NCBI GenBank assembly: GCA_030531905.1 | Contig: JAUNMG010000001.1 | Span: forward strand, 56,569-120,568 | Direction: 5' to 3' | Length of the DNA stretch: 64,000 bases | Source: a bacterium | GTDB lineage: Bacteria > Bacillota_I > Bacilli_A > RF39 > UBA660 | Shown: positions 1 to 64,000 of the stretch, one piece after another | Position numbering within the stretch: the stretch's first letter is position 1 | Layout: each line of letters begins with the position of its first letter | Translations under genes and position numbers: made by a program | The notes under the pieces: generated by a model | The model's input: only the letters and a program-made list of their open reading frames with translations | What the model was told of the DNA's origin: nothing | Database searches by the model: none

Positions 1-707
1 ATGGTGAGAAAATTTATATGAATGTAAAACAAGCCTTAATCCTACTTGATGAGGCGGAAAGAAAGATTGATGAAGTAAAAGCTATAAATTATGGAACCAT
101 AAAGATAGGTATCAGTACAAGTTTGACTAGAAAGTATTTATTAAAACATATAGAAATATTTCATGAAAAATATCCAAATATTCATATTGATATAGATACA
201 GACCCTACCCAAAAATTAATCAAAAAATTAAGAAATGGAATAATAGATATTATTATTAGTAAATTTCCTGAAGAGCGTGAGCTCGATTTGAAATATAGTA
301 AACTTGGAACAACAAAATATATTTTTGTAGCAAGTAACAAATATAAGGAACTATATACAAAAAGACAAAATATCCAAGAGATTATTAAATATCCACTATT
401 ACTTCAAAAAAATCCATCTAATTCTAGAAGAAGCATAGAAAAATATTTTAAGGAAAACAATATAAAAGTAGATCCTATTATGAATATCGGAAGTTCTAAT
501 CTTTTAATAGATTTTACTAAAATAGGTTATGGTATTGGTTATGTAACAAAGCTTTATGCATCAGAAGAGTTAAAAACAAAACATTTATATGAAATTAAGA
601 CAACACCGGATACTGAAAATGTTGATTATGGAATTATTACACTTAAAAATAATATTATGCCATCATATTGTTCAAAATTCATTGATTATCTAAATTTGAA
701 CAAATAA
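1..707 (+). CDS. LysR-family transcriptional regulator, C-terminal substrate-binding domain (5' truncated by window edge)
   Basis: The frame is open back to nt 3. The translation resembles the LysR linker helix plus periplasmic-binding-like effector domain. No HTH is present in the window. Confidence 0.5.
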   Translation, partial: GEKIYMNVKQALILLDEAERKIDEVKAINYGTIKIGISTSLTRKYLLKHIEIFHEKYPNIHIDIDTDPTQKLIKKLRNGIIDIIISKFPEERELDLKYSKLGTTKYIFVASNKYKELYTKRQNIQEIIKYPLLLQKNPSNSRRSIEKYFKENNIKVDPIMNIGSSNLLIDFTKIGYGIGYVTKLYASEELKTKHLYEIKTTPDTENVDYGIITLKNNIMPSYCSKFIDYLNLNK

Positions 708-731
708 TTTATAAATGCTATAATTAAAGAG

Positions 732-1406
732 GTGATATACGTGATAGGTAATGATTGGGATTTATATTTAGAAGAAGAATATAATAAGGACTATTTTAAA
801 AAATTAATAGAGTTTATTGATAAGGAATATAGTGAAAAAACGATTTATCCAAAAAAATGTGAAATTTTTAATGCTTTTAGACATACAAGCTATAAAGATA
901 CTAAAGTAGTAATTTTAGGACAAGATCCATATCATGGAGTAAATCAGGCTGAGGGTCTTTCCTTTTCGGTAAAAAATTGTGTAAGAAAACCACCTTCACT
1001 TCAAAATATTTTCAAAGAAATGGAAAGTGATTTAGGTATCCCTTTTCCTACATCGAATTCTTTAATTCCTTGGGCAGAAGAAGGAGTTTTACTTTTAAAT
1101 ACAGTTTTAACAGTTCAAGAATCTCATCCTGCTTCTCATAAAGATATAGGATGGGAACAATTTACTGATGAAGTAATAAAAAAACTTAATGAAAAAGAAA
1201 CACCAGTTGTATTTATATTATGGGGTAATTTTGCTAGAAACAAAAAGAAATTAATAACAAATCCTAACCATTATGTTATAGAATCTGCTCATCCATCTCC
1301 ATTTTCTGCATATAATGGTTTCTTTGGTAGTAGACCATTTTCCAAAACTAATGCATTTTTAAAGAGTCAAGGTCTAAAGGAAATAGATTGGCGTGTTGAA
1401 AAATAA
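732..1406 (+). CDS. ung: uracil-DNA glycosylase
   Basis: Canonical UDG family-1 motifs GQDPYH and HPSPFSA are present. Length is 224 aa with a GTG start. Confidence 0.9.
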   Translation: MIYVIGNDWDLYLEEEYNKDYFKKLIEFIDKEYSEKTIYPKKCEIFNAFRHTSYKDTKVVILGQDPYHGVNQAEGLSFSVKNCVRKPPSLQNIFKEMESDLGIPFPTSNSLIPWAEEGVLLLNTVLTVQESHPASHKDIGWEQFTDEVIKKLNEKETPVVFILWGNFARNKKKLITNPNHYVIESAHPSPFSAYNGFFGSRPFSKTNAFLKSQGLKEIDWRVEK

Positions 1407-1432
1407 TCATAATAAAAACTGATAAATTAACA

Positions 1433-2002
1433 TCAGTTTTTATTTTTCTTTTTTGAATCTTTCTCTTCTTTTAAGATTTCAAACATTTCTCTTTTTTCAT
1501 GTGAGTAAAATTCTTTTTGTTTATAACCAAATAATAAACGAATTATATTAGATGGAAAAGCAAGAATTAAATGATTATAATTAACAACAGTATTATTGTA
1601 AAATTTAATTGTTCCAATAAGTTCAACTTCGTTATCATTATATTCTTCTAAAACTTTATTTAAAGCTTCACTCTTATATAACTTGTCATTATCATCGATT
1701 GTTTTAAACAATTTTTTAGAAATATCAGCTAGTTGATTATTAAATTCAAAGTGATTAATATCATCTTTATTAATATTATCAACCTCAGGTAGATATTCTT
1801 TCATTTTTAACTCATCTTTAATAATAGGAACACATCTTTTTATAAGCTCTAATTTCTTATCTAGATAAATTTCTATGTTAGCTTCAGCTTCCTTTGTTTT
1901 AATAATATTATATTGAAATCTATTATAATAAATAACAATTATCAGTAAAATTAAAGCTATAAGAGTAAGACTTCCTATAATGATATAAAACATATTTATC
2001 AT
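1433..2002 (-). CDS. LemA family membrane protein
   Basis: N-terminal TM helix. LemA-like architecture with a C-terminal AFP..LLFGY motif. Length is 189 aa. Confidence 0.7.
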   Translation of the reverse strand: MINMFYIIIGSLTLIALILLIIVIYYNRFQYNIIKTKEAEANIEIYLDKKLELIKRCVPIIKDELKMKEYLPEVDNINKDDINHFEFNNQLADISKKLFKTIDDNDKLYKSEALNKVLEEYNDNEVELIGTIKFYNNTVVNYNHLILAFPSNIIRLLFGYKQKEFYSHEKREMFEILKEEKDSKKKNKN

Positions 2003-2056
2003 CCCCTATTAATAAATTAATTATATCAAATTATAGGAAAACAAACAATTATTATT

Positions 2057-4030
2057 TTAAGAAGCTACTGAATTATTAAATTTTTCATCAAAAACAGGAT
2101 CAGCTGCAGTCGGTTCTGTACCCTTTATAAAATACATTATTTTTTTCTTCTGGTCGGTATCGCTTGCTGGTTTACCAGTAATAGGATTTACTAGTACTTC
2201 TGAAATATTACTAGGTTTTTCATACCATTTATTTTCTTTATCTTTTAAATAATTTTCCATAGAATTTAACCAGATATTTTGCGAATATTTATATTCACTT
2301 GATTTCAAAACAGTATTATCATCATATCCAACCCATACAGCAGTTAAGATATCGGGATTAAATCCAATGTTCCAATTATCAGTTGAAGTTGTTCCACTCT
2401 TTAAAGAGTAAGTATGTGTCATTTTAGAAGCAATTCCAACAGCTGTAGGATAATTATAATCAATATAGTCTTTATCATAAGTAGCAGTAAGCATATTATT
2501 TAGAATAAAGCAAAGACTTTTATTTAAAACAGCTGTTTTTACTTCCTTATATTCATATAAAACATTTCCATCTTTATCTTCGATTTTTCTAATAAAATGA
2601 GGTTTAACTTTATATCCTAAATTTGCAAAAGCAGAATACCCTCTTGCCATTTCAATTATATTAATATCATTTGTTCCCAAAGGAAGAGATGGGACTTTTT
2701 CTAATTTTGATTCTATTCCAACTCTTTTGGCAACATTAATTAAAGCATCTTGACCTAAAAACAAATGAGTTTTAACTGCGTAGATATTTTCTGAATAAGC
2801 GATTGCTGTAGCCATAGAAATAGGCTTGTTTCCATAAACATCATTATTATTTTTAGGAGAATAAGTTTGATTATTAGATAAATTAAATGTAGTAGCTTGA
2901 CTAGTAAAAGAAGTAGAAGAGGTAAATCCATTTTCTAAGGCAGCATAATATAAATAAGGTTTCATAGTAGAACCAACTTGTCTTTTAGAATCAGTTGCCC
3001 TATTATATGATGATTCATTGTAATTTTTACCTCCTGCTAAAGCGATTATCTCTCCATTGTTTGGATTCATCATAACTGCAGACGTTTGGATTTTTGAATT
3101 CATAGGAATAGCTTCTAAAATATTTTTATCCAAATTTTCTTGTGCACTATTATCAAGTGTTGTATATATTTTTAATCCCTTAGTTTCTGTTAAAGATTTA
3201 GGTATACTACTGATAGTTTCCAATTCATCTAAGACAGCATCATGAAAATACATTAAATTTTGTGAATTTTCTTCCTTTTTTTCACCAACAATAACTAAAT
3301 TTTCATTATAGGCATTATTCTTTTCTTCTTCAGTAATGATATTATTCTCTACCAAAGAATTTAAAACTAATAATTGTCTTTTTTTAGCCGTATCAAAGTC
3401 AACTATAGGTGAGTAATTTGCTGGTGACTTTGGAATACCAGTAATCATTGTTGCTTCTGCTAAATCCAAGTCTTTAGCGCTCTTATTAAAGTAAAACTTA
3501 GATGCATTTTCAATTCCATACATACCATGACCATAGTTAATTGTATTTAAGTATCCTTCAAGTATTTCATCTTTAGAATAAGCATTTTCAATTCTTAATG
3601 TATACCACATTTCATCCCATTTTCTTTTCCAAGTTTTATCAAAATCAAGAAACAAATTTTTCGCATATTGTTGCGTAATAGTAGAAGCACCTTGCTTTGT
3701 ACTCCTAGAAGAAATATTAATCATACTAGCTTTTAAAATTCTTTTATAATCAAAACCATTATGGGAATAGAAATGTTTATCTTCCGTATAAATTGTAGAA
3801 TCAATTACGTATTTAGAGATATTTTTAAGACTAGTCCACTCTTTAGATTCATTTCCTTGAAAGAAAAGTTTTTTATCTTTATCATATATCAAAATATTAT
3901 TCGCACTACCAATTTCAAGTTTAGGAGTAGTTTTTAAATAGAGGAAAATAACACCCTTAAAGATTAAAATAAAAACAATTAGAATAACAAATAATTTACA
4001 AAGTAGTTTAAAAAATTTCCTCATCTTCAT
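2057..4030 (-). CDS. class A penicillin-binding protein (transglycosylase/transpeptidase, PBP1A family)
   Basis: N-terminal TM anchor. GT51 transglycosylase motifs (RIENAYSKDEILEGYLN, TITQQ). SxxK (STMK) in the transpeptidase domain. Confidence 0.88.
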   Translation of the reverse strand: MKMRKFFKLLCKLFVILIVFILIFKGVIFLYLKTTPKLEIGSANNILIYDKDKKLFFQGNESKEWTSLKNISKYVIDSTIYTEDKHFYSHNGFDYKRILKASMINISSRSTKQGASTITQQYAKNLFLDFDKTWKRKWDEMWYTLRIENAYSKDEILEGYLNTINYGHGMYGIENASKFYFNKSAKDLDLAEATMITGIPKSPANYSPIVDFDTAKKRQLLVLNSLVENNIITEEEKNNAYNENLVIVGEKKEENSQNLMYFHDAVLDELETISSIPKSLTETKGLKIYTTLDNSAQENLDKNILEAIPMNSKIQTSAVMMNPNNGEIIALAGGKNYNESSYNRATDSKRQVGSTMKPYLYYAALENGFTSSTSFTSQATTFNLSNNQTYSPKNNNDVYGNKPISMATAIAYSENIYAVKTHLFLGQDALINVAKRVGIESKLEKVPSLPLGTNDINIIEMARGYSAFANLGYKVKPHFIRKIEDKDGNVLYEYKEVKTAVLNKSLCFILNNMLTATYDKDYIDYNYPTAVGIASKMTHTYSLKSGTTSTDNWNIGFNPDILTAVWVGYDDNTVLKSSEYKYSQNIWLNSMENYLKDKENKWYEKPSNISEVLVNPITGKPASDTDQKKKIMYFIKGTEPTAADPVFDEKFNNSVAS

Positions 4031-4120
4031 TCCTCCTAAATTTAGTATGAAAGAATAACTTTCAAAATATGTATTAAAATTGATAGTTTTATGGTATAAT
4101 TTGAAATGTAAATTTTAGAG

Positions 4121-4468
4121 GTGCAGAAAATGAATAAAAATGCAAAAATTTCTTTAAAAACAAACGATAATACCATTAAATATGATATACTACTAACAAT
4201 AAAAAATAATAAAATTAATTATTTAGAAAAAAACTCTGATACAAATGTTTTTTTATCACTAGATGAAAAAATTTTAATAAGAGATAATAAAGATATTTAT
4301 TTAGAATATAATTTTTCTAAAAATCAAGGAGTAGTTTTTATAAAAGAGTTACAAAATAATATTAATATTAATTTAATTACTAATAAATTTAATGTAGAAA
4401 ATGATAAAGTAGAAATAGAGTATCAAATAGACGATGATAACTATAATTATTTAATAGAGATGGAGTGA
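4121..4468 (+). CDS. small conserved protein immediately upstream of argS (possibly DUF1934/YwiB-like)
   Basis: 115 aa. The stop lies 4 nt before the argS start. Its position mirrors ywiB-argS in Bacillus. The family assignment is a guess. Confidence 0.4.
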   Translation: MQKMNKNAKISLKTNDNTIKYDILLTIKNNKINYLEKNSDTNVFLSLDEKILIRDNKDIYLEYNFSKNQGVVFIKELQNNININLITNKFNVENDKVEIEYQIDDDNYNYLIEME

Positions 4469-4472
4469 TAAT

Positions 4473-6221
4473 ATGAGTATTATTAAAAGTGTAGAAAAAG
4501 ATATAAAAGAGCTTATAAAAAGTGCAGGATATGAAATTGATAGATTTATTTTACAACCTTCAAATAGAAAAGAATTAGGTGATTATCAAATAAATGATGC
4601 GATGTCATTAGCTAAAATCTATCATGAAAGTCCTATTATAATTGCAGGTAAAATTAAGGATGTTTTAGAATCTGATAGTAGATTTACAAATATAAATATT
4701 GCTGGACCTGGGTTTATTAATCTAAGTTTTTCGGATGAATTTTTAATTAATCTTGTTAATAGTATGGAAGATGATATTTTAAATAATATTGATATGCAAG
4801 AACATAAAAAAATTATGCTAGATTATGGTGGTGCAAATGTTGCAAAAGCATTACATGTAGGACACTTAAGAAGTGCTAATTTAGGAGAAGCATTAAAACG
4901 ACTTGCTAAATTATTAGGCCAAGAAGTAATTAGTGATGCTCATTTAGGTGATTATGGTAGACCTTTAGGACTTGTAGTTCTAGAGTTAAAGGAAAGATAT
5001 CCTGATCTTGCCTTCTTTGACGAGGCTTATCAAGGTGATTATACTTTAGTTGATTTGCCAATTACTAATAGTGATTTAGAAAAAATCTATCCAGAAGCAA
5101 GTACTAAAGCAAAAGAAGATGAAGAATACTTAGAAGAAGCAAGAATTATTACTACAAAAATTCAAAATCATGAAAGAGGATATTATGATATTTGGAAAAA
5201 AGTAGTAGACATTAGTAAAAAAGAAATAAAACAAGTATATGATAATTTAAATGTAAGTTATGATTTATGGGAAGGCGAAAGCGATGCAGCTGAATATGTT
5301 CCAGAATTACTAGAAATAATGAATTCTAAGAACTTAGTAAAATTAAGTGATAACGCCAAGATAGTAGAGGTTAAAGAAGAGGATGAAACTTCACCAATGC
5401 CACCACTATTATTAGTTAAATCAAATGGCTCTATTTCATATGAAACAACAGATTTAGCGACAATTTTAGAAAGAAAAAAGAAATTTAATCCAGATGAAAT
5501 TTGGTATTGTGCAGACCTAAGACAACAACTTCACTTTGAACAAGTATTCCGTGCTAGTAGAAAAGCAGAATTAGTAGATTCTAACGTAAAATTAGAGTAT
5601 ATTGGTTTTGGGACAATGAATGGATTAGATGGAAAACCATTTAAAACTAGAGATGGTGGAGTTATGTCTTTAAAAGCATTAATGGATTTAATAAAAGAAG
5701 AAACTAAAAAGAGAATTAATTATGATATTGTAAAAGAAGACAAATTAGATGAAACAATAAATATAATATCTATGGCAACTTTAAAATATGCAGACTTTTT
5801 ACCATTTAGAGGAACAGACTATATTTTTAACCCTGCAAAATTTGCAGATGTAGAAGGAAAAACTGGTCCATATATTTTATATTCAACAATTAGAATGAAA
5901 TCTCTTTTAGAAAAAGGAAAAGAAGAGAAAAAAGAAACATATAGTAAAATAGGAAATCAAACAGATAGAGAAATATTACTAACTCTTTTAAAACTACCAA
6001 TTACACTTACAAAAGCATATGAAGCAAAATCTTTAAATGATATAGCAGAGTATTTATATACATTGACTAGTAAATATAATACTTTCTATGCTGATAATAA
6101 GATTTTATTAGAAGAAGATGCACTATTAAAAGAATCTTGGTTAGTATTAACAGATATAGTTTATAAGACAAATTTACTATTATTAGATACACTTGGATTA
6201 AAAGTTCCAGAAAAAATGTAA
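4473..6221 (+). CDS. argS: arginine--tRNA ligase
   Basis: Class I HIGH motif (HVGHLRS). Length 582 aa. Conserved DALR-type C-terminal anticodon-binding region. Confidence 0.93.
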   Translation: MSIIKSVEKDIKELIKSAGYEIDRFILQPSNRKELGDYQINDAMSLAKIYHESPIIIAGKIKDVLESDSRFTNINIAGPGFINLSFSDEFLINLVNSMEDDILNNIDMQEHKKIMLDYGGANVAKALHVGHLRSANLGEALKRLAKLLGQEVISDAHLGDYGRPLGLVVLELKERYPDLAFFDEAYQGDYTLVDLPITNSDLEKIYPEASTKAKEDEEYLEEARIITTKIQNHERGYYDIWKKVVDISKKEIKQVYDNLNVSYDLWEGESDAAEYVPELLEIMNSKNLVKLSDNAKIVEVKEEDETSPMPPLLLVKSNGSISYETTDLATILERKKKFNPDEIWYCADLRQQLHFEQVFRASRKAELVDSNVKLEYIGFGTMNGLDGKPFKTRDGGVMSLKALMDLIKEETKKRINYDIVKEDKLDETINIISMATLKYADFLPFRGTDYIFNPAKFADVEGKTGPYILYSTIRMKSLLEKGKEEKKETYSKIGNQTDREILLTLLKLPITLTKAYEAKSLNDIAEYLYTLTSKYNTFYADNKILLEEDALLKESWLVLTDIVYKTNLLLLDTLGLKVPEKM

Positions 6222-6329
6222 AAATATATTGTAATTGGTTAGAATATATGTTATAAGTTTATGTGATAAAATTAATTACTATCAAAAAGCAATGCAGTTG
6301 CATATAATGCTTTAATTAGGAGGATTTAT

Positions 6330-6785
6330 ATGAATATAAATAAAATGTCAAAAGATGAATTAGAATTATTATCAAATAAAGATATTACATATTACTTATT
6401 GGAAGATGCTAATAAATCAATCAATACAGCAGATTTATTCAAGAAAATCATCAAATTACTTGAATTACCTGAATCTAGCTTTGATGCTAAGATAGGAGAT
6501 TATTATACTTCTTTAGCGACAGATAAAAGATTTATAATGTTAGAAGACGGTACTTGGGATTTAAGAAGTCGTCATACATCAGATAAAGTTGTAAAAGTAA
6601 TGGATACAGATGATGATGAAGATGAATCCGAAGAAGATGAAGATTCTAAGGATGATGTAAATGATGAAATAGAAGAAGATAATTATGATGATACAGACGA
6701 TGACGATGACATTTATGATGATGCAGATGATGATTTGAAAGATTTAGTAGTTATAGACGAAGATGAACTAGAATTAGAACAATAA
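6330..6785 (+). CDS. rpoE: DNA-directed RNA polymerase delta subunit
   Basis: HARE-HTH-like N-terminal domain followed by a long poly-Asp/Glu acidic tail. Length 151 aa. This protein is typical of Bacilli and Erysipelotrichia. Confidence 0.85.
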   Translation: MNINKMSKDELELLSNKDITYYLLEDANKSINTADLFKKIIKLLELPESSFDAKIGDYYTSLATDKRFIMLEDGTWDLRSRHTSDKVVKVMDTDDDEDESEEDEDSKDDVNDEIEEDNYDDTDDDDDIYDDADDDLKDLVVIDEDELELEQ

Positions 6786-6797
6786 TTCTAGTTTTTA
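6768..6797 (+). terminator. rho-independent terminator of rpoE
   Basis: Perfect 9-bp stem CTAGAATTA...TAATTCTAG followed by TTTTT. It overlaps the rpoE stop. Confidence 0.7.
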
Positions 6798-6844
6798 TAT
6801 TTAGAATATGATATAATATGTTTGACTTATGAAAGGATGATTTT

Positions 6845-7909
6845 ATGATCGATAGATTAGAAGCAACTTTAACAAGATATGAATCAATAGAACAGGAATT
6901 AACTAAGAAAGAAGTATTAAGTGATATTAAGAAAACTAGAGAATTATCAAAAGAAATGTCTAGCTTAGAGGAGTTAGTTACTTGTTATAAAAAGTATAAG
7001 AAAGTTTTAACTGATATTGAGGAAACAGAAGAAATGGTAAAAGATCCAGAACTTTCTGAAATTGCCAAAGATGATTTAAAAAGACTAACATCAGAAAAAG
7101 AAGCTCTAGATAGTGAATTAGAAGTTTTATTAATACCAAAAGATCCTAATGATGATAAAAATGTTGTTATTGAAATTCGTGGAGCTGCAGGTGGAGATGA
7201 AGCTAATATTTTTGCGGGTGACTTATTTAGAATGTATACTCGTTATGCTGAAAAAAAAGGATTTTCATACAAAGTATATAACTCAGTAGATGGAACTGCC
7301 GGAGGATTCAGTCAAATTGAATTTCTAATTAAAGGAGAAGGTGCTTATTCCCTATTAAAATATGAAAGTGGTTCTCACAGAGTTCAAAGAGTTCCTGTAA
7401 CAGAATCTAATGGTAGACTTCAAACATCAACTGCCACAGTTCTTGTAATGCCAGAAGTAGATGACGATGTTGATATTGTTATCAATCCAAGTGATTTAAG
7501 AATAGATATTTATAGATCAAGTGGTTGTGGAGGACAAGGTGTAAATACAACAGATTCAGCAGTAAGAATTACTCACTTACCAACAAATACAGTTGTAACT
7601 TGTCAAAATGAAAGAAGTCAAATTCAAAATAAAGAACAAGCTATGAAAGTTTTAAAAGCAAGACTTTATGAACAACAATTACAAAAACAAGAAGAAGAGC
7701 AAGGTGCCGAAAGAAGAAATAAAATAGGTACAGGTGATCGTGCTGAAAAGATAAGAACATACAATTATCCACAAAACAGAGTAACAGACCATAGAATTGG
7801 TTTTACAACAAAACAATTAGATCGTGTTATGGATGGAGATTTAGATGATATAATTAATGCTTTAATTTCAGAAGATCAAAAAAGAAAAATGGAACAGCCT
7901 GAAGAATAA
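6845..7909 (+). CDS. prfA: peptide chain release factor 1
   Basis: GGQ motif. The PVT tripeptide (RF1-type PxT) is in the position of the codon-recognition loop. Adjacent to prmC. Confidence 0.93.
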   Translation: MIDRLEATLTRYESIEQELTKKEVLSDIKKTRELSKEMSSLEELVTCYKKYKKVLTDIEETEEMVKDPELSEIAKDDLKRLTSEKEALDSELEVLLIPKDPNDDKNVVIEIRGAAGGDEANIFAGDLFRMYTRYAEKKGFSYKVYNSVDGTAGGFSQIEFLIKGEGAYSLLKYESGSHRVQRVPVTESNGRLQTSTATVLVMPEVDDDVDIVINPSDLRIDIYRSSGCGGQGVNTTDSAVRITHLPTNTVVTCQNERSQIQNKEQAMKVLKARLYEQQLQKQEEEQGAERRNKIGTGDRAEKIRTYNYPQNRVTDHRIGFTTKQLDRVMDGDLDDIINALISEDQKRKMEQPEE

Positions 7910-7911
7910 TT

Positions 7912-8733
7912 ATGAGAGTAGAAGATTTATTAATATATGGAAAAAGCTATTGTCATTCAAATCATGTTAAGTTTTTACTTGCAGATTTACTAAATCTTAA
8001 TCCCTTAGAATTATTAAATCATTTGAATGATATAGTAGATTCTGAAAAAGAAGAACTATTTAAAAAAGAAATTTTAGCTTTAAAAGATGGTAAACCCCTA
8101 CAATATGTAATTGGTAATGTTAATTTTTATGGAAATACCTTTCTTGTTAATGAAAATGTCTTAATACCAAGATTTGAAACTGAAGAATTAGTTGAAAATA
8201 CAATTAGATATGCTAAAGAAATATTTAATGGAAAAGCAAAGATATTAGATATAGGTTGCGGTAGTGGAGTAATTGGTTTAACTTTAAAACAAAAACTACC
8301 AGATAGTAGTGTTGACTTATTAGATATTAGTAAAGAAGCTTTAGAAGTAACTAGAAAAAATGCTGAAAGTTTAGGTTTAGACGTTAATATTATAGAAAGT
8401 GATTTATTTGAAAACATAAATTCTAAATACGATATTATTATTAGTAATCCACCATATATAAGAGAAGATGAAGAGATTGAAGATATCGTTAAAAATAATG
8501 AACCTCATCTAGCTTTATATGGAGGAATTGACGGTTTGGATTATTACAGAAGAATTTTAAAAGATATAGAAAAACATTTAAATATACCAGGGTTAATTGC
8601 CTTTGAAATAGGTTATCTTCAAAAAGACGATATAATAAATATTGTAAATTCTAACCTTAAAAATGTAGTAATTGAAGCAAAAAAAGACCTATCTTTAAAA
8701 GATAGAATGATTTTTATTTTAAAATCTAATTAA
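7912..8733 (+). CDS. prmC: release factor glutamine N5-methyltransferase PrmC/HemK
   Basis: NPPY motif (IISNPPYI). SAM-binding GxGxG (LDIGCGSG). Immediately downstream of prfA. Confidence 0.9.
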   Translation: MRVEDLLIYGKSYCHSNHVKFLLADLLNLNPLELLNHLNDIVDSEKEELFKKEILALKDGKPLQYVIGNVNFYGNTFLVNENVLIPRFETEELVENTIRYAKEIFNGKAKILDIGCGSGVIGLTLKQKLPDSSVDLLDISKEALEVTRKNAESLGLDVNIIESDLFENINSKYDIIISNPPYIREDEEIEDIVKNNEPHLALYGGIDGLDYYRRILKDIEKHLNIPGLIAFEIGYLQKDDIINIVNSNLKNVVIEAKKDLSLKDRMIFILKSN

Positions 8734-8836
8734 CTAAATATATATAATACTTCCATATGAATGGTTTATTCTTGGGAGTTTTTTTATTATCAAAAAGATT
8801 TCTAAATTATTCTATGTTATAATTATTAATATAATA

Positions 8837-9697
8837 TTGGAGGAGAATATGAAAAAAGAAGAAATTTATCAAAGAATCGATAATATATTTAATAAAGAAA
8901 AAACTAGAAATTTGTTTAAAAAACAAACAGATTTGTACTTAGAATTTAAAAATAATCATCAAATTTCTAAACATAAATACAGTTTTGGGGATTTAGTTAA
9001 ATTAGATAAAGGTATGTTTATGAGAGGTGAAGGAGCACTTGCAGAAATAGATGAAGAAAAGATAAAATTTATTAGTGAAAACGGATTCATTAGTCCTGAT
9101 ATAATTTATGAATTCAACTCAAATCAAAAAACACCGCTATGTATTCCAATATGGAATATTCAAAAAGATATGTATTTAAAAGATTATATAAATATTTATA
9201 GTGGAGCTACATTAGAATATACTGTTAAAAGTGAAAATTATAAAAAATATACAAGTTTAATTCCATATAAAAAAATAGAAGAAACAATAGAATCACTTAG
9301 AAACAAAGAATATTGGATGTGGAGATGTGAACAAACAAAGGAAATAAGGTTTATGCCTAGTTTGGCAAAAGATGATCCAAAAGTTCAAATAGCCTTTATT
9401 ATGGATGTGAGAGATGGAAAAGATTTAATTAAAAATGATATATTTAATTTGAATTTCGATAAAGATGTATTAAAAGATTTTATTAAAGATTTTTTTATAA
9501 ATGATTTCATATATGCTGAAAGAAATGATTTTACAACAAATAGAGAAGGAGCAATTATACTTGGCATTCCATCTTGTTTTATAGAAGGCATTTTAGTAGG
9601 AAGAATTTTAGAACAAAATCCAGAAAAATTAGCAATGATAAAGAAATATTTTAGTGATTGTTATATTTGTAATTTGGATGGTAAGGTAATAATGTAA
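8837..9697 (+). CDS. hypothetical protein
   Basis: 286-aa ORF with an RBS (GGAGGAG) and no recognisable motifs. It sits between prmC and spoIIR, as the unknown ywkF does in Bacillus. Confidence 0.5.
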   Translation: MEENMKKEEIYQRIDNIFNKEKTRNLFKKQTDLYLEFKNNHQISKHKYSFGDLVKLDKGMFMRGEGALAEIDEEKIKFISENGFISPDIIYEFNSNQKTPLCIPIWNIQKDMYLKDYINIYSGATLEYTVKSENYKKYTSLIPYKKIEETIESLRNKEYWMWRCEQTKEIRFMPSLAKDDPKVQIAFIMDVRDGKDLIKNDIFNLNFDKDVLKDFIKDFFINDFIYAERNDFTTNREGAIILGIPSCFIEGILVGRILEQNPEKLAMIKKYFSDCYICNLDGKVIM

Positions 9698-9766
9698 ATA
9701 ATTTAATAAAAAGTGAATAAAATTCTTAAAAAGAAACCACTATTATGATGAAAGGTGGTTTTTTAA

Positions 9767-10288
9767 ATGAAAAAAACATTTCTAATTTTAGGATTAATTT
9801 TAATAATTACAATTACAAAAACTAGTGAAAAAGTAATAATTCCAGATGAAGCCATTCGCTTTAGAGTAATTGCTAACAGTAATAGTAATCTAGATCAAAC
9901 AAATAAAAAGAAAATAGCTAAAAAGCTATCTACTAATATTTCAACAGTTTTAAAGAATAGTAATTCTATAGATGATGCAAGAATCAAATTAAAAGAAAAT
10001 ATTCCAACTTTTAAAGCAGTAGTAAGTGAAGAAGCAAAAAAAGAAAATTATGATATAGATGTAGACGTTAATTATGGAAATAACTATTTTCCAGAAAAAC
10101 ATTATAAAGGAGTAACTTATAAAGAAGGAAATTATGAATCTTTAGTCGTTAAGTTAGGAGAAGGAAAAGGGGAAAATTTCTGGTGTGTTTTATTTCCACC
10201 ATTATGTCTTTTAGAAGCAGAGGAATCTGATAAGGATGAAGTAGAATATAAATCTTTTATTAAAGAAATCATAGATAAGTATTTTTAA
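9767..10288 (+). CDS. spoIIR: stage II sporulation protein R
   Basis: Signal/TM N-terminus. Conserved IRFRVIANSNS block as in SpoIIR. 173 aa. Synteny with prmC and mntP matches Bacillus. Confidence 0.75.
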   Translation: MKKTFLILGLILIITITKTSEKVIIPDEAIRFRVIANSNSNLDQTNKKKIAKKLSTNISTVLKNSNSIDDARIKLKENIPTFKAVVSEEAKKENYDIDVDVNYGNNYFPEKHYKGVTYKEGNYESLVVKLGEGKGENFWCVLFPPLCLLEAEESDKDEVEYKSFIKEIIDKYF

Positions 10289-10322
10289 TTTATAAATATA
10301 ATAGAATATAAAAGGTGATAAT

Positions 10323-10859
10323 ATGTCTTTAATTCTATTATATTTTTTTATGGGTGTTGGTTTAAGTATGGATGCTTTTTCTCTAGCGATTGTCTATGGT
10401 ACCAATAAAATAAGCAAGAAAAATGCTTTTATATTAAGTTTGATGGTTGGAGTTTTACATTTTATTATGCCTAATTTAGGAAGCATATTAGGTGGGAAGT
10501 TTCTTCAAGGATTTACAATCTACGGTAATTTTATAACAGCTGTTGTTTTCTTTGTATTAGCAATTCAAATGATTTTATCTTTTAATGAAAAAGAAGAGGT
10601 CAAATCGATTAACAATTATTTAGAAATGTTTTTCTTTGCAATAGCTGTTTCCATAGATAGTTTCACTTTAGGGATGGTTTTAAGTTTTGAAAACTATAAT
10701 GTAATAGAAGCAGGATTAATATTTTCTATAGTCAGTTTTACTTTTACTATATCAGGATTATTATTAGGTAACTATTTAAGTAGTAAAACAGGTAAGATAG
10801 GTAAAGCTATTGGAATTATCATTCTTTTAATATTTGCTTTGAAATACTTATTTACATAA
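10323..10859 (+). CDS. mntP: manganese efflux pump MntP
   Basis: DUF204 repeats with the GLSMDAFSLAI motif. About 6 TM helices. 178 aa. Confidence 0.85.
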   Translation: MSLILLYFFMGVGLSMDAFSLAIVYGTNKISKKNAFILSLMVGVLHFIMPNLGSILGGKFLQGFTIYGNFITAVVFFVLAIQMILSFNEKEEVKSINNYLEMFFFAIAVSIDSFTLGMVLSFENYNVIEAGLIFSIVSFTFTISGLLLGNYLSSKTGKIGKAIGIIILLIFALKYLFT

Positions 10860-10888
10860 AAATCTTTATTTCCTAGTTGTTGACTAAG

Positions 10889-10917
10889 TTAAGTATTTTC
10901 TCTATAATTAATCTTAG
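10889..10917 (+). promoter_or_regulatory. sigma-A type promoter upstream of murA
   Basis: TTGACT, 17-nt spacer, then TATAAT. Confidence 0.55.
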
Positions 10918-10973
10918 ATAGTTATAAAAAGTAACTACTTTAACAATAAAGAGTAAAATATAATAAACAAGTA

Positions 10974-12239
10974 GTGAGGTATAAGATGAAAATTTTAGAG
11001 ATAGAAGGACAAAGAGAATTATCAGGTACTATTAGAATTAGTGGTGCAAAGAATTCATGTGTTGCTTTAATTCCAGCAGCAATTCTTTCAGATGACGAAG
11101 TAACAATATGTAATGTTCCAGAAATAACAGATACAGATGCATTATGTGAAATTTTAGAGTCATTAAATGTTGAAGTAAAAAGAGCTAGTGAAAGTGTAGT
11201 TATAGATCCAAGTAAAATGCAAAATACAGAAATAAAGGAAGAATTTTCAAAAAAATTAAGAGCATCTTATTATTTTATGGGAGCATTACTAGGAAAATAT
11301 AAGAAAGCTGTAATGTATTTTCCAGGAGGATGCTCAATAGGAGCAAGACCAATAAATTTACATTTAAAAGGATTCGAAGCCTTAGGAGCAAAAGTAACTA
11401 ATGAAAACAATAAATATATAGTAGAAGCAGAAGAATTAAAAGGAGCAAATATATATTTAGATTTTGCATCAGTAGGAGCAACTATTAATATTATGTTAGC
11501 AGCAGTAAAAGCAAAAGGACTAACGATAATAGATAATGCAGCAAAAGAACCAGAGATAGTAAATGTAGCAACATTCTTAAATAATATGGGAGCAAAGATA
11601 ACAGGAGCAGGAACTTCAACGATAAAAATAGAAGGAGTAGAAAAGCTACATGGATGTTTTCATGAAGTAATACCAGATAGAATAGAAGCAGGAACTTATA
11701 TAATAATAGGAGCATTATGTGGAAATCGTTTAAAAATAGATAACATTATTCCAGAACATGTAGATTCATTATTATCAAAATTACAAGAAATTGGTGTTAA
11801 TTTGGAAATAGGTAGTGATTATGTAATAGTAAGTAAAGAAGAAATTACCAAACCAACAAATATTAAAACAAGCGTTTATCCAGGATTTCCAACAGACTTA
11901 CAACAACCATTTACAGTTTTATTAACACAATGTAGTGGAAAAAGTAAAGTAGAAGAAACAATCTGGGAAAATAGATTTATGCATATAGCATATTTAAATC
12001 AATTAGGAGCTGATATTACAATAAAGAATCAAACAGCAACAATAATAGGTCCAACAAAACTAAAAGGAACAAGTGTTGTCGCAACTGATTTACGTGCAGG
12101 AGCAGCGATGGTAGCAGCAGCCCTAATAGCAGAAGGAAAAACCACAATAACAAATGTTGAACATATTTTAAGAGGGTATGAAAATATAGTTTCTAAATTA
12201 AAAGATGTAGGTGCTAAAATTGAGAGTAAAGAAATATAA
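10974..12239 (+). CDS. murA: UDP-N-acetylglucosamine 1-carboxyvinyltransferase
   Basis: MurA/EPSP-synthase fold. The N-terminus KILEIEGQRELSGTIRISGAKNS is diagnostic. The start may be the ATG at 10986. Confidence 0.93.
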   Translation: MRYKMKILEIEGQRELSGTIRISGAKNSCVALIPAAILSDDEVTICNVPEITDTDALCEILESLNVEVKRASESVVIDPSKMQNTEIKEEFSKKLRASYYFMGALLGKYKKAVMYFPGGCSIGARPINLHLKGFEALGAKVTNENNKYIVEAEELKGANIYLDFASVGATINIMLAAVKAKGLTIIDNAAKEPEIVNVATFLNNMGAKITGAGTSTIKIEGVEKLHGCFHEVIPDRIEAGTYIIIGALCGNRLKIDNIIPEHVDSLLSKLQEIGVNLEIGSDYVIVSKEEITKPTNIKTSVYPGFPTDLQQPFTVLLTQCSGKSKVEETIWENRFMHIAYLNQLGADITIKNQTATIIGPTKLKGTSVVATDLRAGAAMVAAALIAEGKTTITNVEHILRGYENIVSKLKDVGAKIESKEI

Positions 12240-12276
12240 TTAATATATAGCTTTATTCTTTTTTTTTGGAGGAAAA

Positions 12277-12996
12277 ATGAAATTTATAAAAAAACATCTT
12301 AAATTAATTGTATTTATCTTAACCTTTTTAGCAATCTATTTAATTTATATAGGAGTGGGAAACAAAAAAATCATTTATACATCTTTAGGTGATGGTTTTG
12401 CTAGTGGACTAAATCCATATTTAAATAATGATTATGCCTACAGTGACCTTTTGGCAGATTATCTTAAGAAAAATAATCGATTAAGACAATTTTATAATGG
12501 TTTTTCAGATGATAATATGATGATTAAAGATTTAAAAAATGATATATTAATAAATATAAATGACAAAGATAATCATAATTTAAAACAAGTTTTAAGAGAA
12601 ACAGATTTATTAACAATATCTGTGGGAATTAATGATTTTAGATACTATTTTGAGAATAAAAATAATTTAACAGATTATGAAAAAAACAAAATATTAACAG
12701 AAATTGTGGAAAAACTAGATGATACGATTAAAGAAATTAAAAAATACTGTCAAGGAGATGTCTACTTGATAGGTTATTACAACTTTTATCCCCAAAATTC
12801 TGTTGAAAAAAAATTATTAGACGAACTTAATGAAAAATATAAACAGATTTGTTCAAAAAATAATATAACTTTTGTGGATAATAATAATATAAATAAAAAT
12901 ATTAATAAATATCTGGAAAATCCTAATACAATTTATCCAAATAAAGAAGGATATAAAGAAATTTTTAATAATATAGTTCAAAATAGTGATTTTTAG
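12277..12996 (+). CDS. SGNH/GDSL-family hydrolase
   Basis: N-terminal TM or signal sequence. The GDGFASG block and overall SGNH architecture. Confidence 0.5.
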   Translation: MKFIKKHLKLIVFILTFLAIYLIYIGVGNKKIIYTSLGDGFASGLNPYLNNDYAYSDLLADYLKKNNRLRQFYNGFSDDNMMIKDLKNDILININDKDNHNLKQVLRETDLLTISVGINDFRYYFENKNNLTDYEKNKILTEIVEKLDDTIKEIKKYCQGDVYLIGYYNFYPQNSVEKKLLDELNEKYKQICSKNNITFVDNNNINKNINKYLENPNTIYPNKEGYKEIFNNIVQNSDF

Positions 12997-13092
12997 TAAG
13001 AAAAGCTTGCAAAAACAAGAAATAATTGATATACTACATATGCATTTAATTACTATGATTATTATGTAATCATGGCGGAAGGAGAGAAAAAT

Positions 13093-13311
13093 ATGAAAAA
13101 AGGAATTCATCCAGATTATAAAGAATGTACAGTAACTTGTGCATGTGGAGAAACATTTACTACAAAATCAAATAAAGATTCAATCACTGTTGAAGTTTGT
13201 TCAAAATGTCATCCATTCTATACTGGAAAACAAAGAGGAGCTTCACGTGCTGGACGTGTTGACAAATTTAATAAGAAGTATGGATTTACTCAAGATGAAA
13301 CAGCTGCTTAG
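13093..13311 (+). CDS. rpmE: 50S ribosomal protein L31 (zinc-binding type A)
   Basis: [10 protein letters not shown]-terminus. CxxC...CxxC zinc ribbon. RBS GGAGAG. The ORF-track start at 13072 is probably too far upstream. Confidence 0.9.
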
Positions 13312-13334
13312 TTAGCTGTTTTTCTTTTTTTATT
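13300..13334 (+). terminator. rho-independent terminator of rpmE
   Basis: ACAGCT...AGCTGT hairpin followed by a T-run. Confidence 0.6.
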
Positions 13335-13363
13335 TATGTTATAATAATTATAAGGAGGAGATT

Positions 13364-13801
13364 ATGAAAATAGGATTTGCTAGTGATCATAGAGGTTATC
13401 AATTAAAAAAATATTTAATAGAAGAGTTAGAAAAAAATTATGAAATAGAAGATTATGGAACTTATTCAGAAGAGTCTGTCGATTATCCAGACTATGCTTT
13501 TATCTTAGGTGAAAATGTAGTTAATAAAAATGTTGATTTTGGAGTAGCAATATGTGGTTCAGGTATAGGAATTTCTATCGCTTGTAATAAAGTAAAAGGC
13601 ATTTTCTGTGCTAAAGTAAGTAATAAAGAAGAAGCATATTATACAAGAAATGATAATAATTCTAATATTGTAGCTTTTAGTGAAAAAACAAATAAAGAAG
13701 AAGCCTTAGAAATAGTAAAAACTTTTGTTGAAACTCCATTTTCTAATGAAGAAAGACATTTAAGAAGAATCAATAAAATCAAAGAGTATGAGGCAAAATA
13801 A
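13364..13801 (+). CDS. rpiB: ribose-5-phosphate isomerase B
   Basis: RpiB/LacAB family: MKIGFASDHRGY and GSGIGISIACNK blocks. Confidence 0.88.
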   Translation: MKIGFASDHRGYQLKKYLIEELEKNYEIEDYGTYSEESVDYPDYAFILGENVVNKNVDFGVAICGSGIGISIACNKVKGIFCAKVSNKEEAYYTRNDNNSNIVAFSEKTNKEEALEIVKTFVETPFSNEERHLRRINKIKEYEAK

Positions 13802-13803
13802 TA

Positions 13804-14001
13804 ATGAAGGGAAAATTTTTAATATATATAATTTCAACGATTTTAGTAATATGGTCAATGGAATCAGTTAATATAAATCAAATTTTTAAAAAAAATAAAA
13901 TTTTACAAGCACGAATATTTTACTTTTTATTAGGTATTTCTTTAATATACTTAGTAACAAATTTCTTTATGGATTTATATACTTCTATAAAATTTTTTTA
14001 A
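13804..14001 (+). CDS. small hydrophobic hypothetical protein
   Basis: 65 aa with two predicted TM helices. Translationally adjacent to rpiB. Confidence 0.3.
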   Translation: MKGKFLIYIISTILVIWSMESVNINQIFKKNKILQARIFYFLLGISLIYLVTNFFMDLYTSIKFF

Positions 14002-14052
14002 AAGAAGTATAAATCTTTTTTTTTGGTTCAAACTTTAAATGAGGTGAAGAAA

Positions 14053-14691
14053 ATGAAAAAGAAATTGAGATTAAAATCTTATGTAATTCCATGTCTATAT
14101 GTTGTTTTATTTTCATCAATTATAGTTGGAGGAGCATTAATTACTAAGGAATTAAGTAAAAATAAGGATTATTCAACACCAGATTATACTTATGTATCCA
14201 ATACAATCTTAAGCGAAGATGTTCCAGTAATTAATGAAGTTACTAAAATGTTAAAACCATATACTAATGAAAATGTAAAGGTTGGAAAATCATATTACGA
14301 CTATAAAGCTGAAAGTAAGGCTCAAGAAGGTTCAATAACTTATTATGATGGTAGCTACATTCAAAATTCAGGTATTGATTACACACTAGATGAAACATTT
14401 GATGTAGTAGCAGTTTTAAGTGGAACAGTAGTAAGTGTAAAACAAGATGATATTTTAGGAAATGTTGTTGAAATAAAACATGATAATAACTATGTAACTA
14501 CTTATCAAAGTTTAAGTGAAGTATCAGTTAAAAAAGATGATATGGTAACACAAGGACAAATAATAGGAAAAAGTGGAACTAACAAATTAGACAAAGATAT
14601 GGGAAATCACTTACATTTTGAAGTTTATGTTAATGGACAAGTAGTAGATCCAAGTCTTTATGTAGATAAAGAAATCAAGAAAGAACAATAA
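14053..14691 (+). CDS. M23/LytM-family metallopeptidase, membrane-anchored (candidate SpoIIQ-like protein)
   Basis: N-terminal TM helix. LytM domain with intact HxxxD and HLHFE motifs. Located upstream of mreB/mbl, as spoIIQ-region genes are in Bacilli. RBS GAGGTG precedes the ATG at 14053. Confidence 0.6.
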   Translation: MKKKLRLKSYVIPCLYVVLFSSIIVGGALITKELSKNKDYSTPDYTYVSNTILSEDVPVINEVTKMLKPYTNENVKVGKSYYDYKAESKAQEGSITYYDGSYIQNSGIDYTLDETFDVVAVLSGTVVSVKQDDILGNVVEIKHDNNYVTTYQSLSEVSVKKDDMVTQGQIIGKSGTNKLDKDMGNHLHFEVYVNGQVVDPSLYVDKEIKKEQ

Positions 14692-14828
14692 AATTATTAA
14701 AAAAAGTTCTTTTTTTTTGCCTCAAATTCATATATTATATGTAAGTATAAATAAAGTATAAAAAAATGTTAAAAAATAACTATAAAATTGCGATTTTATG
14801 GTAAAATAAATAATGATTAGAAAAGGAA

Positions 14829-15830
14829 GTGATTTTGGTGTTGTCAAAAGATATAGGAATAGATTTAGGAACAGCTAATGTATTAATATACATCAAAGGT
14901 CAAGGTATAGTATTAAATGAACCAAGCATAGTAGCGATTGATACAGAAACAAAGAAAGTTATTGCTGTTGGTAGTGAAGCAAATGAAATGTTAGGAAGAA
15001 CCCCAGGTAAAGTAAAAGCAATAAAGCCTATGAAAGATGGTGTAATAGCAGATTTTGAAATTACAGAGATCATGCTAAACTCATTTATTAAGAAGGTAAA
15101 AGCGAAATCATTTTTAACTAGACCAAGAATTTTAATATGTTGTCCATCTAATATAACTCCAGTAGAAAAAAATGCTATCAAAGAAGCTGCTGAAAGAACA
15201 GGGGCAAGACGTGTATTTATAGAAGAAGAACCAAAAGTAGCTGCCATAGGTGCTGGAATGGATATATCAAAACCAAGTGCTAATATTGTTATTGATATTG
15301 GTGGTGGAACAACAGATATAGCGGTACTATCTTTAGGAGATATTGTAACTAGTGCTTCTGTTAGAATTGCTGGAAATGTCTTTGATCATGATATTATAAA
15401 ATATATTAGAGATAAATATAAATTGTTAATTGGTGAAAGAACTGCCGAAAGAATTAAAATAGATTTTGCTTGTTGTTACAATGCGGATAAAAAACAAACT
15501 TTAGAGGTAAAAGGAAGAAACTTAATAACTGGTCTTCCTCATATGATAACAATTAATCAAGAAGAAACAGAAGAAGCTTTAAAAGAAAGCGTATATAAAA
15601 TTGTTAAGGCTGCTACTACCGTTCTAGAGCAAACACCACCTGAACTTTCTGCTGATATTGTTAACAAAGGTATTGTTTTAACTGGTGGAGGAGCAATGTT
15701 AAAGGGATTAACAGATTTATTATCTAAAGAATTAGAAGTTCCAGTTTTAATTGCGGATTCACCACTTACATGTGTTGTAGAAGGAACAGGAATTTTATTA
15801 GAAAAACCAAGTGAATTAGAAGAAGACTAA
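14829..15830 (+). CDS. mreB: rod shape-determining protein MreB/Mbl
   Basis: Actin-fold motifs (GIDLGTAN, DIGGGTTD). GTG start with RBS AAAGGAAG. Confidence 0.92.
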   Translation: MILVLSKDIGIDLGTANVLIYIKGQGIVLNEPSIVAIDTETKKVIAVGSEANEMLGRTPGKVKAIKPMKDGVIADFEITEIMLNSFIKKVKAKSFLTRPRILICCPSNITPVEKNAIKEAAERTGARRVFIEEEPKVAAIGAGMDISKPSANIVIDIGGGTTDIAVLSLGDIVTSASVRIAGNVFDHDIIKYIRDKYKLLIGERTAERIKIDFACCYNADKKQTLEVKGRNLITGLPHMITINQEETEEALKESVYKIVKAATTVLEQTPPELSADIVNKGIVLTGGGAMLKGLTDLLSKELEVPVLIADSPLTCVVEGTGILLEKPSELEED

Positions 15831-15846
15831 AATAAGTCTTTTTTCT
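15823..15846 (+). terminator. rho-independent terminator of mreB
   Basis: AAGACT...AGTCTT perfect stem followed by TTTTC. Confidence 0.6.
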
Positions 15847-15896
15847 TTTCTAAATAAATAAATTTTGCTATAATTGATATAAAGTGAGGAGTAATT

Positions 15897-17033
15897 ATGG
15901 AAAGTGAAATTTATAATACTTTAACTATAGTTTTAGTAACATTTGTATTTTCAGCATTAATCATGCCCTTAATGAAAAAAGTTGCAGTGCATGTAGGTGC
16001 TATGGATATGCCAAGAAAAGAAGAAGGAAACAGACATATCCATAAGAAACCAATTCCAAAATTAGGAGCAGTAGGAATTTATTTAAGTTTTCTTTTTGGG
16101 TATATGTTATTTGGAAAAGAAAGTATTCAAATGAATTCAATTTTAATTGGTAGTTTTATTATGATATTAACAGGTATTGTTGATGATTTAAAATCAATTA
16201 GAGCTTACCAAAAACTTATTTGTCACATAGTGGCTGCATCTATCATTGTTTTTTATGGAAAGATTCTATTAAGTAATATAACAGCCTTTGGTTTTGCAAT
16301 TGATTTAGGGATATTTTCTTATCCAATAACTATATTATTCATAGTTGCATGTTGTAATATTATTAATTTAATAGATGGATTAGATGGTTTAAGTGGTGGT
16401 ATATGTAGTATCTTTTTCCTAACAATTGGTATTATAGGTTTTTATCAAGGAAGAGGTGGAAGCCTAGTAATGATTCTAACATTTATTATGCTGGGTGCAA
16501 CCTTAGGTTTCTTATTACATAACTTTTATCCAGCAAAGATTTTTGCAGGAGATTGTGCTACATTTATGGGATTTATTATCTCAATAATTACCCTACTAGA
16601 ATTTAAAGGTCCAGCTTTAACATCATTCTTTGTACCAATTTTGTTGTTAGGTATTCCTATTATAGATACTGCTTTCGCAATAATAAGAAGAGCCTTAAAA
16701 GGAAAGCCAATATTCTCTGCTGATAAAGAACATTTACATCATCAATTACTAGGAATGAACTTTTCCCAAAGAACAACAGTATTAATAATTTATGGTATGA
16801 ACATTTTGTTTGCTATGGCTTCAATATTTTATACACTAAAAGATCCTGTTACTGGTACTGTTATCTATATAATTTTATTTATTATATTTTTATGGTTTAT
16901 ACTACATACAAGTATTATTTCAGATAAAAGCCCAAAACTAACGAAGAAAATAGAACAAAAACTTAAGTTACCATCAAGTAAAAATAAAAAGAAAAATAAA
17001 CAGAAAACAAAGAAAAAAACAACTTCTAAATAG
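15897..17033 (+). CDS. tagO: polyprenyl-phosphate N-acetylhexosamine-1-phosphate transferase (MraY/WecA/TagO family, glycosyltransferase family 4)
   Basis: About 10 TM helices. NxxNxxDGxDGL and DDxxS-like motifs. Lysine-rich C-terminal tail. Confidence 0.8.
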   Translation: MESEIYNTLTIVLVTFVFSALIMPLMKKVAVHVGAMDMPRKEEGNRHIHKKPIPKLGAVGIYLSFLFGYMLFGKESIQMNSILIGSFIMILTGIVDDLKSIRAYQKLICHIVAASIIVFYGKILLSNITAFGFAIDLGIFSYPITILFIVACCNIINLIDGLDGLSGGICSIFFLTIGIIGFYQGRGGSLVMILTFIMLGATLGFLLHNFYPAKIFAGDCATFMGFIISIITLLEFKGPALTSFFVPILLLGIPIIDTAFAIIRRALKGKPIFSADKEHLHHQLLGMNFSQRTTVLIIYGMNILFAMASIFYTLKDPVTGTVIYIILFIIFLWFILHTSIISDKSPKLTKKIEQKLKLPSSKNKKKNKQKTKKKTTSK

Positions 17034-17047
17034 AAGTTGCTTTTTTG
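17020..17047 (+). terminator. rho-independent terminator of tagO-like gene
   Basis: CAACTTCTA...TAGAAGTTG perfect 9-bp stem followed by a T-run. Confidence 0.65.
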
Positions 17048-17099
17048 TTAATAACTCGTAATTATTGGAAAAATATGGTAAAATTATATTGGTGATAAT

Positions 17100-17831
17100 A
17101 TGATTAATTTTATAATATGTGAGGATGAGAAACCACTAAGAGAAGAAACAAAGAAAATTATAGTCAGTTATATGATGAATCATGATATTGATTACAAAAT
17201 TTATGAGTTTGATAGCTATGATAAAAAATTTGACCAAATTATGAAAAAAGATATAGGTTTTAAAATATATTTATTAGATATTATCACAAAAAATGGAACT
17301 GGTATTGATGCAGCTAGAATAATAAGAGAAAAATATGATGATTGGGTTTCAGTTATTATAATGATAACTTCTCATAATGAATATAAGTACGAAGCATTAT
17401 CCAGTAGATTATTCTTGCTTGATTTTGTTAACAAACTTAATAATTGTAATAAGAAATTAAGAGATGATTTAAATGTTGCAATGAAACACTATGACACTAG
17501 ATATAAAATGTTAAGTTATGAATATAATCATACTTACTACAGAATTGAGTATAGACAAATAATTTATATTGAAAAAGAACAAGACAGTAAAAGATGTATT
17601 ATTAGAACTAAAGATGGAAAACAATTAATACCAGGTAGTTTAAATGAAGTAGAGAAAAAATTAGATAATAGATTCTTTAAAACTCATAAAAGTTTGATTG
17701 TTAATTTAGATGAGATAGCACTATACGAAATAAAAGAAAATAAGATAACTTTTAAGAACGGAGAAGTAACTTATCTAATATCAAGAAACAAGAAGAAGGA
17801 GTTGATTGAGAATGTCTACAATTATAATTAA
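17100..17831 (+). CDS. LytTR-family response regulator (AgrA-like)
   Basis: N-terminal receiver domain (IICEDE...D) and C-terminal LytTR DNA-binding domain. Overlaps the downstream kinase gene by 26 nt. Confidence 0.8.
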   Translation: MINFIICEDEKPLREETKKIIVSYMMNHDIDYKIYEFDSYDKKFDQIMKKDIGFKIYLLDIITKNGTGIDAARIIREKYDDWVSVIIMITSHNEYKYEALSSRLFLLDFVNKLNNCNKKLRDDLNVAMKHYDTRYKMLSYEYNHTYYRIEYRQIIYIEKEQDSKRCIIRTKDGKQLIPGSLNEVEKKLDNRFFKTHKSLIVNLDEIALYEIKENKITFKNGEVTYLISRNKKKELIENVYNYN

Positions 17832-19107
17832 ATTCATTTGTTCAGTATTGATGGCATTTAGTGGCTTGATAGTAGTAAAAAATATAAGTGGTAGTAAGGA
17901 GAAAATTATAAGTATAAAAAATATATTATTGATATGTATTTTAATATTTGTTCCAGTTATTAACTATGGAGCAAAATATACATATATATCAACACTAACA
18001 GTATTTATAGTCTCAATATTTGTTTATAAATATATTTTGAAAATAAGTTTCTCAAAATCAACAATTTGTTGTTCTATTTTATACTTGAGCTTGTTTATTT
18101 TAGAATTTATTTCAAGCCAAATATTTGTCTATTTAATGTCATTAGATGAGGTTAGAAATATTTTAGTAGTTAATATTTTGTTCAATCTTGTATATAGTAT
18201 TTTCTTATTACTTATTTTTAATATAAAATTCGTTTATAAAAATATAAGAAAGTTTATATCAAAGATAGAACATAGAAAAGGATATAATTATATTGTATTT
18301 TTCGTATTATTAATAATGGCAATGAGTATTATTCTATATACAGTCGCTATAAATTATAAAGTTGACAATATGTTTTATGTTTCCTTTTTATTACCTTTAC
18401 TATTTTTTAGTTTAATTATAATATTGGTTAATGAGGAGTATAACTATAATAAATTATACACAGAATATGATAATTTATTTACATATGTAAAAGTGTTTGA
18501 AGATTGGATTGAAAATGAACAGTTAATCAGACATGAGTACAAAAATCAACTTGCTGTTTTGAGATGCATGACTAAAGAGAAAAAAGTAAAATATAAGATA
18601 GATAGTATTATATCTGAAACTATTAATATTGATGATAATATGGTTAACCAGTTGAAAAATCTTCCAAATGGAGGATTCAAAGGCTTGTTATATTATAAGA
18701 TTATCGTTGCTAAAAATAATAATATAAAATTGGAAATTAATATAGGAAATGAGTATAATGAGGTATTGAATAAATTAAGCGATGACAAGTTAAAAGTATT
18801 ATCAAATATAATTGGTATATATCTTGATAACGCTATAGAGGCATCAAAAGAAACAAAAAGAAAAATTGTTTCAATAGAAATTTATGAATATGATAGTACA
18901 GCAAATATAATAATAAGTAATACATTTAATACTAAGTTAGACATCTCTAAGAGAAATGAAAAAGGATACAGTACAAAAGGAACAGGTAGAGGAAATGGAT
19001 TATATTTTGCTAATAAATTACTTACTAAAAATTCTTGGATTTGTGAACAACAAGATATAATTGATGGTTTCTATATAGAAAGAATAAGAATTAAAAATAG
19101 TTTATAA
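17806..19107 (+). CDS. HPK10-type sensor histidine kinase (AgrC-like)
   Basis: About 6 N-terminal TM helices. H-box RHEYKNQL resembles the AgrC RxKHDYxN box. C-terminal GHKL ATPase (GTGRGNGL). Confidence 0.8.
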   Translation: MRMSTIIIKFICSVLMAFSGLIVVKNISGSKEKIISIKNILLICILIFVPVINYGAKYTYISTLTVFIVSIFVYKYILKISFSKSTICCSILYLSLFILEFISSQIFVYLMSLDEVRNILVVNILFNLVYSIFLLLIFNIKFVYKNIRKFISKIEHRKGYNYIVFFVLLIMAMSIILYTVAINYKVDNMFYVSFLLPLLFFSLIIILVNEEYNYNKLYTEYDNLFTYVKVFEDWIENEQLIRHEYKNQLAVLRCMTKEKKVKYKIDSIISETINIDDNMVNQLKNLPNGGFKGLLYYKIIVAKNNNIKLEINIGNEYNEVLNKLSDDKLKVLSNIIGIYLDNAIEASKETKRKIVSIEIYEYDSTANIIISNTFNTKLDISKRNEKGYSTKGTGRGNGLYFANKLLTKNSWICEQQDIIDGFYIERIRIKNSL

Positions 19108-19261
19108 TGAAGTGATCAAGTAAAAAATGGATAGTTTATAAATCAATTTCTTAAATGAGTTCGTTGTAGGTGCTTGATGAATAAATTTAATTCTAATTTG
19201 TATGTGGTATAATCAATTTTGAATTTTTTATATCTTTTAATTTATTTTTATTCTAATATAA

Positions 19262-19300
19262 AAAGTAGACTAGAAATTTTTTTCTTTTGTCTACTTTATT
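19262..19300. terminator. bidirectional rho-independent terminator between convergent HK and agrD
   Basis: GTAGAC...GTCTAC stem with T-runs on both strands. Confidence 0.6.
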
Positions 19301-19325
19301 ATATTACTTGATATAGAACTATTTT

Positions 19326-19448
19326 TTAATCATTAAAAGAATTTAAAGTTTTTGGTTCATCAAATAGCATCCATATACATCCCATGCTAGCTGCTCCTGT
19401 AGCAAGTAAAGCAATAGCACTAATGAATGCTGCAACTCTTTTCTTCAT
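19326..19448 (-). CDS. agrD: AgrD-like autoinducing-peptide precursor
   Basis: 40-aa ORF with GGAGA RBS, immediately downstream of agrB on the same strand. Amphipathic leader, a single Cys (MGCIWMLF) followed by DEPK, matching the AgrD C-terminal recognition-motif pattern. Not in the supplied ORF track. Confidence 0.65.
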   Translation of the reverse strand: MKKRVAAFISAIALLATGAASMGCIWMLFDEPKTLNSFND

Positions 19449-19500
19449 AATAATCTCCTTTCTTAATTTCCTATATTATAAACATCAAATAAATTGATAT

Positions 19501-20091
19501 TTATTCATGCTTGTAGTTATTAAAAGGTTGATTTAATAACATATAAATTAAGGGATTAACCATTAGTGATTCTATAATCACGCTTAGTATAAAGATAGTT
19601 GAAAGTTCATGATTGTTTATAACCAATGATAAAATTATATATATAATGGCAACACTTACAGTTGCTATTTTTCTTATTAATCTTTTCTTTTTATTTTTTA
19701 GAGGTCTTTTAACAGTATCAGCAGGTGCAAATATAAGCAAATCTATTAAACAGATACAACCTATAATTAAGATGCTAAATTTTGAAATGTTAATATTTAA
19801 CATAATGTATGGTAAAACTATAAAACATATAGTAGAAGATATTAAACATTGCCAACTTTTTTTAGCGTGTATTCCAAATCCGAAATATCTGATAATATTA
19901 AAAAATAGCAAGGTTAGAATGACTTCTTTTAAAATATTTAAAACTATTGCCAAGAAAAGTATTATGACTAATTTTGTTATTGTTAAATATATACCTTCTA
20001 ATCCATATTTTAATTTTTCTAAATCTTCTCCTTCATATGTTTCATACTTAGATAAGAAATTTACCATTTTATTAATTACTACTGTTTTCAA
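19501..20091 (-). CDS. agrB: accessory gene regulator B (AgrD-processing membrane peptidase)
   Basis: Strong similarity to staphylococcal AgrB in the catalytic region (GxHA...SxxxC, FAPAxTxKxP...RLIRK). About 6 TM helices. 196 aa. Confidence 0.85.
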   Translation of the reverse strand: MKTVVINKMVNFLSKYETYEGEDLEKLKYGLEGIYLTITKLVIILFLAIVLNILKEVILTLLFFNIIRYFGFGIHAKKSWQCLISSTICFIVLPYIMLNINISKFSILIIGCICLIDLLIFAPADTVKRPLKNKKKRLIRKIATVSVAIIYIILSLVINNHELSTIFILSVIIESLMVNPLIYMLLNQPFNNYKHE

Positions 20092-20330
20092 AGTTTACCT
20101 CCTATCTTGACACTAGATTATCACTTAATAAGTAGATATTTTTATTGTTTTTTTAAAAGGTATAATAATTTCTTTTTTTTTGCACAAATAGTAGAAATTT
20201 GTCGAAAAACTCACACAAAAATCCCTAAAAATTACATTTAAAAGAAAAACGAGCCATATTTTAGCTAGGTTGTTAAACTAGTATCACTTGGCCAAGAGTC
20301 AAGAATAGTATTTGGGAAAAGAGGTGCAAA

Positions 20331-20549
20331 ATGATAGGAAGAGTTAAGTGGTTCAATAATGAAAAAGGTTATGGATTTATTGAATATAAGGAAAATGAAG
20401 ATATTTTTGTTCACTATTCAGCAATTGAAAATGATGGATATAAGACTTTATCAGAAGGACAATACGTTGAATTTAATTTAGTAGAAACAAGTAAAGGATA
20501 TCAAGCATTAAATGTTAAACTTGTTAAGGAACCAGCTATGTCAAAATAG
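20331..20549 (+). CDS. cold-shock protein (CspA family)
   Basis: RNP1/RNP2 motifs ([20 protein letters not shown]). Confidence 0.9.
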
Positions 20550-20598
20550 GTGGTTTTTTTTATATAAAAGTGCTATAATAAAAATAGGAGGCGATGAT

Positions 20599-21126
20599 AT
20601 GGAAATTATTATCCGTGGTGATAAAATTAAAGTAACGGATGCGATGAAAGACTATATAGAAGAAAAAATCGGAAAACTTAGTAAGTATATTGAAGATGAT
20701 AGTTCTGTTCGTGCAACTGTTGTTGTTAAGGTTAAAAACCACTCTCAAATATTAGAGGTAACTATACCACTAAAATCATTTATTTTAAGATCTGAAGAAG
20801 TACAAGATGATTTTTATGCAGCAGTTGATAAAGCTGTTGATAAACTAGAAAGACAAATCAGAAAAAATAAAACTAGACTTATGTCTAAGCAAGTTAAAGG
20901 GTTTGATTTTTCTTTTGAAAGTTTTGAACCACTTGAAGAAGATGAAACTTCAGATATAATTAAAAGAAAAAAAGTAGAAGTAAAACCTATGAATGAAGAA
21001 GAAGCAATTATTCAAATGGAACTTTTAAACCATCAATTTTATATGTACAAAGATAGTGAAACAAATAAAATTGCAGTTGTTTATAAAAGAAAAGATTCTG
21101 GGTATGGAATAATTGAATCTGAATAA
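20599..21126 (+). CDS. hpf: ribosome hibernation-promoting factor (long HPF/YvyD)
   Basis: MEIIIRGDKIKVTDAMKDYIEEK N-terminal domain and C-terminal dimerisation domain. AGGAGG RBS. The ORF-track start at 20512 is too far upstream. Confidence 0.88.
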   Translation: MEIIIRGDKIKVTDAMKDYIEEKIGKLSKYIEDDSSVRATVVVKVKNHSQILEVTIPLKSFILRSEEVQDDFYAAVDKAVDKLERQIRKNKTRLMSKQVKGFDFSFESFEPLEEDETSDIIKRKKVEVKPMNEEEAIIQMELLNHQFYMYKDSETNKIAVVYKRKDSGYGIIESE

Positions 21127-21142
21127 AAAATATAATATAATT

Positions 21143-21186
21143 GAAAGAATTTTTAGTAATATGCTTTAATTCTTTCTTTTTTTTTG
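21143..21186 (+). terminator. rho-independent terminator of hpf
   Basis: GAAAGAATT...AATTCTTTC perfect stem followed by T9. Confidence 0.65.
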
Positions 21187-21213
21187 TTAAAATAATTAAT
21201 TAAGGGAGATGAT

Positions 21214-23709
21214 ATGGTGAATATTTTAAGAAGAATGTTTGATCATGAATATAAAGAATTAAAAAGATTTACAAAGTTGGCTGATCAAGTAATGGAATTA
21301 GATGAAGAAATGTCTAATTTAACTGATACAGAATTACAAAATAAAACAAGTGAATTTAAAGAAAGATTAAAAGCTGGAGAAACTCTAGATGATATTTTAG
21401 TTGAAGCTTTTGCTGTTGCTAGAGAAGCAGCATACAGAGTTATTGGAGAAAAACATTTCTATGTTCAAATTCTAGGAGCTTTAGCTATTCATTATGGTAA
21501 TATAGCAGAAATGAAAACAGGTGAAGGAAAAACTTTGACATCAGTTCTTCCAGCATATTTAAATGCTTTAGAAGGAAAAGGCGTTCATATTATTACTGTT
21601 AATGAGTATCTAGCAGGACGTGATGCTGAATGGATGGGTGGAATCCACAGATTCTTAGGATTAACTGTTGGAGTTAATACTAGAGATTTATCACCTAAAG
21701 AAAAACAAGAAGCTTATAATTGTGATATTACATATTCAACAAATAATGAGATTGGATTTGATTATCTTCGTGATAATATGGTTGTTCGAAAAGAAGATAG
21801 AGTTCAAAGACCACTTAATTTTGCAATTATCGATGAAGTTGACTCAGTATTAATTGATGAGGCAAGAACTCCTCTTATTATTTCAGGTGGAGAAATGTCT
21901 AGTGCAAATCTTTATATTTCTGCAGATAAATTTGCTAAAAGCTTAAAAGCAGAAAAAGAATATATTTATGATGAAAAGACAAAGGCTGTTACATTAACAG
22001 ATGAAGGAACAGAAAAAGCTGAAAAAACATTTAAGATTTCTAATCTATATGAAGTAGAAAATGCTACTTTAGTTCACTATATAAATCAAGCATTACGTGC
22101 TAACTATGCTATGAAAAATGACGTTGATTATGTTGTACAAGATGGTGAAATAGTAATAGTTGATCAATTTACTGGACGTTTAATGAAAGGTAGAGCTTAT
22201 TCTGATGGCTTACATCAAGCAATTGAAGCAAAAGAGGGAGTTAATATTAATCAAGAAACAAAAACTTTAGCGACAATTACTTTCCAAAATTTATTCAGAA
22301 TGTATAAAAAACTATCAGGTATGACTGGTACTGCTAAAACAGAAGAAGAAGAATTTAGAAACATTTATAACATGTATGTTATTGAAATACCTACTAATAG
22401 GCCTGTAATAAGAGATGATGAACCAGATTTAGTTTATGCAACACGTGAAGCTAAATATAAAGCAATTATAGAATTTGTTAAGGAACGTTATGAAAAAGGT
22501 CAACCTGTTTTAATAGGTACTATTGCTATTGAAACAAGTGAATTAATTAGTAGTTTGTTAAAACAAGCTCATATTCCACATGAAGTATTAAATGCTAAGA
22601 ATCATGCACGCGAGGCTGAAATAATTTCTAAAATAGGTCAACATAAATCAGTAACAATCGCAACTAATATGGCAGGACGTGGAACTGATATCAAATTGTC
22701 AGAAGAAATTAAACAATTAGGTGGTTTATGTGTTGTTGGTACAGAACGTCATGAATCACGTCGTATTGATAATCAGTTAAGAGGACGTTCTGGTCGTCAA
22801 GGGGATCCAGGTTATACACAATTCTTTGTTTCAATGAAGGATGACTTAATGGTCAGATTTGGTTCAGATAGAATTGGTACTATGATGGAAAGTATGGGCT
22901 TAGGAGATCAAGCAATAAAGAGTAAAACATTTACTAAATCCATAACTACAGCTCAAAAAAGAGTAGAAGGAAATAACTTTGATATTCGTAAACAATTACT
23001 TCAATATGATGATGTAATGAATAATCAAAGAGAAATTATGTATGATAAAAGAAATGAAATACTTGATTCTGAATCTATTCATGAGACAGTTTTAACAACA
23101 TTTAGAAATCACATTTCAGATTTAGTAAAATCTCATATTGCACCAGAAGGTTATTTAACAGAACAAGACTTAGATGATATTGTTGACTTTAGTAATGAGA
23201 ATTTATTAAAGAAGGACATGAAAAAGTCTCAAATAATAAACATGGAAGTTGAAGATGTAATAGATAAGATATCAAAATTAGTAATCAAAGAATATGAAGA
23301 AAAATTAAAAGATATCCCAGCTGAAGTGACAGACGAATTTGAAAAAGCAATATCTTTACAAGTTATAGATCATTATTGGATGGAACATATTAATACAATG
23401 TCTCATTTAAGAGAAGGTATCTACTTAAGAGGATATGCTCAAGAAGATCCATTACGTGCTTATACCATGGAAGGATTTGATTTGTTTGATGACATGGTTC
23501 AAAAAATAGATAAAGATATATCAACTTTCTTATTACGTGCAGAAGTAAAACAAAATATAGAAAGAAAAGAAGTCTCAAAGAAAAAAATAACAAATGAGAG
23601 TGAATCTGAGGCTCCTAAGAAAAAGCCAAAAAGAGTAAGTAAAATTGGTAGAAATGATCCTTGCCCTTGCGGCAGTGGACGCAAGTATAAACAGTGCTGT
23701 GGTAAATAA
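21214..23709 (+). CDS. secA: preprotein translocase ATPase SecA
   Basis: 831 aa. DEAD-like motor motifs. C-terminal zinc finger CPCGSGRKYKQCCG. Confidence 0.95.
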   Translation: MVNILRRMFDHEYKELKRFTKLADQVMELDEEMSNLTDTELQNKTSEFKERLKAGETLDDILVEAFAVAREAAYRVIGEKHFYVQILGALAIHYGNIAEMKTGEGKTLTSVLPAYLNALEGKGVHIITVNEYLAGRDAEWMGGIHRFLGLTVGVNTRDLSPKEKQEAYNCDITYSTNNEIGFDYLRDNMVVRKEDRVQRPLNFAIIDEVDSVLIDEARTPLIISGGEMSSANLYISADKFAKSLKAEKEYIYDEKTKAVTLTDEGTEKAEKTFKISNLYEVENATLVHYINQALRANYAMKNDVDYVVQDGEIVIVDQFTGRLMKGRAYSDGLHQAIEAKEGVNINQETKTLATITFQNLFRMYKKLSGMTGTAKTEEEEFRNIYNMYVIEIPTNRPVIRDDEPDLVYATREAKYKAIIEFVKERYEKGQPVLIGTIAIETSELISSLLKQAHIPHEVLNAKNHAREAEIISKIGQHKSVTIATNMAGRGTDIKLSEEIKQLGGLCVVGTERHESRRIDNQLRGRSGRQGDPGYTQFFVSMKDDLMVRFGSDRIGTMMESMGLGDQAIKSKTFTKSITTAQKRVEGNNFDIRKQLLQYDDVMNNQREIMYDKRNEILDSESIHETVLTTFRNHISDLVKSHIAPEGYLTEQDLDDIVDFSNENLLKKDMKKSQIINMEVEDVIDKISKLVIKEYEEKLKDIPAEVTDEFEKAISLQVIDHYWMEHINTMSHLREGIYLRGYAQEDPLRAYTMEGFDLFDDMVQKIDKDISTFLLRAEVKQNIERKEVSKKKITNESESEAPKKKPKRVSKIGRNDPCPCGSGRKYKQCCGK

Positions 23710-23710
23710 G

Positions 23711-23755
23711 CTCGCAAACCCGCATGAAATAAGGGATTGCGAGTTTTTCTTTTTA
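23711..23755 (+). terminator. rho-independent terminator of secA
   Basis: CTCGCAA...TTGCGAG stem followed by a T-run. Confidence 0.7.
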
Positions 23756-23861
23756 TCAAAAATAGCCCAAAATAGGGGTTGAAGCCACTCTGGAGCCATT
23801 TTGATTTGGATATTGGGCTACATAAGTAAAAATTTATTATGGTTTCATGGTATAATTATGT

Positions 23862-24158
23862 ATGAAAGTTGGTGATATGATGAGCAAAATAGATTTAATT
23901 GAATTCACTGATGAAAAAGATAATTATGAATTAATGTATAAATGGTGTGGTCAAGAATTTATTTATGAGTGGTTTGAACAAAGAAAACTTTCCTATGAGG
24001 AGATAGAAAACAAATATAAGAATAAATTATTAGCAAATCAGCAACAGTTATTTTTTATAAATTATAATGATAATAAAATAGGATTTGTTCAAATATATAA
24101 ATATGATGATAAGAAAAGCAAAGCATTTATAAAATATGATAGTATATATCAATACTGA
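23862..24158 (+). pseudogene. truncated AAC(6')-Ie-like GNAT aminoglycoside acetyltransferase (N-terminal about 98 aa only)
   Basis: The translation LMYKWCGQEF...KIGFVQIYKY aligns with the N-terminal half of the AAC(6')-Ie family. The ORF stops mid-domain and downstream frames do not continue the fold. Confidence 0.5.
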
Positions 24159-24372
24159 CAGATACAAAAGATAACAATGTATGCTTTATAAAAACAAGTA
24201 ATGTTATTGTTACTGAATTAAAAAATATTACATGGGATTTAGCAAAATTAGAGGGTGAGAATAAATCGTTAAACGAATGGAAAGAAAGTCATATAAATTA
24301 TTTTAAAAAATTAGATTCTAATTTTAATGAAAACACAAGAGTTATATTTGAAGTATTTGAGGTGATTAAAAA

Positions 24373-24855
24373 ATGCAAATAATAGAATATCAAGATAAAT
24401 ATCTAGAAGATGTTAAAGAATTATTAGTTGAACTTGAGAAATATATTGTATCAATAGATAGAGATCATTTGGATCAAGTTCATCCTGAATATCGAGAAAA
24501 AATGGCAATTATAGATTTGGAAGAAGTTAATAAGAACAATGGTAAATGTTATTTAGCAGTAGAAAATAATAAGGCAATTGGTTTAATTATGGGTTGCATA
24601 TTTCCTTATGATGAATATGATTATCTGGATTATAAATGTCCTAAAAGGGGAGAAATTACAGAATTAATAGTTACAAATAAAATTAGAAGTAAAGGTATAG
24701 GACAACAACTAATAAATAAAATGGAAGAATATTTTAAATCCGTTGGATGTGAATATGTAATAGTTGATGTTTTTGCCTATAATGAAATAGGTAAGAGTTT
24801 TTATAATGAGAAAAACTATCATACAAGAATGGAAACGATGATAAAGAAAATATAG
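24373..24855 (+). CDS. GNAT-family N-acetyltransferase
   Basis: 160 aa with GNAT motif A (RSKGIGQQLI). Confidence 0.75.
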   Translation: MQIIEYQDKYLEDVKELLVELEKYIVSIDRDHLDQVHPEYREKMAIIDLEEVNKNNGKCYLAVENNKAIGLIMGCIFPYDEYDYLDYKCPKRGEITELIVTNKIRSKGIGQQLINKMEEYFKSVGCEYVIVDVFAYNEIGKSFYNEKNYHTRMETMIKKI

Positions 24856-24871
24856 ATTTTGGGTGGTATAA

Positions 24872-25087
24872 ATGATTTCAATAAAAGAGAATGTTAATAG
24901 TGTTGAAGAATTCAATTATTTATATGATGCTGTTGGATGGGGAAGCTATGACAAAAAAGTATCAGAAAAAGCAAAAGATGAATATAAGAAATATCAAGTA
25001 AAAACAATAAGTCCGGAGGAAAAAGAGTATTTAGAAACTTTAAAAGCAATAAGTAATAAAATTGATGATAAAGCAAAGAGTGAATAG
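24872..25087 (+). CDS. small ORF, possible GNAT N-terminal remnant
   Basis: 71 aa. The EFNYLYDAVGWG motif resembles the start of GNAT domains. It overlaps the integrase fragment ORF, so its status is uncertain. Confidence 0.25.
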   Translation: MISIKENVNSVEEFNYLYDAVGWGSYDKKVSEKAKDEYKKYQVKTISPEEKEYLETLKAISNKIDDKAKSE

Positions 25088-25148
25088 AGTGTATCATGTA
25101 GATATACTCTATTTTTATATGTATATCAAAGATAAGGAGAGTGATAAA

Positions 25149-25409
25149 ATGATTAGCATAAGAAAAAGAGGCAAAGTATATCAATATTGTTTTGAAGCAG
25201 GAAAGGTAAATGGAAAAAGAAAACAAATAACTAAATCAGGTTTTAAAACTAAAAATGAGGCATATATAGCAGGACAAAAAGCATATGAAGAATTTATAAA
25301 TGGAATAACTAATGTAGAGTGTAATATGCTATATGAAGATTATTTAGATTATTGGATTAAAGAATATTTTAAAAATATAAAAAAACAATATAGATCACAT
25401 CTATACTAA
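25149..25409 (+). pseudogene. tyrosine-recombinase (phage/ICE integrase) N-terminal arm-binding fragment
   Basis: MISIRKRGKVYQYCFEAGKVNGKRKQITKSGFKTKNEA matches the AP2-like integrase N-terminal domain. The ORF ends after about 87 aa, before any catalytic domain. Confidence 0.6.
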
Positions 25410-25571
25410 AGAAGAAATAGAAATAATCCTAAATAGATTTAAGAATAATAACCTTTTTTAGTATAAATATCTTATTATATATTAATTATACATTTAAAAA
25501 ATATTTTCATAAATTAACATAGAAGAATTGAAATATGAGAATTAATTCTAAAAATTAGAGGAGGATGTATA

Positions 25572-26714
25572 ATGAATAATTGTAATGATTGGGAACAAAT
25601 AAGAAAAAAACAAGAAGAATATAGAAAAAAATGTAAGTTTTATTATGTAAAAGGTCCAACGGGACCAAAAGGTGAAAAAGGAGATGTTGGTTCACAAGGA
25701 GAAAAGGGAGATAGAGGTATTCCTGGACCTGCAAGTATTGATGTCGGAATTACAGAAACTGTAGAATCTTCTGAAGATGCTAAAGTAGAAAATGTTGGAA
25801 CAAAAGAGGATGTTATTTTGAATTTCAAAATACCAAGGGGAGAACAAGGAATCGATGGTAAAATTGGTCCACAAGGTATTCCTGGTCCTAAAGGTGAAAA
25901 AGGTGATATTGGTCCACAAGGAATAAAAGGTGAAAAAGGAGATCAAGGACCATCAACTATTCAAATTGGAAATATTGAAACAATAGAATCTAATGAAGAA
26001 GCAGAAGTTATAAATGTTGGTACACCAGTAGATGTAGTTTTAGATTTTAAAATACCAAAAGGAGAAAAAGGCGACCAAGGAGATATTGGACCAAGGGGAT
26101 TACCAGGAGAAATAGGAAGGACAGAACACATTGCTATAGATGAAACTGAAACTTTAGAACCAGGGGAGCCTGCTCAAGTCATGGATACATTTGAAAATTG
26201 GGTACATCATTTAGCGTTTTTAATTCCAAAAGGAGAAAAAGGCGACGTTGGAGAAAGAGGACAACAAGGACCTGCAGGTCCTCCAGGAACAGAGTTTGTA
26301 TCTGCTTATGGGATTAGATATTCAATGGTTACTACACAACTAACATTATCGCAAGGGACTGATACAATAATACCACTACCTGAAAAAGGGACAGCTTTTC
26401 TTACAGATTATCCAGATGGTAATTCAATAAAAATAAAAGAAACTGGAACATACCTAGTATCATATTCATTATGTGGTGCAACAAATGAAGATTGTTCATT
26501 AACTATGTCTGTAAGAGCAAATGATATACTACAACCAGCTACGAATGCAACTAGTGAGTTTCAAGCACAAATAATTAACTGCATAAGTGGTTCAACTATT
26601 GTAGCTCTTAGTAAAGATGATCTTGTTACATTAAATGTAAAGGCATCTATGGCAGTTAGTCTAATATTTAATGGAAGTACTAATGCAGTTCTAAGCGTAA
26701 CTAAAATACATTAA
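25572..26714 (+). CDS. collagen-like triple-helix repeat protein with BclA-like C1q/TNF-type C-terminal domain
   Basis: Four G-x-y tracts (GPTGPKGEKGD...) interrupted by three repeats of a roughly 40-aa non-collagen module. The C-terminal ~150 aa has a BclA-CTD-like pattern (ETGTYLVSYSL). No signal peptide. Confidence 0.75.
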   Translation: MNNCNDWEQIRKKQEEYRKKCKFYYVKGPTGPKGEKGDVGSQGEKGDRGIPGPASIDVGITETVESSEDAKVENVGTKEDVILNFKIPRGEQGIDGKIGPQGIPGPKGEKGDIGPQGIKGEKGDQGPSTIQIGNIETIESNEEAEVINVGTPVDVVLDFKIPKGEKGDQGDIGPRGLPGEIGRTEHIAIDETETLEPGEPAQVMDTFENWVHHLAFLIPKGEKGDVGERGQQGPAGPPGTEFVSAYGIRYSMVTTQLTLSQGTDTIIPLPEKGTAFLTDYPDGNSIKIKETGTYLVSYSLCGATNEDCSLTMSVRANDILQPATNATSEFQAQIINCISGSTIVALSKDDLVTLNVKASMAVSLIFNGSTNAVLSVTKIH

Positions 26715-26803
26715 AGGAGTGGAAATCTCACTCTTTTTTTGTTATGAATTAATTATTTCAAAATTGATTGAAGCCATAAGATATAACAAAGGAAAGTGAT
26801 AAT

Positions 26804-28660
26804 ATGCAAATAATAAATGATAATACTATTGTAATAAATAATAGTGAGGAATTAAAACAAGTATTGAGCGAAGAAAATAATTATAGTTATATTTATTTAG
26901 GAAATGACATTACAATGACAAGTGGTTTTGTTATAAATAATAATAAAAGTAAAGTTATTGTTGATGGAACTTACAACAATACTAAGCATACTTATACAAA
27001 TAACTTGAGTTCAGAAGAAAATGTTATAAAGGTAAGTACAACTAATAAAAAAATTATATTAAAAAATATGAATATAATATCTTCACAGGGTTATGGAGTT
27101 ATTTATGTTCCTTCTCATCCAAATTATTCTAATGTAGTAGTAGAATATAATAATATAAATTTTAGTGGAATAGAACTATCATGTAATTATTATGGAACAA
27201 CTAAAATCGTTGATTCTCTTATAGAGGCAAAAGACACCAACAGTGTTTCTACTCAAAGGGTATGTGATTCCAATAGAATTATAATTGGAGGAAATACTAC
27301 AATTACAAGTAGTTCTACTAAAAATACAGTTTTCTTTTTTAATGATGTTATACCATCTTATATTAAAATAGTTCCTAATAGTAATGTAAATATTACAACA
27401 GATAAAGAACTTATGAATGGAACTAACAGACTAGATTTAATAGTAGGACATGGATCAGAATTTCTTTTAACGACAGGAAATGGTTTTGCAATAACAACAA
27501 CACATGGTGCTAGAAATGTTTTAATAGAAGAAATGGCTAAATTTACATTTATAGAAAAAAGTCACCAAAGAGTTCCTATGTGGAATGTATTTGGAGATTT
27601 TACGGTTAAAGAAGGAGCAAGTATATCAGTAATAAATACGTATATGAACACACCTTCTGATAATTATAATATTTATTTTAAGGGTACAAATCAAAAGTTT
27701 ATACTGGATAATCCAAAATATGTGAATATTTACACTAAAAATGCTAATGTAGTCTATACTAATAATCCAGTTGATTTTATATTTAATTTTAGTAGAATTA
27801 ATTTGTGGTTATATGCCCTTGATTATACTTCAGCTTGTAATATTGATGATACGCCAGCATTTTGTTGGTATAAAGAAGATACACCAGTTAAAATAACAGG
27901 TATCTTAAATAAAGATAGTACTACAGTTACATCACATAATTTTACAGATACTGAATTAGCTTCACTGCCTGATATAAATAATTTTACACTACAAAATATA
28001 AAAATATTAACTATTGGAATGCTTAAGATAAACGTTCATCCAATTATAGATTCTATAAATGCAATTTCAGGACATACTATACCTTACGCAAATGTCAAAA
28101 TAGAATACAATAATAAAAGTTTAACAGCAACAGCAGATGAAAATGGCCTTTTCGAAGTAAATATCGATTCTATTATTACAGATGATACAAGAATTAAAAT
28201 TATTTCTTGTTTAAACGGCTGCTTTAGTGAAAGAAAAGTAACTACTCCATTTATGGGAGAGTTAACTCTTTTAAAAGTAACAGAAAATATTCCGTTTAGT
28301 ATGATTCCATCTTCTACTAATCCAACTATTTTATCTAAAAAAAATGAAACAGTGGTAACTGTTGTTGATAGTAGAATAAATAGTACTAATTGGAGATTGT
28401 ATATAAATTTTATAAATCCAATGATAGAAGCAACTGGTAAAGTTTTAATAGATTCACTATTTTTTAAGAAATTTGATAATGAGAAAATTATTTTGAAGAC
28501 ACAAAAAAAGTTAATATATGAATCAAATGATAATGGTGGAAGTGTAAATATTAGTAATATTACATTTTCTACTGATAAAGGATTGTTTTTAAAACCTAGT
28601 AAGAATTTATTGGAAGATGAAGATTATTCCACATTAATAGTTTGGAGTATTGAGGCATAA
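26804..28660 (+). CDS. large right-handed beta-helix (pectate-lyase-fold-like) protein with C-terminal Ig-like domain; paralog of 41393..43267
   Basis: The N-terminus MQIINDNTIVINNSEELKQVL...GNDITMTSG is typical of parallel beta-helix proteins. An Ig-like block (ISGHTIPYANVKIEY...TADENGLFEV) lies near the C-terminus. About 45% identity to the minus-strand paralog. Confidence 0.55.
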   Translation: MQIINDNTIVINNSEELKQVLSEENNYSYIYLGNDITMTSGFVINNNKSKVIVDGTYNNTKHTYTNNLSSEENVIKVSTTNKKIILKNMNIISSQGYGVIYVPSHPNYSNVVVEYNNINFSGIELSCNYYGTTKIVDSLIEAKDTNSVSTQRVCDSNRIIIGGNTTITSSSTKNTVFFFNDVIPSYIKIVPNSNVNITTDKELMNGTNRLDLIVGHGSEFLLTTGNGFAITTTHGARNVLIEEMAKFTFIEKSHQRVPMWNVFGDFTVKEGASISVINTYMNTPSDNYNIYFKGTNQKFILDNPKYVNIYTKNANVVYTNNPVDFIFNFSRINLWLYALDYTSACNIDDTPAFCWYKEDTPVKITGILNKDSTTVTSHNFTDTELASLPDINNFTLQNIKILTIGMLKINVHPIIDSINAISGHTIPYANVKIEYNNKSLTATADENGLFEVNIDSIITDDTRIKIISCLNGCFSERKVTTPFMGELTLLKVTENIPFSMIPSSTNPTILSKKNETVVTVVDSRINSTNWRLYINFINPMIEATGKVLIDSLFFKKFDNEKIILKTQKKLIYESNDNGGSVNISNITFSTDKGLFLKPSKNLLEDEDYSTLIVWSIEA

Positions 28661-28714
28661 TGCCTTTACAAAAAAGAAATTTGATTCATACAATATATTG
28701 TAATGAGGTGAATT

Positions 28715-29065
28715 ATGACAAGTGATTATATTTATATTAAAATTTGTAGTAATGAAAACAGTAATTTAAGAGTAAAACTAAAAGATAAATGTAATAAGAG
28801 CGTTTTCGAAGGTATTACTGATAATTTTGGAAGAGTTAAGATACCAATATGTAATAATGAAGTATATAAATTAATTGTATATTCCAATTTATCAATTATG
28901 AAAATACCTTTAATTGCAAGAAAGAATAAGTTTTATTTTATAAACGTTGGAAATTATAAAAGAAAGGACCATCTTGTTACAGTTTTATTGACGGATAAAT
29001 ATTATCCAAATATAAAAATAGAAGGAGGAAAGATGATATTATGGCAAGACATACAATCCCAATAA
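28715..29065 (+). CDS. hypothetical protein
   Basis: 116-aa ORF downstream of the beta-helix gene. Overlaps the next ORF by 25 nt. Confidence 0.35.
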   Translation: MTSDYIYIKICSNENSNLRVKLKDKCNKSVFEGITDNFGRVKIPICNNEVYKLIVYSNLSIMKIPLIARKNKFYFINVGNYKRKDHLVTVLLTDKYYPNIKIEGGKMILWQDIQSQ

Positions 29066-29589
29066 CAAATGGTAAAGGAAGTATTGAACTTGTTACAGGT
29101 ACATACAACGCTCAAGCCGTAGCCGGTGGATATGATGCATCAACTCTTGATCCTAAAAGTGTTAATATTATTGATGGAACAACTACATATGCATTTACAA
29201 TAAGTGCAACAGGAACTTTAACACTTCATGTTACAGATACGGGAAATCCTGATACTGGAGTACAAATTATTGGTGCTAAGTTTATAAGAACAGATAGTAC
29301 AGGAACAATCGTTGGAAATGAAATAACAACAAATGATGATGGAAATGCTGTATTTAATAATGTCCCATTTGCAGAATCTGGAAGTACAGCAATATATTAT
29401 AAACAAATATCAAGTGATGGAGGTCATACGTTTGATGATACTGTTAAATCAATTGTTATGACTCAATCATCTGAAACAGTTCAAATAACAAATCCACCAG
29501 CACCAGTTAGAAACTTTACGTTAATGGATGCAAGTTTCCCTAATATACCTATTATAGATGGTCAAATAATACTTGAAGAAAATCAATAA
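29041..29589 (+). CDS. hypothetical Ig-like/CnaB-like fold surface protein
   Basis: 182 aa, Thr/Gly-rich beta-rich sequence (TTNDDGNAVFNNVPF...AIYY) reminiscent of prealbumin/CnaB-type domains. Confidence 0.4.
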   Translation: MARHTIPITNGKGSIELVTGTYNAQAVAGGYDASTLDPKSVNIIDGTTTYAFTISATGTLTLHVTDTGNPDTGVQIIGAKFIRTDSTGTIVGNEITTNDDGNAVFNNVPFAESGSTAIYYKQISSDGGHTFDDTVKSIVMTQSSETVQITNPPAPVRNFTLMDASFPNIPIIDGQIILEENQ

Positions 29590-29742
29590 AGAAGCAGATT
29601 AAAAAAACTGCTTCTTTTTATAATAATTATAAATAAAACTTGCTGAATAAAGTAAACGAATTATCTATTCTTTTATATATAGTTTGAATTATATTTATTG
29701 TATTCATTTAAGAATGATAACAATTACATAAGTAACATGATA

Positions 29743-30075
29743 TTACTTTTTTACCCTTTGAACTGGACTTTTTTTTGTTTTTTTATTAATATTAATTTTT
29801 GCTTGTTCGTAATATGAAGCAAAAGCTTTTGCTTGTTCAATTCTTTTTGTTTGTTTATTTCTTGAAATCATTATAGGATTATCGCTTTGTATCTGAATAA
29901 TTTCTTCAGTTATACACAATATTTTTTGTGATTGTTTTTTATTAGAAAACTTGTTAGTTGTATACTCAGGAGTATTAGTTAATATCATTGATACTAATTT
30001 TATTATAAGTTTTTTATCAAAGGTACATTCCATATTTTTTTTGCTATTGTTATATTCTGGTAATTCATGTGTCAT
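29743..30075 (-). CDS. hypothetical protein (basic C-terminus)
   Basis: 110-aa ORF with no recognised motifs. Confidence 0.35.
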   Translation of the reverse strand: MTHELPEYNNSKKNMECTFDKKLIIKLVSMILTNTPEYTTNKFSNKKQSQKILCITEEIIQIQSDNPIMISRNKQTKRIEQAKAFASYYEQAKININKKTKKSPVQRVKK

Positions 30076-30263
30076 AAAACCATTCCTTTCAAGTTTTAAA
30101 TTATAGCATACATTGAATATTATGTAAATTATTAAATTAATATTATTTGATAAGAATACTAATTTTTAGTCATCTTTTAAATAAAAAAACAAACCAAAAT
30201 GGTTCGAATGTTTTATTAATGATCTTCCAAAAATAACAATATTTATGCTGTTATTTTATATTT

Positions 30264-31010
30264 TTAATATCTAACAATGTCATTGCAAACAAATATTTTT
30301 TTAATAAGTTCTTTTACTGCAGTACCACAGTATGAACAACTTTTTTCACCTAAGCTAGTTATAGGACTTCCGCAATTTGGACAATGTAAACCAATAGCCT
30401 TAATATCTTTACTAAGCTTTTTCTCATCATAAATATAGATAAATTCAGTTCGTGCACGATCTTGTGTTTTGATACTTTTACCATTTCTTTCAAGAAAATA
30501 TTCATAACTAGAAGAAAAGTATATAGTCGCAACACCACCTTCTTTTTTGTATCTAGCTACAACAGTATTGTGAATTTTAAAATTTTTGAATCTAACTTCT
30601 TCATCTTTATCATCACTAATCATTTTATCTATAAAACTTTTTATTTTTCCACTAAACTTGCTAGAATCCTTTGTTTCAATTGCTTTATAACTATCAAGTA
30701 TTACTTTTTCAGCTTCTCTTTTCAATTCATTTATATTTATATCAATAAAATCTTTCTTTATTTGTTCTAAATAAATACTATCCATACTAGAAAGTGATTT
30801 AGGGACTTCTTGATCTTCAATTCTAGCTTCCTCAATTATATCTTTTAGACTCATTCCATTAAATCCATGTTTTCCAAGAACATTTTTAATTTTGAATTTA
30901 ATATATAAGTAACAAAATATTATAAATAAAATAAAGATTATTACTCCAATTAAAAAATACATAGTATCACCTTCTTTAATTTTATCATACAAAATTAAAA
31001 TTAATAACAT
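30264..31010 (-). CDS. membrane-anchored protein with C-terminal zinc-ribbon (CPNCG...CSYCG)
   Basis: N-terminal TM helix (YFLIGVIIFILFIIF), central coiled/Tim44-like region, C-terminal CxxC...CxxC. The likely start is the internal ATG around 30962. Confidence 0.5.
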   Translation of the reverse strand: MLLILILYDKIKEGDTMYFLIGVIIFILFIIFCYLYIKFKIKNVLGKHGFNGMSLKDIIEEARIEDQEVPKSLSSMDSIYLEQIKKDFIDININELKREAEKVILDSYKAIETKDSSKFSGKIKSFIDKMISDDKDEEVRFKNFKIHNTVVARYKKEGGVATIYFSSSYEYFLERNGKSIKTQDRARTEFIYIYDEKKLSKDIKAIGLHCPNCGSPITSLGEKSCSYCGTAVKELIKKIFVCNDIVRY

Positions 31011-31064
31011 AAACTAAAAATATTTTATCTTGATATGCTATAATATTAAAGAAATATAATAATT

Positions 31065-31706
31065 ATGGGTGATAATATTATGAAATTTAGCTCTCCAAAA
31101 GTAGAAAAATGCGTTCCTAAAGAAATTTTAGAAAGTTTTTCTACAAATGAATTTAATAATGGTATTTATGATAATAATATAAATAAGAATATTATAGTAG
31201 ATTCCACTACTTTTGATAGTTGTATATTTGAAAATATTGATTTTAGTAATATAAAACTAGAAAATGTAGATTTAATTGATGTTGTTTTTAGAAATTGTGA
31301 TTTATCAAACCAAAACTTTGATAAGCAATTTATAAGTAGAGTTACTTTTAATAATTGTAAACTACTAGGTACAAGTTTTATTGACAGTAGTCTAAATAAT
31401 ATTGAGTTTTGTGAGTGTAGTTGTAAATATATCAATTTGGCAGCTAGTAAAATAGAAAATTTAAAAATAATAGATTGTGATTTTAGTGAATCATCATTTT
31501 CAGAATCAAAATTAAAAAGCATAGATTTTGATAAAGTAAAATTTATGAATGCTGAATTTATAATGACAGATTTGAAAGGTATAGATTTTTCTAATTGTGA
31601 CATTAATGGAATTATGTTTGATTCTAAATCTTTAAATGGAATTATTATAAATACTTTTCAAGCGTCAAGTATTGTTGGAATGTTTGGAGTTAAAATTAAA
31701 AATTAA
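31065..31706 (+). CDS. pentapeptide-repeat protein (Qnr/MfpA-like size and architecture)
   Basis: About 213 aa, almost entirely A(D/N)LxX-type pentapeptide repeats (NIDFSNIKLENVDLIDVVFRNCDLSNQNF...). Size matches Qnr-family topoisomerase-protection proteins. Confidence 0.7.
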   Translation: MGDNIMKFSSPKVEKCVPKEILESFSTNEFNNGIYDNNINKNIIVDSTTFDSCIFENIDFSNIKLENVDLIDVVFRNCDLSNQNFDKQFISRVTFNNCKLLGTSFIDSSLNNIEFCECSCKYINLAASKIENLKIIDCDFSESSFSESKLKSIDFDKVKFMNAEFIMTDLKGIDFSNCDINGIMFDSKSLNGIIINTFQASSIVGMFGVKIKN

Positions 31707-31891
31707 AAAAGGTACCTAGATAGTTCTAAGTACCAATCTATATACAGGGGATCTTCACATAACTTCGTGAACCCTCCCCACTAATATAATATGTAAGAAA
31801 ATGCCAAATATACAAAAAAAGTAATTTATTTTATTTATTGATTAAGATATTTTAGGTATAATACTTATAATAATTAAAAGGACGGGATAAT

Positions 31892-32990
31892 ATGACAAAT
31901 GAGAAAATAGAAAAAATACTAACAAACAGTTTAAAAAAAGTAAATGATTTATGGAGGTCACTTTGACTGCTGTGAAAAAATAAAACAAATAAAACAATTA
32001 GAAGAAAAAACTATGGAAAATGGTTTTTGGAATAATAAAGATATATCTTCTGAAATAATAGATGAAATTAATAAATTAAAACAGATAGTAGAACCTCTAG
32101 AAGAATTAAAATCAAAAATAAACTCAAACTTAGAACTACTTGAGTTATTAGAAATAGAAGAAGACAATGAGGTTTTATCAGCAATCGAAAAAGAAATTCC
32201 TCTAATTGAAAAAAAAATATCAGAAGTTAGCTTAAATTTATTACTAAGTGGAAAGTATGATGGAGAAAATTGCATTTTAGAGATTCATCCAGGAGCAGGA
32301 GGAACAGAATCTTGTGATTGGGCAATGATGTTATATCGTATGTATAGAAGATATGCAGAAAGGAAAGACTATAAAGTAGAAGTTCTTGATTACCAAGATG
32401 GAGAAGAAGCAGGTATTAAAAGTGTTTCTATGTTAATAAAAGGAACAAACGTCTATGGATACTTGAAAAATGAAAAAGGTGTTCATCGTTTAGTTAGATT
32501 ATCACCATTTGATTCTAATAATAGAAGACATACATCTTTCGCTTCTGTCGAAGTAACACCAGATATAAAGAAAGATATCGATGTTACTATAGATGAAAAA
32601 GATTTAAAGATAGATGTTTATAGATCAACAGGAGCAGGAGGACAGGGAGTAAATACAACAGATTCAGCAGTAAGAATTACCCATCTTCCTTCCAAAATAG
32701 TAGTTACTTGTCAAAATGAAAGAAGTCAAATTCAAAATAAAGAGCATGCTCTACAAGTACTAAAAACGAAATTATTCTTATTAGAAGAAGAAAAACAACA
32801 ACAAGAGTTAGCTACAATTAAAGGAGGACAACAAAATATTGAATTTGGTTCTCAAATTAGAAGTTATGTTATGCATCCCTATTCAATGGTAAAAGATCAT
32901 AGAACTAATGTAGAAACAAGTAATGTTTCCAAGGTATTAGATGGAGATATTGATCTATTTATACAAAGTAATTTAGAAAGAGGTGTTTAA
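31892..32990 (+). CDS. prfB: peptide chain release factor 2, with programmed +1 ribosomal frameshift (join 31892..31963, 31965..32990)
   Basis: Short frame-0 ORF MTNEKIEKILTNSLKKVNDLWRSL ends at the in-frame UGA within CTT TGA C, preceded by an internal SD GGAGG. The +1 frame continues into an RF2 body with SPF and GGQ motifs. Confidence 0.9.
31953..31967 (+). promoter_or_regulatory. RF2 autoregulatory +1 frameshift site (internal Shine-Dalgarno GGAGG plus CUU UGA C)
   Basis: Seen directly. GGAGGT lies 3 nt upstream of CTT TGA C. Confidence 0.9.
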
Positions 32991-33872
32991 ATGAAATTTT
33001 TTCAAAATAAAAGGCTTGATCCTATTGAAAAAAGAATAAAAAGCAAGTCGAAATTAAAAAGATATTTGGAATTCTTTGTAGGATGTAGTATCCTAGCTAT
33101 TTGCTTTAACCTTTTTTTATCACCAAATGATTTAGTACCAGGTGGTGTTTCAGGAGCAGCCATTATTTTGAATCACCTTTTTGGAATAGATAAATCTTTG
33201 TTTATATTAATTGTAAATATCATTTTATTAGTCCTTAGTTATTTCTTACTCGGAAAAGAGAAGACTAAAGCTTCAATTTTAGGTAGTTTTTTATTTCCAA
33301 TATTAGTTAGTCTAACTTCAGATATAAATTTATATTTAAAAATAGATAATTCACAAGTCCTACTTTCAGCTCTTTTTGCTGGAGTTGTCTATGGTTTTGG
33401 AGCAGGTATAAACTTTAAAGCTGGTTTTACTACTGGTGGTACTGATATCTTAAATCAAATAATATCTAAGTATTTTAAAATAAGCATGGGAAAAAGTATG
33501 CTGATTTGTGATGGAACAATAGTTGTACTATCAGGAGTTGTTTTTGGTATTAATAATTTAATGTATTCTATAGTAATTCTTTACTTAATAAGTTATATGT
33601 CTGATCGAGTTATTTTAGGAGTGTCAGATAGTAAAGCTTTCTATATAATAACTGATGAAGAAGAAAAAGTAAAAGAATATATTATAAAATACTTAAATCA
33701 TGGAGTTACTGTTTTTCAAGCAAAAGGTGGATATAAAAAAGAAAGACAACATGTCTTAATGTGTGTTTTACCAACAAAAGATTACTTTCGTCTAAAAGAA
33801 GGAATTCATGAAATAGATAAAGATGCTTTCTTTGTTGTAACAGATTCCTATGAAGTATTTGGAGGTGAGTAA
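32991..33872 (+). CDS. YitT-family membrane protein (DUF161 with C-terminal DUF2179)
   Basis: Multi-TM N-terminal region with a GGVSGAAII motif. C-terminal soluble domain (YIITDEEEKVKEYI...VFQAKGGY). Confidence 0.75.
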   Translation: MKFFQNKRLDPIEKRIKSKSKLKRYLEFFVGCSILAICFNLFLSPNDLVPGGVSGAAIILNHLFGIDKSLFILIVNIILLVLSYFLLGKEKTKASILGSFLFPILVSLTSDINLYLKIDNSQVLLSALFAGVVYGFGAGINFKAGFTTGGTDILNQIISKYFKISMGKSMLICDGTIVVLSGVVFGINNLMYSIVILYLISYMSDRVILGVSDSKAFYIITDEEEKVKEYIIKYLNHGVTVFQAKGGYKKERQHVLMCVLPTKDYFRLKEGIHEIDKDAFFVVTDSYEVFGGE

Positions 33873-34767
33873 TTTGCATCTTTTTAATAAAGAAGAATTA
33901 GCTCTTTTACCTGAAGATATTCTAAAAAAAGTTAATACCCATCATCTTTTGAAAAGATATATTATGTTACTTATATCTATGTTTATTTCAGCTTGTGTTT
34001 TCAATTTATTGATTGTTCCAACTAATATTGTAACTGGTGGAATAAATGGAATTTCAATTATCTTAAAAAACATCTACGGCTTTTCTCCATCAATAGTAAT
34101 GCTTGTCATATCATTAATTTTATTACTATTTAGTTACATGTATTTAGGAAAAGCTCATGCAGCAGGAACTATCGTTGCCGCCTTCCTATATCCATTATTT
34201 GTTCAATTAACTTCTAATATATCTTTGCATCTAGACTTTAAACCAGATGATTTGCTTCTTATTTCAATTTTTATTGGAGTAGTTGGTGGCTTTAGTAATG
34301 GTTTAATGTATAAAACAGGTTTTAGTAATTGTGGTCTTCCCATAATAAGTCAAATACTTTATAAGGAGTTTAAAATTCCAATATCAAAAAGCAACTTTAT
34401 AATTAATGGAATTATAGTTTTAATAGGAGGATTTTTCTTTGGATTTACAATGGTAATGTATGCCTTAATAATTCTTTATATAAATAGTTTTATGTTAGAT
34501 AGAGTAATTCTAGGAGTATCTAAGAATAAAGCTTTTTATATAATAACAGAAGAATATGAAGAAATAAGAAAATATATTATTAATAATCTTCATCATAATG
34601 TTACAATGTTCAATGTTAAAGGTGGATTTTTAGAAAAGAAAAGAATGGTTTTATTAACAGTAGTTCCCTCAAAAGAATATTTTGCAGTAACAGAAGGTAT
34701 CAAAGAAATAGATAGTAAAGCCTTCTTCTTAGCGTGTGATGCATATCAAGTCGAAGGAGGAAATTAA
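33850..34767 (+). CDS. YitT-family membrane protein (tandem paralog)
   Basis: Paralogous to the upstream gene (GGINGISII; YIITEEYEEIRKYI...MFNVKGGF). An alternative start is the TTG at 33874, preceded by GGAGGTG. Confidence 0.75.
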   Translation: MKYLEVSNLHLFNKEELALLPEDILKKVNTHHLLKRYIMLLISMFISACVFNLLIVPTNIVTGGINGISIILKNIYGFSPSIVMLVISLILLLFSYMYLGKAHAAGTIVAAFLYPLFVQLTSNISLHLDFKPDDLLLISIFIGVVGGFSNGLMYKTGFSNCGLPIISQILYKEFKIPISKSNFIINGIIVLIGGFFFGFTMVMYALIILYINSFMLDRVILGVSKNKAFYIITEEYEEIRKYIINNLHHNVTMFNVKGGFLEKKRMVLLTVVPSKEYFAVTEGIKEIDSKAFFLACDAYQVEGGN

Positions 34768-34852
34768 AAAATTAATACCTTAATTATTGAAAAAAATAAA
34801 AAAATATTATATTCTTATTTTAAGGTAGATTACCTTAGAAAGGGAAAGAAAA

Positions 34853-36508
34853 ATGGTAAGTAAAGAAGAACAAAATATTGGAGTTGAAAAAGAAATAGTT
34901 GAAATACCAACAGAGAATGGCAATGATAAAAAACAAGATAACCAAAAAAAGGGTAAGAGCAGCAAGAAAATGGCTATTATCTTATTAGCAGTTTTAATAT
35001 TTATTGTGATTGTAGCTTTCTTTGTGTATAGATACATTAAAGAAGATAACCAAAAAGAAGAAAAAAAGAAAAGTATAGTGAATACACAAAAAGAATATAA
35101 ATCTGAGTATAAGATGACAGGTAATGATATTCAAGATTTTGATTTATATTTTTTACAATTAGAATCAGCTAAGAAAAATGCTATATATAGTCCATTATCA
35201 ATTAAGTATGCACTTGCAATGTTGCAGGATGGAGCAGAAAATGATACAAAAGCTCAAATTAGTAATCTTATTGGTGATTATAAAACAAAAAAATATACAA
35301 ATAGTGCAAACATGTCATTAGCTAATGCTTTATTTGTAAAGGATACTATGAAAAAAGAAGTTAAAACAGATTATGCTCAAAAAATCAATAATAAATATGG
35401 AGCAGAAGTTGTATATGATGATTTTAAAGATGCTACTAATGTAAATAATTGGATAAGTAAAAACACATTGAATTTATTGAATAACGTTGTCGATGATTCA
35501 ACAGTTTCTAATTTAGATTTAATACTAGTTAATTCTTTGGCAATTGATATGGATTGGAATTACAAATTACAACACGAGGTTAGTGACAGTAAAGTTGCTC
35601 AAAGACTTTATACAGTTAGTTACATCCACGAAGATTATTCTGATTATGTTCCATCTATTGGTAATTCAAGTGAAACATTTAAATCAATTCTATTTAATGG
35701 AAAAAGTCAAGTAAAAGCTGCCCAAATAGGAGCTACTATTAATAATTATGATATTATAAAAGAATTGGGTGAAGATAATATCAGAAAATTTATCGAGGAA
35801 AAATATAGGGAGTATTTAAAAAATCCTGGATGTGGAGAAGAAACAACAGAAGAAGCTATAAAAAATTATGTTGATAATTATGTAAAAGATATTAATAAGA
35901 ATTATAAACAAGTAGATTATTCAACGGACTTTCAATTTTATACAGATAGTAATGTAAAGGTTTTTGCAAAAGATTTAAAAACATATGATAATACAACACT
36001 ACAATACGTAGGTATAATGCCAACAACTATGACATTAGATGAATATATAAAAAGCATAAATTCAAAAGATATAAGTAAACTAATAAGTAATTTGAAATCA
36101 CTTGAATTAAGTAGTTTTGAATATGGTAAAATTTATAGAATAACAGGATATATCCCTTTCTTTAAATACGATTATGAGTTACATTTAAAAGAGGATTTAA
36201 AGAAGTTAGGAATAACAGATGTATTTGATTCTAAAAAAGCTAATTTATCTAACATTTCAAGTAAAAATGAATATATAGAAAAGGCAATTCACAAAGCAAA
36301 TATTGATTTTTCAAATGAAGGAATCAAAGCAGCAGCCACTACCGTAATGGGTGGTATAGGGTCAACTTCATGTGGATTTGATTATAACTATAAGGTTCCT
36401 GTTGAGACAATAGATTTAACCTTTGATAAACCATTTATGTATATTATTCGTGATAAATCAACAGGTGAAGTTTGGTTTACTGGTAGTGTATATGAACCAC
36501 AAATCTAG
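34853..36508 (+). CDS. membrane-anchored serpin-family serine protease inhibitor
   Basis: Serpin N-terminal motif (IYSPLSIKYALAMLQDGAENDT). Hinge (NEGIKAAATTV) followed by a reactive-centre loop. C-terminal PFMYIIRD...VWFTGSVYEP. An extra N-terminal ~100 aa carries a TM helix (AIILLAVLIFIVIVAFFVY). 551 aa. Confidence 0.8.
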   Translation: MVSKEEQNIGVEKEIVEIPTENGNDKKQDNQKKGKSSKKMAIILLAVLIFIVIVAFFVYRYIKEDNQKEEKKKSIVNTQKEYKSEYKMTGNDIQDFDLYFLQLESAKKNAIYSPLSIKYALAMLQDGAENDTKAQISNLIGDYKTKKYTNSANMSLANALFVKDTMKKEVKTDYAQKINNKYGAEVVYDDFKDATNVNNWISKNTLNLLNNVVDDSTVSNLDLILVNSLAIDMDWNYKLQHEVSDSKVAQRLYTVSYIHEDYSDYVPSIGNSSETFKSILFNGKSQVKAAQIGATINNYDIIKELGEDNIRKFIEEKYREYLKNPGCGEETTEEAIKNYVDNYVKDINKNYKQVDYSTDFQFYTDSNVKVFAKDLKTYDNTTLQYVGIMPTTMTLDEYIKSINSKDISKLISNLKSLELSSFEYGKIYRITGYIPFFKYDYELHLKEDLKKLGITDVFDSKKANLSNISSKNEYIEKAIHKANIDFSNEGIKAAATTVMGGIGSTSCGFDYNYKVPVETIDLTFDKPFMYIIRDKSTGEVWFTGSVYEPQI

Positions 36509-36604
36509 ATAATAGATATATAAAAAGAGTATTGAAAAAGAATCAATACTCTTTTGTTATGTCGAAAATTGTGATATAATTGTCATACTAAGGAGGTTAA
36601 AGAT

Positions 36605-37300
36605 ATGGACTTAATTAGACTTAAGAATGTCAATAAAAAATATAAAAATGGTGTTACAGCTATATATGATATGACTCTTTCTTTAAAAAAAGGTTCGTTT
36701 ACCTTTGTAATTGGTGGATCTGGTTCAGGTAAAAGTACTTTTATAAAGATGCTTTATCGTGAAGAAAAACCTACTAAGGGACAAATTGTAGTAGGTGGAG
36801 TTAATGTAGCAAAACTTAGAGATAAAAAAGTATATAAACTAAGAAGAAAGCTAGGAATTGTATTCCAAGATTATAGGTTATTACCTAAATTAACAGTATA
36901 TGAAAATGTAGCCTTTGCTATGGAAGTTATTGGTGCTACTAAACAAGAAACAAGACAAAAGACATTAAAAGCTATTGAACTTGTTGGTTTAAAAAATAAG
37001 GTACATAACTATCCAGATCAACTATCAGGTGGAGAACAACAAAGAGTTTCAATTGCTCGTGCGATTGTTAACAATCCGAAACTACTTTTATGTGATGAAC
37101 CTACAGGAAACTTAGATCCTGATATGAGTATGGAAATTATGAAAGTTTTGGAAAATATCAATGAGAAAAAGGGAACTACTATTCTAATGGTTACTCATGA
37201 TAAAGATATTGTTAATAAAATGAAAAAAGATGTTATTACCCTAAAAGATGGTAGAATTACAAGTATAAAAGAAAGGGGAACTTATGATGAAGATATTTAG
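36605..37300 (+). CDS. ftsE: cell-division ABC ATPase FtsE
   Basis: Walker A GGSGSGKST, signature LSGGEQQR, Walker B LLLCDEP. 231 aa. Confidence 0.9.
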   Translation: MDLIRLKNVNKKYKNGVTAIYDMTLSLKKGSFTFVIGGSGSGKSTFIKMLYREEKPTKGQIVVGGVNVAKLRDKKVYKLRRKLGIVFQDYRLLPKLTVYENVAFAMEVIGATKQETRQKTLKAIELVGLKNKVHNYPDQLSGGEQQRVSIARAIVNNPKLLLCDEPTGNLDPDMSMEIMKVLENINEKKGTTILMVTHDKDIVNKMKKDVITLKDGRITSIKERGTYDEDI

Positions 37301-38186
37301 AATGCTTGGAAGAAGTATTAGAGATGCTTTCAAAAGTGTATTTAGAAACTTTAGTTTGTCGCTTGCTTCTATTTCTTGTATTACAATTACCTTAGTTATA
37401 GTAGCAGTATCAATAATTGCCTCTTTTAATGTAGAGAACTTTGCTAAAGAAATAGAAAGCGATTTAACAATAGTAGCGTTTCTTAAATCAGATGTAGAAG
37501 AAAAGGATATAGAAAGTCTAACTACAGAAATAAAAAATATGGCGAATGTTGAGTCAGTTGAATTTCAAGGAAGAGAATCAATCAAAGAAGAAATGTCTAA
37601 GGAATCAGATGCTTTTAATTCTGTTATGTCTGAATGGAGTAAGGAAGATAACCCTTTAAAAGATACCTTTAAAATCAAAGTAAAAGATGCTACTGAAATT
37701 TCTCATACAGCAAAAAAGTTAAAAAATATGGAACAAGTATCTTTAGTAAGATATGGAGAAGGTATGGTTGATAAATTAGTAAATGCCTTTTCTTCAATTG
37801 AAAAAGTTGCTTACGGTGTAGTTATTGCTTTGGTTGTAGTTACAGTATTCTTAATTATTAATACAATTAAGTTAACAATATTCTCAAGAAAAAGAGAAAT
37901 ATCAATTATGAGATTAGTTGGAGCTAGTAACTTTTCTATAAAAACTCCGTTCATTGTAGAAGGTATGTTTTTAGGATTAATTGGTTCTATAATACCGGTA
38001 ATTCTAACTACATTTGGTTACTTAGCTTTCTACAAACATTTCGATGGTTATTTATTTAGTAAATTAATTAGATTAATAGAACCAGAACCATTTATTTATC
38101 AAGCATCAGGCCTTGTTGTAATAATAGGTATTATAGTTGGTATGGTAGGTAGTGCAAGTGCTGTAAGGAAATATCTAAAAATATGA
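37284..38186 (+). CDS. ftsX: cell-division permease-like protein FtsX
   Basis: 4-TM FtsX topology with a large extracellular loop. Overlaps ftsE. Confidence 0.85.
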   Translation: MMKIFRMLGRSIRDAFKSVFRNFSLSLASISCITITLVIVAVSIIASFNVENFAKEIESDLTIVAFLKSDVEEKDIESLTTEIKNMANVESVEFQGRESIKEEMSKESDAFNSVMSEWSKEDNPLKDTFKIKVKDATEISHTAKKLKNMEQVSLVRYGEGMVDKLVNAFSSIEKVAYGVVIALVVVTVFLIINTIKLTIFSRKREISIMRLVGASNFSIKTPFIVEGMFLGLIGSIIPVILTTFGYLAFYKHFDGYLFSKLIRLIEPEPFIYQASGLVVIIGIIVGMVGSASAVRKYLKI

Positions 38187-39379
38187 TGAAGAAAAATTTA
38201 ACAAAATATCTTCTTTTGACTTTAGTAATTTCTTTAGTAGCACTACCAAAGAATACATTTGCAATTACTTTGAAAGAATATGAAGATAAGGTTGCAAAAT
38301 ATACTAAAGAATATCAAGATAAGCAAAATAAAATTGCTAAAAGTAAAGAGGAAGTAGAACAGGTAAAAAAGAATATTGCAAATATTGAATCACAAATTAA
38401 GACAGCAGAAGATGAGATTAAAAGTATAGAAGATGAAATAGATAAAAGTAATAAAGAAATTGAAAATAAAAAAGAACAAAGTAAAAAAATAATGAAATAT
38501 TTTCAAATAATCAGAAGTGGTAATACTTATTTGGAGTATATTTTTGAAGCAGAAAGTGTTACTGATATGATTTATAGGATATCAGTTGTTGAACAATTAA
38601 CTGAATATAATCAAAAAGTTGTTAAAGAACTCAATGAATTAATAAGTCAAAATAAAGTAAAAAAAGCAGAACTTGCTAAAAAAAATCAAGAGTTATCAGA
38701 TTTGAAAAGTAAACTAGAATCAGAAAAAGCAAGAATAGAGCAAGACATTGAAAAAACAGAAGGAACCTTACCTTCAACAAAAGATCAAATTGCTCAATAT
38801 CAAACTTTAGTCAATTATTATAAAAATAAGGGATGTAAGTCAAATGATGTAATAGGAGTTACGTGTGCTGTTTCGAAGCAAGTTAATTCTAGTTCAGGTA
38901 ATAAAAATGTTGGACCAGGAAGCTATATTTATCCTATTAATGGTGGAAGATTTAATAGAGGTTTTTCATATAATCCTAATACTGGTTCAGGTCATAAAGG
39001 ATGGGATATCAGTGTTGGTTGTGGAACGCCAATTTATGCTATAGCTGATGGTACTGTATTCTATACTGGAAATAATCGCGATAAATATGGAGCATATATG
39101 GTAATGATTGACCATGGAAATGGATTATATTCACAATACGCTCATGTTTTATCAAATATACCGGTAAGTCAAAAACAAAGAGTTTCAAAAGGTCAAGTTA
39201 TAGCTTATGTTGGTTCAACTGGATATTCTACGGGATGTCATCTTCATTTAGAATTATCAGCAGGATGTGGATGGAATTATCCATCAAAAAATGAATGTTA
39301 TTACGGTTATTACTCGGATAAAAACCCATTTAATTATTTGAACCATTTAGTTGATCCAGATAATTATATTCCAAGATAA
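38183..39379 (+). CDS. coiled-coil M23/LytM peptidase (EnvC/PcsB-type FtsEX-associated hydrolase)
   Basis: Signal peptide, roughly 200-aa coiled-coil, then a C-terminal LytM domain with intact HKGWDI and HLHLE. Overlaps the ftsX stop. Confidence 0.8.
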   Translation: MMKKNLTKYLLLTLVISLVALPKNTFAITLKEYEDKVAKYTKEYQDKQNKIAKSKEEVEQVKKNIANIESQIKTAEDEIKSIEDEIDKSNKEIENKKEQSKKIMKYFQIIRSGNTYLEYIFEAESVTDMIYRISVVEQLTEYNQKVVKELNELISQNKVKKAELAKKNQELSDLKSKLESEKARIEQDIEKTEGTLPSTKDQIAQYQTLVNYYKNKGCKSNDVIGVTCAVSKQVNSSSGNKNVGPGSYIYPINGGRFNRGFSYNPNTGSGHKGWDISVGCGTPIYAIADGTVFYTGNNRDKYGAYMVMIDHGNGLYSQYAHVLSNIPVSQKQRVSKGQVIAYVGSTGYSTGCHLHLELSAGCGWNYPSKNECYYGYYSDKNPFNYLNHLVDPDNYIPR

Positions 39380-39699
39380 AAAGATTATCTGATAATATTA
39401 GTGATATTAAAAACTAATTGTAATAGAATTATTATTTATGAGGACTAGAAATAGCCCTCTTTAATTTTGCTAATTATATAATCCTTTAACTAACATAATT
39501 CTGTTTTTTAAATGATTAAACTTATAACTATAGGTAGTATGCTATATCGTTAGAATATTCATGAATAAATGTATTAAAAATATATTTTCTTCATACAAGT
39601 AAATATTCTTAGTCTTCTTTTCTTTATTGCTATTTTTTAAATATTATAAAGAGTATAAAAAAAAAGAAATAGTCAATAATATTATTAGGAGGATATATT

Positions 39700-40137
39700 A
39701 TGGAAGAAAAATTAGAACTATTAGAACAAGTTCATCATGATTCAGCCATGGCTGCATATACTATAGAAAAACTACTTGATAAATTAAAAGATAAAGATAA
39801 TAAGATAAAGGCTTATGCTGAAGAAATTTTAAAAGAATATCAACAATTTGAAGAAGAGGCAAAAGTCTTATTAAAAGAAAATAATAAAGAACCATCAGAT
39901 CCATCTCTTATGGCTAAAATGGGTTCATCTATGGGAATAAGTAAAGAGGTAAAAGAAGATAATAGTGATTCATCTATTGCAAATATGTTAATTCAAGGTG
40001 TTTCAATGGGAAGTTTGGAAATAGAGAAAAAATTAAAAGAGTATGATAAAGAATTAGATAAGGATGAAAAAAGTATTGCTAAAAAATTCTTGAAATTTCA
40101 AGAAAAAACAATAAACCATTTAAAAGAATATATTTGA
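39700..40137 (+). CDS. hypothetical helical protein
   Basis: 145-aa ORF with RBS AGGAGG. Predicted all-alpha. Confidence 0.4.
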   Translation: MEEKLELLEQVHHDSAMAAYTIEKLLDKLKDKDNKIKAYAEEILKEYQQFEEEAKVLLKENNKEPSDPSLMAKMGSSMGISKEVKEDNSDSSIANMLIQGVSMGSLEIEKKLKEYDKELDKDEKSIAKKFLKFQEKTINHLKEYI

Positions 40138-40186
40138 TTTATTTCTATATATCTGATATAGTAAATGAAAAGTTATAGGTGGTAAT

Positions 40187-40732
40187 ATGCGCGTTTTTGA
40201 TTTTGATAATACAATTTATGATGGAGAAAGTGTTTTTGACTTTTTTCTTTTTTGTGTTAAAGAAAAGAAATCACTAGTTAAATATGCACCTATAGTTGTA
40301 TATACAACACTTATGTATGAATTAGGATTTTTATCAATTGATAAGTTATGTGAGCTTGCTAGTAGAATGTCGAAAGTAATTATAGATAATAAAGATAATG
40401 CAGAAAGTTTAATTGAAAAATTTTGGAAAACACATGCTAAAAACTTAAAGTTAGATTATTTAGAACAATTAAGAGAAGACGATGTTATTATAACTGCATC
40501 TCCAAGTATACTTATTGATGGTATAAAAGATAAATTAAATACGAAAAATATTATTTGTAGTGAAATGTGTATTGAAACTGGAAAGCTAGAATTTTTATGT
40601 TTTAGAGAAAATAAAGTTAAAGCCTTTAAAGAAAGATATCCTAATGCTGTAGTTGAAGAATTTTATACTGATTCTTATAATGATAAAGCATTAATGGAAA
40701 TTTCTAAAAAGACATATTTAGTTAAAAAATAG
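40187..40732 (+). CDS. HAD-superfamily hydrolase (subfamily IB-like)
   Basis: N-terminal DxD motif (FDFDNT). 181 aa. Confidence 0.6.
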   Translation: MRVFDFDNTIYDGESVFDFFLFCVKEKKSLVKYAPIVVYTTLMYELGFLSIDKLCELASRMSKVIIDNKDNAESLIEKFWKTHAKNLKLDYLEQLREDDVIITASPSILIDGIKDKLNTKNIICSEMCIETGKLEFLCFRENKVKAFKERYPNAVVEEFYTDSYNDKALMEISKKTYLVKK

Positions 40733-40832
40733 TCTATTTAAAAAAGTTACCATTTATTAGAAATGATAACTTTTTTTCTTTCAAATTAATATTTGTATAT
40801 TAAACTCATAGAATTATTGTAGGGAGGTGACT

Positions 40833-41222
40833 ATGAACGAATTAAATAATATAGTAACAGCAGTTGGTAATTATAATAACATTCCAACAACTCTTACTTC
40901 AAATACTTCCGTAGTTAATATTATTGAAGGATTGAGCCTTCATAAGGAAGCAGATAAGACTAATTGGGGTGGTGGAAATTTAGAGTATACAATTACTATT
41001 GATAATCAAACAGATAAAATCTATGCAAAACCTATAGTTACTGATGTTATTGATACAACTTTAGTTGATTTTATCGATGGAAGTGTAGAAATAAATGGTG
41101 TTACTGCTACCCAAGATCAATATAATTATAATGAGGCAACACATACATTAACAGTTAACCTAGATGATGTAACACCCTCATCAAACTCTACTTTTACGTT
41201 TTCTGTTAAAAAGAAAGACTAA
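40833..41222 (+). CDS. DUF11-like conserved-repeat-domain small protein
   Basis: ADKTNWGGGNLEYTITIDNQTDKIYAKPIVTDVIDTTLVDFIDGSVEINGV fits the DUF11 pattern (KTAD..GD.ITYTI.V.N.G...A.NV.ITD.LP.GL.FV.GS). GGGAGG RBS. Convergent with the beta-helix gene. Confidence 0.55.
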   Translation: MNELNNIVTAVGNYNNIPTTLTSNTSVVNIIEGLSLHKEADKTNWGGGNLEYTITIDNQTDKIYAKPIVTDVIDTTLVDFIDGSVEINGVTATQDQYNYNEATHTLTVNLDDVTPSSNSTFTFSVKKKD

Positions 41223-41392
41223 TAATTATTTTATTTTACAAAGTCGCTCAGAATTAATTTGTGAAAGTGGAAAGACAATATATAGTAATTATGTCACAGT
41301 TATCGGACTTAAAGCTAGAGGCTTTTCTAACAATAATTGGTGTGGAACTCCACATTGGAGAATTTAAAAATCACAAAAAGAGTGATTTTTTT

Positions 41393-43267
41393 CTATTCTT
41401 CAATACTCCAAATAAGTGTTGTATTATATTCTTCATTTGCTTCTAAGGCATTATTTTGTAAAGATAAGAGTGGACCTTGTTCCTTAGACCAAGTTATTTT
41501 TGTAGCTTCAGGTGTTCCATTATTATTAATTCCTGTTAATACTAGTGTTGGTATTTCATTTAAAATAACACTTGTATTATCAAATTTTTTAAATATTATG
41601 GCATTAGGAAGTGAAAAGTTGTTTGCCGAAGTTAATGGACCTGAGAGATGAGCATAAAGTTTCCAGTTAGAACTTACAACTCTACTATCTACTATATTAA
41701 CAAATATTTGATCACTTTTTTTGAAAATAAGAGGTGTTGTTGTTACATCATCAAGAGCAAAAGAAAAATTACTAGTATTACTATTCAAAGTAAGTTCTCC
41801 ATTATGTGGTGTAGTAATAGTTCTCGTTTTATAAACAAAACTATTACCAACATTAACTGTTATTGTAATTTCAGTATCATCTTCAATTGGTGTTGGTATA
41901 GTGCATTCAAAAAATCCGTTTTCATCAGCAGTTACCGTGTAAGACTTACTATCATAAGAAATCATAACATCAGCAAATTCTATAGTATGACCACTAATAG
42001 TAGTAGATGTTTTAGTTATAGGATGAATATTTAAAGGATATGTTCCTATTGATAATTGTTTTCTATTTTGAAATGAAAAGTTAGTTAAATCTGGAAGAAT
42101 TGCTAGTTCCTCATTACTAATATTATGAGTTGTAATACTTGTAGAACTGTTTGTTATAGTACCTTCTATTGTTAGAAAATCATCTTTTAAATACCAAGAA
42201 AAGTCTGGTAAATTATCGATACCTCCAGCATTTGTAAAAGTATTAGAATTTTGCCACATATTAATTCTATTTAATGAAAAATTAAAGTTAAGAGGATTAT
42301 TTGTATATAATATATTTGAATTTTTACTATATAGAATTAAACTTTTAGGATTATTTAAAATTAACTTTTGATTAGTACCTTTAAAATGAATATTATAATT
42401 GTCGCTAGGAGTATTATCATAAGTGTTAATTATATAAACATTAGCGCCATTATTAACTGTGAAATTTCCATATACATTCCACATAGGAATTCTTTGATGA
42501 TTATTTTCTATAAAGTTTAAAGTTGCCCTTTCATCAATTAAAACATCAGTAGCTCCAGTAGTAGTATTGAAAGAAAAACCATTGGCGGTTACTAAATTAA
42601 CTTCAGCATCATGAAGTATAGTAAAATTAAGTTTAAAAGTACCTCTCATAAATTCATTGTAAGTACTAGTTAAATTGACATGACTATTAGGAAGAAATTT
42701 TATGTATGGATTACCTGTATCATTTCGAAAATAAAATAAAGAATAATTTTTGGCATCACTTGAGATAATAGTATTTCCACCAATTTCAATATGATCTGCT
42801 TCGAATGATTCTTGGGCTTCTATATCAGATGTATCTTCAATTGTTATATTACAATCTATTACTCTTATAGTCCCATATGGATTAAATCCCATTTCTGTAC
42901 CATTGAATTTAATATTATTATATTCAGTACAAACATTTTTATATGTTGTATAAACTGGAACATGTATAATTCCAAATGGGTTTACTGAAGAAACATCCAT
43001 GTTTTTAAATATAATCCGTCTATTTGTAGGACTAGCAGTAATGACATCAGTATTTTCTACACTATTCATTCCTGTATATGTATATCTAGTATTTAAATAG
43101 GTTCCGTCAATAATAACTTTTTCTTTATTTTTACTGATAGTTATTCCAGAAGTAAGATTAATATTATTTCCAAAATAAATATAAGTATAATTATTATCTT
43201 CTTCTAAAACAGTTTTTAATTCATCACTTGTTGTAACTACAACAGTATTATTATTAAGTATTTGCAT
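41393..43267 (-). CDS. large beta-helix protein, paralog of 26804..28660
   Basis: N-terminus MQILNNNTVVVTTSDELKTVLEEDNNYTYIYFGNNINLTSG. Ig-like block ISGHTIEFADVMISY...TADENGFFEC. Similar C-terminus (LIWSIEE). Confidence 0.55.
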   Translation of the reverse strand: MQILNNNTVVVTTSDELKTVLEEDNNYTYIYFGNNINLTSGITISKNKEKVIIDGTYLNTRYTYTGMNSVENTDVITASPTNRRIIFKNMDVSSVNPFGIIHVPVYTTYKNVCTEYNNIKFNGTEMGFNPYGTIRVIDCNITIEDTSDIEAQESFEADHIEIGGNTIISSDAKNYSLFYFRNDTGNPYIKFLPNSHVNLTSTYNEFMRGTFKLNFTILHDAEVNLVTANGFSFNTTTGATDVLIDERATLNFIENNHQRIPMWNVYGNFTVNNGANVYIINTYDNTPSDNYNIHFKGTNQKLILNNPKSLILYSKNSNILYTNNPLNFNFSLNRINMWQNSNTFTNAGGIDNLPDFSWYLKDDFLTIEGTITNSSTSITTHNISNEELAILPDLTNFSFQNRKQLSIGTYPLNIHPITKTSTTISGHTIEFADVMISYDSKSYTVTADENGFFECTIPTPIEDDTEITITVNVGNSFVYKTRTITTPHNGELTLNSNTSNFSFALDDVTTTPLIFKKSDQIFVNIVDSRVVSSNWKLYAHLSGPLTSANNFSLPNAIIFKKFDNTSVILNEIPTLVLTGINNNGTPEATKITWSKEQGPLLSLQNNALEANEEYNTTLIWSIEE

Positions 43268-43676
43268 AATATCACCTTCTACGTAGTAATTTATGAAGCA
43301 ACTTTACTATTGAATAATTAGTTTGCATTGGTTTTTTGAATTTTACATTGTCTTATAAAAAATATATAAAATTTCACTCGAAACGTGAGTCTTTTTATAA
43401 TATTTAGGACTACTTTGAAATTTTTTTGTTCTGAACAAATATATTTCAAAGATTTTTATTGCTATTTCTAACTTTTTTAAACATTATCACGATTATCATC
43501 AAAACTATGACTATTCATATGAATTTTCTTCTTTATTATGTGGCTTTCTAAAATTAATTATTAAAAGTTCTAAAACTATATAATTAAAGTATTAAATAAA
43601 AATTGAGTATGGACTTATTTACCTTGTTTTAAATTAAAATAAGTGTTAAAATACTGACAGTATCTGAGGTGAGAAT

Positions 43677-43845
43677 ATGTTTGAATTAGTATCAAAATAT
43701 AAACCAAGTGGATATCAACCAGAAGCTATTAAATAATTGGTAGAATATTATAAAAGAAACTAATTAGTATTTGATCATAATAAGACATAAGTAGGACAAC
43801 TTTATTCAGAACTTAAAGAATTATTTCCAAGTAATTATTTTTTTT
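43677..43845 (+). pseudogene. degraded uvrB 5' fragment (copy A)
   Basis: ATGTTTGAATTAGTATCAAAATATAAACCAAGTGG... is identical to the uvrB start. A premature TAA follows 19 codons in. Internal deletions, then the uvrB-like segment ...CAACTTTATTCAGAACTTAAAGAATTATTTCC. Confidence 0.7.
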
Positions 43846-43965
43846 TTTTATTTTATACTATGATGTTAGAATAAGGCAGATACACGGATCATGTTGATGA
43901 ATTTATATTAAAAATTGAACCAAAAACTTTAAAGATTATAATATTATTAATTTGTAGGGGGAAAT

Positions 43966-44880
43966 ATGAGATTAACGACTATTATTGAAGAATACTATAG
44001 CTTGTTTTGTAAAATGAATTATTTATCAATTTTATCTACTTGGGCGTTAGAAGATGATGAAAACATTCAATTTATAGTTGGAAAAATATTAATAAATGAT
44101 AATTTTAAAAATATAGATATGGAAGAAATTTTAAAATACTTACATAGTTCAATTGATGACAATAACTTGAACCATGAAATGATAAGATACTTAAATAATT
44201 TAATAATATTTTCTGAAAAATATAATATTGATTCATTTGAAGAAATAGAAAATAGAATTCTAGAATTGTGGAATCAACATCATATTTACGATGAATCATT
44301 ATTAAAATATATTATTAGAATAGATTCAGATAATTTATATAAAATATATATTGATATGGTAAGAGAAAATTTGATTAAGGATCCAAATATTCGTATTGGT
44401 ACTTCGTCTGAACCATTGTTTACTATGCTTCCTAAAAAGCAAGAATTATTAATTTATAATTTGGGGGTTATTGCTAATCCATTAGTAGATTGGACCATAT
44501 TAAAAAATGGAACAATTGCACTAGAATCTTTTATTTGTGAATATGAAACGAGTGAAAATGAGATGTTAAAGGAATACTATCATGATATAATAATGATTGC
44601 TATAAAAGGTAATATGTGCGTATTTAATAATAGATATTGTAAAAATCCAAAATATGGTTACTTTGAAAGCGAAACAGGATTATATTTATTATCATTATTT
44701 AATGATAAAAATATACAATGTTTACATAATAGACTAAGTGATGATAATTTTATAAAAGAAATAAAGGAGTACTTAGTGAGCGATGATGGATATAATCATC
44801 AATTGGAATTATATAAAGAACATAATCCTATAGGAGATAGCGGTTTAAATCAAATAAAATTATTAAGGAAGAATAAATAA
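43966..44880 (+). CDS. hypothetical protein (cargo of uvrB-5' cassette A)
   Basis: 304-aa ORF with RBS GGGGGA. No recognisable motifs. Followed by the terminator hairpin AACAAGG...CCTTGTT plus T-run. Confidence 0.5.
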   Translation: MRLTTIIEEYYSLFCKMNYLSILSTWALEDDENIQFIVGKILINDNFKNIDMEEILKYLHSSIDDNNLNHEMIRYLNNLIIFSEKYNIDSFEEIENRILELWNQHHIYDESLLKYIIRIDSDNLYKIYIDMVRENLIKDPNIRIGTSSEPLFTMLPKKQELLIYNLGVIANPLVDWTILKNGTIALESFICEYETSENEMLKEYYHDIIMIAIKGNMCVFNNRYCKNPKYGYFESETGLYLLSLFNDKNIQCLHNRLSDDNFIKEIKEYLVSDDGYNHQLELYKEHNPIGDSGLNQIKLLRKNK

Positions 44881-44984
44881 TTTAATAAAAAAATGATAAT
44901 AGTAAGAACAAGGTATTTTGGTGATTGCCTTGTTTTATTGCATATAAAATGATAAAATACAAATAATTAAAAGGGAGGTTTATT

Positions 44985-45302
44985 ATGTTTGAATTAGTAT
45001 CAAAATATACACCAAGTGGAGACCAACCAGAAGCTATTAAAGAATTAGTAGAAGGTCTTAATAATAAGAAGAAAGAACAAGTTTTGTTAGGCGCAACAGG
45101 AACAGGAAAAACTTTTACAATTGCTAATGTTATAAAAGAAACTAATAAACCTACATTAGTACTTGCTCATAATAAAACACTTGCAGGACAACTTTATTCA
45201 GAACTTAAAGAATTATTTCCAAATAATCATGTCTGTTTTTTCATTTCATATTATAGAAATACCTTAAAAAACTTTTATTCGAACGTTTTTAGGTTTATTT
45301 AA
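44985..45302 (+). pseudogene. uvrB 5' fragment (copy B), 105-codon ORF retaining Walker A
   Basis: Nucleotides about 45010..45258 are identical to uvrB 46836..47085. The sequence then diverges, with a stop after 15 more codons and a terminator hairpin plus T8. Confidence 0.8.
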
Positions 45303-45441
45303 TTCCTCGCAAATACCATAAAAAGACTAAATAAAACTAGATAATAAAATGTAAATTTGTTGCCGAAATGCGTATCCATTCGTGTCCTTATTTTTTTTAA
45401 TAAATGTATTATATAATTTATAAATTTTTAGGAGGTTCAAA

Positions 45442-46605
45442 ATGAAAGAATATTTTTATAAAAAAGAATATAAATATATGTATTTGAGTACTATATCATA
45501 TAGTTTTGCAAATACTTTGATAGGAACATTTGGAACGGTGATGTTATACAAAAATGGAATACCAATATGGCTTATACTATTAATATATGGATTAAGATTT
45601 GGACTAACAGGATTTACTACACCACTGTTTGTAACAATATCGTCAAAATTAGGGATAGCAAAATGTATCCTAATATCTAATATTTTTAGTATTATTTCTG
45701 CATATATGATGCTAGATGGAACAAATTTATACAAAAATATAATTATATTTATATTAGCAATGGGATTTATGGGACTTTCTAATCCATCAAATGATTCATT
45801 ATCTAGTAAATATGTAAATACAGAACACAGGGGAAGATATAATAGTTTTATAAACATAAGTAAGATAATAGGAACTGCATTAGCAAGCTGCTTAGTTGCT
45901 TGGAGTGTAATAACAGAGAATAATATAATTTTATTCGCAATAATTACTATATTTTTTATATTGCAATATATATTTATTAAAAAAATAGATTATAAAGTAG
46001 AAATTAAAGCAAGTGCATTTAAAACAACTATGGAATATATCTTAAAAACTAAAAGTAGATATAAAACAATTTATGCTTTAACTACAAATCAAATAATAGA
46101 AAAACAATTTAAGCCACTTTACTTATATATTGTTTTAAAAAATTTTTCAGTATTTTCTTCAATAGTTATAGTATCGCTATTATTACAAATAGCTACTATA
46201 ACATTGATTGGTAAATATTCTGATAAAAATTTATCAAAATCAAATAATTTAGTATCAATTATTAAGACTACAATAACGGGTATATATTTATTCTCTACAA
46301 ATAAAGTAATGATATCTATAAATAATACATTAAGTGATAATTTTGCAAAGGTATACGAAACATCTATTCAGACGTCAATACAAAATATTATTAAAGATTC
46401 AAAAGAAGATAGTGACCTTTTATCAGCAGTAGGTCAAATGAGTTTATGTTTTACAGAAGTTGTTATATTTACTATACTTTCAATATTAAGTATCTTTATT
46501 AAAGATAAGATATTTTATATAATATTTATATTATCAATGATTTCAACTATTGGAATTAATTTTAATATACAAAAATCAAAATTGCAAAATAAAACCATTG
46601 GTTAA
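45442..46605 (+). CDS. multi-TM transporter-like membrane protein (MFS-like, about 12 TM)
   Basis: 387 aa, highly hydrophobic with about 12 helices. RBS AGGAGG. Cargo of cassette B. Confidence 0.5.
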   Translation: MKEYFYKKEYKYMYLSTISYSFANTLIGTFGTVMLYKNGIPIWLILLIYGLRFGLTGFTTPLFVTISSKLGIAKCILISNIFSIISAYMMLDGTNLYKNIIIFILAMGFMGLSNPSNDSLSSKYVNTEHRGRYNSFINISKIIGTALASCLVAWSVITENNIILFAIITIFFILQYIFIKKIDYKVEIKASAFKTTMEYILKTKSRYKTIYALTTNQIIEKQFKPLYLYIVLKNFSVFSSIVIVSLLLQIATITLIGKYSDKNLSKSNNLVSIIKTTITGIYLFSTNKVMISINNTLSDNFAKVYETSIQTSIQNIIKDSKEDSDLLSAVGQMSLCFTEVVIFTILSILSIFIKDKIFYIIFILSMISTIGINFNIQKSKLQNKTIG

Positions 46606-46810
46606 CTAAATATGGAAATATGATATAACTATAATTACAAAAACATATAAAAATATAATGTTTTATCAGCTTGTAGAAATTTGTAGTCGAGATGTGTGTC
46701 CTATGCGTATCAACCAAAAATTTGACTTATTTAATCAGTTCTAGGACACGAATTTTTTATAGTTAAACACGAATTCTATGGTTGTTATGAGTTATAATAA
46801 GGAGGTCATT

Positions 46811-48760
46811 ATGTTTGAATTAGTATCAAAATATAAACCAAGTGGTGATCAACCAGAAGCTATTAAAGAATTAGTAGAAGGTCTTAATAATAAGAAGAAA
46901 GAACAAGTTTTGTTAGGCGCAACAGGAACAGGAAAAACTTTTACAATTGCTAATGTTATAAAAGAAACTAATAAACCTACATTAGTACTTGCTCATAATA
47001 AAACACTTGCAGGACAACTTTATTCAGAACTTAAAGAATTATTTCCAAATAATCATGTCTGTTTTTTCATTTCATACTACGATTATTATCAACCGGAAGC
47101 TTATGTTCCATCTACTGATACATATATAGAAAAAGATTCGTCTATTAATGATGAAATAGATGAATTAAGACATGAGGCTACTAGTAATTTATTATCATAT
47201 AATGATGTTATTGTAGTTGCATCTGTTTCATGTATATATGGTATTGGTGAAGTAGAAGAATATAAAAATAAAATGTTAACATTATCTGTTGGTGAAGAAT
47301 TAGATAGAAATCAAGTATTAACTAAACTTGTTGATATGTTATATGAAAGAAATGATTTGGACTTTAAAAGAGGAACTTTTAGAGTAAGAGGCGATATTCT
47401 AGAAATTATTCCAGTTAATCAGAATAAAACAGGATATAGAATAGAATTTTTTGGTGATGAAATAGATAGAATTAGTGAAATAGATGTTTTAACTGGGGCA
47501 ATTATTAATAATAAAAAAACTATTAGCCTATTCCCGGCTAGTCACTTTGTAGTTAGTGATGAAAAGCTAAAAGATGCTATTTTAAGAATAAGAGAAGAAC
47601 TTGCTGAAAGATTAGAAGAATTAAAAGCTGATAATAAACTTTTAGCAGCAGAACGACTTGAACAAAGAACAAATTATGATATTGAAATGTTAGAAGAAAC
47701 CGGATTTTGTTCTGGAATAGAAAATTACTCAGCTCCAATGGCTGGAAGAAAAAAAGGAGAAACTCCTACCACATTAATGGATTTCTTTCCTGATGATTAT
47801 TTATTAGTAGTAGATGAATCCCATGTAACATTGCCTCAGGTTAGAGGAATGTATAATGGAGATAGAGCTAGAAAAATGAATTTAGTTGAATATGGATTTA
47901 GACTTCCAAGTGCTTTAGATAATAGACCTTTAAAATATGATGAATTTGAGAAGAAAATTAATCAAGTAATATATGTTTCTGCTACTCCTGGTGACTTGGA
48001 ATTAGAACATACAGCTGGCAAATATGTAGAACAAATAATCAGACCTACAGGATTACTTGATCCAACTATAGATGTTCGAAAATCAGAAGGTCAAATAGAT
48101 GATTTAGTTGGGGAAATAAATGAACGTATTAAGAAAAATGAAAGAGTACTTATAACAACTTTAACAATTAGGATGAGTGAGGAATTAACTAATTACCTAA
48201 AAGAATTGGATATTAAAGTCGCATACCTTCATTCAGAAATAAAATCTTTAGAGCGACTTCAAATCATCCATGACTTAAGAGCTGGTAAATATGACTGTCT
48301 AGTTGGAATAAATTTATTAAGAGAAGGTTTGGATATTCCAGAAGTATCCTTAATTGCTATTTTAGATGCTGATAAAGAAGGTTTCTTAAGAAGTAATAGA
48401 AGTTTGATTCAGACAATTGGTAGATGTGCAAGAAATGCAAATGGTCATGTCATAATGTATGCTGATAAAATAACTGATTCTATGAAAGAGGCGATTGAAG
48501 AAACTTCTCGTAGAAGAAGTATTCAGGAAAAATATAATAAAGAACATGGAATAATTCCTCAAACTATAAATAAACAAATCAGAGAAGTTGTTAGTAATGT
48601 AGATACAGAATCTAAGAAGTCTAATAAGAAATTATCTAAAAAAGAGCTTGAAAAGAATATGGAACTTATTGAACAAGAGATGAGAGAAGCAGCTAAGAAT
48701 TTAGACTTTGAACGTGCTATGGAATTAAGAGATATTTTATTTGAAATGAGATCACAATGA
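46811..48760 (+). CDS. uvrB: excinuclease ABC subunit B
   Basis: Walker A GATGTGKT, helicase motifs, the UvrB beta-hairpin region and a C-terminal UVR domain. RBS AAGGAGG before the ATG at 46811. The ORF-track start at 46778 is spurious. Confidence 0.93.
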
Positions 48761-49596
48761 AAAAATTAAAGAAAATATATATTGAAATTACGAATATTTG
48801 CAATTTAAACTGTTCTTTTTGTTCTAAAAATAGTCGTAAAAAAGAAAATATGACCTTAGAAGAATTCAAACAAATTCTAGAAAAAATTAAACATCGAACA
48901 GAATCTATATATTTGCATGTTACAGGAGAACCATTATTGCATCCGAATTTCGAGGAGATTTTATCTCTAATTGATAAATATAATATAAGGTTAAACATAA
49001 CTACCAATGGGACTTTATTGAAAGATAAGATTTCATCACTAAACAATTGTAATTCTTTAGCAAAAATAAATATATCTTTACATAGTGAAAATCATGATAA
49101 AAATTATTATAATCAAGTATTTAACTCAGTATCAAAATTAGAAAACAAAGTTGTTATATATAGGTTGTGGATTCTTCAAAATAATAAATTAGATAAACAA
49201 TCCACAGAAATAGTGGAAAAAATTAAAAACTATTATAATTTATCAACAGAAATTGTGGACAAACTAAAGACTGATAAAAACGTGAAGATAAATTCCACAA
49301 TATATGTTGATAAAGATAATCTTTTCAAGTGGCCTGATAGCGAAAGTGATAGAAAAACAGATGGTTTTTGCCATGCTTTGAAAACACATATTGCAATACT
49401 TGTAGATGGAACAGTGGTTCCTTGCTGTTTGGATGCTAATAAAACTATTTCTTTAGGAAATATTTTTGAAGAAGAACTAGACACTATAATTAACAGGAAA
49501 AAATATCAAGATTTAAGAAAATCATTTCAAGATAGAAAACCATGTGAAGATTTATGCAGGTCATGTACTTTTAAAGAAAAGTTAGTAAATAAGTAA
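48757..49596 (+). CDS. radical SAM protein with C-terminal SPASM/twitch-like Cys cluster
   Basis: CxxxCxxC (CNLNCSFC) near the N-terminus and six further Cys in the C-terminal 60 aa. The start overlaps the uvrB stop (ATGA). Confidence 0.7.
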
Positions 49597-49604
49597 TCTA
49601 AATA

Positions 49605-49629
49605 AATGTAGTTAAATCTACATTTTTTG
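49605..49629 (+). terminator. rho-independent terminator after radical SAM gene
   Basis: AATGTAG...CTACATT stem followed by TTTTTTG. Confidence 0.6.
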
Positions 49630-49665
49630 TATATAAGGAAAGTGCGTTTTTTCTAAAAAAAACTA

Positions 49666-49695
49666 TTGACGAACGTTAGTTTGATGTGTATAATA
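49666..49695 (+). promoter_or_regulatory. sigma-A-like promoter for tnpB with embedded Cheo-box-like sequence
   Basis: TTGACG, 18-nt spacer, TATAAT. The spacer contains CGAACGTTAGTTTG, which resembles the Firmicute LexA box CGAACnnnnGTTCG at 12 of 14 positions. Confidence 0.4.
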
Positions 49696-49725
49696 ATAAG
49701 GCATAAACATCAAGGTGGTGGCAAC

Positions 49726-50846
49726 ATGTATAAAGCATATAAATTTAGATTATATCCTAATACTAATCAAAAGATTCTTATCAATAAGACATTTGGATGT
49801 GTAAAATTTGTTTATAATTATTTTTTAAATGAATGTAGAAAAAAAGGATATCAAAAATATTTTGATATGTGTAAAGCATTAAAAGAATTAGAAAATGAAT
49901 ATCCTTTTTTAAAAGAAGTTGATAGTTGTAGTTTAAGGTGCAGTATATTCAATTTAGAAGATAGTTACAAAAATTTCTTTGCTAAAAGAGACCAGTATCC
50001 AAAGTTTAAAAATAGGTATAGTAAACAAAGTTATAGAACAACATGTATTATAAGTAGTTATAAAGGTAAAAACTATAGTAATATAGAAATAGATTTAATT
50101 GATAAAAAAGTTAAACTACCAAAAATAGGATTAGTTAATATAAGAGGATATCGTAATTCAAGAGAAATAAAAGGAAAAATAATTAATGCAACAATAGAGA
50201 AAGAGGCAACTAATAAATACTATGTAAGTATAATAATAGAAGAAAAAAAATAGAAAGAGAAAAAGTGATTCCAAATAGTATAGTAGGAATAGATTTAGGA
50301 GTAAAGGACTTAGTAGTAACCTCAGATGGAGAAAAATTTGGAAATAAAAAGGAACTATTAAAAAGAGAAAAACAGTTAAAGAGATTACAAAGAAAATTAG
50401 CAAGACAAATAAGAAATAGTAATAATTACTTAAAAACAAAAGAAAAAATAGCTAGAATATATAGTAAAATAAAAAATAGTAGAAAACATAATATTATAGA
50501 TATTGTAAATAAACTAGTTAGAGAACATGATATTATTGTAAGTGAGCATTTAAATGTCAAAAATATGAGTAGAAATCATCATCTGTCAAAATCTATATTA
50601 GATGCAAGTTTTAATAAGATATGTGAATATATAAAATGGAAAACAAAAATACAAGGAAAATATTATTATCAAGTAGATACATATTTTCCGAGTAGTAAGA
50701 AATGCAGTCATTGTGACAATATAACAATTAAAACGAATAACTTGAATGTTAGGAGCTGGATATGTGATAAATGTGGATGTGAAAATGATAGAGATATAAA
50801 TGCAAGTATAAATATTATGTTTGAAGGATTAAAAAAATATTACTAA
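49726..50846 (+). pseudogene. tnpB: tnpB (RNA-guided endonuclease-type IS605 OrfB), reading frame split at an A8 tract
   Basis: N-terminal part MYKAYKFRLYPNTNQ... (49726..50253). C-terminal part with RuvC-I (VGIDLGVKD) and zinc finger CSHCD...CDKCG (50265..50846) sits in the -1 frame. The junction is GAAGAAAAAAAATAG. Confidence 0.7.
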
Positions 50847-51032
50847 AACTAGAATAATAATATATAATAAAAATGAGTACGGTAGCGACTATCGGAATTT
50901 AAGCCTATGGAGAATAAAAGATATTTTATCAGTGAAGTAGGAAACTTAGGAGGCAACGACTAAGAAGAATGGAATTTATTTCATTCATTTGTTAAAAATG
51001 TTCTGATATAATAACAAACGGGAAGTGGTAAT

Positions 51033-53846
51033 ATGGATAAAATAGTAATAAAAGGTGCCAGAGAAAATAATTTAAAGAATATAAATATAGAATTACCTAA
51101 AAATAAAATGATTGTAATGACAGGTTTATCAGGTAGTGGAAAGAGTTCTTTGGCTTTTGATACAATTTATGCAGAAGGTCAAAGAAGGTATGTAGAAAGT
51201 TTATCTGCTTATGCTAGACAATTTTTGGGTGGAAGTGAAAAACCAGATGTTGATAGCATTGAAGGATTATCTCCTGCTATAAGTATTGATCAAAAAACAA
51301 CAAGTAAAAATCCAAGATCAACTGTTGGAACGGTTACTGAAATATATGATTATTTAAGACTTTTGTTTGCACGTGTAGGTATAGCTTATTGCCCTAATCA
51401 TAATATCCCAATAACTTCTCAAAGTATAGAAGAAATAACTAACAAGGTATTAGAGTATCCTCTTGGAACTAGACTTATTATCTATTCTCCAGTTGTTCAT
51501 CATGAAAAAGGAACTCATAAAGATTTACTTGATGACTTAAGAAAAGAAGGATATATCAGAGTAAGAGTTAATCAACAAATGTATGATTTATCTGAAGAAA
51601 TAGTTCTAGAAAAAAATAAGCAAGATGATATTGATGTGGTTATAGATAGAATTGTTTTAAAGGAAGACTCTAGATCTAGACTAAGTGAAGCAATTGAAGC
51701 AGCAACAAAACTCTCAAGTGGAAAAGTCGTTGTTGAAATATTGGGTGAGAATAAGAAAGAAATAGTTTTTTCTGAAAACTTTGCTTGTCCATATTGTGAA
51801 TTTTCTTTACCTGAAATAGAACCTCGTATCTTTAGTTTTAATGCTCCATTTGGTGCTTGTTCAGATTGTAAAGGACTTGGTATAAAACTAAGAATAGATG
51901 AAGATTTAGTTATTCCAGATAAAAGTTTAAGTATTAATGAGGGTTGTATAAAAACACTTAGCGATGACCAAGAAGGAATTTATTATAAGAAACTTGAATG
52001 TGTATGTAAGCACTATAAAATAGATATGGATAAACCATTTAAAAAGCTTTCTAAGAAGGAAAGAGATATTGTTTTATATGGTTCTACAGATATAATTACT
52101 TTTAATTATAAGACTAAGAGTGGAAATATTATGAATAACAAAGATTTCTATGAAGGTATAATTAATAATTTGGAACGTAGATATATGGAAACAAGTAGTA
52201 GTTGGATAAGAGAATGGCTAGAACATTATATGATTGAACATACTTGTGAAACTTGTCATGGAGCAAGATTAAGAGATGATATTTTACAAATTAAAGTTGG
52301 TGGAAAAAACATTTATGAAGTAGTCTGTATGAGTATTAAAGATTTAATTGTTTTCTTTGATGATCTAAAATTATCAGAGGAAAAATTAAAAATAGCTGAT
52401 CTTTTAATCAAAGAGATAAAATCTCGTCTTGATTTTTTGAAAAATGTTGGATTAGAATATCTAACTTTAGCCAGAAGTGCTGCTACATTATCAGGAGGAG
52501 AAGCTCAAAGAATTAGACTTGCTACTCAAATAGGTTCCAAATTAACAGGAGTTTTATATGTTTTAGATGAACCTAGTATTGGACTTCATCAACGAGATAA
52601 TGAAAAACTAATTAAGTCCTTGCTAGAAATGCGCGATTTAGGTAATACACTAATTGTAGTAGAACATGATACTGATACGATGCTAGCTGCAGATGTGCTA
52701 GTAGATATTGGACCTGGTGCTGGTGATAATGGTGGAAAAGTTATGGCAATAGGGACTCCAGAAGAAGTAATGAAAAATGAAAATAGTATCACTGGAAAAT
52801 ACCTAAGCGGAAAGTTAAAAATAGATGTTCCTAAAGTAAGAAGAAAAGGCAATAAAAAATTCTTAACAATTGTAGGAGCAAAAGAAAACAACTTAAAAGA
52901 TATAGATGTTAAAATACCGCTTGGAACTTTTACTTGTGTAACAGGAGTGTCTGGTTCAGGCAAATCGACTTTAATTAATGAAATTTTGTGTAAAGAATTA
53001 TCTCGTAAAATCTATGGATCAAAGGTAGTTCCAGGTAAACATAAAAAAATAAATGGTATTGATAATATCGATAAAATTGTTGATATTTCACAATCTCCAA
53101 TAGGAAGAACACCTAGAAGTAATCCAGCAACTTATACAGGAGTTTTTGATGATATTAGAACTCTTTTTACAACATTAAAAGAATCAAAAATGTTAGGATA
53201 TGAAAAAAATAGATTCTCTTTCAATGTAAAAGGTGGAAGATGTGAAGCGTGTCGTGGAGACGGTGTTAAAAAAATAGAAATGCATTTCTTACCAGATGTA
53301 TATGTAGATTGTGAAGTATGTCATGGCACTAGATACAATAGTGAAACGTTAAAGATAAAATACAAAGATAAGAATATTGCAGAAGTATTGGATATGAGAG
53401 TATCTGAAGCGCTAAAATTCTTTGAAAATGTACCAAAAATCAAATCAAAATTACAAGTTTTAGAAGATGTTGGTTTAGGTTATATTAAGCTTGGACAAAG
53501 TGCTCCAACATTATCTGGAGGAGAAGCAGAAAGAGTAAAACTTGCTAAAGAATTACAAAAGAAAGCAACAGGAAAAACACTATTTGTTCTAGATGAACCG
53601 ACAACTGGACTACATACAGATGATATCAAAAGATTACTTGCAATTTTACAGAAAATAGTAGATAATGGTGATACGGTAGTAGTAATAGAACATAACTTAG
53701 ATGTTATAAAAGTTGCTGACTATATAATTGATTTAGGACCTGAAGGTGGAGACGGTGGTGGAACTGTAGTAGCAGTTGGAACACCGGAAGAAGTTAGTAA
53801 AGTTAAAGAATCATACACCGGATATTTCTTGAATAGAATTCTTTAG
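51033..53846 (+). CDS. uvrA: excinuclease ABC subunit A
   Basis: 937 aa. Two ABC ATPase modules (GLSGSGKSS / GVSGSGKST, LSGGE signatures) and zinc fingers. Confidence 0.95.
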   Translation: MDKIVIKGARENNLKNINIELPKNKMIVMTGLSGSGKSSLAFDTIYAEGQRRYVESLSAYARQFLGGSEKPDVDSIEGLSPAISIDQKTTSKNPRSTVGTVTEIYDYLRLLFARVGIAYCPNHNIPITSQSIEEITNKVLEYPLGTRLIIYSPVVHHEKGTHKDLLDDLRKEGYIRVRVNQQMYDLSEEIVLEKNKQDDIDVVIDRIVLKEDSRSRLSEAIEAATKLSSGKVVVEILGENKKEIVFSENFACPYCEFSLPEIEPRIFSFNAPFGACSDCKGLGIKLRIDEDLVIPDKSLSINEGCIKTLSDDQEGIYYKKLECVCKHYKIDMDKPFKKLSKKERDIVLYGSTDIITFNYKTKSGNIMNNKDFYEGIINNLERRYMETSSSWIREWLEHYMIEHTCETCHGARLRDDILQIKVGGKNIYEVVCMSIKDLIVFFDDLKLSEEKLKIADLLIKEIKSRLDFLKNVGLEYLTLARSAATLSGGEAQRIRLATQIGSKLTGVLYVLDEPSIGLHQRDNEKLIKSLLEMRDLGNTLIVVEHDTDTMLAADVLVDIGPGAGDNGGKVMAIGTPEEVMKNENSITGKYLSGKLKIDVPKVRRKGNKKFLTIVGAKENNLKDIDVKIPLGTFTCVTGVSGSGKSTLINEILCKELSRKIYGSKVVPGKHKKINGIDNIDKIVDISQSPIGRTPRSNPATYTGVFDDIRTLFTTLKESKMLGYEKNRFSFNVKGGRCEACRGDGVKKIEMHFLPDVYVDCEVCHGTRYNSETLKIKYKDKNIAEVLDMRVSEALKFFENVPKIKSKLQVLEDVGLGYIKLGQSAPTLSGGEAERVKLAKELQKKATGKTLFVLDEPTTGLHTDDIKRLLAILQKIVDNGDTVVVIEHNLDVIKVADYIIDLGPEGGDGGGTVVAVGTPEEVSKVKESYTGYFLNRIL

Positions 53847-53857
53847 AGGTGAAATTC

Positions 53858-54286
53858 ATGCAATTGGTAATAAAAAACAGAATTAATAGATTGTTTGATT
53901 GGTTACTATATATGATAGGATATACCCTAGTATTTATACTAGTTAGTAATATGTTTAAATCAGTCTATATAGATACAAGTCATAGTTATATTTATTCAAC
54001 AGCAGTAGTTTTAATTTTATATATTTTAAATAAAACAATAAAGCCTGTGTTAGTAACTTTAACAATACCAATAACAGGAATAACACTTGGTCTTTTTTAT
54101 CCGTTTATTAATTTATTTATACTTAAGTTAGTAGATTGGATATTGGGATCTCATTTTCAACTAGAAAATATTTGGATTGCATTGTTAGTCGCAATATTAT
54201 TATCAATAATAAATTTTGTAATGGAAGAGTTAGTAATAAAACCAATAATAAAGAGGGTAAATAAGAATGGAAAGAGTAGCGTTTGA
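53858..54286 (+). CDS. DUF360/holin-IV superfamily membrane protein (YvlD-like)
   Basis: 4-TM small protein. LTIPITGITLGLFYPFINLFILKLVDW fits the DUF360 pattern. GAGGTG RBS before the ATG at 53858. Confidence 0.6.
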   Translation: MQLVIKNRINRLFDWLLYMIGYTLVFILVSNMFKSVYIDTSHSYIYSTAVVLILYILNKTIKPVLVTLTIPITGITLGLFYPFINLFILKLVDWILGSHFQLENIWIALLVAILLSIINFVMEELVIKPIIKRVNKNGKSSV

Positions 54287-55115
54287 TTTAGGAATTATAC
54301 AAGTGTATTGGTATTCAATATTCATATTTTTAGGAGCTTTAGCTGCCTGTGTTGTGATATATTTGGAAGCCAAAAAAAGAAAATTAAACGATGAATTTAT
54401 TGTTAATTTGGCTTTTAATGCCATCATATTTGGTATTATAGGAGCAAGAATCTATTATGTTTTGTTCAATCTGGATTACTACATGCAAAATCCCATTGAG
54501 ATATTAGAAATTTGGAATGGTGGATTAGCTATTCACGGAGGCTTAATTACTGGAGGCTTATTTACTGTTTACTATTGTAAAAAGAACAAAGTAGAAACAT
54601 TAAAAGTATTTGATATTATTGTAGTTGGTCTTATATTAGGTCAGGCTATTGGAAGATGGGGAAATTTCTTTAACCAGGAAGCTTACGGTGCTATAACAAC
54701 AGCAGCTAAGCTTAAAAGTATGGGAGTTCCAGATTTTGTTATTAACGGTATGTATATATTGGGAGATTATCGCCAACCAACTTTTTTCTATGAATCAATT
54801 TGGAATTTCTTTGGTTTTATTGCTTTATTAATTATTAGAAGATATCCTTACTTAAAAACTGGACAATTATCAGGCTTTTACTTAATATGGTATTCAGTCG
54901 CAAGATTTATAATAGAGAAAATGAGAACAGACAGTTTAATGCTTGGAAATTTTAAGATTGCACAAATAATGTCTATTGTTTTATTAATAATTGGTGTTAT
55001 CTTATTTATATATTATAAACGTATTAAGAAAGTAGGACCATTTGATAAGCTTTATAATAAAAACGAAGAAAAACCAAAGGAAAAACAACCACTTTTTATA
55101 AAACAACAATATTAG
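54267..55115 (+). CDS. lgt: prolipoprotein diacylglyceryl transferase
   Basis: Lgt signature blocks (GARIYYVLFN, WNGGLAIHGGLITG, GRWGNFFNQE). Confidence 0.92.
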   Translation: MERVAFDLGIIQVYWYSIFIFLGALAACVVIYLEAKKRKLNDEFIVNLAFNAIIFGIIGARIYYVLFNLDYYMQNPIEILEIWNGGLAIHGGLITGGLFTVYYCKKNKVETLKVFDIIVVGLILGQAIGRWGNFFNQEAYGAITTAAKLKSMGVPDFVINGMYILGDYRQPTFFYESIWNFFGFIALLIIRRYPYLKTGQLSGFYLIWYSVARFIIEKMRTDSLMLGNFKIAQIMSIVLLIIGVILFIYYKRIKKVGPFDKLYNKNEEKPKEKQPLFIKQQY

Positions 55116-55193
55116 AAAGAGACGACAACTTCAAAGTAAGAAAATTGTCGCCTTTTTTTGTCTTTTACTATATAATATTATTGGGTGAATGTT

Positions 55194-56144
55194 ATGCACA
55201 AAAAAGTAGTTGTTTTAGGTGGAGGTACTGGTATTTCTTACCTATTACGTGGATTAAAAGATTTCCCTGTTGATATAACTGCAATTATAACAGTTTCTGA
55301 TAATGGTAGTTCAACAGGAAAATTAAGAAAAGAATTCAATATCCCAGCAGTAGGTGATATTAGAAAAGTAATTACAAGTCTTTCTGGTATAGATGATCCA
55401 ATCAAAAAAATGATGAGTTATCGTTTTTCAACATCTAGTGATTTAAACGGTCATGCCGTTGGAAATCTTATTTTAACATCTATGTTAGAAATAACTGGTT
55501 CATTAAAAGATTCAATTAATTGTTTGTCAAAACTTTTGGATGTAAAGCATAAGGTGCTACCAATATCAGAAGATTCTAATTTAATCTTAATGGGAGTTGA
55601 AGAAGATGGTACTATTGTTGAGGGGGAAGAACAAATAACAAAAGCACATCGTAAATTTGAAAGAATTTGTTATAAAGAAGAACCAAAGGTTTTACCAGAA
55701 GTAGTAGATGCTATAAAAGATGCTGATTTAATCATATTCAGTATGGGTAGCTTATTTACAAGTATTTTACCAAATATTATTTGTAAACAAGTAAAAGAGG
55801 CAATCAATGCTTCAAAAGCACCATTAATGTATTTATGTAATGCAGTTACTCAACCTGGCGAAACAGATAATTTCACAGTTAGTGATCATGTCAAAATGTT
55901 AAATAGTTATTTGGATAGAGATATAGATGTTGTTATTGCAAGCAATACTAAGATTTCTAAAGAAATGGCAAAAAAATATGAAACTGAAGAACAAAAAGAA
56001 CCAGTAGAAATTGACTATGAGAATATTGAAAAAGTTGGTGTTGAATTAATCGAAGGTGATTTATTAACAATAGATGATAATACATTGAAACATGATAGTC
56101 TAAAACTAAGTTCTTTAATTTTTTCTTATTTGATGAGGGATTAA
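55194..56144 (+). CDS. yvcK: gluconeogenesis factor YvcK (CofD-like, UPF0052)
   Basis: VVLGGGTG N-terminal motif and overall CofD-like fold. The -10 TATAAT at 55171 precedes it. Confidence 0.85.
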   Translation: MHKKVVVLGGGTGISYLLRGLKDFPVDITAIITVSDNGSSTGKLRKEFNIPAVGDIRKVITSLSGIDDPIKKMMSYRFSTSSDLNGHAVGNLILTSMLEITGSLKDSINCLSKLLDVKHKVLPISEDSNLILMGVEEDGTIVEGEEQITKAHRKFERICYKEEPKVLPEVVDAIKDADLIIFSMGSLFTSILPNIICKQVKEAINASKAPLMYLCNAVTQPGETDNFTVSDHVKMLNSYLDRDIDVVIASNTKISKEMAKKYETEEQKEPVEIDYENIEKVGVELIEGDLLTIDDNTLKHDSLKLSSLIFSYLMRD

Positions 56145-56145
56145 T

Positions 56146-57078
56146 ATGTCATATACAACTAAAATAAAGAATGAAATAGTAGAAATAGCTTTAGAAAAAT
56201 CAGAAGCTTTAGCAGAACTTTCAGCGTATATCAGAAATAATGGTTCTATTTCAAATAATAAGTTAGTATTAACTACAGAAAATATTAATATTAAAAATAA
56301 ATTAATTGATCTATTCGAAGAAATTTATGAGACAACCCCTAATATAGAAGTGAAAGATGGACTTAATTTTAATAAGAAGGACTTATATGTCATAAGTATT
56401 TCAAATAATTTAAATTTTATCTTGAAGGATTTGTGCTACTACGATGAAAATTCAAAATTTATGGATTCTCCTAAAGAATATTTGGTTGGTGCAAACGAAG
56501 AGATAAGAGCATATTTACGAGGCGTTTTTTTAGCGACAGGAAGTATTAATGACCCAAAAACTTCTAGATATCATATGGAAATTTTAATAACTAAACCAAC
56601 AGAAGCTGTATTTGTTCAAAAACTTTTAAATATATTTGATTTAAATGCTAAGATTTTAACTAGAGATAAAGGCTACATGATATATATAAAAGAAGCAGAG
56701 AAAATAAGTGATTTTCTAAAAATAGTAGGAGCAAGTAAAGCAGTATTATATTTTGAAGATGTAAGAATTTATCATGAGGCAAAAAATCATACAAATAGAT
56801 TAAACAATTGTGAACAAGCAAATACAGATAAAGTAATAGAGGCAGCTGCTATTCAACTAAAAAATATTGAAATATTAGAAGAAAACTTAGCTGTCGAACT
56901 TTTAGATGATAAAACAAAAGAAGCTCTAGAATATCGTAAGAAATATCCAGAAGCTTCTCTGAAAGAATTAAGTGAAATAATTTCACTTGAAACAAACAAT
57001 AAAATTACAAAGTCGGGACTAAATCACCGTTTTAGAAAGATAAATGAACTTGCTTTAAGATTAAAAGGGGAAAAGTAG
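56146..57078 (+). CDS. whiA: DNA-binding sporulation/cell-division regulator WhiA
   Basis: 310 aa. Degenerate LAGLIDADG-like N-terminal domain and C-terminal HTH. The synteny yvcK-whiA is conserved. Confidence 0.85.
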   Translation: MSYTTKIKNEIVEIALEKSEALAELSAYIRNNGSISNNKLVLTTENINIKNKLIDLFEEIYETTPNIEVKDGLNFNKKDLYVISISNNLNFILKDLCYYDENSKFMDSPKEYLVGANEEIRAYLRGVFLATGSINDPKTSRYHMEILITKPTEAVFVQKLLNIFDLNAKILTRDKGYMIYIKEAEKISDFLKIVGASKAVLYFEDVRIYHEAKNHTNRLNNCEQANTDKVIEAAAIQLKNIEILEENLAVELLDDKTKEALEYRKKYPEASLKELSEIISLETNNKITKSGLNHRFRKINELALRLKGEK

Positions 57079-57157
57079 AATAAAAAGACAATAATATTAT
57101 AGAAGGAAAGTAATTCCTTCTATTTTTTGTTTTGGATAAAGGAAAGGATGTGATAAA

Positions 57158-57997
57158 ATGTCTGAAACAATAAGCAAATTTTATACTTGTAGAAATGATC
57201 GAGCCTTTAAGGAAGTGTTCATGAAAGAAGAAAGTAAAGATATTCTAACTAAATTATTAGAATCAATTCTAGATGTAAAGATAGAAGATATTGAGTTTTT
57301 AAATCTAGAAAGAAATGTTGATAATATTCATGTTAGAAGAAAACACTTTGATTTATTTTTAAAAACTAATATAGGAAAGATTCAAGTAGAAGTAAATGCA
57401 GAAAAACCGAATTATCTTCATCCAAGAAATGCCTCATTCATCTTTGATACTTATTCCCATGAAGTAAAAAAAGGCGATGAGTATAATGAAGATACCTTAG
57501 TAATTCAAATTAACTTAAGTTATTCTTTAAGTATAGAAGAGTTAGTAAGAATCTATAAAGTAAGAGATGAAGAAGGAAATGAATATATCAAAAATTTAAT
57601 AATATATGATATAAATATGGATAAAATAAAAGATATATGGTATTCTAAATCTAGAAATGAGATAGAAAAATATAAATACTTAATAATGTTAGACTTAAAT
57701 CAAGAAGAATTAAAAACTTTAGAAGAACTATCTCAAGATAGGAGTGTTGATAAGTATATGAAAACATTAGAAGAAGTAAATCAAGATCCAGAATTTAGAG
57801 AATTTATGAGTGCAGAAGAAGATAACCGAAAAATAGAGAATTCCTTAAGAAGAGAAGCTATAGAGCAGGGTTTAGAACAAGGCTCAACAGAAAAAGCTAT
57901 TGAAATAGCAAGGAATCTTTTGCAAAATAAAGTAGATATATCTATTATTTCGCAGTCTACAGGAATATCAAAAGAAGATTTAGAAAAATTAAAATAA
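57158..57997 (+). CDS. Rpn-family recombination-promoting nuclease / putative transposase (PD-(D/E)XK, YhgA-like)
   Basis: The N-terminus FYTCRNDRAFKEVF...HVRRKHFDLFL...IQVEVN matches the PDDEXK nuclease (TIGR01784-type) family. Confidence 0.65.
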   Translation: MSETISKFYTCRNDRAFKEVFMKEESKDILTKLLESILDVKIEDIEFLNLERNVDNIHVRRKHFDLFLKTNIGKIQVEVNAEKPNYLHPRNASFIFDTYSHEVKKGDEYNEDTLVIQINLSYSLSIEELVRIYKVRDEEGNEYIKNLIIYDINMDKIKDIWYSKSRNEIEKYKYLIMLDLNQEELKTLEELSQDRSVDKYMKTLEEVNQDPEFREFMSAEEDNRKIENSLRREAIEQGLEQGSTEKAIEIARNLLQNKVDISIISQSTGISKEDLEKLK

Positions 57998-58020
57998 TTA
58001 TTCAAAAAAAGACAAACTTA

Positions 58021-58803
58021 TTATTGCTTGTCTTTTTTTAGTTTCTCTAAAAATTCATCTATTAACTTATTTGTTAGAGTCTGATATGCAAGATATGAAT
58101 AATGTTCTGCATTAGGATAAATTACTAATTTAGAATTTTCTATATTTTTAGCTATGTAATATCCATCTTTTAAAGGTGTATCCTTATCCTTTTCTCCCCA
58201 TATTATTAAAGTCTTAGTATCAATTTCTTTATAAAAATATTTTAAATCCTCATTAACAATATTCTTAAATGTTTCACACATATTAGAATCTAATACTTTA
58301 TAATCGCTTGAAGCAAAAAGTTTAAATAGTTTTTTGAAATAAATATTTCTTTTTCTCTTAGGTAGTAAGTATCTTCCCAATTTTAGTATCTTATAAATAG
58401 TTTGCTTTAATCTTTTATAAATTCCCTTTTTAGGTTTAATACCTGCGATATCTATAAGAATAAGACCATCTACATCATCCTTATAATATCCAGCAAGAAG
58501 TGTTGCGATACGTCCTCCAAATGAATGAGCAATAATTATAGGATTTTTAATATTTTCTTCTTCAATAAAATCTCTTATGATATTAGTATAATCATAAATT
58601 GTTAAATCATGTTCTGGAAATATACTTCTACCAAAACCAGGATAGTCAAAAATATAGATTGTATTTTCTTCTTCTAAATGTCTGATCATAAAATCAAATG
58701 TTTTTCTAGTATCTCCCCAACCAGGTAAGATTATAATAGTTCTTTTACCAGTTCCATACTTTTTATAATATAGTGAGTAAGTATCTTTATTAAAATACAT
58801 CAT
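58021..58803 (-). CDS. alpha/beta-fold hydrolase
   Basis: GxSxG nucleophile elbow (HSFGG). Catalytic Asp/His pattern. 260 aa. Confidence 0.75.
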   Translation of the reverse strand: MMYFNKDTYSLYYKKYGTGKRTIIILPGWGDTRKTFDFMIRHLEEENTIYIFDYPGFGRSIFPEHDLTIYDYTNIIRDFIEEENIKNPIIIAHSFGGRIATLLAGYYKDDVDGLILIDIAGIKPKKGIYKRLKQTIYKILKLGRYLLPKRKRNIYFKKLFKLFASSDYKVLDSNMCETFKNIVNEDLKYFYKEIDTKTLIIWGEKDKDTPLKDGYYIAKNIENSKLVIYPNAEHYSYLAYQTLTNKLIDEFLEKLKKDKQ

Positions 58804-58915
58804 ATATCACCTATAGTAATCTATGAAATAAAAAAAATATGGTTCTTTCTTTTCTTATTTGCTATATTTTAGTATAATAAATAAAGAAAGTATAAAAAAG
58901 TTAGTAGGGATTTAG

Positions 58916-59554
58916 ATGAAATTTCAATATAATGATAAAGAATATGATGTTAATATTTGTAAGAAAAGAACTAATAAAAATACATATATTAGAGTTAAAA
59001 ATGATTTAACTATTCAAGTTACAACCAATACTTTTACAAGTGATAGAGAGATACTTAAATTAATTAATGATAACTCTTCATCAATTATTAGGATGATTAA
59101 TAGTCAGTTAAAAAAGAAAGAATCTAATGAAGGTTTTTTCTATTTAGGAAAAAAATATGATCCTGTTTATGTAGAGTATTGTGATATTTCATTTGGAGAA
59201 GAAAAAGTTTTTCTAAATAAAAATCTAGATATTGATAAATGGTATAAAAAACAAGCCAAAGATATATTTAAAAATCACTTAGATTTAAACTATAATAACT
59301 TTAGTAGAAACATCCCTTATCCATCTTTAAGAATTAGAAAGATGACTACTAGGTGGGGTGTATGTAATGTTAAAGATAAAAGTGTTACTTTGAATTTAGA
59401 ATTAATGAAAAGAGATTTAAAATATTTAGATTATGTTATTATTCATGAACTTTCACATTTGATAGAAGCAAATCACTCTGATAAGTTTTGGAAGATAGTA
59501 GAAGAAAATTGTCCTGATTATAAAAAAATTAGAAAAGAAATGAAATATTTTTAG
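58916..59554 (+). CDS. YgjP-like metal-dependent hydrolase (DUF45, M48 superfamily)
   Basis: C-terminal HELSHLIEANHSDKFW (HExxH with WLM/SprT-like context). Confidence 0.75.
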   Translation: MKFQYNDKEYDVNICKKRTNKNTYIRVKNDLTIQVTTNTFTSDREILKLINDNSSSIIRMINSQLKKKESNEGFFYLGKKYDPVYVEYCDISFGEEKVFLNKNLDIDKWYKKQAKDIFKNHLDLNYNNFSRNIPYPSLRIRKMTTRWGVCNVKDKSVTLNLELMKRDLKYLDYVIIHELSHLIEANHSDKFWKIVEENCPDYKKIRKEMKYF

Positions 59555-59564
59555 AGGTGATAGT

Positions 59565-60299
59565 ATGTTAATTACAAGTATAAATAATCAAACTATTAAA
59601 GAACTTGATAAATTAAAACAGAAAAAATATCGTGATTTGGAACAAAAATTTTTAATAGAAGGTGAGCACTTAGTAGAAGAAGCTGAAAAGAGTGGGGTTT
59701 TAGAAAAAATTATTTTATTAGAAAATAGTGAATATCCTTCTAAACTAGAAAAAATTTATGTATCAAAAAACGTTATGAAAAAACTTTCTTCTTTGGATAC
59801 TCCTCCTAATATAATTGGGGTTTGTAAAATGCTTTCTAAGAAGGAACTAGGCAAAAAGGTTTTACTCCTTGATGATATTCAAGATCCTGGTAACTTAGGA
59901 ACGATAATTAGAAGTAGTGTAGCTTTTAATGTTGATAGTATTGTTATGTCTTTAAATACTGTTGATTTATATAATCCTAAAGTTATTAGAAGTACACAAG
60001 GAATGATATTTAAAATTAACCTTATAAAAGATGATTTAGAACGAGTTATTGAAAAGTTAAAGAATGAAAATATTCCTATATACACTACTAATGTTAATGG
60101 TGGAGAAAATATTAAAAATATAAATTCTACTGATTCTTATGGACTTATTATGGGAAATGAAGGTAATGGTGTTAAGGATGAAATTAGCGCTTTAGCAGAT
60201 AGAAAAATTTATATTCCAATGAATAGTAAAGTAGAAAGTTTGAATGTTTCAGTAGCCACAAGTATTTTATTATATGAACTAGGTGATAAAAATGAATAA
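59565..60299 (+). CDS. TrmH/SpoU-family RNA 2'-O-methyltransferase
   Basis: SPOUT motifs (GNLGTIIRS, IMGNEGNGV, LNVSVAT). N-terminal substrate-binding domain. Confidence 0.8.
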   Translation: MLITSINNQTIKELDKLKQKKYRDLEQKFLIEGEHLVEEAEKSGVLEKIILLENSEYPSKLEKIYVSKNVMKKLSSLDTPPNIIGVCKMLSKKELGKKVLLLDDIQDPGNLGTIIRSSVAFNVDSIVMSLNTVDLYNPKVIRSTQGMIFKINLIKDDLERVIEKLKNENIPIYTTNVNGGENIKNINSTDSYGLIMGNEGNGVKDEISALADRKIYIPMNSKVESLNVSVATSILLYELGDKNE

Positions 60300-60777
60300 A
60301 GTATATATTGGAAAAATAGTTAATACACATGGTATTAAGGGTGAGATTAGAATATTAAGTGATTTTTTATATAAAGATAAAGCTTTTAAAGTAGGTACTA
60401 ATATTATTATTGATGAAGTTACATATAAGATTACTTCATACAGAAAGCATAAGCAATTTGATATGGTAACTTTAGATGGATTTAATGATATAAATCAGGT
60501 GTTATTTCTAATGAAAAAGAAAGTATATAAAAAAAGAAATGAACTGAAACTTAATTCTTCTGAGATATTAGACGAAGATTTGATTAAGTATAAGGTGTTT
60601 GATGAAAATGAAAATAATGGTATAATAGAAGAAATTTTTTATGCAAGTCCTACTAATAAGATTTTAAGAGTTAAATTTCAAAAAGAAGTATTAATACCAT
60701 ATAATTCACCTATGATTAAAAAAATTGATACTAACAATAAAACTATAGAAGTAGAATTAATTGAAGGAATGATATAG
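60295..60777 (+). CDS. rimM: ribosome maturation factor RimM
   Basis: VYIGKIVNTHGIKGEIRI N-terminal beta-barrel motif. PRC-like C-terminus. Upstream of trmD. Confidence 0.85.
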   Translation, partial: NKVYIGKIVNTHGIKGEIRILSDFLYKDKAFKVGTNIIIDEVTYKITSYRKHKQFDMVTLDGFNDINQVLFLMKKKVYKKRNELKLNSSEILDEDLIKYKVFDENENNGIIEEIFYASPTNKILRVKFQKEVLIPYNSPMIKKIDTNNKTIEVELIEGMI

Positions 60778-61446
60778 ATGAAAATAGATATTTTAACTTT
60801 ATTTCCAAATATGTTTGATAATGTTTTTGATGAATCAATCATTAAAAGGGCAAAATCTTCATCTAAGGTAAGTATTAATGTTCATAATTTTAGAGATTAT
60901 TCTCTTGATTCTCATAAAAAAGTTGATGATACTCCTTATGGTGGAGGCTGTGGAATGGTTATAATGGCTCAACCAATATATGATTGTGTCGAAAGCCTAA
61001 GAACAAAAGATTCTAAAGTAATAATTTTAACTCCATCTGGAACTCCATATAAACAGAAAATAGCCTATGATCTATCAAAAGAGAAACATTTAATAATTAT
61101 TTGTGGTCATTATGAAGGATTTGATGAGCGAATTATGGCACTTGCTGATATACAGTTAAGTATTGGAGATTATGTTTTAACAGGTGGAGAAATACCTGCT
61201 ATGGTGCTTGTTGACTCTATTACAAGACTTTTACCTGGTGTTATTAAAGAAGAAAGTCACTTAGAAGATTCTTTTAACGAAGAAAAATTACTAGACTATC
61301 CAACTTATACAAAACCTCAAAACTTTAGAGGAATGGAAGTACCTGAGGTATTAACATCAGGAGACCATAAGAAAATAGCTGAATATCGTTATCAAGAAAG
61401 TTTAAGAAGAACAAGAGAAAAAAGACCGGATTTATTAGAAAAGTAG
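60778..61446 (+). CDS. trmD: tRNA (guanine37-N1)-methyltransferase
   Basis: MKIDILTLFPNMF N-terminus. SPOUT knot motifs (GGGCGMV, LTGGE). Confidence 0.92.
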   Translation: MKIDILTLFPNMFDNVFDESIIKRAKSSSKVSINVHNFRDYSLDSHKKVDDTPYGGGCGMVIMAQPIYDCVESLRTKDSKVIILTPSGTPYKQKIAYDLSKEKHLIIICGHYEGFDERIMALADIQLSIGDYVLTGGEIPAMVLVDSITRLLPGVIKEESHLEDSFNEEKLLDYPTYTKPQNFRGMEVPEVLTSGDHKKIAEYRYQESLRRTREKRPDLLEK

Positions 61447-61452
61447 GTGAAT

Positions 61453-61887
61453 ATGATGTATTTTCTAAATAGAAAAAAGATGAAAGATATAGTAGATGAT
61501 TTATATTTGTCAGGAGTATTGTTTGGAATAGAAAACAGAAGTTATAAGATAGGTACAGTAGTTATTAAAAACTTAGAAATTTATGATAAAAAATTAGCTC
61601 ATCCAATCGCTATTATGCAAGTAAAGAAAAAATATGAAAAGCTTATGAAGATACTACCTGATTTACTAATAAGTGATGATGATAGTGGAGAAAGTATTAG
61701 ACATGCTTTAAATGAAATAGAAAGATTTAGACAAATAATCAAAAATAAATATCGTGAATATTTAAAAGAAAAAGATTTAAAATTAATGTCTAGTCAGTTG
61801 AAAGTGCTTCAACGTGAGGCAAAAGCAAAATATTTAGAAATACAAAATAGCTATAGTTATGCCTCTTTTAAAGGCAGTAGTAAATAA
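61453..61887 (+). CDS. hypothetical protein
   Basis: About 145-aa ORF immediately after trmD, where rplS is usually found. Predicted helical, no motifs. Confidence 0.4.
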   Translation: MMYFLNRKKMKDIVDDLYLSGVLFGIENRSYKIGTVVIKNLEIYDKKLAHPIAIMQVKKKYEKLMKILPDLLISDDDSGESIRHALNEIERFRQIIKNKYREYLKEKDLKLMSSQLKVLQREAKAKYLEIQNSYSYASFKGSSK

Positions 61888-61971
61888 AGTGTAAATAAAG
61901 CTTACTTTCATCTATTTTTTTCTTGTAAGAATGAAATTTTTGATATAATCAAGAAAAGAAAGAGGTGCGTT

Positions 61972-62751
61972 ATGGAAGAAAAGAAGAAGAGTGGGAAAGG
62001 AAAAACAGTATTTATAGTATTTTTAATTTTAGTAATTATTGGTCTTTCTGCTTATATTTGTTATGATAAGTTTCTAATAGGTGAAAAGAAGTGTGAAATT
62101 ACAAAAGCTGATGATAGTGAAGAAGAAAATGTTGAAATATTAGACATTTATTCTAAAGAAGTACAGAATCTATATAATGAAACTCATCCATTTGGATGCT
62201 TAACTGGATTTGATAACTTGTATTATAAAGGTGCTGTTACATATTCTAATTTAAAGAACTATGCATTCTATATGGGTGTTAGAATGCTTGAAGAAGAAAA
62301 AAATTCTAATACATTGGATAGTTTTACTTATGATGAAGTTAATGCTAAGGCAAAAACTATTTTTGGAAAAGATTTTATTTTAGAAGATAAAGAATACAGC
62401 TTATGTCCATATAAATATGATAGTCAAACCAAGACATATACATTTGATAAAGATGGTGGATGTGGATGTACAACTGGTCCAGAAGGTCCAATTGAAAATT
62501 TATATAAGGCTGTAAAGAAAGATAATACTATTGAAATATATGAAGCAGTTATTTATAGCAAGGCCGATGAAGAAGGAAATATTATGGGATACTATAAGGA
62601 TGCTTTATATAATCAAAAAATAAATGATGCTTGTTATGATGAAAAATTCTCATCTAAAGCCTGTATTGATGGTAGTACTAAGTACAAATATATTTTTGAA
62701 AAAGAAAAAGATAATTACATTTTGAAAAATGTTTATAAAGATACTGAATAA
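61972..62751 (+). CDS. hypothetical membrane-anchored Cys-containing protein
   Basis: N-terminal TM helix (VFIVFLILVIIGLSAYICY) followed by a soluble domain with 8 Cys. RBS GAGGTG. Confidence 0.45.
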   Translation: MEEKKKSGKGKTVFIVFLILVIIGLSAYICYDKFLIGEKKCEITKADDSEEENVEILDIYSKEVQNLYNETHPFGCLTGFDNLYYKGAVTYSNLKNYAFYMGVRMLEEEKNSNTLDSFTYDEVNAKAKTIFGKDFILEDKEYSLCPYKYDSQTKTYTFDKDGGCGCTTGPEGPIENLYKAVKKDNTIEIYEAVIYSKADEEGNIMGYYKDALYNQKINDACYDEKFSSKACIDGSTKYKYIFEKEKDNYILKNVYKDTE

Positions 62752-62757
62752 TTTTTA

Positions 62758-62791
62758 GATAATTCGTACTATACGAGTTATCTTTTTTTTG
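62758..62791 (+). terminator. rho-independent terminator
   Basis: AATTCGTA...TACGAGTT imperfect stem followed by T8. It overlaps the -10 TATAAT of the phosphoketolase promoter. Confidence 0.5.
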
Positions 62792-62822
62792 GTATAATCT
62801 ATTTAGAATAGAGGGATAGATT

Positions 62823-64000
62823 ATGAAATATTTAACAAAAGAAGAGAATTTAAAACTACATAAGTATTTTAATGCTTTAAATTATTTATCAGTTGGACAA
62901 CTATATTTACTTGATAATCCACTTTTAAAAAGAAAATTAAGTATTAATGATATAAAGCCTAATGTTGTTGGTCACTGGGGAACAGCTCCAGGTCAAAACT
63001 TTCTTTATATGCATCTTAACAGAATGATTAAAAAATATGATTTAGATATGATTTATATATCTGGTCCAGGTCATGGTGGAGAAGCTATGATTGCGAATAA
63101 CTACTTAGAAGGTGTTTATACTAAATTTTATAAAGATATTACTATGGATGAAGCTGGAATGAAAAAATTATTTAAGCAATTTTCTTTTCCAGGTGGGGTA
63201 TCATCTCATGTTGCTCCAGAAACACCTGGTTCTATTCATGAAGGTGGAGAATTAGGATATAGTCTTGCTCATGCAACAGGGGCAGTTTTAGATAATCCTA
63301 ATTTAATCGCAGCTTGTTGTGTAGGTGATGGAGAAGCAGAAACAGGACCACTTGCTACTTCTTGGAACTTTAATAAATTTTTAAATCCAAAGACAGATGG
63401 AATAGTACTACCAATTCTTCATCGTAATGGTTATAAGATTGCAAACCCTACTGTTTTTGGTAGAATGACTAAATTTGAAATGGAAGAATTTTTCTCAGGA
63501 CTTGGTTTTAAACCATACTTTGTAACTGGTTCAGATATTACTAAAATGAATGATGATATGGCTCGTACTCTTGAAAAAGTTATTAAAAATATTAAACAAT
63601 TAAAAGATGGAGTTACTTCTAAATGGCCAGTTATTATTTTAACTACTCCAAAGGGTTGGACTGGTCCTAAAATAGTTGAAGAAAAACAAATAGAAGGCAG
63701 TTTTAGAGCTCATCAAATTCCAATTACAATATCTAATTCTAAATTAGAAGGATTAACTTTAGTTGAAAAATGGCTTAAGAGTTATCATCCAGAAGAGTTA
63801 TTTGATGAGAATGGAAAACTAATTAAAGAATTACGTGACTTAAATCCAAAACTTGAAAAGTGTATGGGAATGAGTAAATATGCTAATGGGGGATTATTAT
63901 TAAAAGATTTAATTACTCCTAATTGGGAAGATTATGCACTTGATATAAAAATTCCAGGTGAAAAAGATTTCCAAGATACAATTCAATTAGGTGCTTATGT
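62823..64000 (+). CDS. xfp: xylulose-5-phosphate/fructose-6-phosphate phosphoketolase (3' truncated by window edge)
   Basis: GHWGTAPG motif and TPP-binding GDGEAETGP. The ORF runs off the end of the window, which is why it is absent from the ORF track. Confidence 0.85.

Follow-up and report, generated by a model that had tools for sequence, protein, structure and literature searches.

To our knowledge, work on agr-type peptide signaling has dealt almost exclusively with pathogens and a small number of clostridia. In Staphylococcus aureus, agrBDCA forms one operon. The locus described here shares its four components, including an AgrB with the His-x6-Cys pair, a polytopic HPK10 kinase, a LytTR regulator, and an AgrD in which a Cys core lies between a leader and an acidic DE(x)P tail, but it is organized as two converging operons. 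The agrBDCA locus of Listeria monocytogenes resembles it in being chromosomal, in belonging to a non-staphylococcal member of the Bacilli, in lacking RNAIII, and in encoding an AgrD tail with x-EPK; there, in contrast, the genes follow the canonical single-strand order, and the peptide has a five-residue ring, A[CFMFV].

We consider it highly likely that the locus specifies a functional agr-type cyclic-peptide quorum-sensing system of an uncultured gut bacterium of the Bacilli with a low GC content (about 26%). An earlier note on this DNA had proposed a complete agr-like system with convergent operons, and our analysis of the window (the whole 64-kb stretch of DNA) supports that proposal: all four open reading frames (ORFs), encoding the LytTR regulator, the AgrC-like kinase, AgrB, and a 40-aa peptide, were confirmed where they had first been placed, the peptide translation was exactly as given, and a strong hairpin separates the operons (Table 1). 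Gene identities, motifs, conservation, cassette boundaries, and co-variation were established directly.

Table 1. Features of the agr-like locus and its flanks, in window coordinates
Feature	Position	Strand	Basis
Terminator hairpin of the upstream glycosyltransferase-4 gene	17013..17046		Terminator scan, both strands, and sequence
Candidate extended -10 promoter of the regulator-kinase operon, TGGTAAAAT	17076..17084	+	Read from sequence, inference
LytTR response regulator, AgrA-like	17100..17831	+	Pfam, NCBIfam, and PDB matches; residues
Hypervariable specificity cassette: whole kinase gene, intergenic spacer, and the 3' end of agrD, Cys24 codon through stop	~17800..19377		Identity profile, protein identities
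AgrC-like HPK10-type histidine kinase with a 7-TM sensor	17806..19107	+	Pfam, NCBIfam, PDB, motifs
Second hairpin, directly 3' of the kinase stop codon, specific to this allele	19112..19182	+	dG -15, z -3.1
Bidirectional terminator-type hairpin between the converging operons; A-run before and T-run after the stem, both strands	19254..19310		Folding
agrD, 40-aa precursor: leader MKKRVAAFISAIALLATGAASMG, core CIWMLF, tail DEPKTLNSFND	19326..19448	-	Position, homologs, hhalign, cassette boundary
agrB, polytopic membrane cysteine endopeptidase/cyclase (H75, C82)	19501..20091	-	Pfam and alignment with annotated AgrBs
Candidate extended -10 promoter of agrBD, TGATAATCT	20115..20123	-	Intergenic alignment, inference
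Candidate LytTR site: two imperfect direct repeats 21 bp apart, TGTAATTTTTAGG / TGTGAGTTTTTCG	20203..20236	-	Position as in relatives
csp (20331-20549) and hpf (20599-21126), divergent from agrB	20331..21126	+	Synteny

Components of the convergent locus

The canonical single-operon agrBDCA order is absent: agrCA lies on the plus strand and agrBD on the minus strand, the two converging, with the small agrD gene 3' of agrB. Some 29 related loci from gut MAGs keep this layout and its neighbors, including loci with AgrB identity as low as 35%.

Domain, NCBIfam, PDB, and motif evidence agree on an AgrA-like LytTR regulator and an AgrC-like HPK10 kinase with the H-box RHEYKNQL, as had been claimed. 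The regulator matches Pfam LytTR (2.6e-17); its REC domain reaches 27.1 bits, under the 30.2 cut-off, although the acidic pocket and D60 are present. Its best NCBIfam model is AgrA (2.3e-20, under the equivalog cut-off), and its only PDB matches are to the LytTR domain of S. aureus AgrA (2e-8). The kinase, for which an alternative ATG start exists at 17812, has seven hydrophobic segments within residues 1 to 208, forming the sensor domain, followed by the H-box at 242 to 249 (H243), an N-box (LDNAIEA, 340 to 346), and a G-box (GTGRGNGL, 392 to 399). It matches HATPase_c_5 (PF14501, 1.1e-08), its best NCBIfam model is full-length AgrC (1.8e-21, under the equivalog cut-off), and S. aureus AgrC provides its sole relatives of solved structure. 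Co-transcription of the two genes, which the earlier note asserted, is plausible because they overlap by 26 nt.

The minus-strand gene proved to be the clear AgrB homolog that it had been taken for. It matches PF04647 at 6e-36, spanning profile positions 2 to 183 of 185; AgrB is its best NCBIfam model (1e-36, under the equivalog cut-off), and R68, G73, H75, and C82 are invariant in an alignment with annotated AgrBs, with His-x6-Cys catalytic spacing.

Folding bore out the bidirectional terminator between the operons: the hairpin reaches -18.0 kcal/mol on the plus strand and -16.8 kcal/mol on the minus strand (z of -6.6 and -6.2 against shuffles). Most other alleles have a palindromic hairpin of their own at this place. 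A simple terminator scan missed the hairpin of the window.

A probable 40-aa AgrD precursor and its predicted peptide

The 40-aa ORF is no chance reading frame but a real conserved gene, and its identity is very probably AgrD. It had been described as unannotated; NCBI carries it as the hypothetical protein MDO5002683.1, and gene callers called it on four other contigs. Its ribosome-binding site is strong (AAAGGAGA), and its family comprises 63 homologous cluster representatives of 39 to 46 aa with a conserved leader. Across the 64 family sequences, C24, E31, and P32 are invariant, (D/E)EP is kept, and the core alone varies, with 54 distinct C+5 cores from several species of related gut lineages. 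The same ORF type was found 3' of agrB in 18 of the 28 clade loci scanned, and wherever it was recognized, six residues, beginning with Cys or Ser, precede (D/E)EP.

A search of the window peptide against the AgrD models of Pfam (PF05931) and NCBIfam (TIGR04223), the check proposed for this ORF, gave no match even at an E value of ≤10; 11 of the 64 family members matched TIGR04223 weakly (best E, 0.0079). For a divergent peptide of 40 aa, a missing HMM match does not refute AgrD identity. Because direct identification failed, we relied instead on comparative evidence and on a profile-profile comparison, in which hhalign aligned the family with known AgrDs at a probability of 78.6% and an E value of 1.7e-5, the latter referring to a single comparison and not to a database search; Cys fell on Cys and DEP on EEP. 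Our AgrD call follows from the place after agrB, this profile match, the invariant Cys and (D/E)EP, and the co-variation of the core with the kinase sensor. Of the hallmarks first listed, the Cys and the acidic motif hold throughout the family; the leader, said to be amphipathic, is instead uniformly hydrophobic and signal peptide-like (hydrophobic moment, 0.22; mean hydrophobicity, 0.68).

The spacing from Cys to EP equals that of Clostridium acetobutylicum, the AIP of which, [CVLVTL], is a six-membered macrocycle (synthetic form R6T0 used as AIP; PMC10301443, PMC12312760). We therefore predict that the AIP is probably a tail-less cyclo-CIWMLF, with motif spacing as the sole basis for both ring size and tail length. 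The earlier prediction, a thiolactone CIWML(-F) with a short exocyclic tail, keeps its Cys-started core; the six-residue ring is the likelier form, possibly without a tail. The calculated [M+H]+ is 794.373 for cyclo-CIWMLF and 647.304 for cyclo-CIWML.

A five-residue ring in the same system is unlikely, if still a credible reading. AgrB would then cut after Leu28, so that the discarded tail starts with Phe29 and the product is cyclo-CIWML, which may or may not carry an N-terminal extension such as SMG. Among AIPs, rings of five members predominate by a wide margin (PMC10301443, PMC12312760), and core position 4, which is always L, F, I, or V, would suit ring closure. However, the known rings of S. 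aureus group II, Listeria, and C. acetobutylicum end one residue before (E/Q)P, a rule that yields six residues here. Core position 5, moreover, is hypervariable yet always hydrophobic or small, as expected of a ring residue and not of a conserved tail, and the closest AgrB relatives with an annotated AgrD (Clostridium estertheticum and C. tagluense) share the six-residue spacing.

It is very improbable that the ORF encodes a small secreted protein or lipoprotein, lipidated on the Cys of SMG-C, with the true AgrD absent or located elsewhere. The leader does form a classical n-h-c signal peptide, two of the 64 family members weakly match the NCBIfam model "LP_plasma lipoprotein" (0.0022), and the missing AgrD HMM match could be read in the same way. 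The canonical lipobox is L-[ASTVI]-[GAS]-C, its first position also being given as [LVI]; A-S-M-G-C departs from it at positions -3 (S) and -2 (M). Against a lipoprotein also speak the location directly 3' of agrB in the loci where the ORF is recognized, the invariance of (D/E)EP at AgrD spacing, the profile-to-profile match with known AgrDs, and hypervariability that has the Cys codon as its exact starting point and runs parallel to that of the kinase sensor. No other small ORF with Cys/Ser and EP was found near agrB.

A hypervariable kinase-peptide cassette

The convergent arrangement brings the AIP-coding end of agrD up against the kinase gene, so that the two together form one hypervariable cassette. 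Between strains, DNA identity within it is 13 to 86%, compared with 96 to 100% in the flanks, and its edges are sharp, one at the Cys24 codon and one at the regulator/kinase junction. One species has at least six alleles of the cassette (pherotypes), in backgrounds that are otherwise 98 to 100% identical. In same-species loci, SecA, HPF, Csp, GT4, and MreB are 98 to 100% identical, the regulator is 95 to 100% identical, and AgrB is 93 to 99% identical. A conserved agrB, agrD leader, and agrA flank a cassette that defines many mutually distinct pherotypes in one species. Since the variable block does not include AgrB, a single AgrB has to process numerous different cores.

Within species, changes in the AgrD core go together with changes in the AgrC sensor domain, as in specificity groups. 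Sensor domains are 26 to 53% identical between alleles and 87 to 100% identical when the AIP core is identical; the Spearman rho between core and sensor is 0.77, calculated over pairs that are not independent. Part of this co-variation could stem from the two being physically linked in one recombination block. We also considered whether the 218 nt between agrD and the kinase gene are a remnant of other alleles; this idea was rejected, as the spacer matches the same allele only.

Kinase divergence might alternatively mark a decaying or silent locus, under relaxed constraint instead of diversifying or balancing selection on ligand-receptor pairs. On one related contig (L039) the kinase is indeed truncated inside the G-box, and autoinduction boxes were not demonstrable in the window. 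We regard decay as highly unlikely, given that almost all of some 50 loci have the four ORFs intact, that the catalytic residues are kept and the H-box RHEYKNQLA is near invariant across loci (one K-to-R change, in L049), that variation in AgrD is confined to the core while the leader and (D/E)EP are maintained, and that identical cores pair with sensor domains that are 87 to 100% identical.

The combination of an HPK10 kinase with a LytTR regulator is common to agr and bacteriocin or competence systems, and both proteins score under the AgrC and AgrA equivalog cut-offs, but a bacteriocin-type three-component system (ComCDE/PlnABCD-like) sensing a linear peptide is improbable in the extreme, since an AgrB with a strong Pfam match is present, the peptide has no double-glycine leader, the neighborhood has no peptidase C39 ABC transporter, bacteriocin, or immunity genes, and AgrC and AgrA rank first in both NCBIfam and PDB.

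Regulation, significance, and comparison with known systems

Only about 50 nt separate the terminator hairpin of the glycosyltransferase-4 gene from the regulator gene; there is no room for LytTR boxes 5' of the latter, and regulator-kinase expression is therefore predicted to be constitutive. The TGnTAnnnT pattern of the candidate agrBD promoter is kept across the genus. LytTR direct repeats, which the earlier note proposed looking for upstream of agrB and of the regulator gene, did not reach significance at either place in the window; a scored search for repeats spaced 19 to 23 bp apart found nothing above shuffles. The candidate site in Table 1 is not significant alone (z = 0.1 against shuffles); the block around it is conserved throughout the genus. 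A pattern modeled on the best candidate had three matches in the 64-kb window (1.6 expected) and was exact at its source site only, and no agrB-proximal pair resembled the reverse complement of the distal pair beyond background level (16 of 26 matches). Relatives carry two inverted LytTR box pairs, directed toward agrB and csp-hpf, respectively. In five related loci (L012, L015, L018, L023, and L029), clear box pairs lie 17 to 29 nt upstream of a -10 element (26 to 29 nt in four of the five).

The csp-hpf pair is a possible output of the agr system. This neighborhood is kept in all related loci whose records extend that far, and no terminator is predicted between the two genes. By eye the csp promoter is ambiguous, either TATAAT at 20158 to 20163 (giving a 160-nt 5' UTR) or a weak -10 element downstream of the candidate boxes. 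A search of the literature for papers connecting agr with hpf or csp returned noise only, and an Rfam search of 19000 to 20400 (E ≤ 1) found no family, RNAIII included, other than one chance-level match. Csp is a cold-shock RNA chaperone and Hpf a ribosome hibernation factor; if they are the output, they occupy the place of RNAIII in S. aureus. We speculate, with considerable doubt, that csp-hpf is a divergent, directly regulated agr output that couples cell density to ribosome hibernation and that the convergent layout created the kinase-AIP cassette, the exchange of which maintains dozens of private pherotypes within one species.

For peptide chemistry, ring size, processing, promoter control, and outputs, we infer the following scheme. 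Leftward transcription of agrBD would start at the extended -10 promoter. AgrB, through H75 and C82, would cut the 11-residue tail DEPKTLNSFND off the 40-aa AgrD and close a thiolactone, most likely between Cys24 and Phe29, to yield the six-residue macrocycle CIWMLF. A signal peptidase-type enzyme would remove the leader, probably leaving a mature peptide whose exocyclic tail is short or absent. The 7-TM domain of the kinase, produced from a probably constitutive operon, would sense this peptide, leading to autophosphorylation on H243 and transfer of the phosphate to D60 of the regulator, whose DNA targets may lie in the agrB-csp intergenic region, by analogy with relatives.

Humans, ruminants, rabbits, and mice all host this abundant but uncultured gut lineage of small genomes, in which agr appears as a core, vertically inherited locus. 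Its signal-receptor allelic diversity is unusually high, receptor alleles within a species being as different as those between species, and it offers a natural system for studying the origin and persistence of private communication channels (pherotypes) in the gut. The locus further illustrates how gene orientation shapes which parts are exchanged as a unit. Because the predicted peptides are short, hydrophobic, and easily synthesized, tests of receptor specificity and cross-inhibition would not require a culture of the organism.

Agr-type signaling and the convergent layout are both of known kinds, and neither is unique to this bacterium. The arrangement, originally called atypical, does differ from the textbook B-D-C-A order, but it recurs in a whole MAG clade and in three RefSeq plasmids of Clostridia: C. 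estertheticum pCEST-001C, C. tagluense pCM022-183, and Alkaliphilus sp. B6464 (RefSeq annotation only). These plasmids likewise carry agrB and agrD, followed by a GHKL kinase and a LytTR regulator on the opposite strand, with an agrD-kinase gap of only 6 to 18 nt. They provided the best AgrB matches in the plasmid collection (35 to 37% identity) and show six-residue spacing too (CIAYAL-E-EP and SVILIF-E-EP). They differ in being plasmid borne, in their neighbors (radical SAM/SPASM genes in C. estertheticum), and in their longer AgrD leaders of the staphylococcal/clostridial type; our literature search found no experimental study of these three loci. Support for the agr2 locus of C. difficile ("agrACDB") as a precedent for the layout was not found; papers give its gene order only, and some treat it as one transcript.

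C. acetobutylicum likewise has agrBD and agrCA as separate units, a six-residue macrocycle without an exocyclic tail, and C-x5-x-EP spacing (PMC10301443, PMC12312760). We found no statement in the literature on the relative orientation of its two units. Its neighboring effector is the LanM-like CA_C0082, in contrast to csp-hpf here, and pherotype polymorphism is not described there.

Within-species hypervariability, with signal and receptor co-varying, is shared with S. aureus. There the variable block runs from the C-terminal part of AgrB through AgrD into AgrC, where it is limited to the sensor half, whereas here it takes in the whole kinase and the AgrD core and excludes AgrB. The leader is signal peptide-like instead of amphipathic, the Cys-EP spacing is six instead of five, and, in place of an RNAIII match, the divergent neighbor is the protein-coding csp-hpf. 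Compared with the four groups (I to IV) of S. aureus, there are far more alleles, with at least six pherotypes in one species and 54 cores across the sampled lineages.

The agr genes and the 40-aa open reading frame

The locus lies in DNA of ~26% G+C and encodes an agr-type system, a kind already known. The finding made in the earlier note was real, and its interpretation was right in essentials: all four open reading frames (ORFs) that it proposed were found again at the same positions, and the 40-aa translation was identical to the one that it quoted. The regulator matched Pfam LytTR (2.6e-17) and, weakly, a REC domain; the kinase matched HATPase_c_5; and the 196-aa minus-strand protein matched AgrB (6e-36). 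The top NCBIfam models were AgrA for the regulator, full-length AgrC for the kinase, and AgrB, but all three scores fell below the equivalog cutoffs, indicating distant relatives of the staphylococcal proteins. Among solved structures, the sole matches were S. aureus AgrC for the kinase (1e-13) and the LytTR domain of S. aureus AgrA for the regulator (2e-8).

Seven hydrophobic segments are found in kinase residues 1 to 208, H243 lies within the H-box (RHEYKNQL), and the N-box and G-box read LDNAIEA and GTGRGNGL. D60 and the acidic pocket are present in the regulator. AgrB contains H75 and C82, which, together with R68 and G73, were invariant in an alignment with annotated AgrB proteins of Listeria, Clostridium, Enterococcus, and Alkaliphilus. 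With the kinase delimited from a TTG start, its gene overlaps that of the regulator by 26 nt.

Features of the agr locus and of related contigs
Feature	Contig	Positions	Strand	Remarks
L31-Firmicutes ribosomal-protein leader (Rfam RF03156)	window	13053-13084	+	33.4 bits; gathering score, 33.3
Regulator gene	window	17100-17831	+	
Hypervariable block	window	~17800-19377		
Kinase gene	window	17806-19107	+	
Second hairpin	window	19112-19182	+	directly 3' of kinase stop; dG -15, z -3.1
Hairpin between converging gene pairs	window	19254-19310	both	-18.0 and -16.8 kcal/mol; z -6.6 and -6.2 versus shuffles
agrD (40-aa ORF)	window	19326-19448	-	
agrB	window	19501-20091	-	
Best 21-bp-spaced repeat pair	window	20203-20236		
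Palindrome CTTGGCCAAG	window	20287-20303	+	just upstream of csp; flagged by terminator scan
csp	window	20331-20549	+	
hpf	window	20599-21126	+	
Kinase gene ending inside the G-box	L039	4624-6141		330 nt of formerly coding DNA follow
SpoIIID gene	L040/L041	8957-9123		adjoins mreB
Convergent agr locus and divergent genes	L051	357-3492		
agr variant and lantibiotic genes	L057	2347-6929		

The 40-aa ORF, already called in the public record as hypothetical protein MDO5002683.1, has a good ribosome-binding site and starts 52 nt after agrB. The AgrD profile search proposed in the earlier note gave no Pfam or NCBIfam match even at E ≤ 10, and TIGR04223 was matched by only 11 of 64 family members (best E, 0.0079). 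Evidence other than curated models is strong that the ORF encodes AgrD. In the family alignment with its homologues (63 cluster representatives of 39 to 46 aa), the leader MKKRVAAFISAIALLATGAASMG is nearly invariant and C24, E31, and P32 are fully so; the five residues after Cys are hypervariable yet always hydrophobic or small, so that the 64 sequences have 54 different C+5 cores. Profile-profile alignment with known AgrDs (six RefSeq-annotated or read from fetched loci, plus four S. aureus sequences) had a probability of 78.6% (E, 1.7e-5) and placed Cys on Cys and DEP on EEP. Of the 28 clade loci scanned, 18 have an ORF of this type after agrB. The leader, which the note had described as amphipathic, is instead uniformly hydrophobic and signal-peptide-like, in contrast to the amphipathic leader of S. 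aureus AgrD. We consider it unlikely that the product is a lipoprotein, because positions -3 and -2 are unfit for a lipobox and because that reading leaves unexplained the position after agrB, the invariant C24, E31, and P32, the hypervariable core, and the AgrD profile match.

The hypervariable cassette and the predicted peptide

Contigs were compared in which SecA, HPF, Csp, GT4, and MreB are 98 to 100% identical to those of the window; their regulators are 95 to 100% identical and their AgrBs 93 to 99%. DNA identity falls to 13 to 86% in a single block running from the regulator/kinase junction to the agrD Cys24 codon, between conserved flanks formed by agrA at one end and by agrB with the agrD leader at the other. 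Since the convergent layout puts the end of agrD that encodes the autoinducing peptide (AIP) beside the kinase gene, signal and receptor are encoded contiguously, as a cassette whose alleles (pherotypes) each have their own AIP core.

Between alleles, the kinase sensor domain is only 26 to 53% identical and the cytoplasmic part 53 to 78%, with an essentially invariant H-box (one K-to-R change, in the related contig L049). Identical AIP cores go with sensor domains that are 87 to 100% identical, and identity is 85% where the cores differ by a single change (CIWILA/CIWLLA). Core identity and sensor identity were correlated with a Spearman rho of 0.77, to which linkage contributes and for which the pairs are not independent. 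At least six alleles, the window's included, occur in one species (CIWMLF, CLWLLA, CFWMLI, CLWFLI, CIWVFV, and CMIFFM); an identical leader accompanies thirteen cores; and sensor divergence within the species equals that between species. In contrast to the situation in S. aureus, the variable block excludes AgrB, so a single AgrB must accept many cores, presumably by way of the conserved leader and DEP tail.

Each allele has its own spacer (13 to 218 nt) separating agrD from the kinase gene, usually with a palindromic hairpin of its own; the spacer carrying the second hairpin of the window was found only with the window's allele and is partly absent from L002, another related contig. The kinase of L039, a locus that shares its AgrD allele with L038, is 397 aa long versus 431 aa, and L039 may be a natural agr-null variant. 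Loss variants of agrC are common in S. aureus.

In known systems, a single residue separates the end of the macrocycle from (E/Q)P: the S. aureus group II sequence is CSSLF-D-EP, those of Listeria are CFMFV-Y-EP and CVGFV-Y-EP, and in C. acetobutylicum CVLVTL is followed by Y-EP. The C. acetobutylicum macrocycle is listed as the six-residue [CVLVTL] without a tail, and synthetic R6T0 is used as its AIP (PMC10301443, PMC12312760). Cys-to-EP spacing for a six-residue macrocycle was found in the window and in every recognized clade AgrD ORF (loci L007 to L033), in which Cys, replaced by Ser in L009 and L013, precedes five residues and then (D/E)EP; many of these ORFs have DEPECPKSL or DEPEADEELL at the C terminus. 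The six-residue spacing is shared by the AgrDs annotated in C. estertheticum and C. tagluense. From this spacing and the rule drawn from known systems, we infer cyclo-CIWMLF as the predicted product, and a five-residue ring is the less likely alternative. The AASMG segment just before Cys is constant across pherotypes and hence probably lies outside the specificity-bearing mature peptide, which points to a cyclo-CIWMLF probably without an exocyclic tail. A product of this kind might convert to a lactam, a rearrangement that has been described for clostridia (cited in PMC11953309).

Regulatory DNA and the csp-hpf genes

The 66-nt spacer before the regulator gene is filled by an upstream terminator and an extended -10 element, TGGTAAAAT, leaving no room for LytTR boxes, and the regulator-kinase (sensing) operon would appear to be constitutive. 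An extended -10 element (TGnTAnnnT) upstream of agrB is conserved across the genus. Within the expected zone of the window, the leading LytTR box candidate, a pair spaced by 21 bp, scored no better than shuffles, and a pattern derived from it was not enriched elsewhere. Among distant relatives, 14 of 29 intergenic regions had their top-scoring repeat pair 140 to 165 nt upstream of agrB (binomial probability, 1e-6, for a zone set post hoc); the spacing was nearly always 21 bp.

Five loci (L012, L015, L018, L023, and L029) have a second pair of reverse-complement sequence closer to agrB, the repeats again being direct and spaced by 21 bp. Each pair in these loci lies 17 to 29 nt upstream of a -10 element (26 to 29 nt in four of the five), and of the two inverted pairs, one faces agrB and the other csp. 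This mirrors the P2/P3 arrangement of S. aureus, with csp-hpf where S. aureus has RNAIII, and points to csp and the gene of the ribosome hibernation factor as probable direct outputs in relatives with facing box pairs. In the window's own genome, a csp-hpf output would be only an analogy with these relatives, and the conserved block in the agrB-csp intergenic region could equally be part of the csp 5' untranslated region (UTR). The palindrome CTTGGCCAAG, which is conserved throughout the species and to some extent in L049, is probably part of the csp 5' UTR.

Genomic setting and layout among known agr systems

Three of the four proteins recur without any difference in a gut metagenome-assembled genome (MAG), whereas the kinase in its TTG-initiated form is absent from the collection searched. 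Related loci came from uncultured "Bacilli bacterium" MAGs from the guts of humans (including Hadza), sheep, deer, rabbits, and mice. On either side of agr lie housekeeping genes (mreB, a glycosyltransferase-4 gene, csp, hpf, and secA), making this a chromosomal core locus. Given the SpoIIID gene beside mreB in L040/L041, from a congeneric species, the lineage may sporulate; related MAGs nonetheless suggest a small genome. The L31 leader was the only Rfam family at threshold within the 64-kb window. What raises the locus above the routine is the diversity of pherotypes at the population level in a gut commensal that is uncultured, a cassette made by gene layout, and a possible link to csp-hpf.

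About 29 related loci, with AgrB identities as low as 35%, keep the order of regulator and kinase followed by agrD and agrB on the other strand and then by csp and hpf. The layout, called atypical in the earlier note, does differ from canonical agrBDCA, but it is recurrent, occurring in these loci and, within a plasmid collection, on C. estertheticum pCEST-001C, C. tagluense pCM022-183, and Alkaliphilus sp. B6464. In both Clostridium plasmid records, the PGAP annotation of the peptide reads "cyclic lactone autoinducer peptide". The order is canonical in the C. taeniosporum, Enterococcus gilvus, and L. monocytogenes records and in the Listeria locus of the same scan as the related loci. Reviews describe agrBD and agrCA as separate operons, as well as reversed gene listings; among the texts searched, we found none that takes up convergence itself.

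On pCEST-001C (L051), the convergent agr genes are divergent from a small ORF and from radical SAM and SPASM-domain genes that look like a RiPP cluster, a presumed effector in the position that csp-hpf holds in the window. On C. estertheticum pCEST-001B (L057), a LytTR regulator on the opposite strand is followed by a small ORF, agrB, and a kinase gene, and six tandem gallidermin/nisin-type lantibiotic genes come after this agr variant. The convergent layout is already present in sequenced clostridia, and the AgrD described here belongs to the subfamily with six-residue spacing.

Follow-up and report, generated by a model that had tools for sequence, protein, structure and literature searches.

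BclA proteins, as described from the Bacillus cereus group (BclA) and Clostridioides difficile (BclA1-3), lack a signal peptide and combine collagen-like G-X-Y repeats of variable length with a C-terminal BclA_C (C1q/TNF-like) head. Collagen-like proteins also form the tips or anchors of the endospore appendages F-ENA (F-Anchor, F-BclA) and L-ENA (L-BclA) (PMC12357932, PMC11362473), and known endospore appendage systems contain DUF11 domains as well (PMC12357932). WxL cell-surface proteins with a pectate-lyase-like adhesive domain, encoded in csc/WxL clusters in lactobacilli, enterococci and Listeria, line up a beta-solenoid, an Ig-like domain and a WxL domain. In phage tail fibre and tailspike modules, finally, a trimeric fibre that contains collagen and bears a head at its C-terminus is paired with a beta-helix protein, again without signal peptides. 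Here we describe a locus that shares traits with each of these systems. Its host, unlike those of the BclA systems, is an uncultured member of the order RF39 from the human gut, represented by a Bacillus-class MAG. We suggest, with a probability of roughly 0.45, that the locus encodes a fibre/adhesin module of the spore surface that the mother cell produces.

The window (the whole stretch of 64,000 nt that was analysed) carries at positions 25455-29620, on the forward strand, a self-contained operon of four genes, all of which had been placed correctly by the first-pass annotation. The products are a collagen-like fibre protein, an adhesin-like beta-helix protein and two small proteins, and sequence inspection revealed no signal peptide or other export signal in any of them. 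About 60 RF39 species genomes carry the cassette intact and syntenic, and purifying selection acts on genes 1-4 (dN/dS 0.11-0.52, mostly <0.4). On the left side, ~115 nt upstream of gene 1 (25455-25571) are kept in 33 distinct upstream sequences, whereas the flanks further out are unrelated. On the right side, the boundary is formed by a terminator hairpin (AGAAGCAG...CTGCTTCT) with a T-run at 29590-29620, the position and structure of which are kept among orthologues; the sequence beyond is unrelated. The 10-kb flanks of 64 loci held no recurring gene family besides the four, and no export component was encoded in the cassette or consistently adjoined it in these flanks. Because the flanks differ between genomes and divergence of the cassette is incongruent with that of secA (between loci L013 and L017, 65% for secA vs 90% for gene 2), we conclude that the operon moves between RF39 species by horizontal exchange.

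Gene 1 (25572-26714, forward strand) encodes 380 aa with Pfam matches to Collagen (E = 5e-16) and BclA_C (E = 9e-9). The latter covers 112 of 128 profile positions and, at 35.7 bits, lies just below the 38-bit cut-off; PF18573 is precomputed on 120 of 120 homologues among the matches listed. The BclA-CTD-like end read from the sequence by the first-pass annotation, including the string ETGTYLVSYSL, was thereby corroborated, as was the missing signal peptide: the N-terminus (MNNCNDW...) is highly charged and has no hydrophobic stretch. Four short G-X-Y segments with three ~38-aa modules between them precede the head. The gene contains an internal duplication of a 222-nt unit (221-nt direct repeat, 25651-25871 and 25873-26093), the G-X-Y repeats vary among orthologues of 363-451 aa, and dN/dS is 0.12-0.23. 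Directly 3' of the gene, a terminator scan located a hairpin with a T-run (26713-26737, forward strand), which is a terminator or attenuator; its stem is preserved by differing sequences among orthologues. Gene 1 thus resembles BclA in its missing signal peptide, its length-variable repeats and its head. Unlike BclA, it has no exosporium leader peptide (no match to TIGR03720), its collagen is short and interrupted by globular modules as in phage fibre families, and three further structural proteins share its fixed operon, which lies on an island that is exchanged horizontally. Of the two earlier readings, the evidence favours the spore surface over the degraded prophage, but a B. cereus-type leader is not present.

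Gene 2 (26804-28660, forward strand) encodes 618 aa, hardly the 'giant' protein it had been called. AlphaFold2 returned a confident model (pLDDT 93.3, pTM 0.91) in which residues ~1-345 are predicted to form a right-handed beta-solenoid of the pectate-lyase-like, adhesive type. An Ig-like domain follows (Big_6, E = 2.4e-4), in agreement with the first-pass annotation, which had missed a further C-terminal beta-sandwich. This C-terminal domain is a diverged WxL-like domain with NWRL as its first motif and the terminus ...LIVWSIEA. Foldseek matches include the SRRP binding region (5nxk/5ny0), and the top solved-structure match was that of L. reuteri (5ny0, TM 0.61 on target). Over its full length, gene 2 is homologous to signal-peptide-bearing proteins with Pfam Pectate_lyase_5, Big_6 and WxL, among them members that exceed the Pfam cut-offs of Pectate_lyase_5 and WxL, and its more remote homologues are WxL wall proteins that are secreted. 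By homology, it belongs to the pectate-lyase-like adhesin/WxL wall-protein family. In contrast to WxL proteins, gene 2 has neither signal peptide nor acidic linker, W-S-I is all that is left of its second WxL motif, and Pfam WxL stays below threshold. The signal peptide is consistently missing in the whole ~620-aa subfamily; in gene 2 the N-terminus is part of the folded solenoid in the model (pLDDT 96) and aligns past the signal peptide and acidic linker of the secreted relatives. Its dN/dS is 0.13-0.18.

This kinship could also mean that the cassette encodes a surface adhesin/fibre complex of vegetative cells, derived from Firmicutes WxL/csc-type cell-surface clusters, a reading that we consider unlikely. 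In that case the WxL-like domain would attach gene 2 to the thin RF39 wall, and export would be Sec-independent, e.g. by lysis of a subpopulation or by a holin-like or other non-classical pathway. The full-length homology to signal-peptide-bearing proteins and the gut adhesin as closest solved fold argue for such a complex; that the known gene 2 relatives are adhesins bound to the wall of vegetative cells counts against a spore location. However, signal peptides are consistently missing from all four proteins and from the whole subfamily, and no export component accompanies the cassette. The DUF916 and LPXTG partners of WxL clusters were likewise not found in the cassette or in the flanks of the 64 loci; the partners of gene 2 are instead a BclA-like fibre and two small proteins. 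BclA_C heads, moreover, are typical of spore or phage fibres and not of wall-anchored adhesins.

Gene 3 (28715-29065, forward strand) encodes a cysteine-containing protein of 116 aa that matched no family and no PDB entry (dN/dS 0.18-0.52). Gene 4 (29041-29589, forward strand; 182 aa, dN/dS 0.11-0.29) overlaps it by 25 nt, and this overlap is conserved. Gene 4 orthologues gave sub-threshold matches to SpaA (26/27) and CarboxypepD_reg (15/27), a prealbumin-like (SpaA/CnaB-type) beta-sandwich signature. These matches weakly favour the earlier description of the protein as beta-rich and Ig-like, to which a single-sequence AlphaFold model (pLDDT 36) lends no support. Genes 3 and 4 have a 23-residue C-terminal motif in common, L[TM]Dxx[YF]PNIxIxGGxxIL (hhalign E = 1.5e-5). 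A small operon that joins a BclA_C collagen protein to small beta-sandwich subunits with terminal docking peptides is reminiscent of ENA. Unlike ENA, the cassette proteins gave no match to the appendage subunit families DUF4183 and DUF3992, the docking-like motif is C-terminal whereas the ENA hook is N-terminal, and the 618-aa beta-solenoid/WxL-like protein has no ENA counterpart. The missing appendage subunit families, like the missing exosporium leader, count against a spore-surface module.

Decayed mobile-element remnants lie to the left of the cassette (24872-25409, forward strand). They comprise a RhuM-type C-terminal fragment within 24872-25087 (PADLOC PDC-S05, 2e-7) and a tyrosine-integrase N-terminal fragment at 25149-25409 (Arm-DNA-bind_4, E = 2.8e-7), the latter, with its ATG at 25149, at the position reported before. 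Both remnants adjoin the cassette at four further loci, and RhuM or integrase fragments occur at two more. The integrase remnant is thus not incidental, as it recurs with RhuM in several species. The island context, which includes restriction-modification genes in addition to these remnants, would also fit mobile-element cargo of other function. More specifically, an integrative island might carry a fibre module (tail fibre, tailspike-like and accessory proteins) from a mobile element, either at the service of a phage, satellite or tailocin whose genes lie elsewhere or retained as lysogenic-conversion cargo. We regard this as decidedly improbable. Many PHROG tail-fibre families match gene 1 (best E = 1.6e-23), and the recurring remnants, the divergence incongruent with secA and the likewise missing signal peptides of phage structural proteins are consistent with such a module. 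Matches to annotated phage tail/fibre genes, however, are weak and confined to the collagen repeats (26-35%), those of gene 2 in the phage database are only four unannotated Listeria records (24%), and genes 2 and 4 have no relatives among 2.9 million IMG/VR contigs. The best viral structure matches reached TM <=0.3 vs 0.61 for the SRRP adhesin, and the likeness to tailspikes is one of generic beta-helix similarity. Phage structural, packaging and lysis genes were absent from the flanks of 64 loci, and Pfam-annotated cassette contexts held no tape measure, baseplate or capsid genes. By dN/dS, the cassette genes show no decay, unlike the fragmentary integrase that adjoins them, and cellular genomes keep these genes as a four-gene unit.

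Degraded prophage tail-fibre or tailspike genes had been offered as an alternative in the first-pass annotation, with adjacent phage structural genes at homologous loci as their expected mark. None was found at the 64 loci, and synteny across ~60 species, purifying selection on intact genes and the lack of IMG/VR relatives of genes 2 and 4 also speak against a prophage remnant.

Upstream of gene 1, AC (25490-25491) is followed after 16 nt by CATAAATTA (25508-25516), in agreement with the consensus for sigma-K, AC-N16/17-CATAnnnTA. The conserved upstream region further contains the palindrome AGAATTAATTCT within 25531-25556 and a Shine-Dalgarno sequence, GAGGAGG. Gene 2 is preceded at 29 nt by a CATAAGATA box (26775-26783, forward strand), then 7 nt and a Shine-Dalgarno sequence; the box reads CATAAATTA in most orthologues. 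Genes 2 and 3 are 54 nt apart, and in this gap a pattern scan found AC-N17-CATACAATA (28668-28695, forward strand), kept in ~40 of 48 distinct sequences. CATAnnnTA stands 28-29 nt ahead of gene 2, gene 3 and a gene 2 paralogue, and it precedes 4/5 related genes vs 4/59 other ORFs in the window; the full AC-N16/17-CATAnnnTA pattern is not enriched window-wide (7 observed vs ~10 in shuffles). The gene 3 box can alternatively be read as a sigma-A-type promoter, TTTACA-18-TACAAT (10/12 in a sigma-70-type scan), which is compatible with expression in vegetative cells. A check for sigma-K/sigma-E motifs, as proposed in the first-pass annotation, thus yielded conserved boxes before genes 1-3, that of gene 3 overlapping a sigma-A-type promoter. 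We take these AT-rich elements to be putative -10 boxes of the mother-cell sigma type, which cannot always be told from sigma-A hexamers.

To our knowledge, sporulation has never been observed in RF39, and the host, previously taken for a spore-former, is an RF39 MAG of uncertain sporulation ability. The window does contain the spoIIR gene noted before (9767-10288, forward strand; PF09551 E = 1e-37, TIGR02837 138.8 bits). It also encodes a SpoIIQ-like membrane-anchored M23 protein (14023-14691, forward strand) that matches NF053738 SpoIIQ over its full length (E = 2e-51, 174.7 bits against a 250-bit cut-off) and well above other M23 families. The whiA gene, cited alongside spoIIR, is not specific to sporulation. 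Probes for spoIID, spoIIID, spoIVA and spoVT gave no match in the window and flanks, a small sample of sequence. In another genome, a family member sits near YabG, SpoVG, YabP, YabQ and GerQ, and yet another is close to a SigE/SigK-like sigma factor. Sporulating species are predicted within RF39 (PMC10868615), and RF39 ASVs were, with Lachnospiraceae, Ruminococcaceae and Erysipelotrichaceae, among the few taxa successfully transplanted in a study whose title refers to transplanting spore-forming microbiota via eggshells (PMC7028958). In contrast, a machine-learning study gave RF39 MAGs a 0% sporulation probability (PMC12536801), and the unproven state of sporulation in RF39 favours a vegetative complex.

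The missing signal peptides, the BclA_C head, the promoter-like boxes and the SpoIIR and SpoIIQ-like genes point indirectly to a spore-surface module. As all four proteins lack export signals, sigma-E/sigma-K-type promoters would drive their synthesis in the mother cell during sporulation, and they would assemble in its cytoplasm into an exosporium-type nap or short appendage on the spore surface. The collagen segments and the BclA_C head might bring about trimerisation of the gene 1 product into a flexible fibre. Gene 2, a putative beta-solenoid adhesin with secreted WxL wall proteins as its ancestors, would supply the binding surface, and its WxL-like domain may have taken on the role of an anchor. 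Genes 3 and 4 may be small subunits that dock or polymerise via their shared C-terminal beta-hairpin motif and link fibre and adhesin to the outer spore layer.

A related second locus, a convergent gene pair, lies at 40827-43267. Its first gene (40827-41222, forward strand) encodes a DUF11/CLIPPER-type protein of 131 aa (TIGR01451, 25.7 bits), and DUF11 also occurs in clostridial F-Anchor-3, another likeness to ENA. The second (41393-43267, reverse strand) is the gene 2 paralogue, a signal-peptide-less protein of 624 aa with 48% identity to gene 2 and a sub-threshold WxL match (19.1 bits); CATAAATTA stands 28 nt before its start. The same pair occurs at one other locus.

The four open reading frames proposed by the first-pass annotation were borne out as forward-strand genes at 25572-26714, 26804-28660, 28715-29065 and 29041-29589 (genes 1 to 4), which together with an upstream region and a terminator (25455-29620) we refer to as the cassette. 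NCBI annotation of this MAG, whose G+C content in the window is ~26%, lists the four products as MDO5002692-MDO5002695 and describes all of them as hypothetical proteins. The cassette is contained in an 8.2-kb insert (23710-31943) between secA (21214-23709) and prfB (31944-32990), two genes that are neighbours in B. subtilis. Upstream of the cassette this island comprises two GNAT genes, one truncated (23862-24158) and one intact (24373-24855), and remnants of a RhuM gene (C-terminal part) and of an integrase gene; the cassette is followed by a 110-aa ORF and by genes for a zinc-ribbon membrane protein and a pentapeptide-repeat protein. Rfam had no match in 23700-32000, and no tRNA genes were found in the window.

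Gene 1 encodes a collagen-like protein of 380 aa. Pfam detected Collagen in four stretches (E 5.1e-16), arranged as four short G-X-Y segments with three modules of ~38 aa between them. At the DNA level the collagen region contains period-9 repeats, and a 222-nt unit is duplicated inside the gene. The C-terminal head had been described as BclA-CTD-like, and profile searches agreed: BclA_C (PF18573) matched residues 263-379 over profile positions 16-127 of 128 with an E value of 9e-9, at a score (35.7 bits) slightly under the curated cut-off of 38 bits, and precomputed PF18573 matches were present in all 120 of the 120 homologues listed, including one that is 99% identical. Gene 1 thus shares its G-X-Y repeats and a C-terminal C1q/TNF-like domain with BclA-type exosporium proteins but not their N-terminal leader of the TIGR03720 type. 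Its N-terminus reads MNNCNDWEQIRKKQEEYRKKCKFYYVK, and an NCBIfam scan with E values up to 0.1 returned collagen adhesin models only and no exosporium leader peptide. A PDB sequence search found collagen peptides only. In five related RF39 loci (L046, L047, L049, L054 and L059) genes 2-4 are kept at 59-78% identity while the upstream collagen gene is a very divergent substitute (27% identity) or was not detected, so that exchange of the fibre gene may not involve genes 2-4.

Gene 2 (618 aa) matched Pfam only through a weak Big_6 hit, but an exhaustive search yielded 414 family representatives. Of these, 150 were listed, and roughly half of the full-length proteins in that list are 600-650 aa long and begin at the same residue as gene 2. 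More distant relatives of 700-860 aa have an added signal peptide and acidic linker and end in ...W.L.DAP, and Pfam recognized Pectate_lyase_5, Big_6 and WxL domains in the signal-peptide-bearing proteins. No Sec signal peptide was found at the N-terminus of gene 2. The protein starts with MQIINDNTIVINNSEELK, residues that align to positions 40-230 of the signal-peptide-bearing relatives and that AlphaFold2 folds into a solenoid (pLDDT 96). The complete model, built from an alignment of 87 sequences (pLDDT 93.3, pTM 0.91), comprises a beta-solenoid, an Ig-like domain and a C-terminal beta-sandwich, in line with the beta-helix and Ig-like domain that had been proposed from the sequence. Its best solved-structure match in Foldseek was the binding region of the L. 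reuteri SRRP adhesin, a right-handed parallel beta-solenoid which the model resembles (5nxk_A, E 8e-4; TM 0.53-0.61 on target for 5nxk/5ny0, with 0.61 for 5ny0).

The pectate-lyase-like adhesive domain PF20585 had no match in gene 2 itself and was matched by the family members P0316, P0346, P0268, P0309 and P0437. Similarly, WxL (PF13731) had no Pfam match in gene 2, and a paralogue in the window reached 19.1 bits with this model (cut-off 25). Residues 6-616 of gene 2 align with P0268 (E 9e-64), whose C-terminus passes the WxL model at 30.7 bits. The C-terminal region of gene 2 carries the motifs NWRL and VWSI, the second WxL motif having degenerated to W-S-I. Because of the full-length homology within the family, the Pfam domains of the signal-peptide-bearing relatives and the SRRP-like model, we assign gene 2 as a predicted signal-peptide-less member of the pectate-lyase-like adhesin/WxL wall-protein family. 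Proteins of csc/WxL clusters differ in possessing an N-terminal Sec signal peptide, and these clusters include DUF916 and LPXTG partner genes. Neither partner was found when the flanking ORFs of 64 loci were clustered, where only the four cassette gene families recur, or in Pfam-annotated contexts. In ten related loci (L007, L009, L013, L016, L019, L021, L025, L030, L032 and L035) ATT stands in place of the ATG that opens gene 2 in the window (26804), with unchanged Shine-Dalgarno spacing. Such an arrangement suggests that translation begins at a non-canonical codon, and this may limit the amount of gene 2 protein.

The paralogue of gene 2 lies at a second locus (40827-43267). It is encoded on the reverse strand (41393-43267), is 624 aa long, lacks a signal peptide and is 48% identical to gene 2. 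Convergent with it is a forward-strand gene (40827-41222) for a DUF11/CLIPPER-type protein of 131 aa (TIGR01451, 25.7 bits), and the same gene pair is present in the related locus L065.

In Pfam, gene 3 (116 aa) had no match and SpaA matched gene 4 (182 aa) weakly. Sub-threshold SpaA matches were obtained for 26 of 27 gene 4 orthologues and CarboxypepD_reg matches for 15 of 27; the profiles indicate that gene 4 is a putative prealbumin-like beta-sandwich. Both small proteins share a C-terminal 23-residue motif, L[TM]Dxx[YF]PNIxIxGGxxIL (hhalign E 1.5e-5), which in our own reading looks like the first hairpin of a prealbumin-like domain. PDB profile searches with genes 3 and 4 returned nothing significant. 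The two genes overlap by 25 nt, and this overlap is conserved. A fusion of genes 3 and 4 by programmed frameshifting was set aside because the overlap contains a conserved ATG and N-terminus that belong to gene 4.

Relatives of gene 2 were found in 63 distinct loci, corresponding to about 60 species when one genome is taken per GTDB species. Their hosts are labelled uncultured Bacilli/Tenericutes, Clostridium sp. CAG:433, CAG:417 and CAG:302, and Acholeplasma sp. CAG:878. Four-gene synteny is retained in nearly all loci and the flanks vary, the conserved block extending from ~115 nt before gene 1 to a terminator hairpin directly 3' of gene 4. The cassette ORFs are intact in about 60 species, and dN/dS against 13 orthologues ranged from 0.11 to 0.52, mostly below 0.4. 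In at least ten other loci the cassette adjoins secA and/or prfB. Between some species pairs the cassette is less diverged than secA of the same genomes: in the L004 pair secA showed a dN of 0.23 and a dS of 0.95, compared with 0.06-0.12 and 0.35-0.57 for the cassette. L013 and L017 share 65% identity in secA, 90% in gene 2 and 93% in gene 4, and L017 and L036 share 78% in secA and 76% in gene 4. Since the pairwise identities of cassette and secA are incongruent, the comparison points to probable horizontal exchange of the cassette among RF39 species. Vertical inheritance as a secA-prfB core locus was rejected as the whole story for the same incongruence. In several species an integrase N-terminal remnant and a RhuM remnant are again found on the left side of the cassette, always truncated or frameshifted, and restriction-modification genes occur in some contexts. 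We found no convincing direct or inverted repeats bracketing the cassette, and PADLOC defence-system models matched none of its proteins.

The genes had alternatively been regarded as degraded prophage tail-fibre or tailspike genes. Such remnants are marked by adjacent structural genes, viral relatives and decay, and the cassette displayed none of the three. Phage structural genes were absent from the clustered flanks of the 64 loci and from the Pfam-annotated contexts, and IMG/VR contained no relatives of gene 2 or gene 4. Signs of decay were likewise not found in the cassette genes, given their dN/dS values and intact ORFs; truncation and frameshifting were confined to the neighbouring integrase. 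The stalk of gene 1 is matched by many PHROG tail-fibre families, and INPHARED matches to annotated tail or fibre genes were collagen matches at 26-35% identity. Gene 2 matched only four unannotated 'Listeria phage' records there (24%), and viral structures resembled its model generically, with TM scores of 0.3 or less. The prophage-remnant reading was therefore not upheld. A fibre module of a mobile element would still suit structural or adhesive-looking proteins that lack an export signal, as these also fit a phage-type particle, but with the phage tests having come out against a prophage remnant we consider such a module quite unlikely.

A search for sporulation promoters had been proposed, and conserved sites of the sigma-E/sigma-K type were found before genes 1 and 3. 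The sigma-K consensus of B. subtilis is AC-N16/17-CATAnnnTA, and its CATAnnnTA box is common to sigma-E and sigma-K sites, which it does not distinguish. AC-N16-CATAAATTA is located at 25490-25516 in the conserved region before gene 1, and AC-N17-CATACAATA at 28668-28695 in the 54-nt gap before gene 3, where most orthologues read CATAAAATA; both match the consensus. The gene 3 site can also be read as a sigma-A-type TTTACA-18-TACAAT. Gene 2 and the paralogue have the -10 box only, which in the paralogue is CATAAATTA, 28 nt before the start. Gene 2, gene 3 and the paralogue have a common layout in which CATAnnnTA, beginning 28-29 nt before the start, is followed by 7 nt, a Shine-Dalgarno sequence, ~4 nt and the start codon. 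A CATAnnnTA box within 120 nt upstream was present in 4/5 of the related genes versus 4/59 of the other ORFs in the window. Because the complete sigma-K pattern shows no enrichment across the window (7 found vs about 10 in shuffles), the promoter argument rests on conservation and gene-relative position and not on frequency. Gene 1 is followed by a hairpin that the orthologues preserve with differing sequences, which suggests that read-through is attenuated.

RF39, a lineage widespread in the gut, has a reduced genome and, to our knowledge, no cultured representative. The GTDB families CAG-433 and CAG-302 belong to this order (PMC8035907, PMC7676259). Published views on RF39 sporulation differ: the order has been predicted to contain sporulating species (PMC10868615), one classifier assigned RF39 MAGs zero sporulation probability (PMC12536801), and RF39 ASVs were among the few taxa, with Lachnospiraceae, Ruminococcaceae and Erysipelotrichaceae, that were transplanted successfully in a study whose title refers to the transplant of spore-forming microbiota via eggshells (PMC7028958). 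The window contains spoIIR (9767-10288, forward strand; PF09551, 1e-37) and, at 14023-14691 on the same strand, a gene for a SpoIIQ-like membrane-anchored M23 protein whose best match, NF053738, is full-length (E 2e-51) at 174.7 bits against a cut-off of 250. The presence of both genes suggests that the engulfment-stage machinery of sporulation is at least partly retained in this RF39 genome. Probes for SpoIIID, SpoVT, SpoIVA and SpoIID found nothing in the window or the loci, which says little because only ~20 kb per genome was sampled. The sole find of the sporulation probes was a SigE/K-like sigma factor of 232 aa in the related MAG locus L064 (8512-9210), 0.8 kb from a gene 2-family paralogue. 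Its best matches, SigK (167 bits) and SigE (165 bits), are both under the cut-offs, and it aligns from position 31 of the SigK model and may lack an N-terminal pro-sequence.

Four proteins of structural or adhesive appearance that all lack an export signal, a fixed operon with a BclA_C fibre, and purifying selection in cellular genomes leave two main options, a spore-surface structure assembled by the mother cell or a phage-type particle. We favour the former, and put the probability that the cassette is a spore-surface module at roughly 45%, because of the promoter boxes, the presence of SpoIIR and a SpoIIQ-like gene, and the occurrence of gene 2 family members in the neighbourhood of sporulation genes. 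The wall-protein kinship and missing signal peptide of gene 2 might also be reconciled with a surface complex of vegetative cells exported by a non-classical route, which we hold to be unlikely; the rest of the probability is assigned to no reading. Known endospore appendages are similarly built from BclA-like proteins, DUF11 domains and small beta-sandwich subunits with docking peptides at a terminus (PMC12357932), but the cassette lacks the defining ENA subunit families. S-, L- and F-ENA have a DUF3992 or DUF4183 major subunit, and Pfam detected neither domain in the cassette proteins, nor in orthologues of genes 3 and 4 (27 of each).

On the spore-surface reading, a more specific and quite unlikely proposal is that the cassette is a horizontally transferable spore-decorating kit and represents a spore-surface fibre of a new class. 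Gene 2, derived from a wall-binding adhesin of the WxL type, would have been converted to cytoplasmic, mother-cell assembly and joined with a BclA-like collagen fibre and two small subunits, which would polymerise or dock by donating their C-terminal beta-hairpin, and RF39 species would exchange the whole cassette by way of a decaying integrative island. If true, the kit would tune spore adhesion and transmission of uncultured, host-dependent gut bacteria. Should the broader spore reading hold, the cassette would be a case of a wall adhesin taking on a new role at the spore surface, and of a mobile island carrying spore-surface genes. As it is conserved above secA in some pairs and carries sporulation-type boxes, the cassette offers concrete, testable markers for a possible RF39 spore surface, and it defines a pectate-lyase-like/WxL adhesin subfamily with a lost export signal. 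The components are of known kinds. In the literature searched we know of no description of this gene combination, of the WxL-type subfamily lacking an export signal, of the C-terminal motif shared by the two small proteins or of such a unit moving horizontally within an uncultured order.

Several further features of the window were observed. AC-N17-CATAAACTA, a full match to the sigma-K pattern, lies at 30989-31016, 57 nt before the gene of the pentapeptide-repeat protein (31065-31706), a little downstream of the cassette; in the related locus L056, too, a homologue of this gene follows the cassette. At 49666-50846, adjacent ORFs of 195 and 193 aa resemble, judged by sequence reading, a split TnpB/IS605-family gene, and a homologue of the first is found inside the cassette region of locus L024, where it separates the collagen gene from gene 2. 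Two copies of the uvrB 5' end are present (44982-45253 and 46808-47079; 272 nt, 99% identity); they flank an inserted membrane-protein gene (45442-46605) and leave an ORF for a 105-aa UvrB N-terminal fragment at 44985-45302. Serpins are uncommon in bacteria; a 551-aa protein encoded at 34853-36508 contains a serpin domain (PF00079, E 9e-48) and, by eye, a hydrophobic stretch near its N-terminus.

Follow-up and report, generated by a model that had tools for sequence, protein, structure and literature searches.

A probable attachment site for integrative elements inside uvrB of uncultured gut Bacilli

The locus described here raises the question why the 5' end of the repair gene uvrB is present three times, in one orientation and far beyond chance, ahead of a single intact gene, and how other genes came to lie between the copies. 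The window, i.e. the whole stretch of 64,000 nucleotides that was analysed, contains the following uvrB-derived features:

43624-43652, plus strand: native-type uvrB promoter before copy A (TTGTTT, 17 nt, TGT-TAAAAT; read from the sequence)
43677-43864, plus strand: copy A, a pseudogene and the oldest displaced uvrB 5' end (sequence comparison)
44930-44958, plus strand: native-type promoter before copy B, taken as the right end of element 1 (TTGTTT, 17 nt, TGA-TAAAAT)
44985-45254, plus strand: copy B, displaced uvrB codons 1-90, presumably once the surrogate start that came with element 1
46811-47072, plus strand: copy C, putative surrogate uvrB 5' end from element 2, continuing in frame into the host part
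46811-48760, plus strand: intact uvrB, 649 aa, presumably chimeric, with nt 1 to ~262 from the element and the rest from the host

Sequence comparison confirmed the layout put forward in the initial annotation, namely a uvrB 5' end that occurs three times in one orientation, a degraded copy A and a copy B that is nearly identical to the intact gene and then diverges abruptly. Copy A is interrupted by an in-frame TAA at codon 19 and by two deletions of ~74 and ~10 nt. Copies B (44985-45254) and C (46811-47080) differ at 5 of 270 nt (98.1% identity) and part directly after codon 90, where CATATTAT is followed by AGAAAT in B and CATACTAC by GATTAT in C. Unit 2 is flanked by this direct repeat of 270-272 nt and the older unit 1 by a degraded one. 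The identity of 98% leaves both a host and an element origin possible for copies B and C, which may have been homogenised by gene conversion. The reading frame of copy B stays open from 44985 to 45302, as had been noted before, and encodes 105 aa including a Walker A motif; expression of this predicted peptide is possible. The intact UvrB shares 82-88% identity with UvrB of 80 related genomes, and 18-19 nt of the promoter before copy A (aaataagtgttaaaatac) recur upstream of uvrB at many single-copy loci.

The displaced copies are separated from the next copy by cargo genes and, in one case, by a hairpin:

43966-44880, plus strand: cargo 1, 304-aa protein, function not assigned, interior gene of the older element 1
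44906-44935, plus strand: terminator-like hairpin followed by UUUUAUU, after cargo 1 and before copy B (folding, centroid -11.9 kcal/mol)
45442-46605, plus strand: cargo 2, MFS-type transporter, 387 aa (Pfam MFS_1, E=2.6e-13)

A Shine-Dalgarno sequence precedes both genes, in agreement with the proposal that each displaced copy is followed by a single cargo gene with its own RBS. The search for toxin-immunity or defence domains that had been suggested assigned cargo 2 to MFS_1 and gave no match for either protein in PADLOC or NCBIfam, nor for cargo 1 in Pfam. The hairpin terminator that was thought to follow each displaced copy was not recovered: a consensus terminator scan of 43200-47200 found none, the stretches after copies A and B fold no better than shuffled sequence (z = +0.2 to +1.8), and the only terminator-like hairpin on folding (44906-44935), which escaped the scan because of its long loop and is also present in the related locus L079, follows cargo 1 and precedes copy B. 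SOS or DNA-damage control of the cargo is likewise not borne out, as no LexA-type box was found near the uvrB promoters of the window. Transcription of the cargo by read-through from the displaced uvrB promoter is possible. In L079 the order is promoter, 18 nt of uvrB, left-end box, RhuM-like pseudogene, cargo-1 homologue, promoter and uvrB; the stretch before its uvrB is 90% identical to the promoter region before copy B (44930-44958). Because the L079 homologue sits between a displaced-uvrB remnant with the left-end box and the restored uvrB, cargo 1 is regarded as element cargo.

Comparison with related loci delimited the ends of element 2:

45246-45248, no strand: approximate left crossover (attL) of element 2, placed at uvrB nt 262-264
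45255-45400, plus strand: left end of element 2; L045, L065 and L082-L090 have homologous left ends
45316-45337, plus strand: conserved 22-mer in this left end
45353-45387, plus strand: left-end box of two tandem 10-11-nt repeats (AAATTTGTTGCCGAAATGCGTATCCATTCGTGTCC)
46677-46810, plus strand: right end (leader) of element 2; it aligns with those of L098, L092, L089 and L045
46677-46715, plus strand: right-end box of element 2
46742-46753 and 46765-46774, plus strand: two direct GGACACGAAT-like repeats in the leader, which also holds the RBS

The box pattern has two matches in the window against 0 expected, and boxes were found solely on the uvrB strand, at a constant spacing from the start or end of uvrB. 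The repeats are presumably arm-type binding sites of the integrase pair. Unit 2 retains the left- and right-end boxes and both uvrB repeats, with the MFS gene as its sole content. Its right end is devoid of the integrase genes, hairpin and promoter that autonomous relatives have there; a hairpin and a promoter-like TTGTTT-17-TGnTAAAAT precede the leader in L089, L098, L092 and L045 and are deleted in unit 2. Unit 1 retains the uvrB repeats and has lost the left-end box: the sequence that follows copy A is unlike the left end of the family, and no box-type leader was found at the right end of element 1.

We compared the orthologous uvrB loci of 80 related species genomes, as had been proposed, together with metagenome contigs retrieved with the left-end 22-mer. 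A common junction, differing cargo and mostly single uvrB starts were found. In two of the species genomes (L045, L065) and in 9 of 9 contigs retrieved with the 22-mer (L082-L090), a displaced piece of uvrB stops at codon 90 and gives way to a homologous left end, behind which the cargo varies. The uvrB start is duplicated in 3 of 81 related loci, which are not each other's closest relatives, and single in most of 79. The exact same junction with different cargo in independent genomes supports the earlier idea of serial site-specific insertion, ~265 nt into uvrB. The incoming element also carries a replacement 5' end, as had been suspected, since L098 and L100 are 100% identical through >11.5 kb of element sequence and on to uvrB nt 263, and only 65-75% identical thereafter. 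As host-specific differences extend to nt 261 and element identity to nt 263, attL is placed at nt 262-264, and the mismatches between copies B and C at nt 266 and 269 are as expected for this crossover.

Horizontal spread is also apparent in an integrase-less NT5C+GH2 cassette that is 98.6-99.2% identical between loci, while the neighbouring displaced uvrB fragments share only 78.5%. Displaced and in-frame copies are separated by a dN/dS of 0.05-0.14 at a dS of up to 1.1, contain no stops, and the displaced copies are closer to host relatives than the in-frame copies are, which indicates that the 5' ends were imported. The displaced copies in L083 and L088 bear their own element-type leader or integrase remnants and thus point to serial insertion at other loci as well. 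An element-type box in the leader before uvrB was found in 10 of 79 related species genomes (~1 in 8), and the Walker-A-containing N-terminus of UvrB in these genomes is probably of mobile-element origin. The cargo that accumulates at the uvrB site is varied and nearly always oriented like uvrB; it comprises deformylase, NT5C+GH2, ParA/ParB, proteases, transporters, glycosidases, toxins and candidate defence genes.

The initial annotation had described the array as integron-like cargo without an integrase, a picture that is not supported for the family. In larger members a pair of overlapping tyrosine recombinase genes lies ~260 nt before the restored uvrB, adjacent to its surrogate start. In L064 two full-length tyrosine recombinases lie directly upstream of leader and uvrB, and P0032 and P0033, ~90% identical to the L089 fragment, show the same integrase-leader-uvrB arrangement in 10 of 10 contexts. 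The integrases are intact in L064, L081 and L092-L101 and present as remnants in L089, where a truncated Phage_integrase adjoins the right end, and in L074, L088 and L065. Profile matches of these proteins are just generic Phage_integrase, Phage_int_SAM_3 and weakly Xer-like. No integrase of this family was found in the array or in the 64-kb window, which contains only an unrelated 85-aa arm-binding fragment (25062-25409), and the window units are probably integrase-less derivatives of larger elements. In the collections searched no excised circle or attP junction was seen, nor a complete autonomous element with both ends, the left ends of L064 and L092-L101 lying beyond the 10-kb flanks.

Taken together, codons 87-88 of uvrB, located in an invariant block, very probably form the attachment site by which a family of integrative elements enters the chromosome of uncultured gut Bacilli; the window would hold two decayed units of this family. 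We base this assignment on the common junction, the integrase-linked relatives and the identity of elements and cassettes across hosts. The common junction, the crossover position, the linkage to integrases, horizontal spread and tandem stacking are established at the level of sequence; the integrase pair presumably catalyses integration, and integrase-less units would move with integrases supplied in trans. A complete element would have at its right end a pair of overlapping genes for tyrosine recombinases, a hairpin together with a uvrB-type promoter, a leader of ~130-190 nt in which 10-11-nt motifs recur, and an RBS with uvrB nt 1 to ~262. Recombination at nt 262-264 would shift the host promoter and codons 1-90 to the left margin of the insert, where the displaced host end is left as a truncated ORF of 102-105 aa, and would join the surrogate 5' end of the element to the rest of uvrB, so that the repair gene is kept intact. 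In the window, an L079-type element with a RhuM-like gene and the 304-aa gene would have displaced copy A and later decayed; an MFS-carrying element would then have entered the restored gene, with copy B as the displaced end and copy C as the new start. The two units are probably decayed or non-autonomous (CIME-like) derivatives stacked by accretion.

Other origins of the array have to be weighed against this attachment-site model. A single ancient segmental duplication of the uvrB 5' region, inherited vertically with unrelated genes drifting in between, would account for a simple direct repeat and for the near-identity of B and C. We regard it as extremely improbable, as the duplicates occur in just 3 of 81 related loci that are not mutual closest relatives, a near-identical cassette lies beside host fragments of 78.5% identity, identical elements are followed from nt 264 by diverging host uvrB sequences, and the dN/dS of paired copies rules out that one of them decayed in place. 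A duplication of this kind is contradicted by the cassette, dN/dS and crossover data. Hardly more credible is an assembly artefact of the 272-nt repeat: 98% identity of B and C over 270 nt can mislead short-read assemblers and several related contigs stop near the uvrB start, but B and C are told apart by substitutions, the layout of copy B, left end, cargo, right end and uvrB matches >12 independent assemblies, and a 1253-nt contig (L001, public run SRR24915804) independently reproduces the join of the end of copy A, cargo 1 and the start of copy B.

Circles with a captured uvrB fragment could also integrate by RecA-dependent (Campbell-type) homologous recombination without a dedicated recombinase. 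A single crossover between circle and uvrB yields exactly the observed topology, the shared homology is long (~270 nt) and the window units contain no integrase. Nevertheless, we consider this route very unlikely: independent crossovers fall at the last few nucleotides of homology (host-specific differences up to nt 261, element identity up to nt 263), whereas homologous recombination would scatter them, donor and recipient fragments can be as low as 78-82% identical and hence a poor RecA substrate, and large members invariably have tyrosine recombinase genes beside the surrogate end. More serious is the notion that the integrase-less units of one or two genes are selected, non-autonomous mini-elements serviced in trans, with the displaced uvrB promoter as an expression platform, functionally similar to cassettes. 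The NT5C+GH2 unit has moved between hosts without an integrase, in both the window unit and that of L090 the deletions end just outside the box repeats so that both arms are retained, cargo is nearly always co-oriented with uvrB, and there is no terminator between copy B and cargo 2. On the other hand, the evidence for mobilisation in trans is indirect, the contig of L082 is short and thinly covered, the integrase remnants in L065, L074, L088 and L089 indicate that simple decay is common, and the state of copy A and the loss of the left end of unit 1 reveal decay of the older window unit; selection of such mini-elements is therefore possible, and on balance doubtful.

The initial annotation knew of no described element class of this kind, a view that is not supported, since SXT at prfC and the dusA islands use the same strategy. 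Elements at dusA (e.g. IMEVchUSA3) use a tyrosine integrase to enter a conserved housekeeping gene in its 5' part, restore the ORF with a new promoter and N-terminal coding sequence and occur in tandem arrays, in which one member has two integrases (PMC8409611). The likeness to the uvrB elements concerns this insertion strategy (5' insertion, ORF restoration, tandem arrays). The uvrB elements differ in their target, in a surrogate of ~88 codons including Walker A versus ~35 residues, in their hosts (uncultured gut Bacilli versus Proteobacteria) and in that no RDF was identified. SXT/R391 also restores the prfC reading frame with its own 5' coding sequence, just as uvrB is restored intact to 649 aa with the first ~263 nt travelling with the element; SXT, however, is conjugative, ~100 kb in size and has a single Int plus Xis, whereas the uvrB elements are small to mid-sized, have an integrase pair and contain no conjugation genes in the parts seen. 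In CIMEs, decayed elements retain attL and attR while integrase and transfer genes are gone, and by accretion a further element integrates into an att site carrying the target-gene end, which leads to tandem arrays (PMC5704250). Integrase-less decay followed by stacking, as in streptococci (ICESt1/ICESt3-type), resembles the window, where unit 2 keeps attL and attR and has lost integration and transfer genes; the streptococcal target is the 3' end of a gene or a tRNA gene and the repeats are short, whereas here it is a 5' end with a coding repeat of ~270 nt. Integron cassette arrays share serial single-gene cargo in one orientation after a promoter and units without their own recombinase. The uvrB array, by contrast, has no IntI or attI, its units are bounded by uvrB 5' copies and arm-like repeats and not by attC hairpins, and full related elements carry their own integrases; integron-integrase models scored far below the cut-off even for these. 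No integrase was found at the array. SpyCIM1-type islands integrate in the 5' region of the DNA-repair gene mutL of Streptococcus pyogenes and interrupt its expression as a growth-phase switch, whereas uvrB would be rebuilt by the surrogate 5' end.

The uvrB elements thus represent a known insertion strategy with a new target gene, and each of their features has precedent. An attachment site inside uvrB, at the start of an invariant block, has not been reported before, and dual integrases with a surrogate of ~88 codons are unusual among 5'-end-targeting elements. The family is widespread in uncultured human and animal gut Bacilli, and a uvrB fragment that ends at codon 90 and is followed by AGRAAYA can serve as an annotation marker for its islands. 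It is conceivable, if unlikely, that the integrase-less units (MFS; NT5C+GH2, deformylase and others) form a genuine cassette system of minimal mobile units, reduced to two arms and a surrogate uvrB start, carried from species to species by integrase pairs acting in trans and expressed from the displaced promoter. Should this be true, uncultured gut Bacilli would possess an integron-like gene-capture platform on a DNA-repair gene.

A comparison of the uvrB 5' ends in the window confirmed three copies in the same orientation, as the initial annotation had proposed, and two cargo genes are located between them:

copy A, 43677-43864, + strand, degraded uvrB 5' end, interrupted by a stop at codon 19 and by two deletions (about 74 and about 10 nt)
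cargo 1, 43966-44880, ORF of 304 aa between copies A and B
copy B, 44985-45254, + strand, uvrB 5' end unlike copy C in 5 of 270 nt
cargo 2, 45442-46605, MFS-type transporter gene (387 aa) between copies B and C
copy C, from 46811, + strand, start of the intact uvrB (649 aa)

The identity between copies B and C ends abruptly, as also claimed before, directly 3' of codon 90, where copy B continues from ..CATATTAT with AGAAAT and copy C from ..CATACTAC with GATTAT. Copy B retains an uninterrupted reading frame of 105 aa, within which the Walker A motif lies. A public contig of 1253 nt independently shows the join from copy A through cargo 1 to copy B; exact-protein look-ups returned only one short contig for the 304-aa protein and nothing for UvrB or the MFS protein. 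HMM searches, which had been suggested for both cargo proteins, assigned cargo 2 to the MFS type, with no match in PADLOC or NCBIfam, and left cargo 1 without a match in Pfam, PADLOC or NCBIfam. Two further proposals found no support: instead of a hairpin terminator after each displaced copy, the terminator scan detected none 3' of these copies and folding revealed a sole terminator-like hairpin at 44906-44935, 3' of cargo 1, while SOS control of the cargo was not backed by LexA boxes, whose matches were at chance level with none at the array locus. Rfam families were also absent from this locus, the sole match in the window being an L31-Firmicutes ribosomal protein leader at 13053-13084 with a score just at the gathering cut-off.

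Directly upstream of the array and on the opposite strand lies a gene for a large predicted surface protein (41393-43267, -) with weak Big_6 and WxL matches, and a second such gene with a weak Big_6 match is found at 26804-28660 (+). On the other side, a TnpB-type (IS605 OrfB) gene (49666-50846; domains HTH_OrfB_IS605, OrfB_IS605 and Cas12f1-like_TNB) is split by a frameshift into ORFs of 195 and 193 aa; it is positioned between a radical-SAM/SPASM gene 3' of uvrB and uvrA, and two small ORFs take its place in the related loci L098 and L099.

UvrB proteins from 80 species-level genomes share 82-88% identity with that of the window; these genomes are uncultured gut Bacilli or "Tenericutes" MAGs, e.g. 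CAG:417 and Candidatus Faecimonas. Comparison of orthologous loci, as the initial annotation had recommended, revealed the same codon-90 junction with different cargo. Two of the 80 (L045 and L065) also hold a displaced uvrB fragment that ends exactly at codon 90, with a peptide deformylase gene as the cargo of L045 and five ORFs spanning 3.7 kb as that of L065, and both ends of the window insert are homologous to theirs. Furthermore, a 22-mer from the left end, which follows the displaced uvrB, matched nine metagenome contigs, in all of which it lies about 60 nt 3' of a uvrB fragment that stops at codon 90; among their cargo are a ParA/ParB-type module and an NT5C-like nucleotidase accompanied by a GH2 glycosidase. 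Neither the 22-mer nor the integrase found anything relevant in viral contigs, and a sensitive self-search of the 80 loci for further decayed uvrB starts gave only noise. The truncated uvrB ORFs in L045 and L083-L090 almost always extend for 12 codons (RNTxKTxLFxxF, then stop; 102 aa in total), and the equivalent tail in the window (45255-45302) has 15 codons; this similarity may reflect either a conserved left end or selection on the peptide.

Mobility is apparent from loci L098 and L100, which hold the same element: integrases, leader (right end) and uvrB nt 1-263 match without a difference (100% identity), whereas from nt 264 onward identity is 65-75% and the downstream genes differ. Similarly, L082 shares the integrase-less NT5C+GH2 cassette with L084, L085, L087 and L090 at 98.6-99.2% identity, but the displaced uvrB fragments beside it reach just 78.5%, and differences specific to the host extend as far as nt 261. 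Because host differences reach nt 261 and element identity reaches nt 263, the crossover is placed at uvrB nt 262-264 (codons 87-88), which open a long run of invariant uvrB codons. As this position predicts, copies B and C in the window differ at nt 266 and 269. The uvrB loci L087 and L090 are 98-100% identical in uvrB and have a cassette in common, but the 600 nt preceding their displaced copies do not align, reflecting either a differing genomic context or extra array members in one.

A giant target-site duplication or a local tandem duplication could in principle also generate a 270-nt repeat, but displaced and in-frame copies show dN/dS values of 0.05-0.14 with dS up to 1.1 and no stops, and therefore both diverged within working genes. 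Both kinds of duplication are further ruled out because different hosts contain identical 5' ends brought in by an element. The displaced copy is closer to host relatives than the in-frame copy is in both L045 and L065. A diversity-generating retroelement was discarded since the differences between copies B and C are not adenine-specific. Serial site-specific insertion about 270 nt into uvrB, as proposed initially, is supported by the mapped crossover, and serial insertion is likewise seen in L083 and L088, where an element-type leader or integrase remnants belong to the displaced copy itself.

The presumed lack of an integrase does not hold for the element class. A truncated Phage_integrase ORF adjoins the right end in L089, and homologues lie directly 5' of leader and uvrB in L064 and L081, with two full-length overlapping tyrosine recombinases (399 and 432 aa) in L064 and remnants in L074, L088 and L065. 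A database search returned at least 504 homologues; P0032 and P0033 share about 90% identity with the L089 fragment, and in 10 of 10 fetched contexts, overlapping recombinases of 403 and 431 aa end about 260 nt 5' of uvrB. The large elements in the P0032/P0033 contexts exceed 11.5 kb, a lower bound as the flanks covered do not extend to their left ends; genes for PemK, HTH regulators and ABC proteins are part of their content. With dedicated integrases beside the site, Xer/dif-type (IMEX) integration was dropped. In the circular form of an excised element, surrogate uvrB nt 1-262 would run directly into AGAAATACC.

In L089 (oriented positions about 6500-6650) the N-terminus of an 869-aa ORF is duplicated and takes the place of the integrase N-terminus, and in L074 (5263-6047) a deletion has left only codons 1-146 of the second integrase, now joined to the RBS region of uvrB; both arrangements are decay modes of the integrase module. 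A profile search of the 64-kb window detected no family integrase and only a stand-alone tyrosine integrase N-terminal fragment of about 85 aa at an unrelated site (25062-25409, Arm-DNA-bind_4, E=3e-7), just 5' of a collagen-repeat/BclA_C gene (25572-26714); this fragment was probably left behind by a different integrated element.

Both element ends have a box in common (AAATTTGTGGCCGArATGyGTrTCC-ATkCGTrTC) that contains two tandem 10-11-mers, and the right end holds two extra copies in opposite orientation. The box occurs on the uvrB strand only, either 98-138 nt 5' of the uvrB start or about 100 nt 3' of the displaced copy; in the window its repeats span 45353-45387 and 46677-46715. Some family integrases possess an Arm-DNA-binding domain, and we infer that the repeats serve as arm-type sites. 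The integrases were lost from the window and from L090 by a deletion whose end falls just outside the box. A riboswitch-like RNA was rejected for the leader, as its fold is no better than that of shuffled sequences (z=+0.97) and the tandem repeats fit protein-binding sites better.

For the window array, the older insert (unit 1) has a fuller form in L079, where the native promoter, RBS and 18 nt of uvrB are followed by the left-end box, the remains of a RhuM-like (PDC-S05) gene and a cargo-1 homologue, and then by a hairpin, a promoter and intact uvrB. This layout therefore indicates that unit 1 (about 43865-45246) inserted first, pushing out copy A, and afterwards lost its left end and the RhuM-like gene; unit 2 (about 45247-47072) then entered the restored uvrB and pushed out copy B.

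The right-end box was found in 10 of 79 related loci, and in seven of them the covered stretch contains neither integrase nor duplicate, so that these look like fossil right ends; the uvrB 5' end of these seven would therefore be element-derived. All seven (L003, L007, L011, L018, L019, L066, L075) have a single uvrB with the box-bearing leader about 100-190 nt upstream, between native promoter and uvrB start.

The initial statement that no described element class fits has to be revised, since the insertion strategy itself is already known: one dusA-type array element has two integrases (PMC8409611), and streptococcal elements decay to integrase-less CIMEs with subsequent accretion (PMC5704250). 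We found no literature on mobile elements inserted in uvrB, the only "into uvrB" match being an engineered insertion in plasmid pCF10, and thus no report of uvrB as an integration target. The uvrB elements resemble the streptococcal CIMEs in their integrase-less decayed units and accretion; they have a long surrogate of about 88 codons, and many of their units are small and integrase-less.
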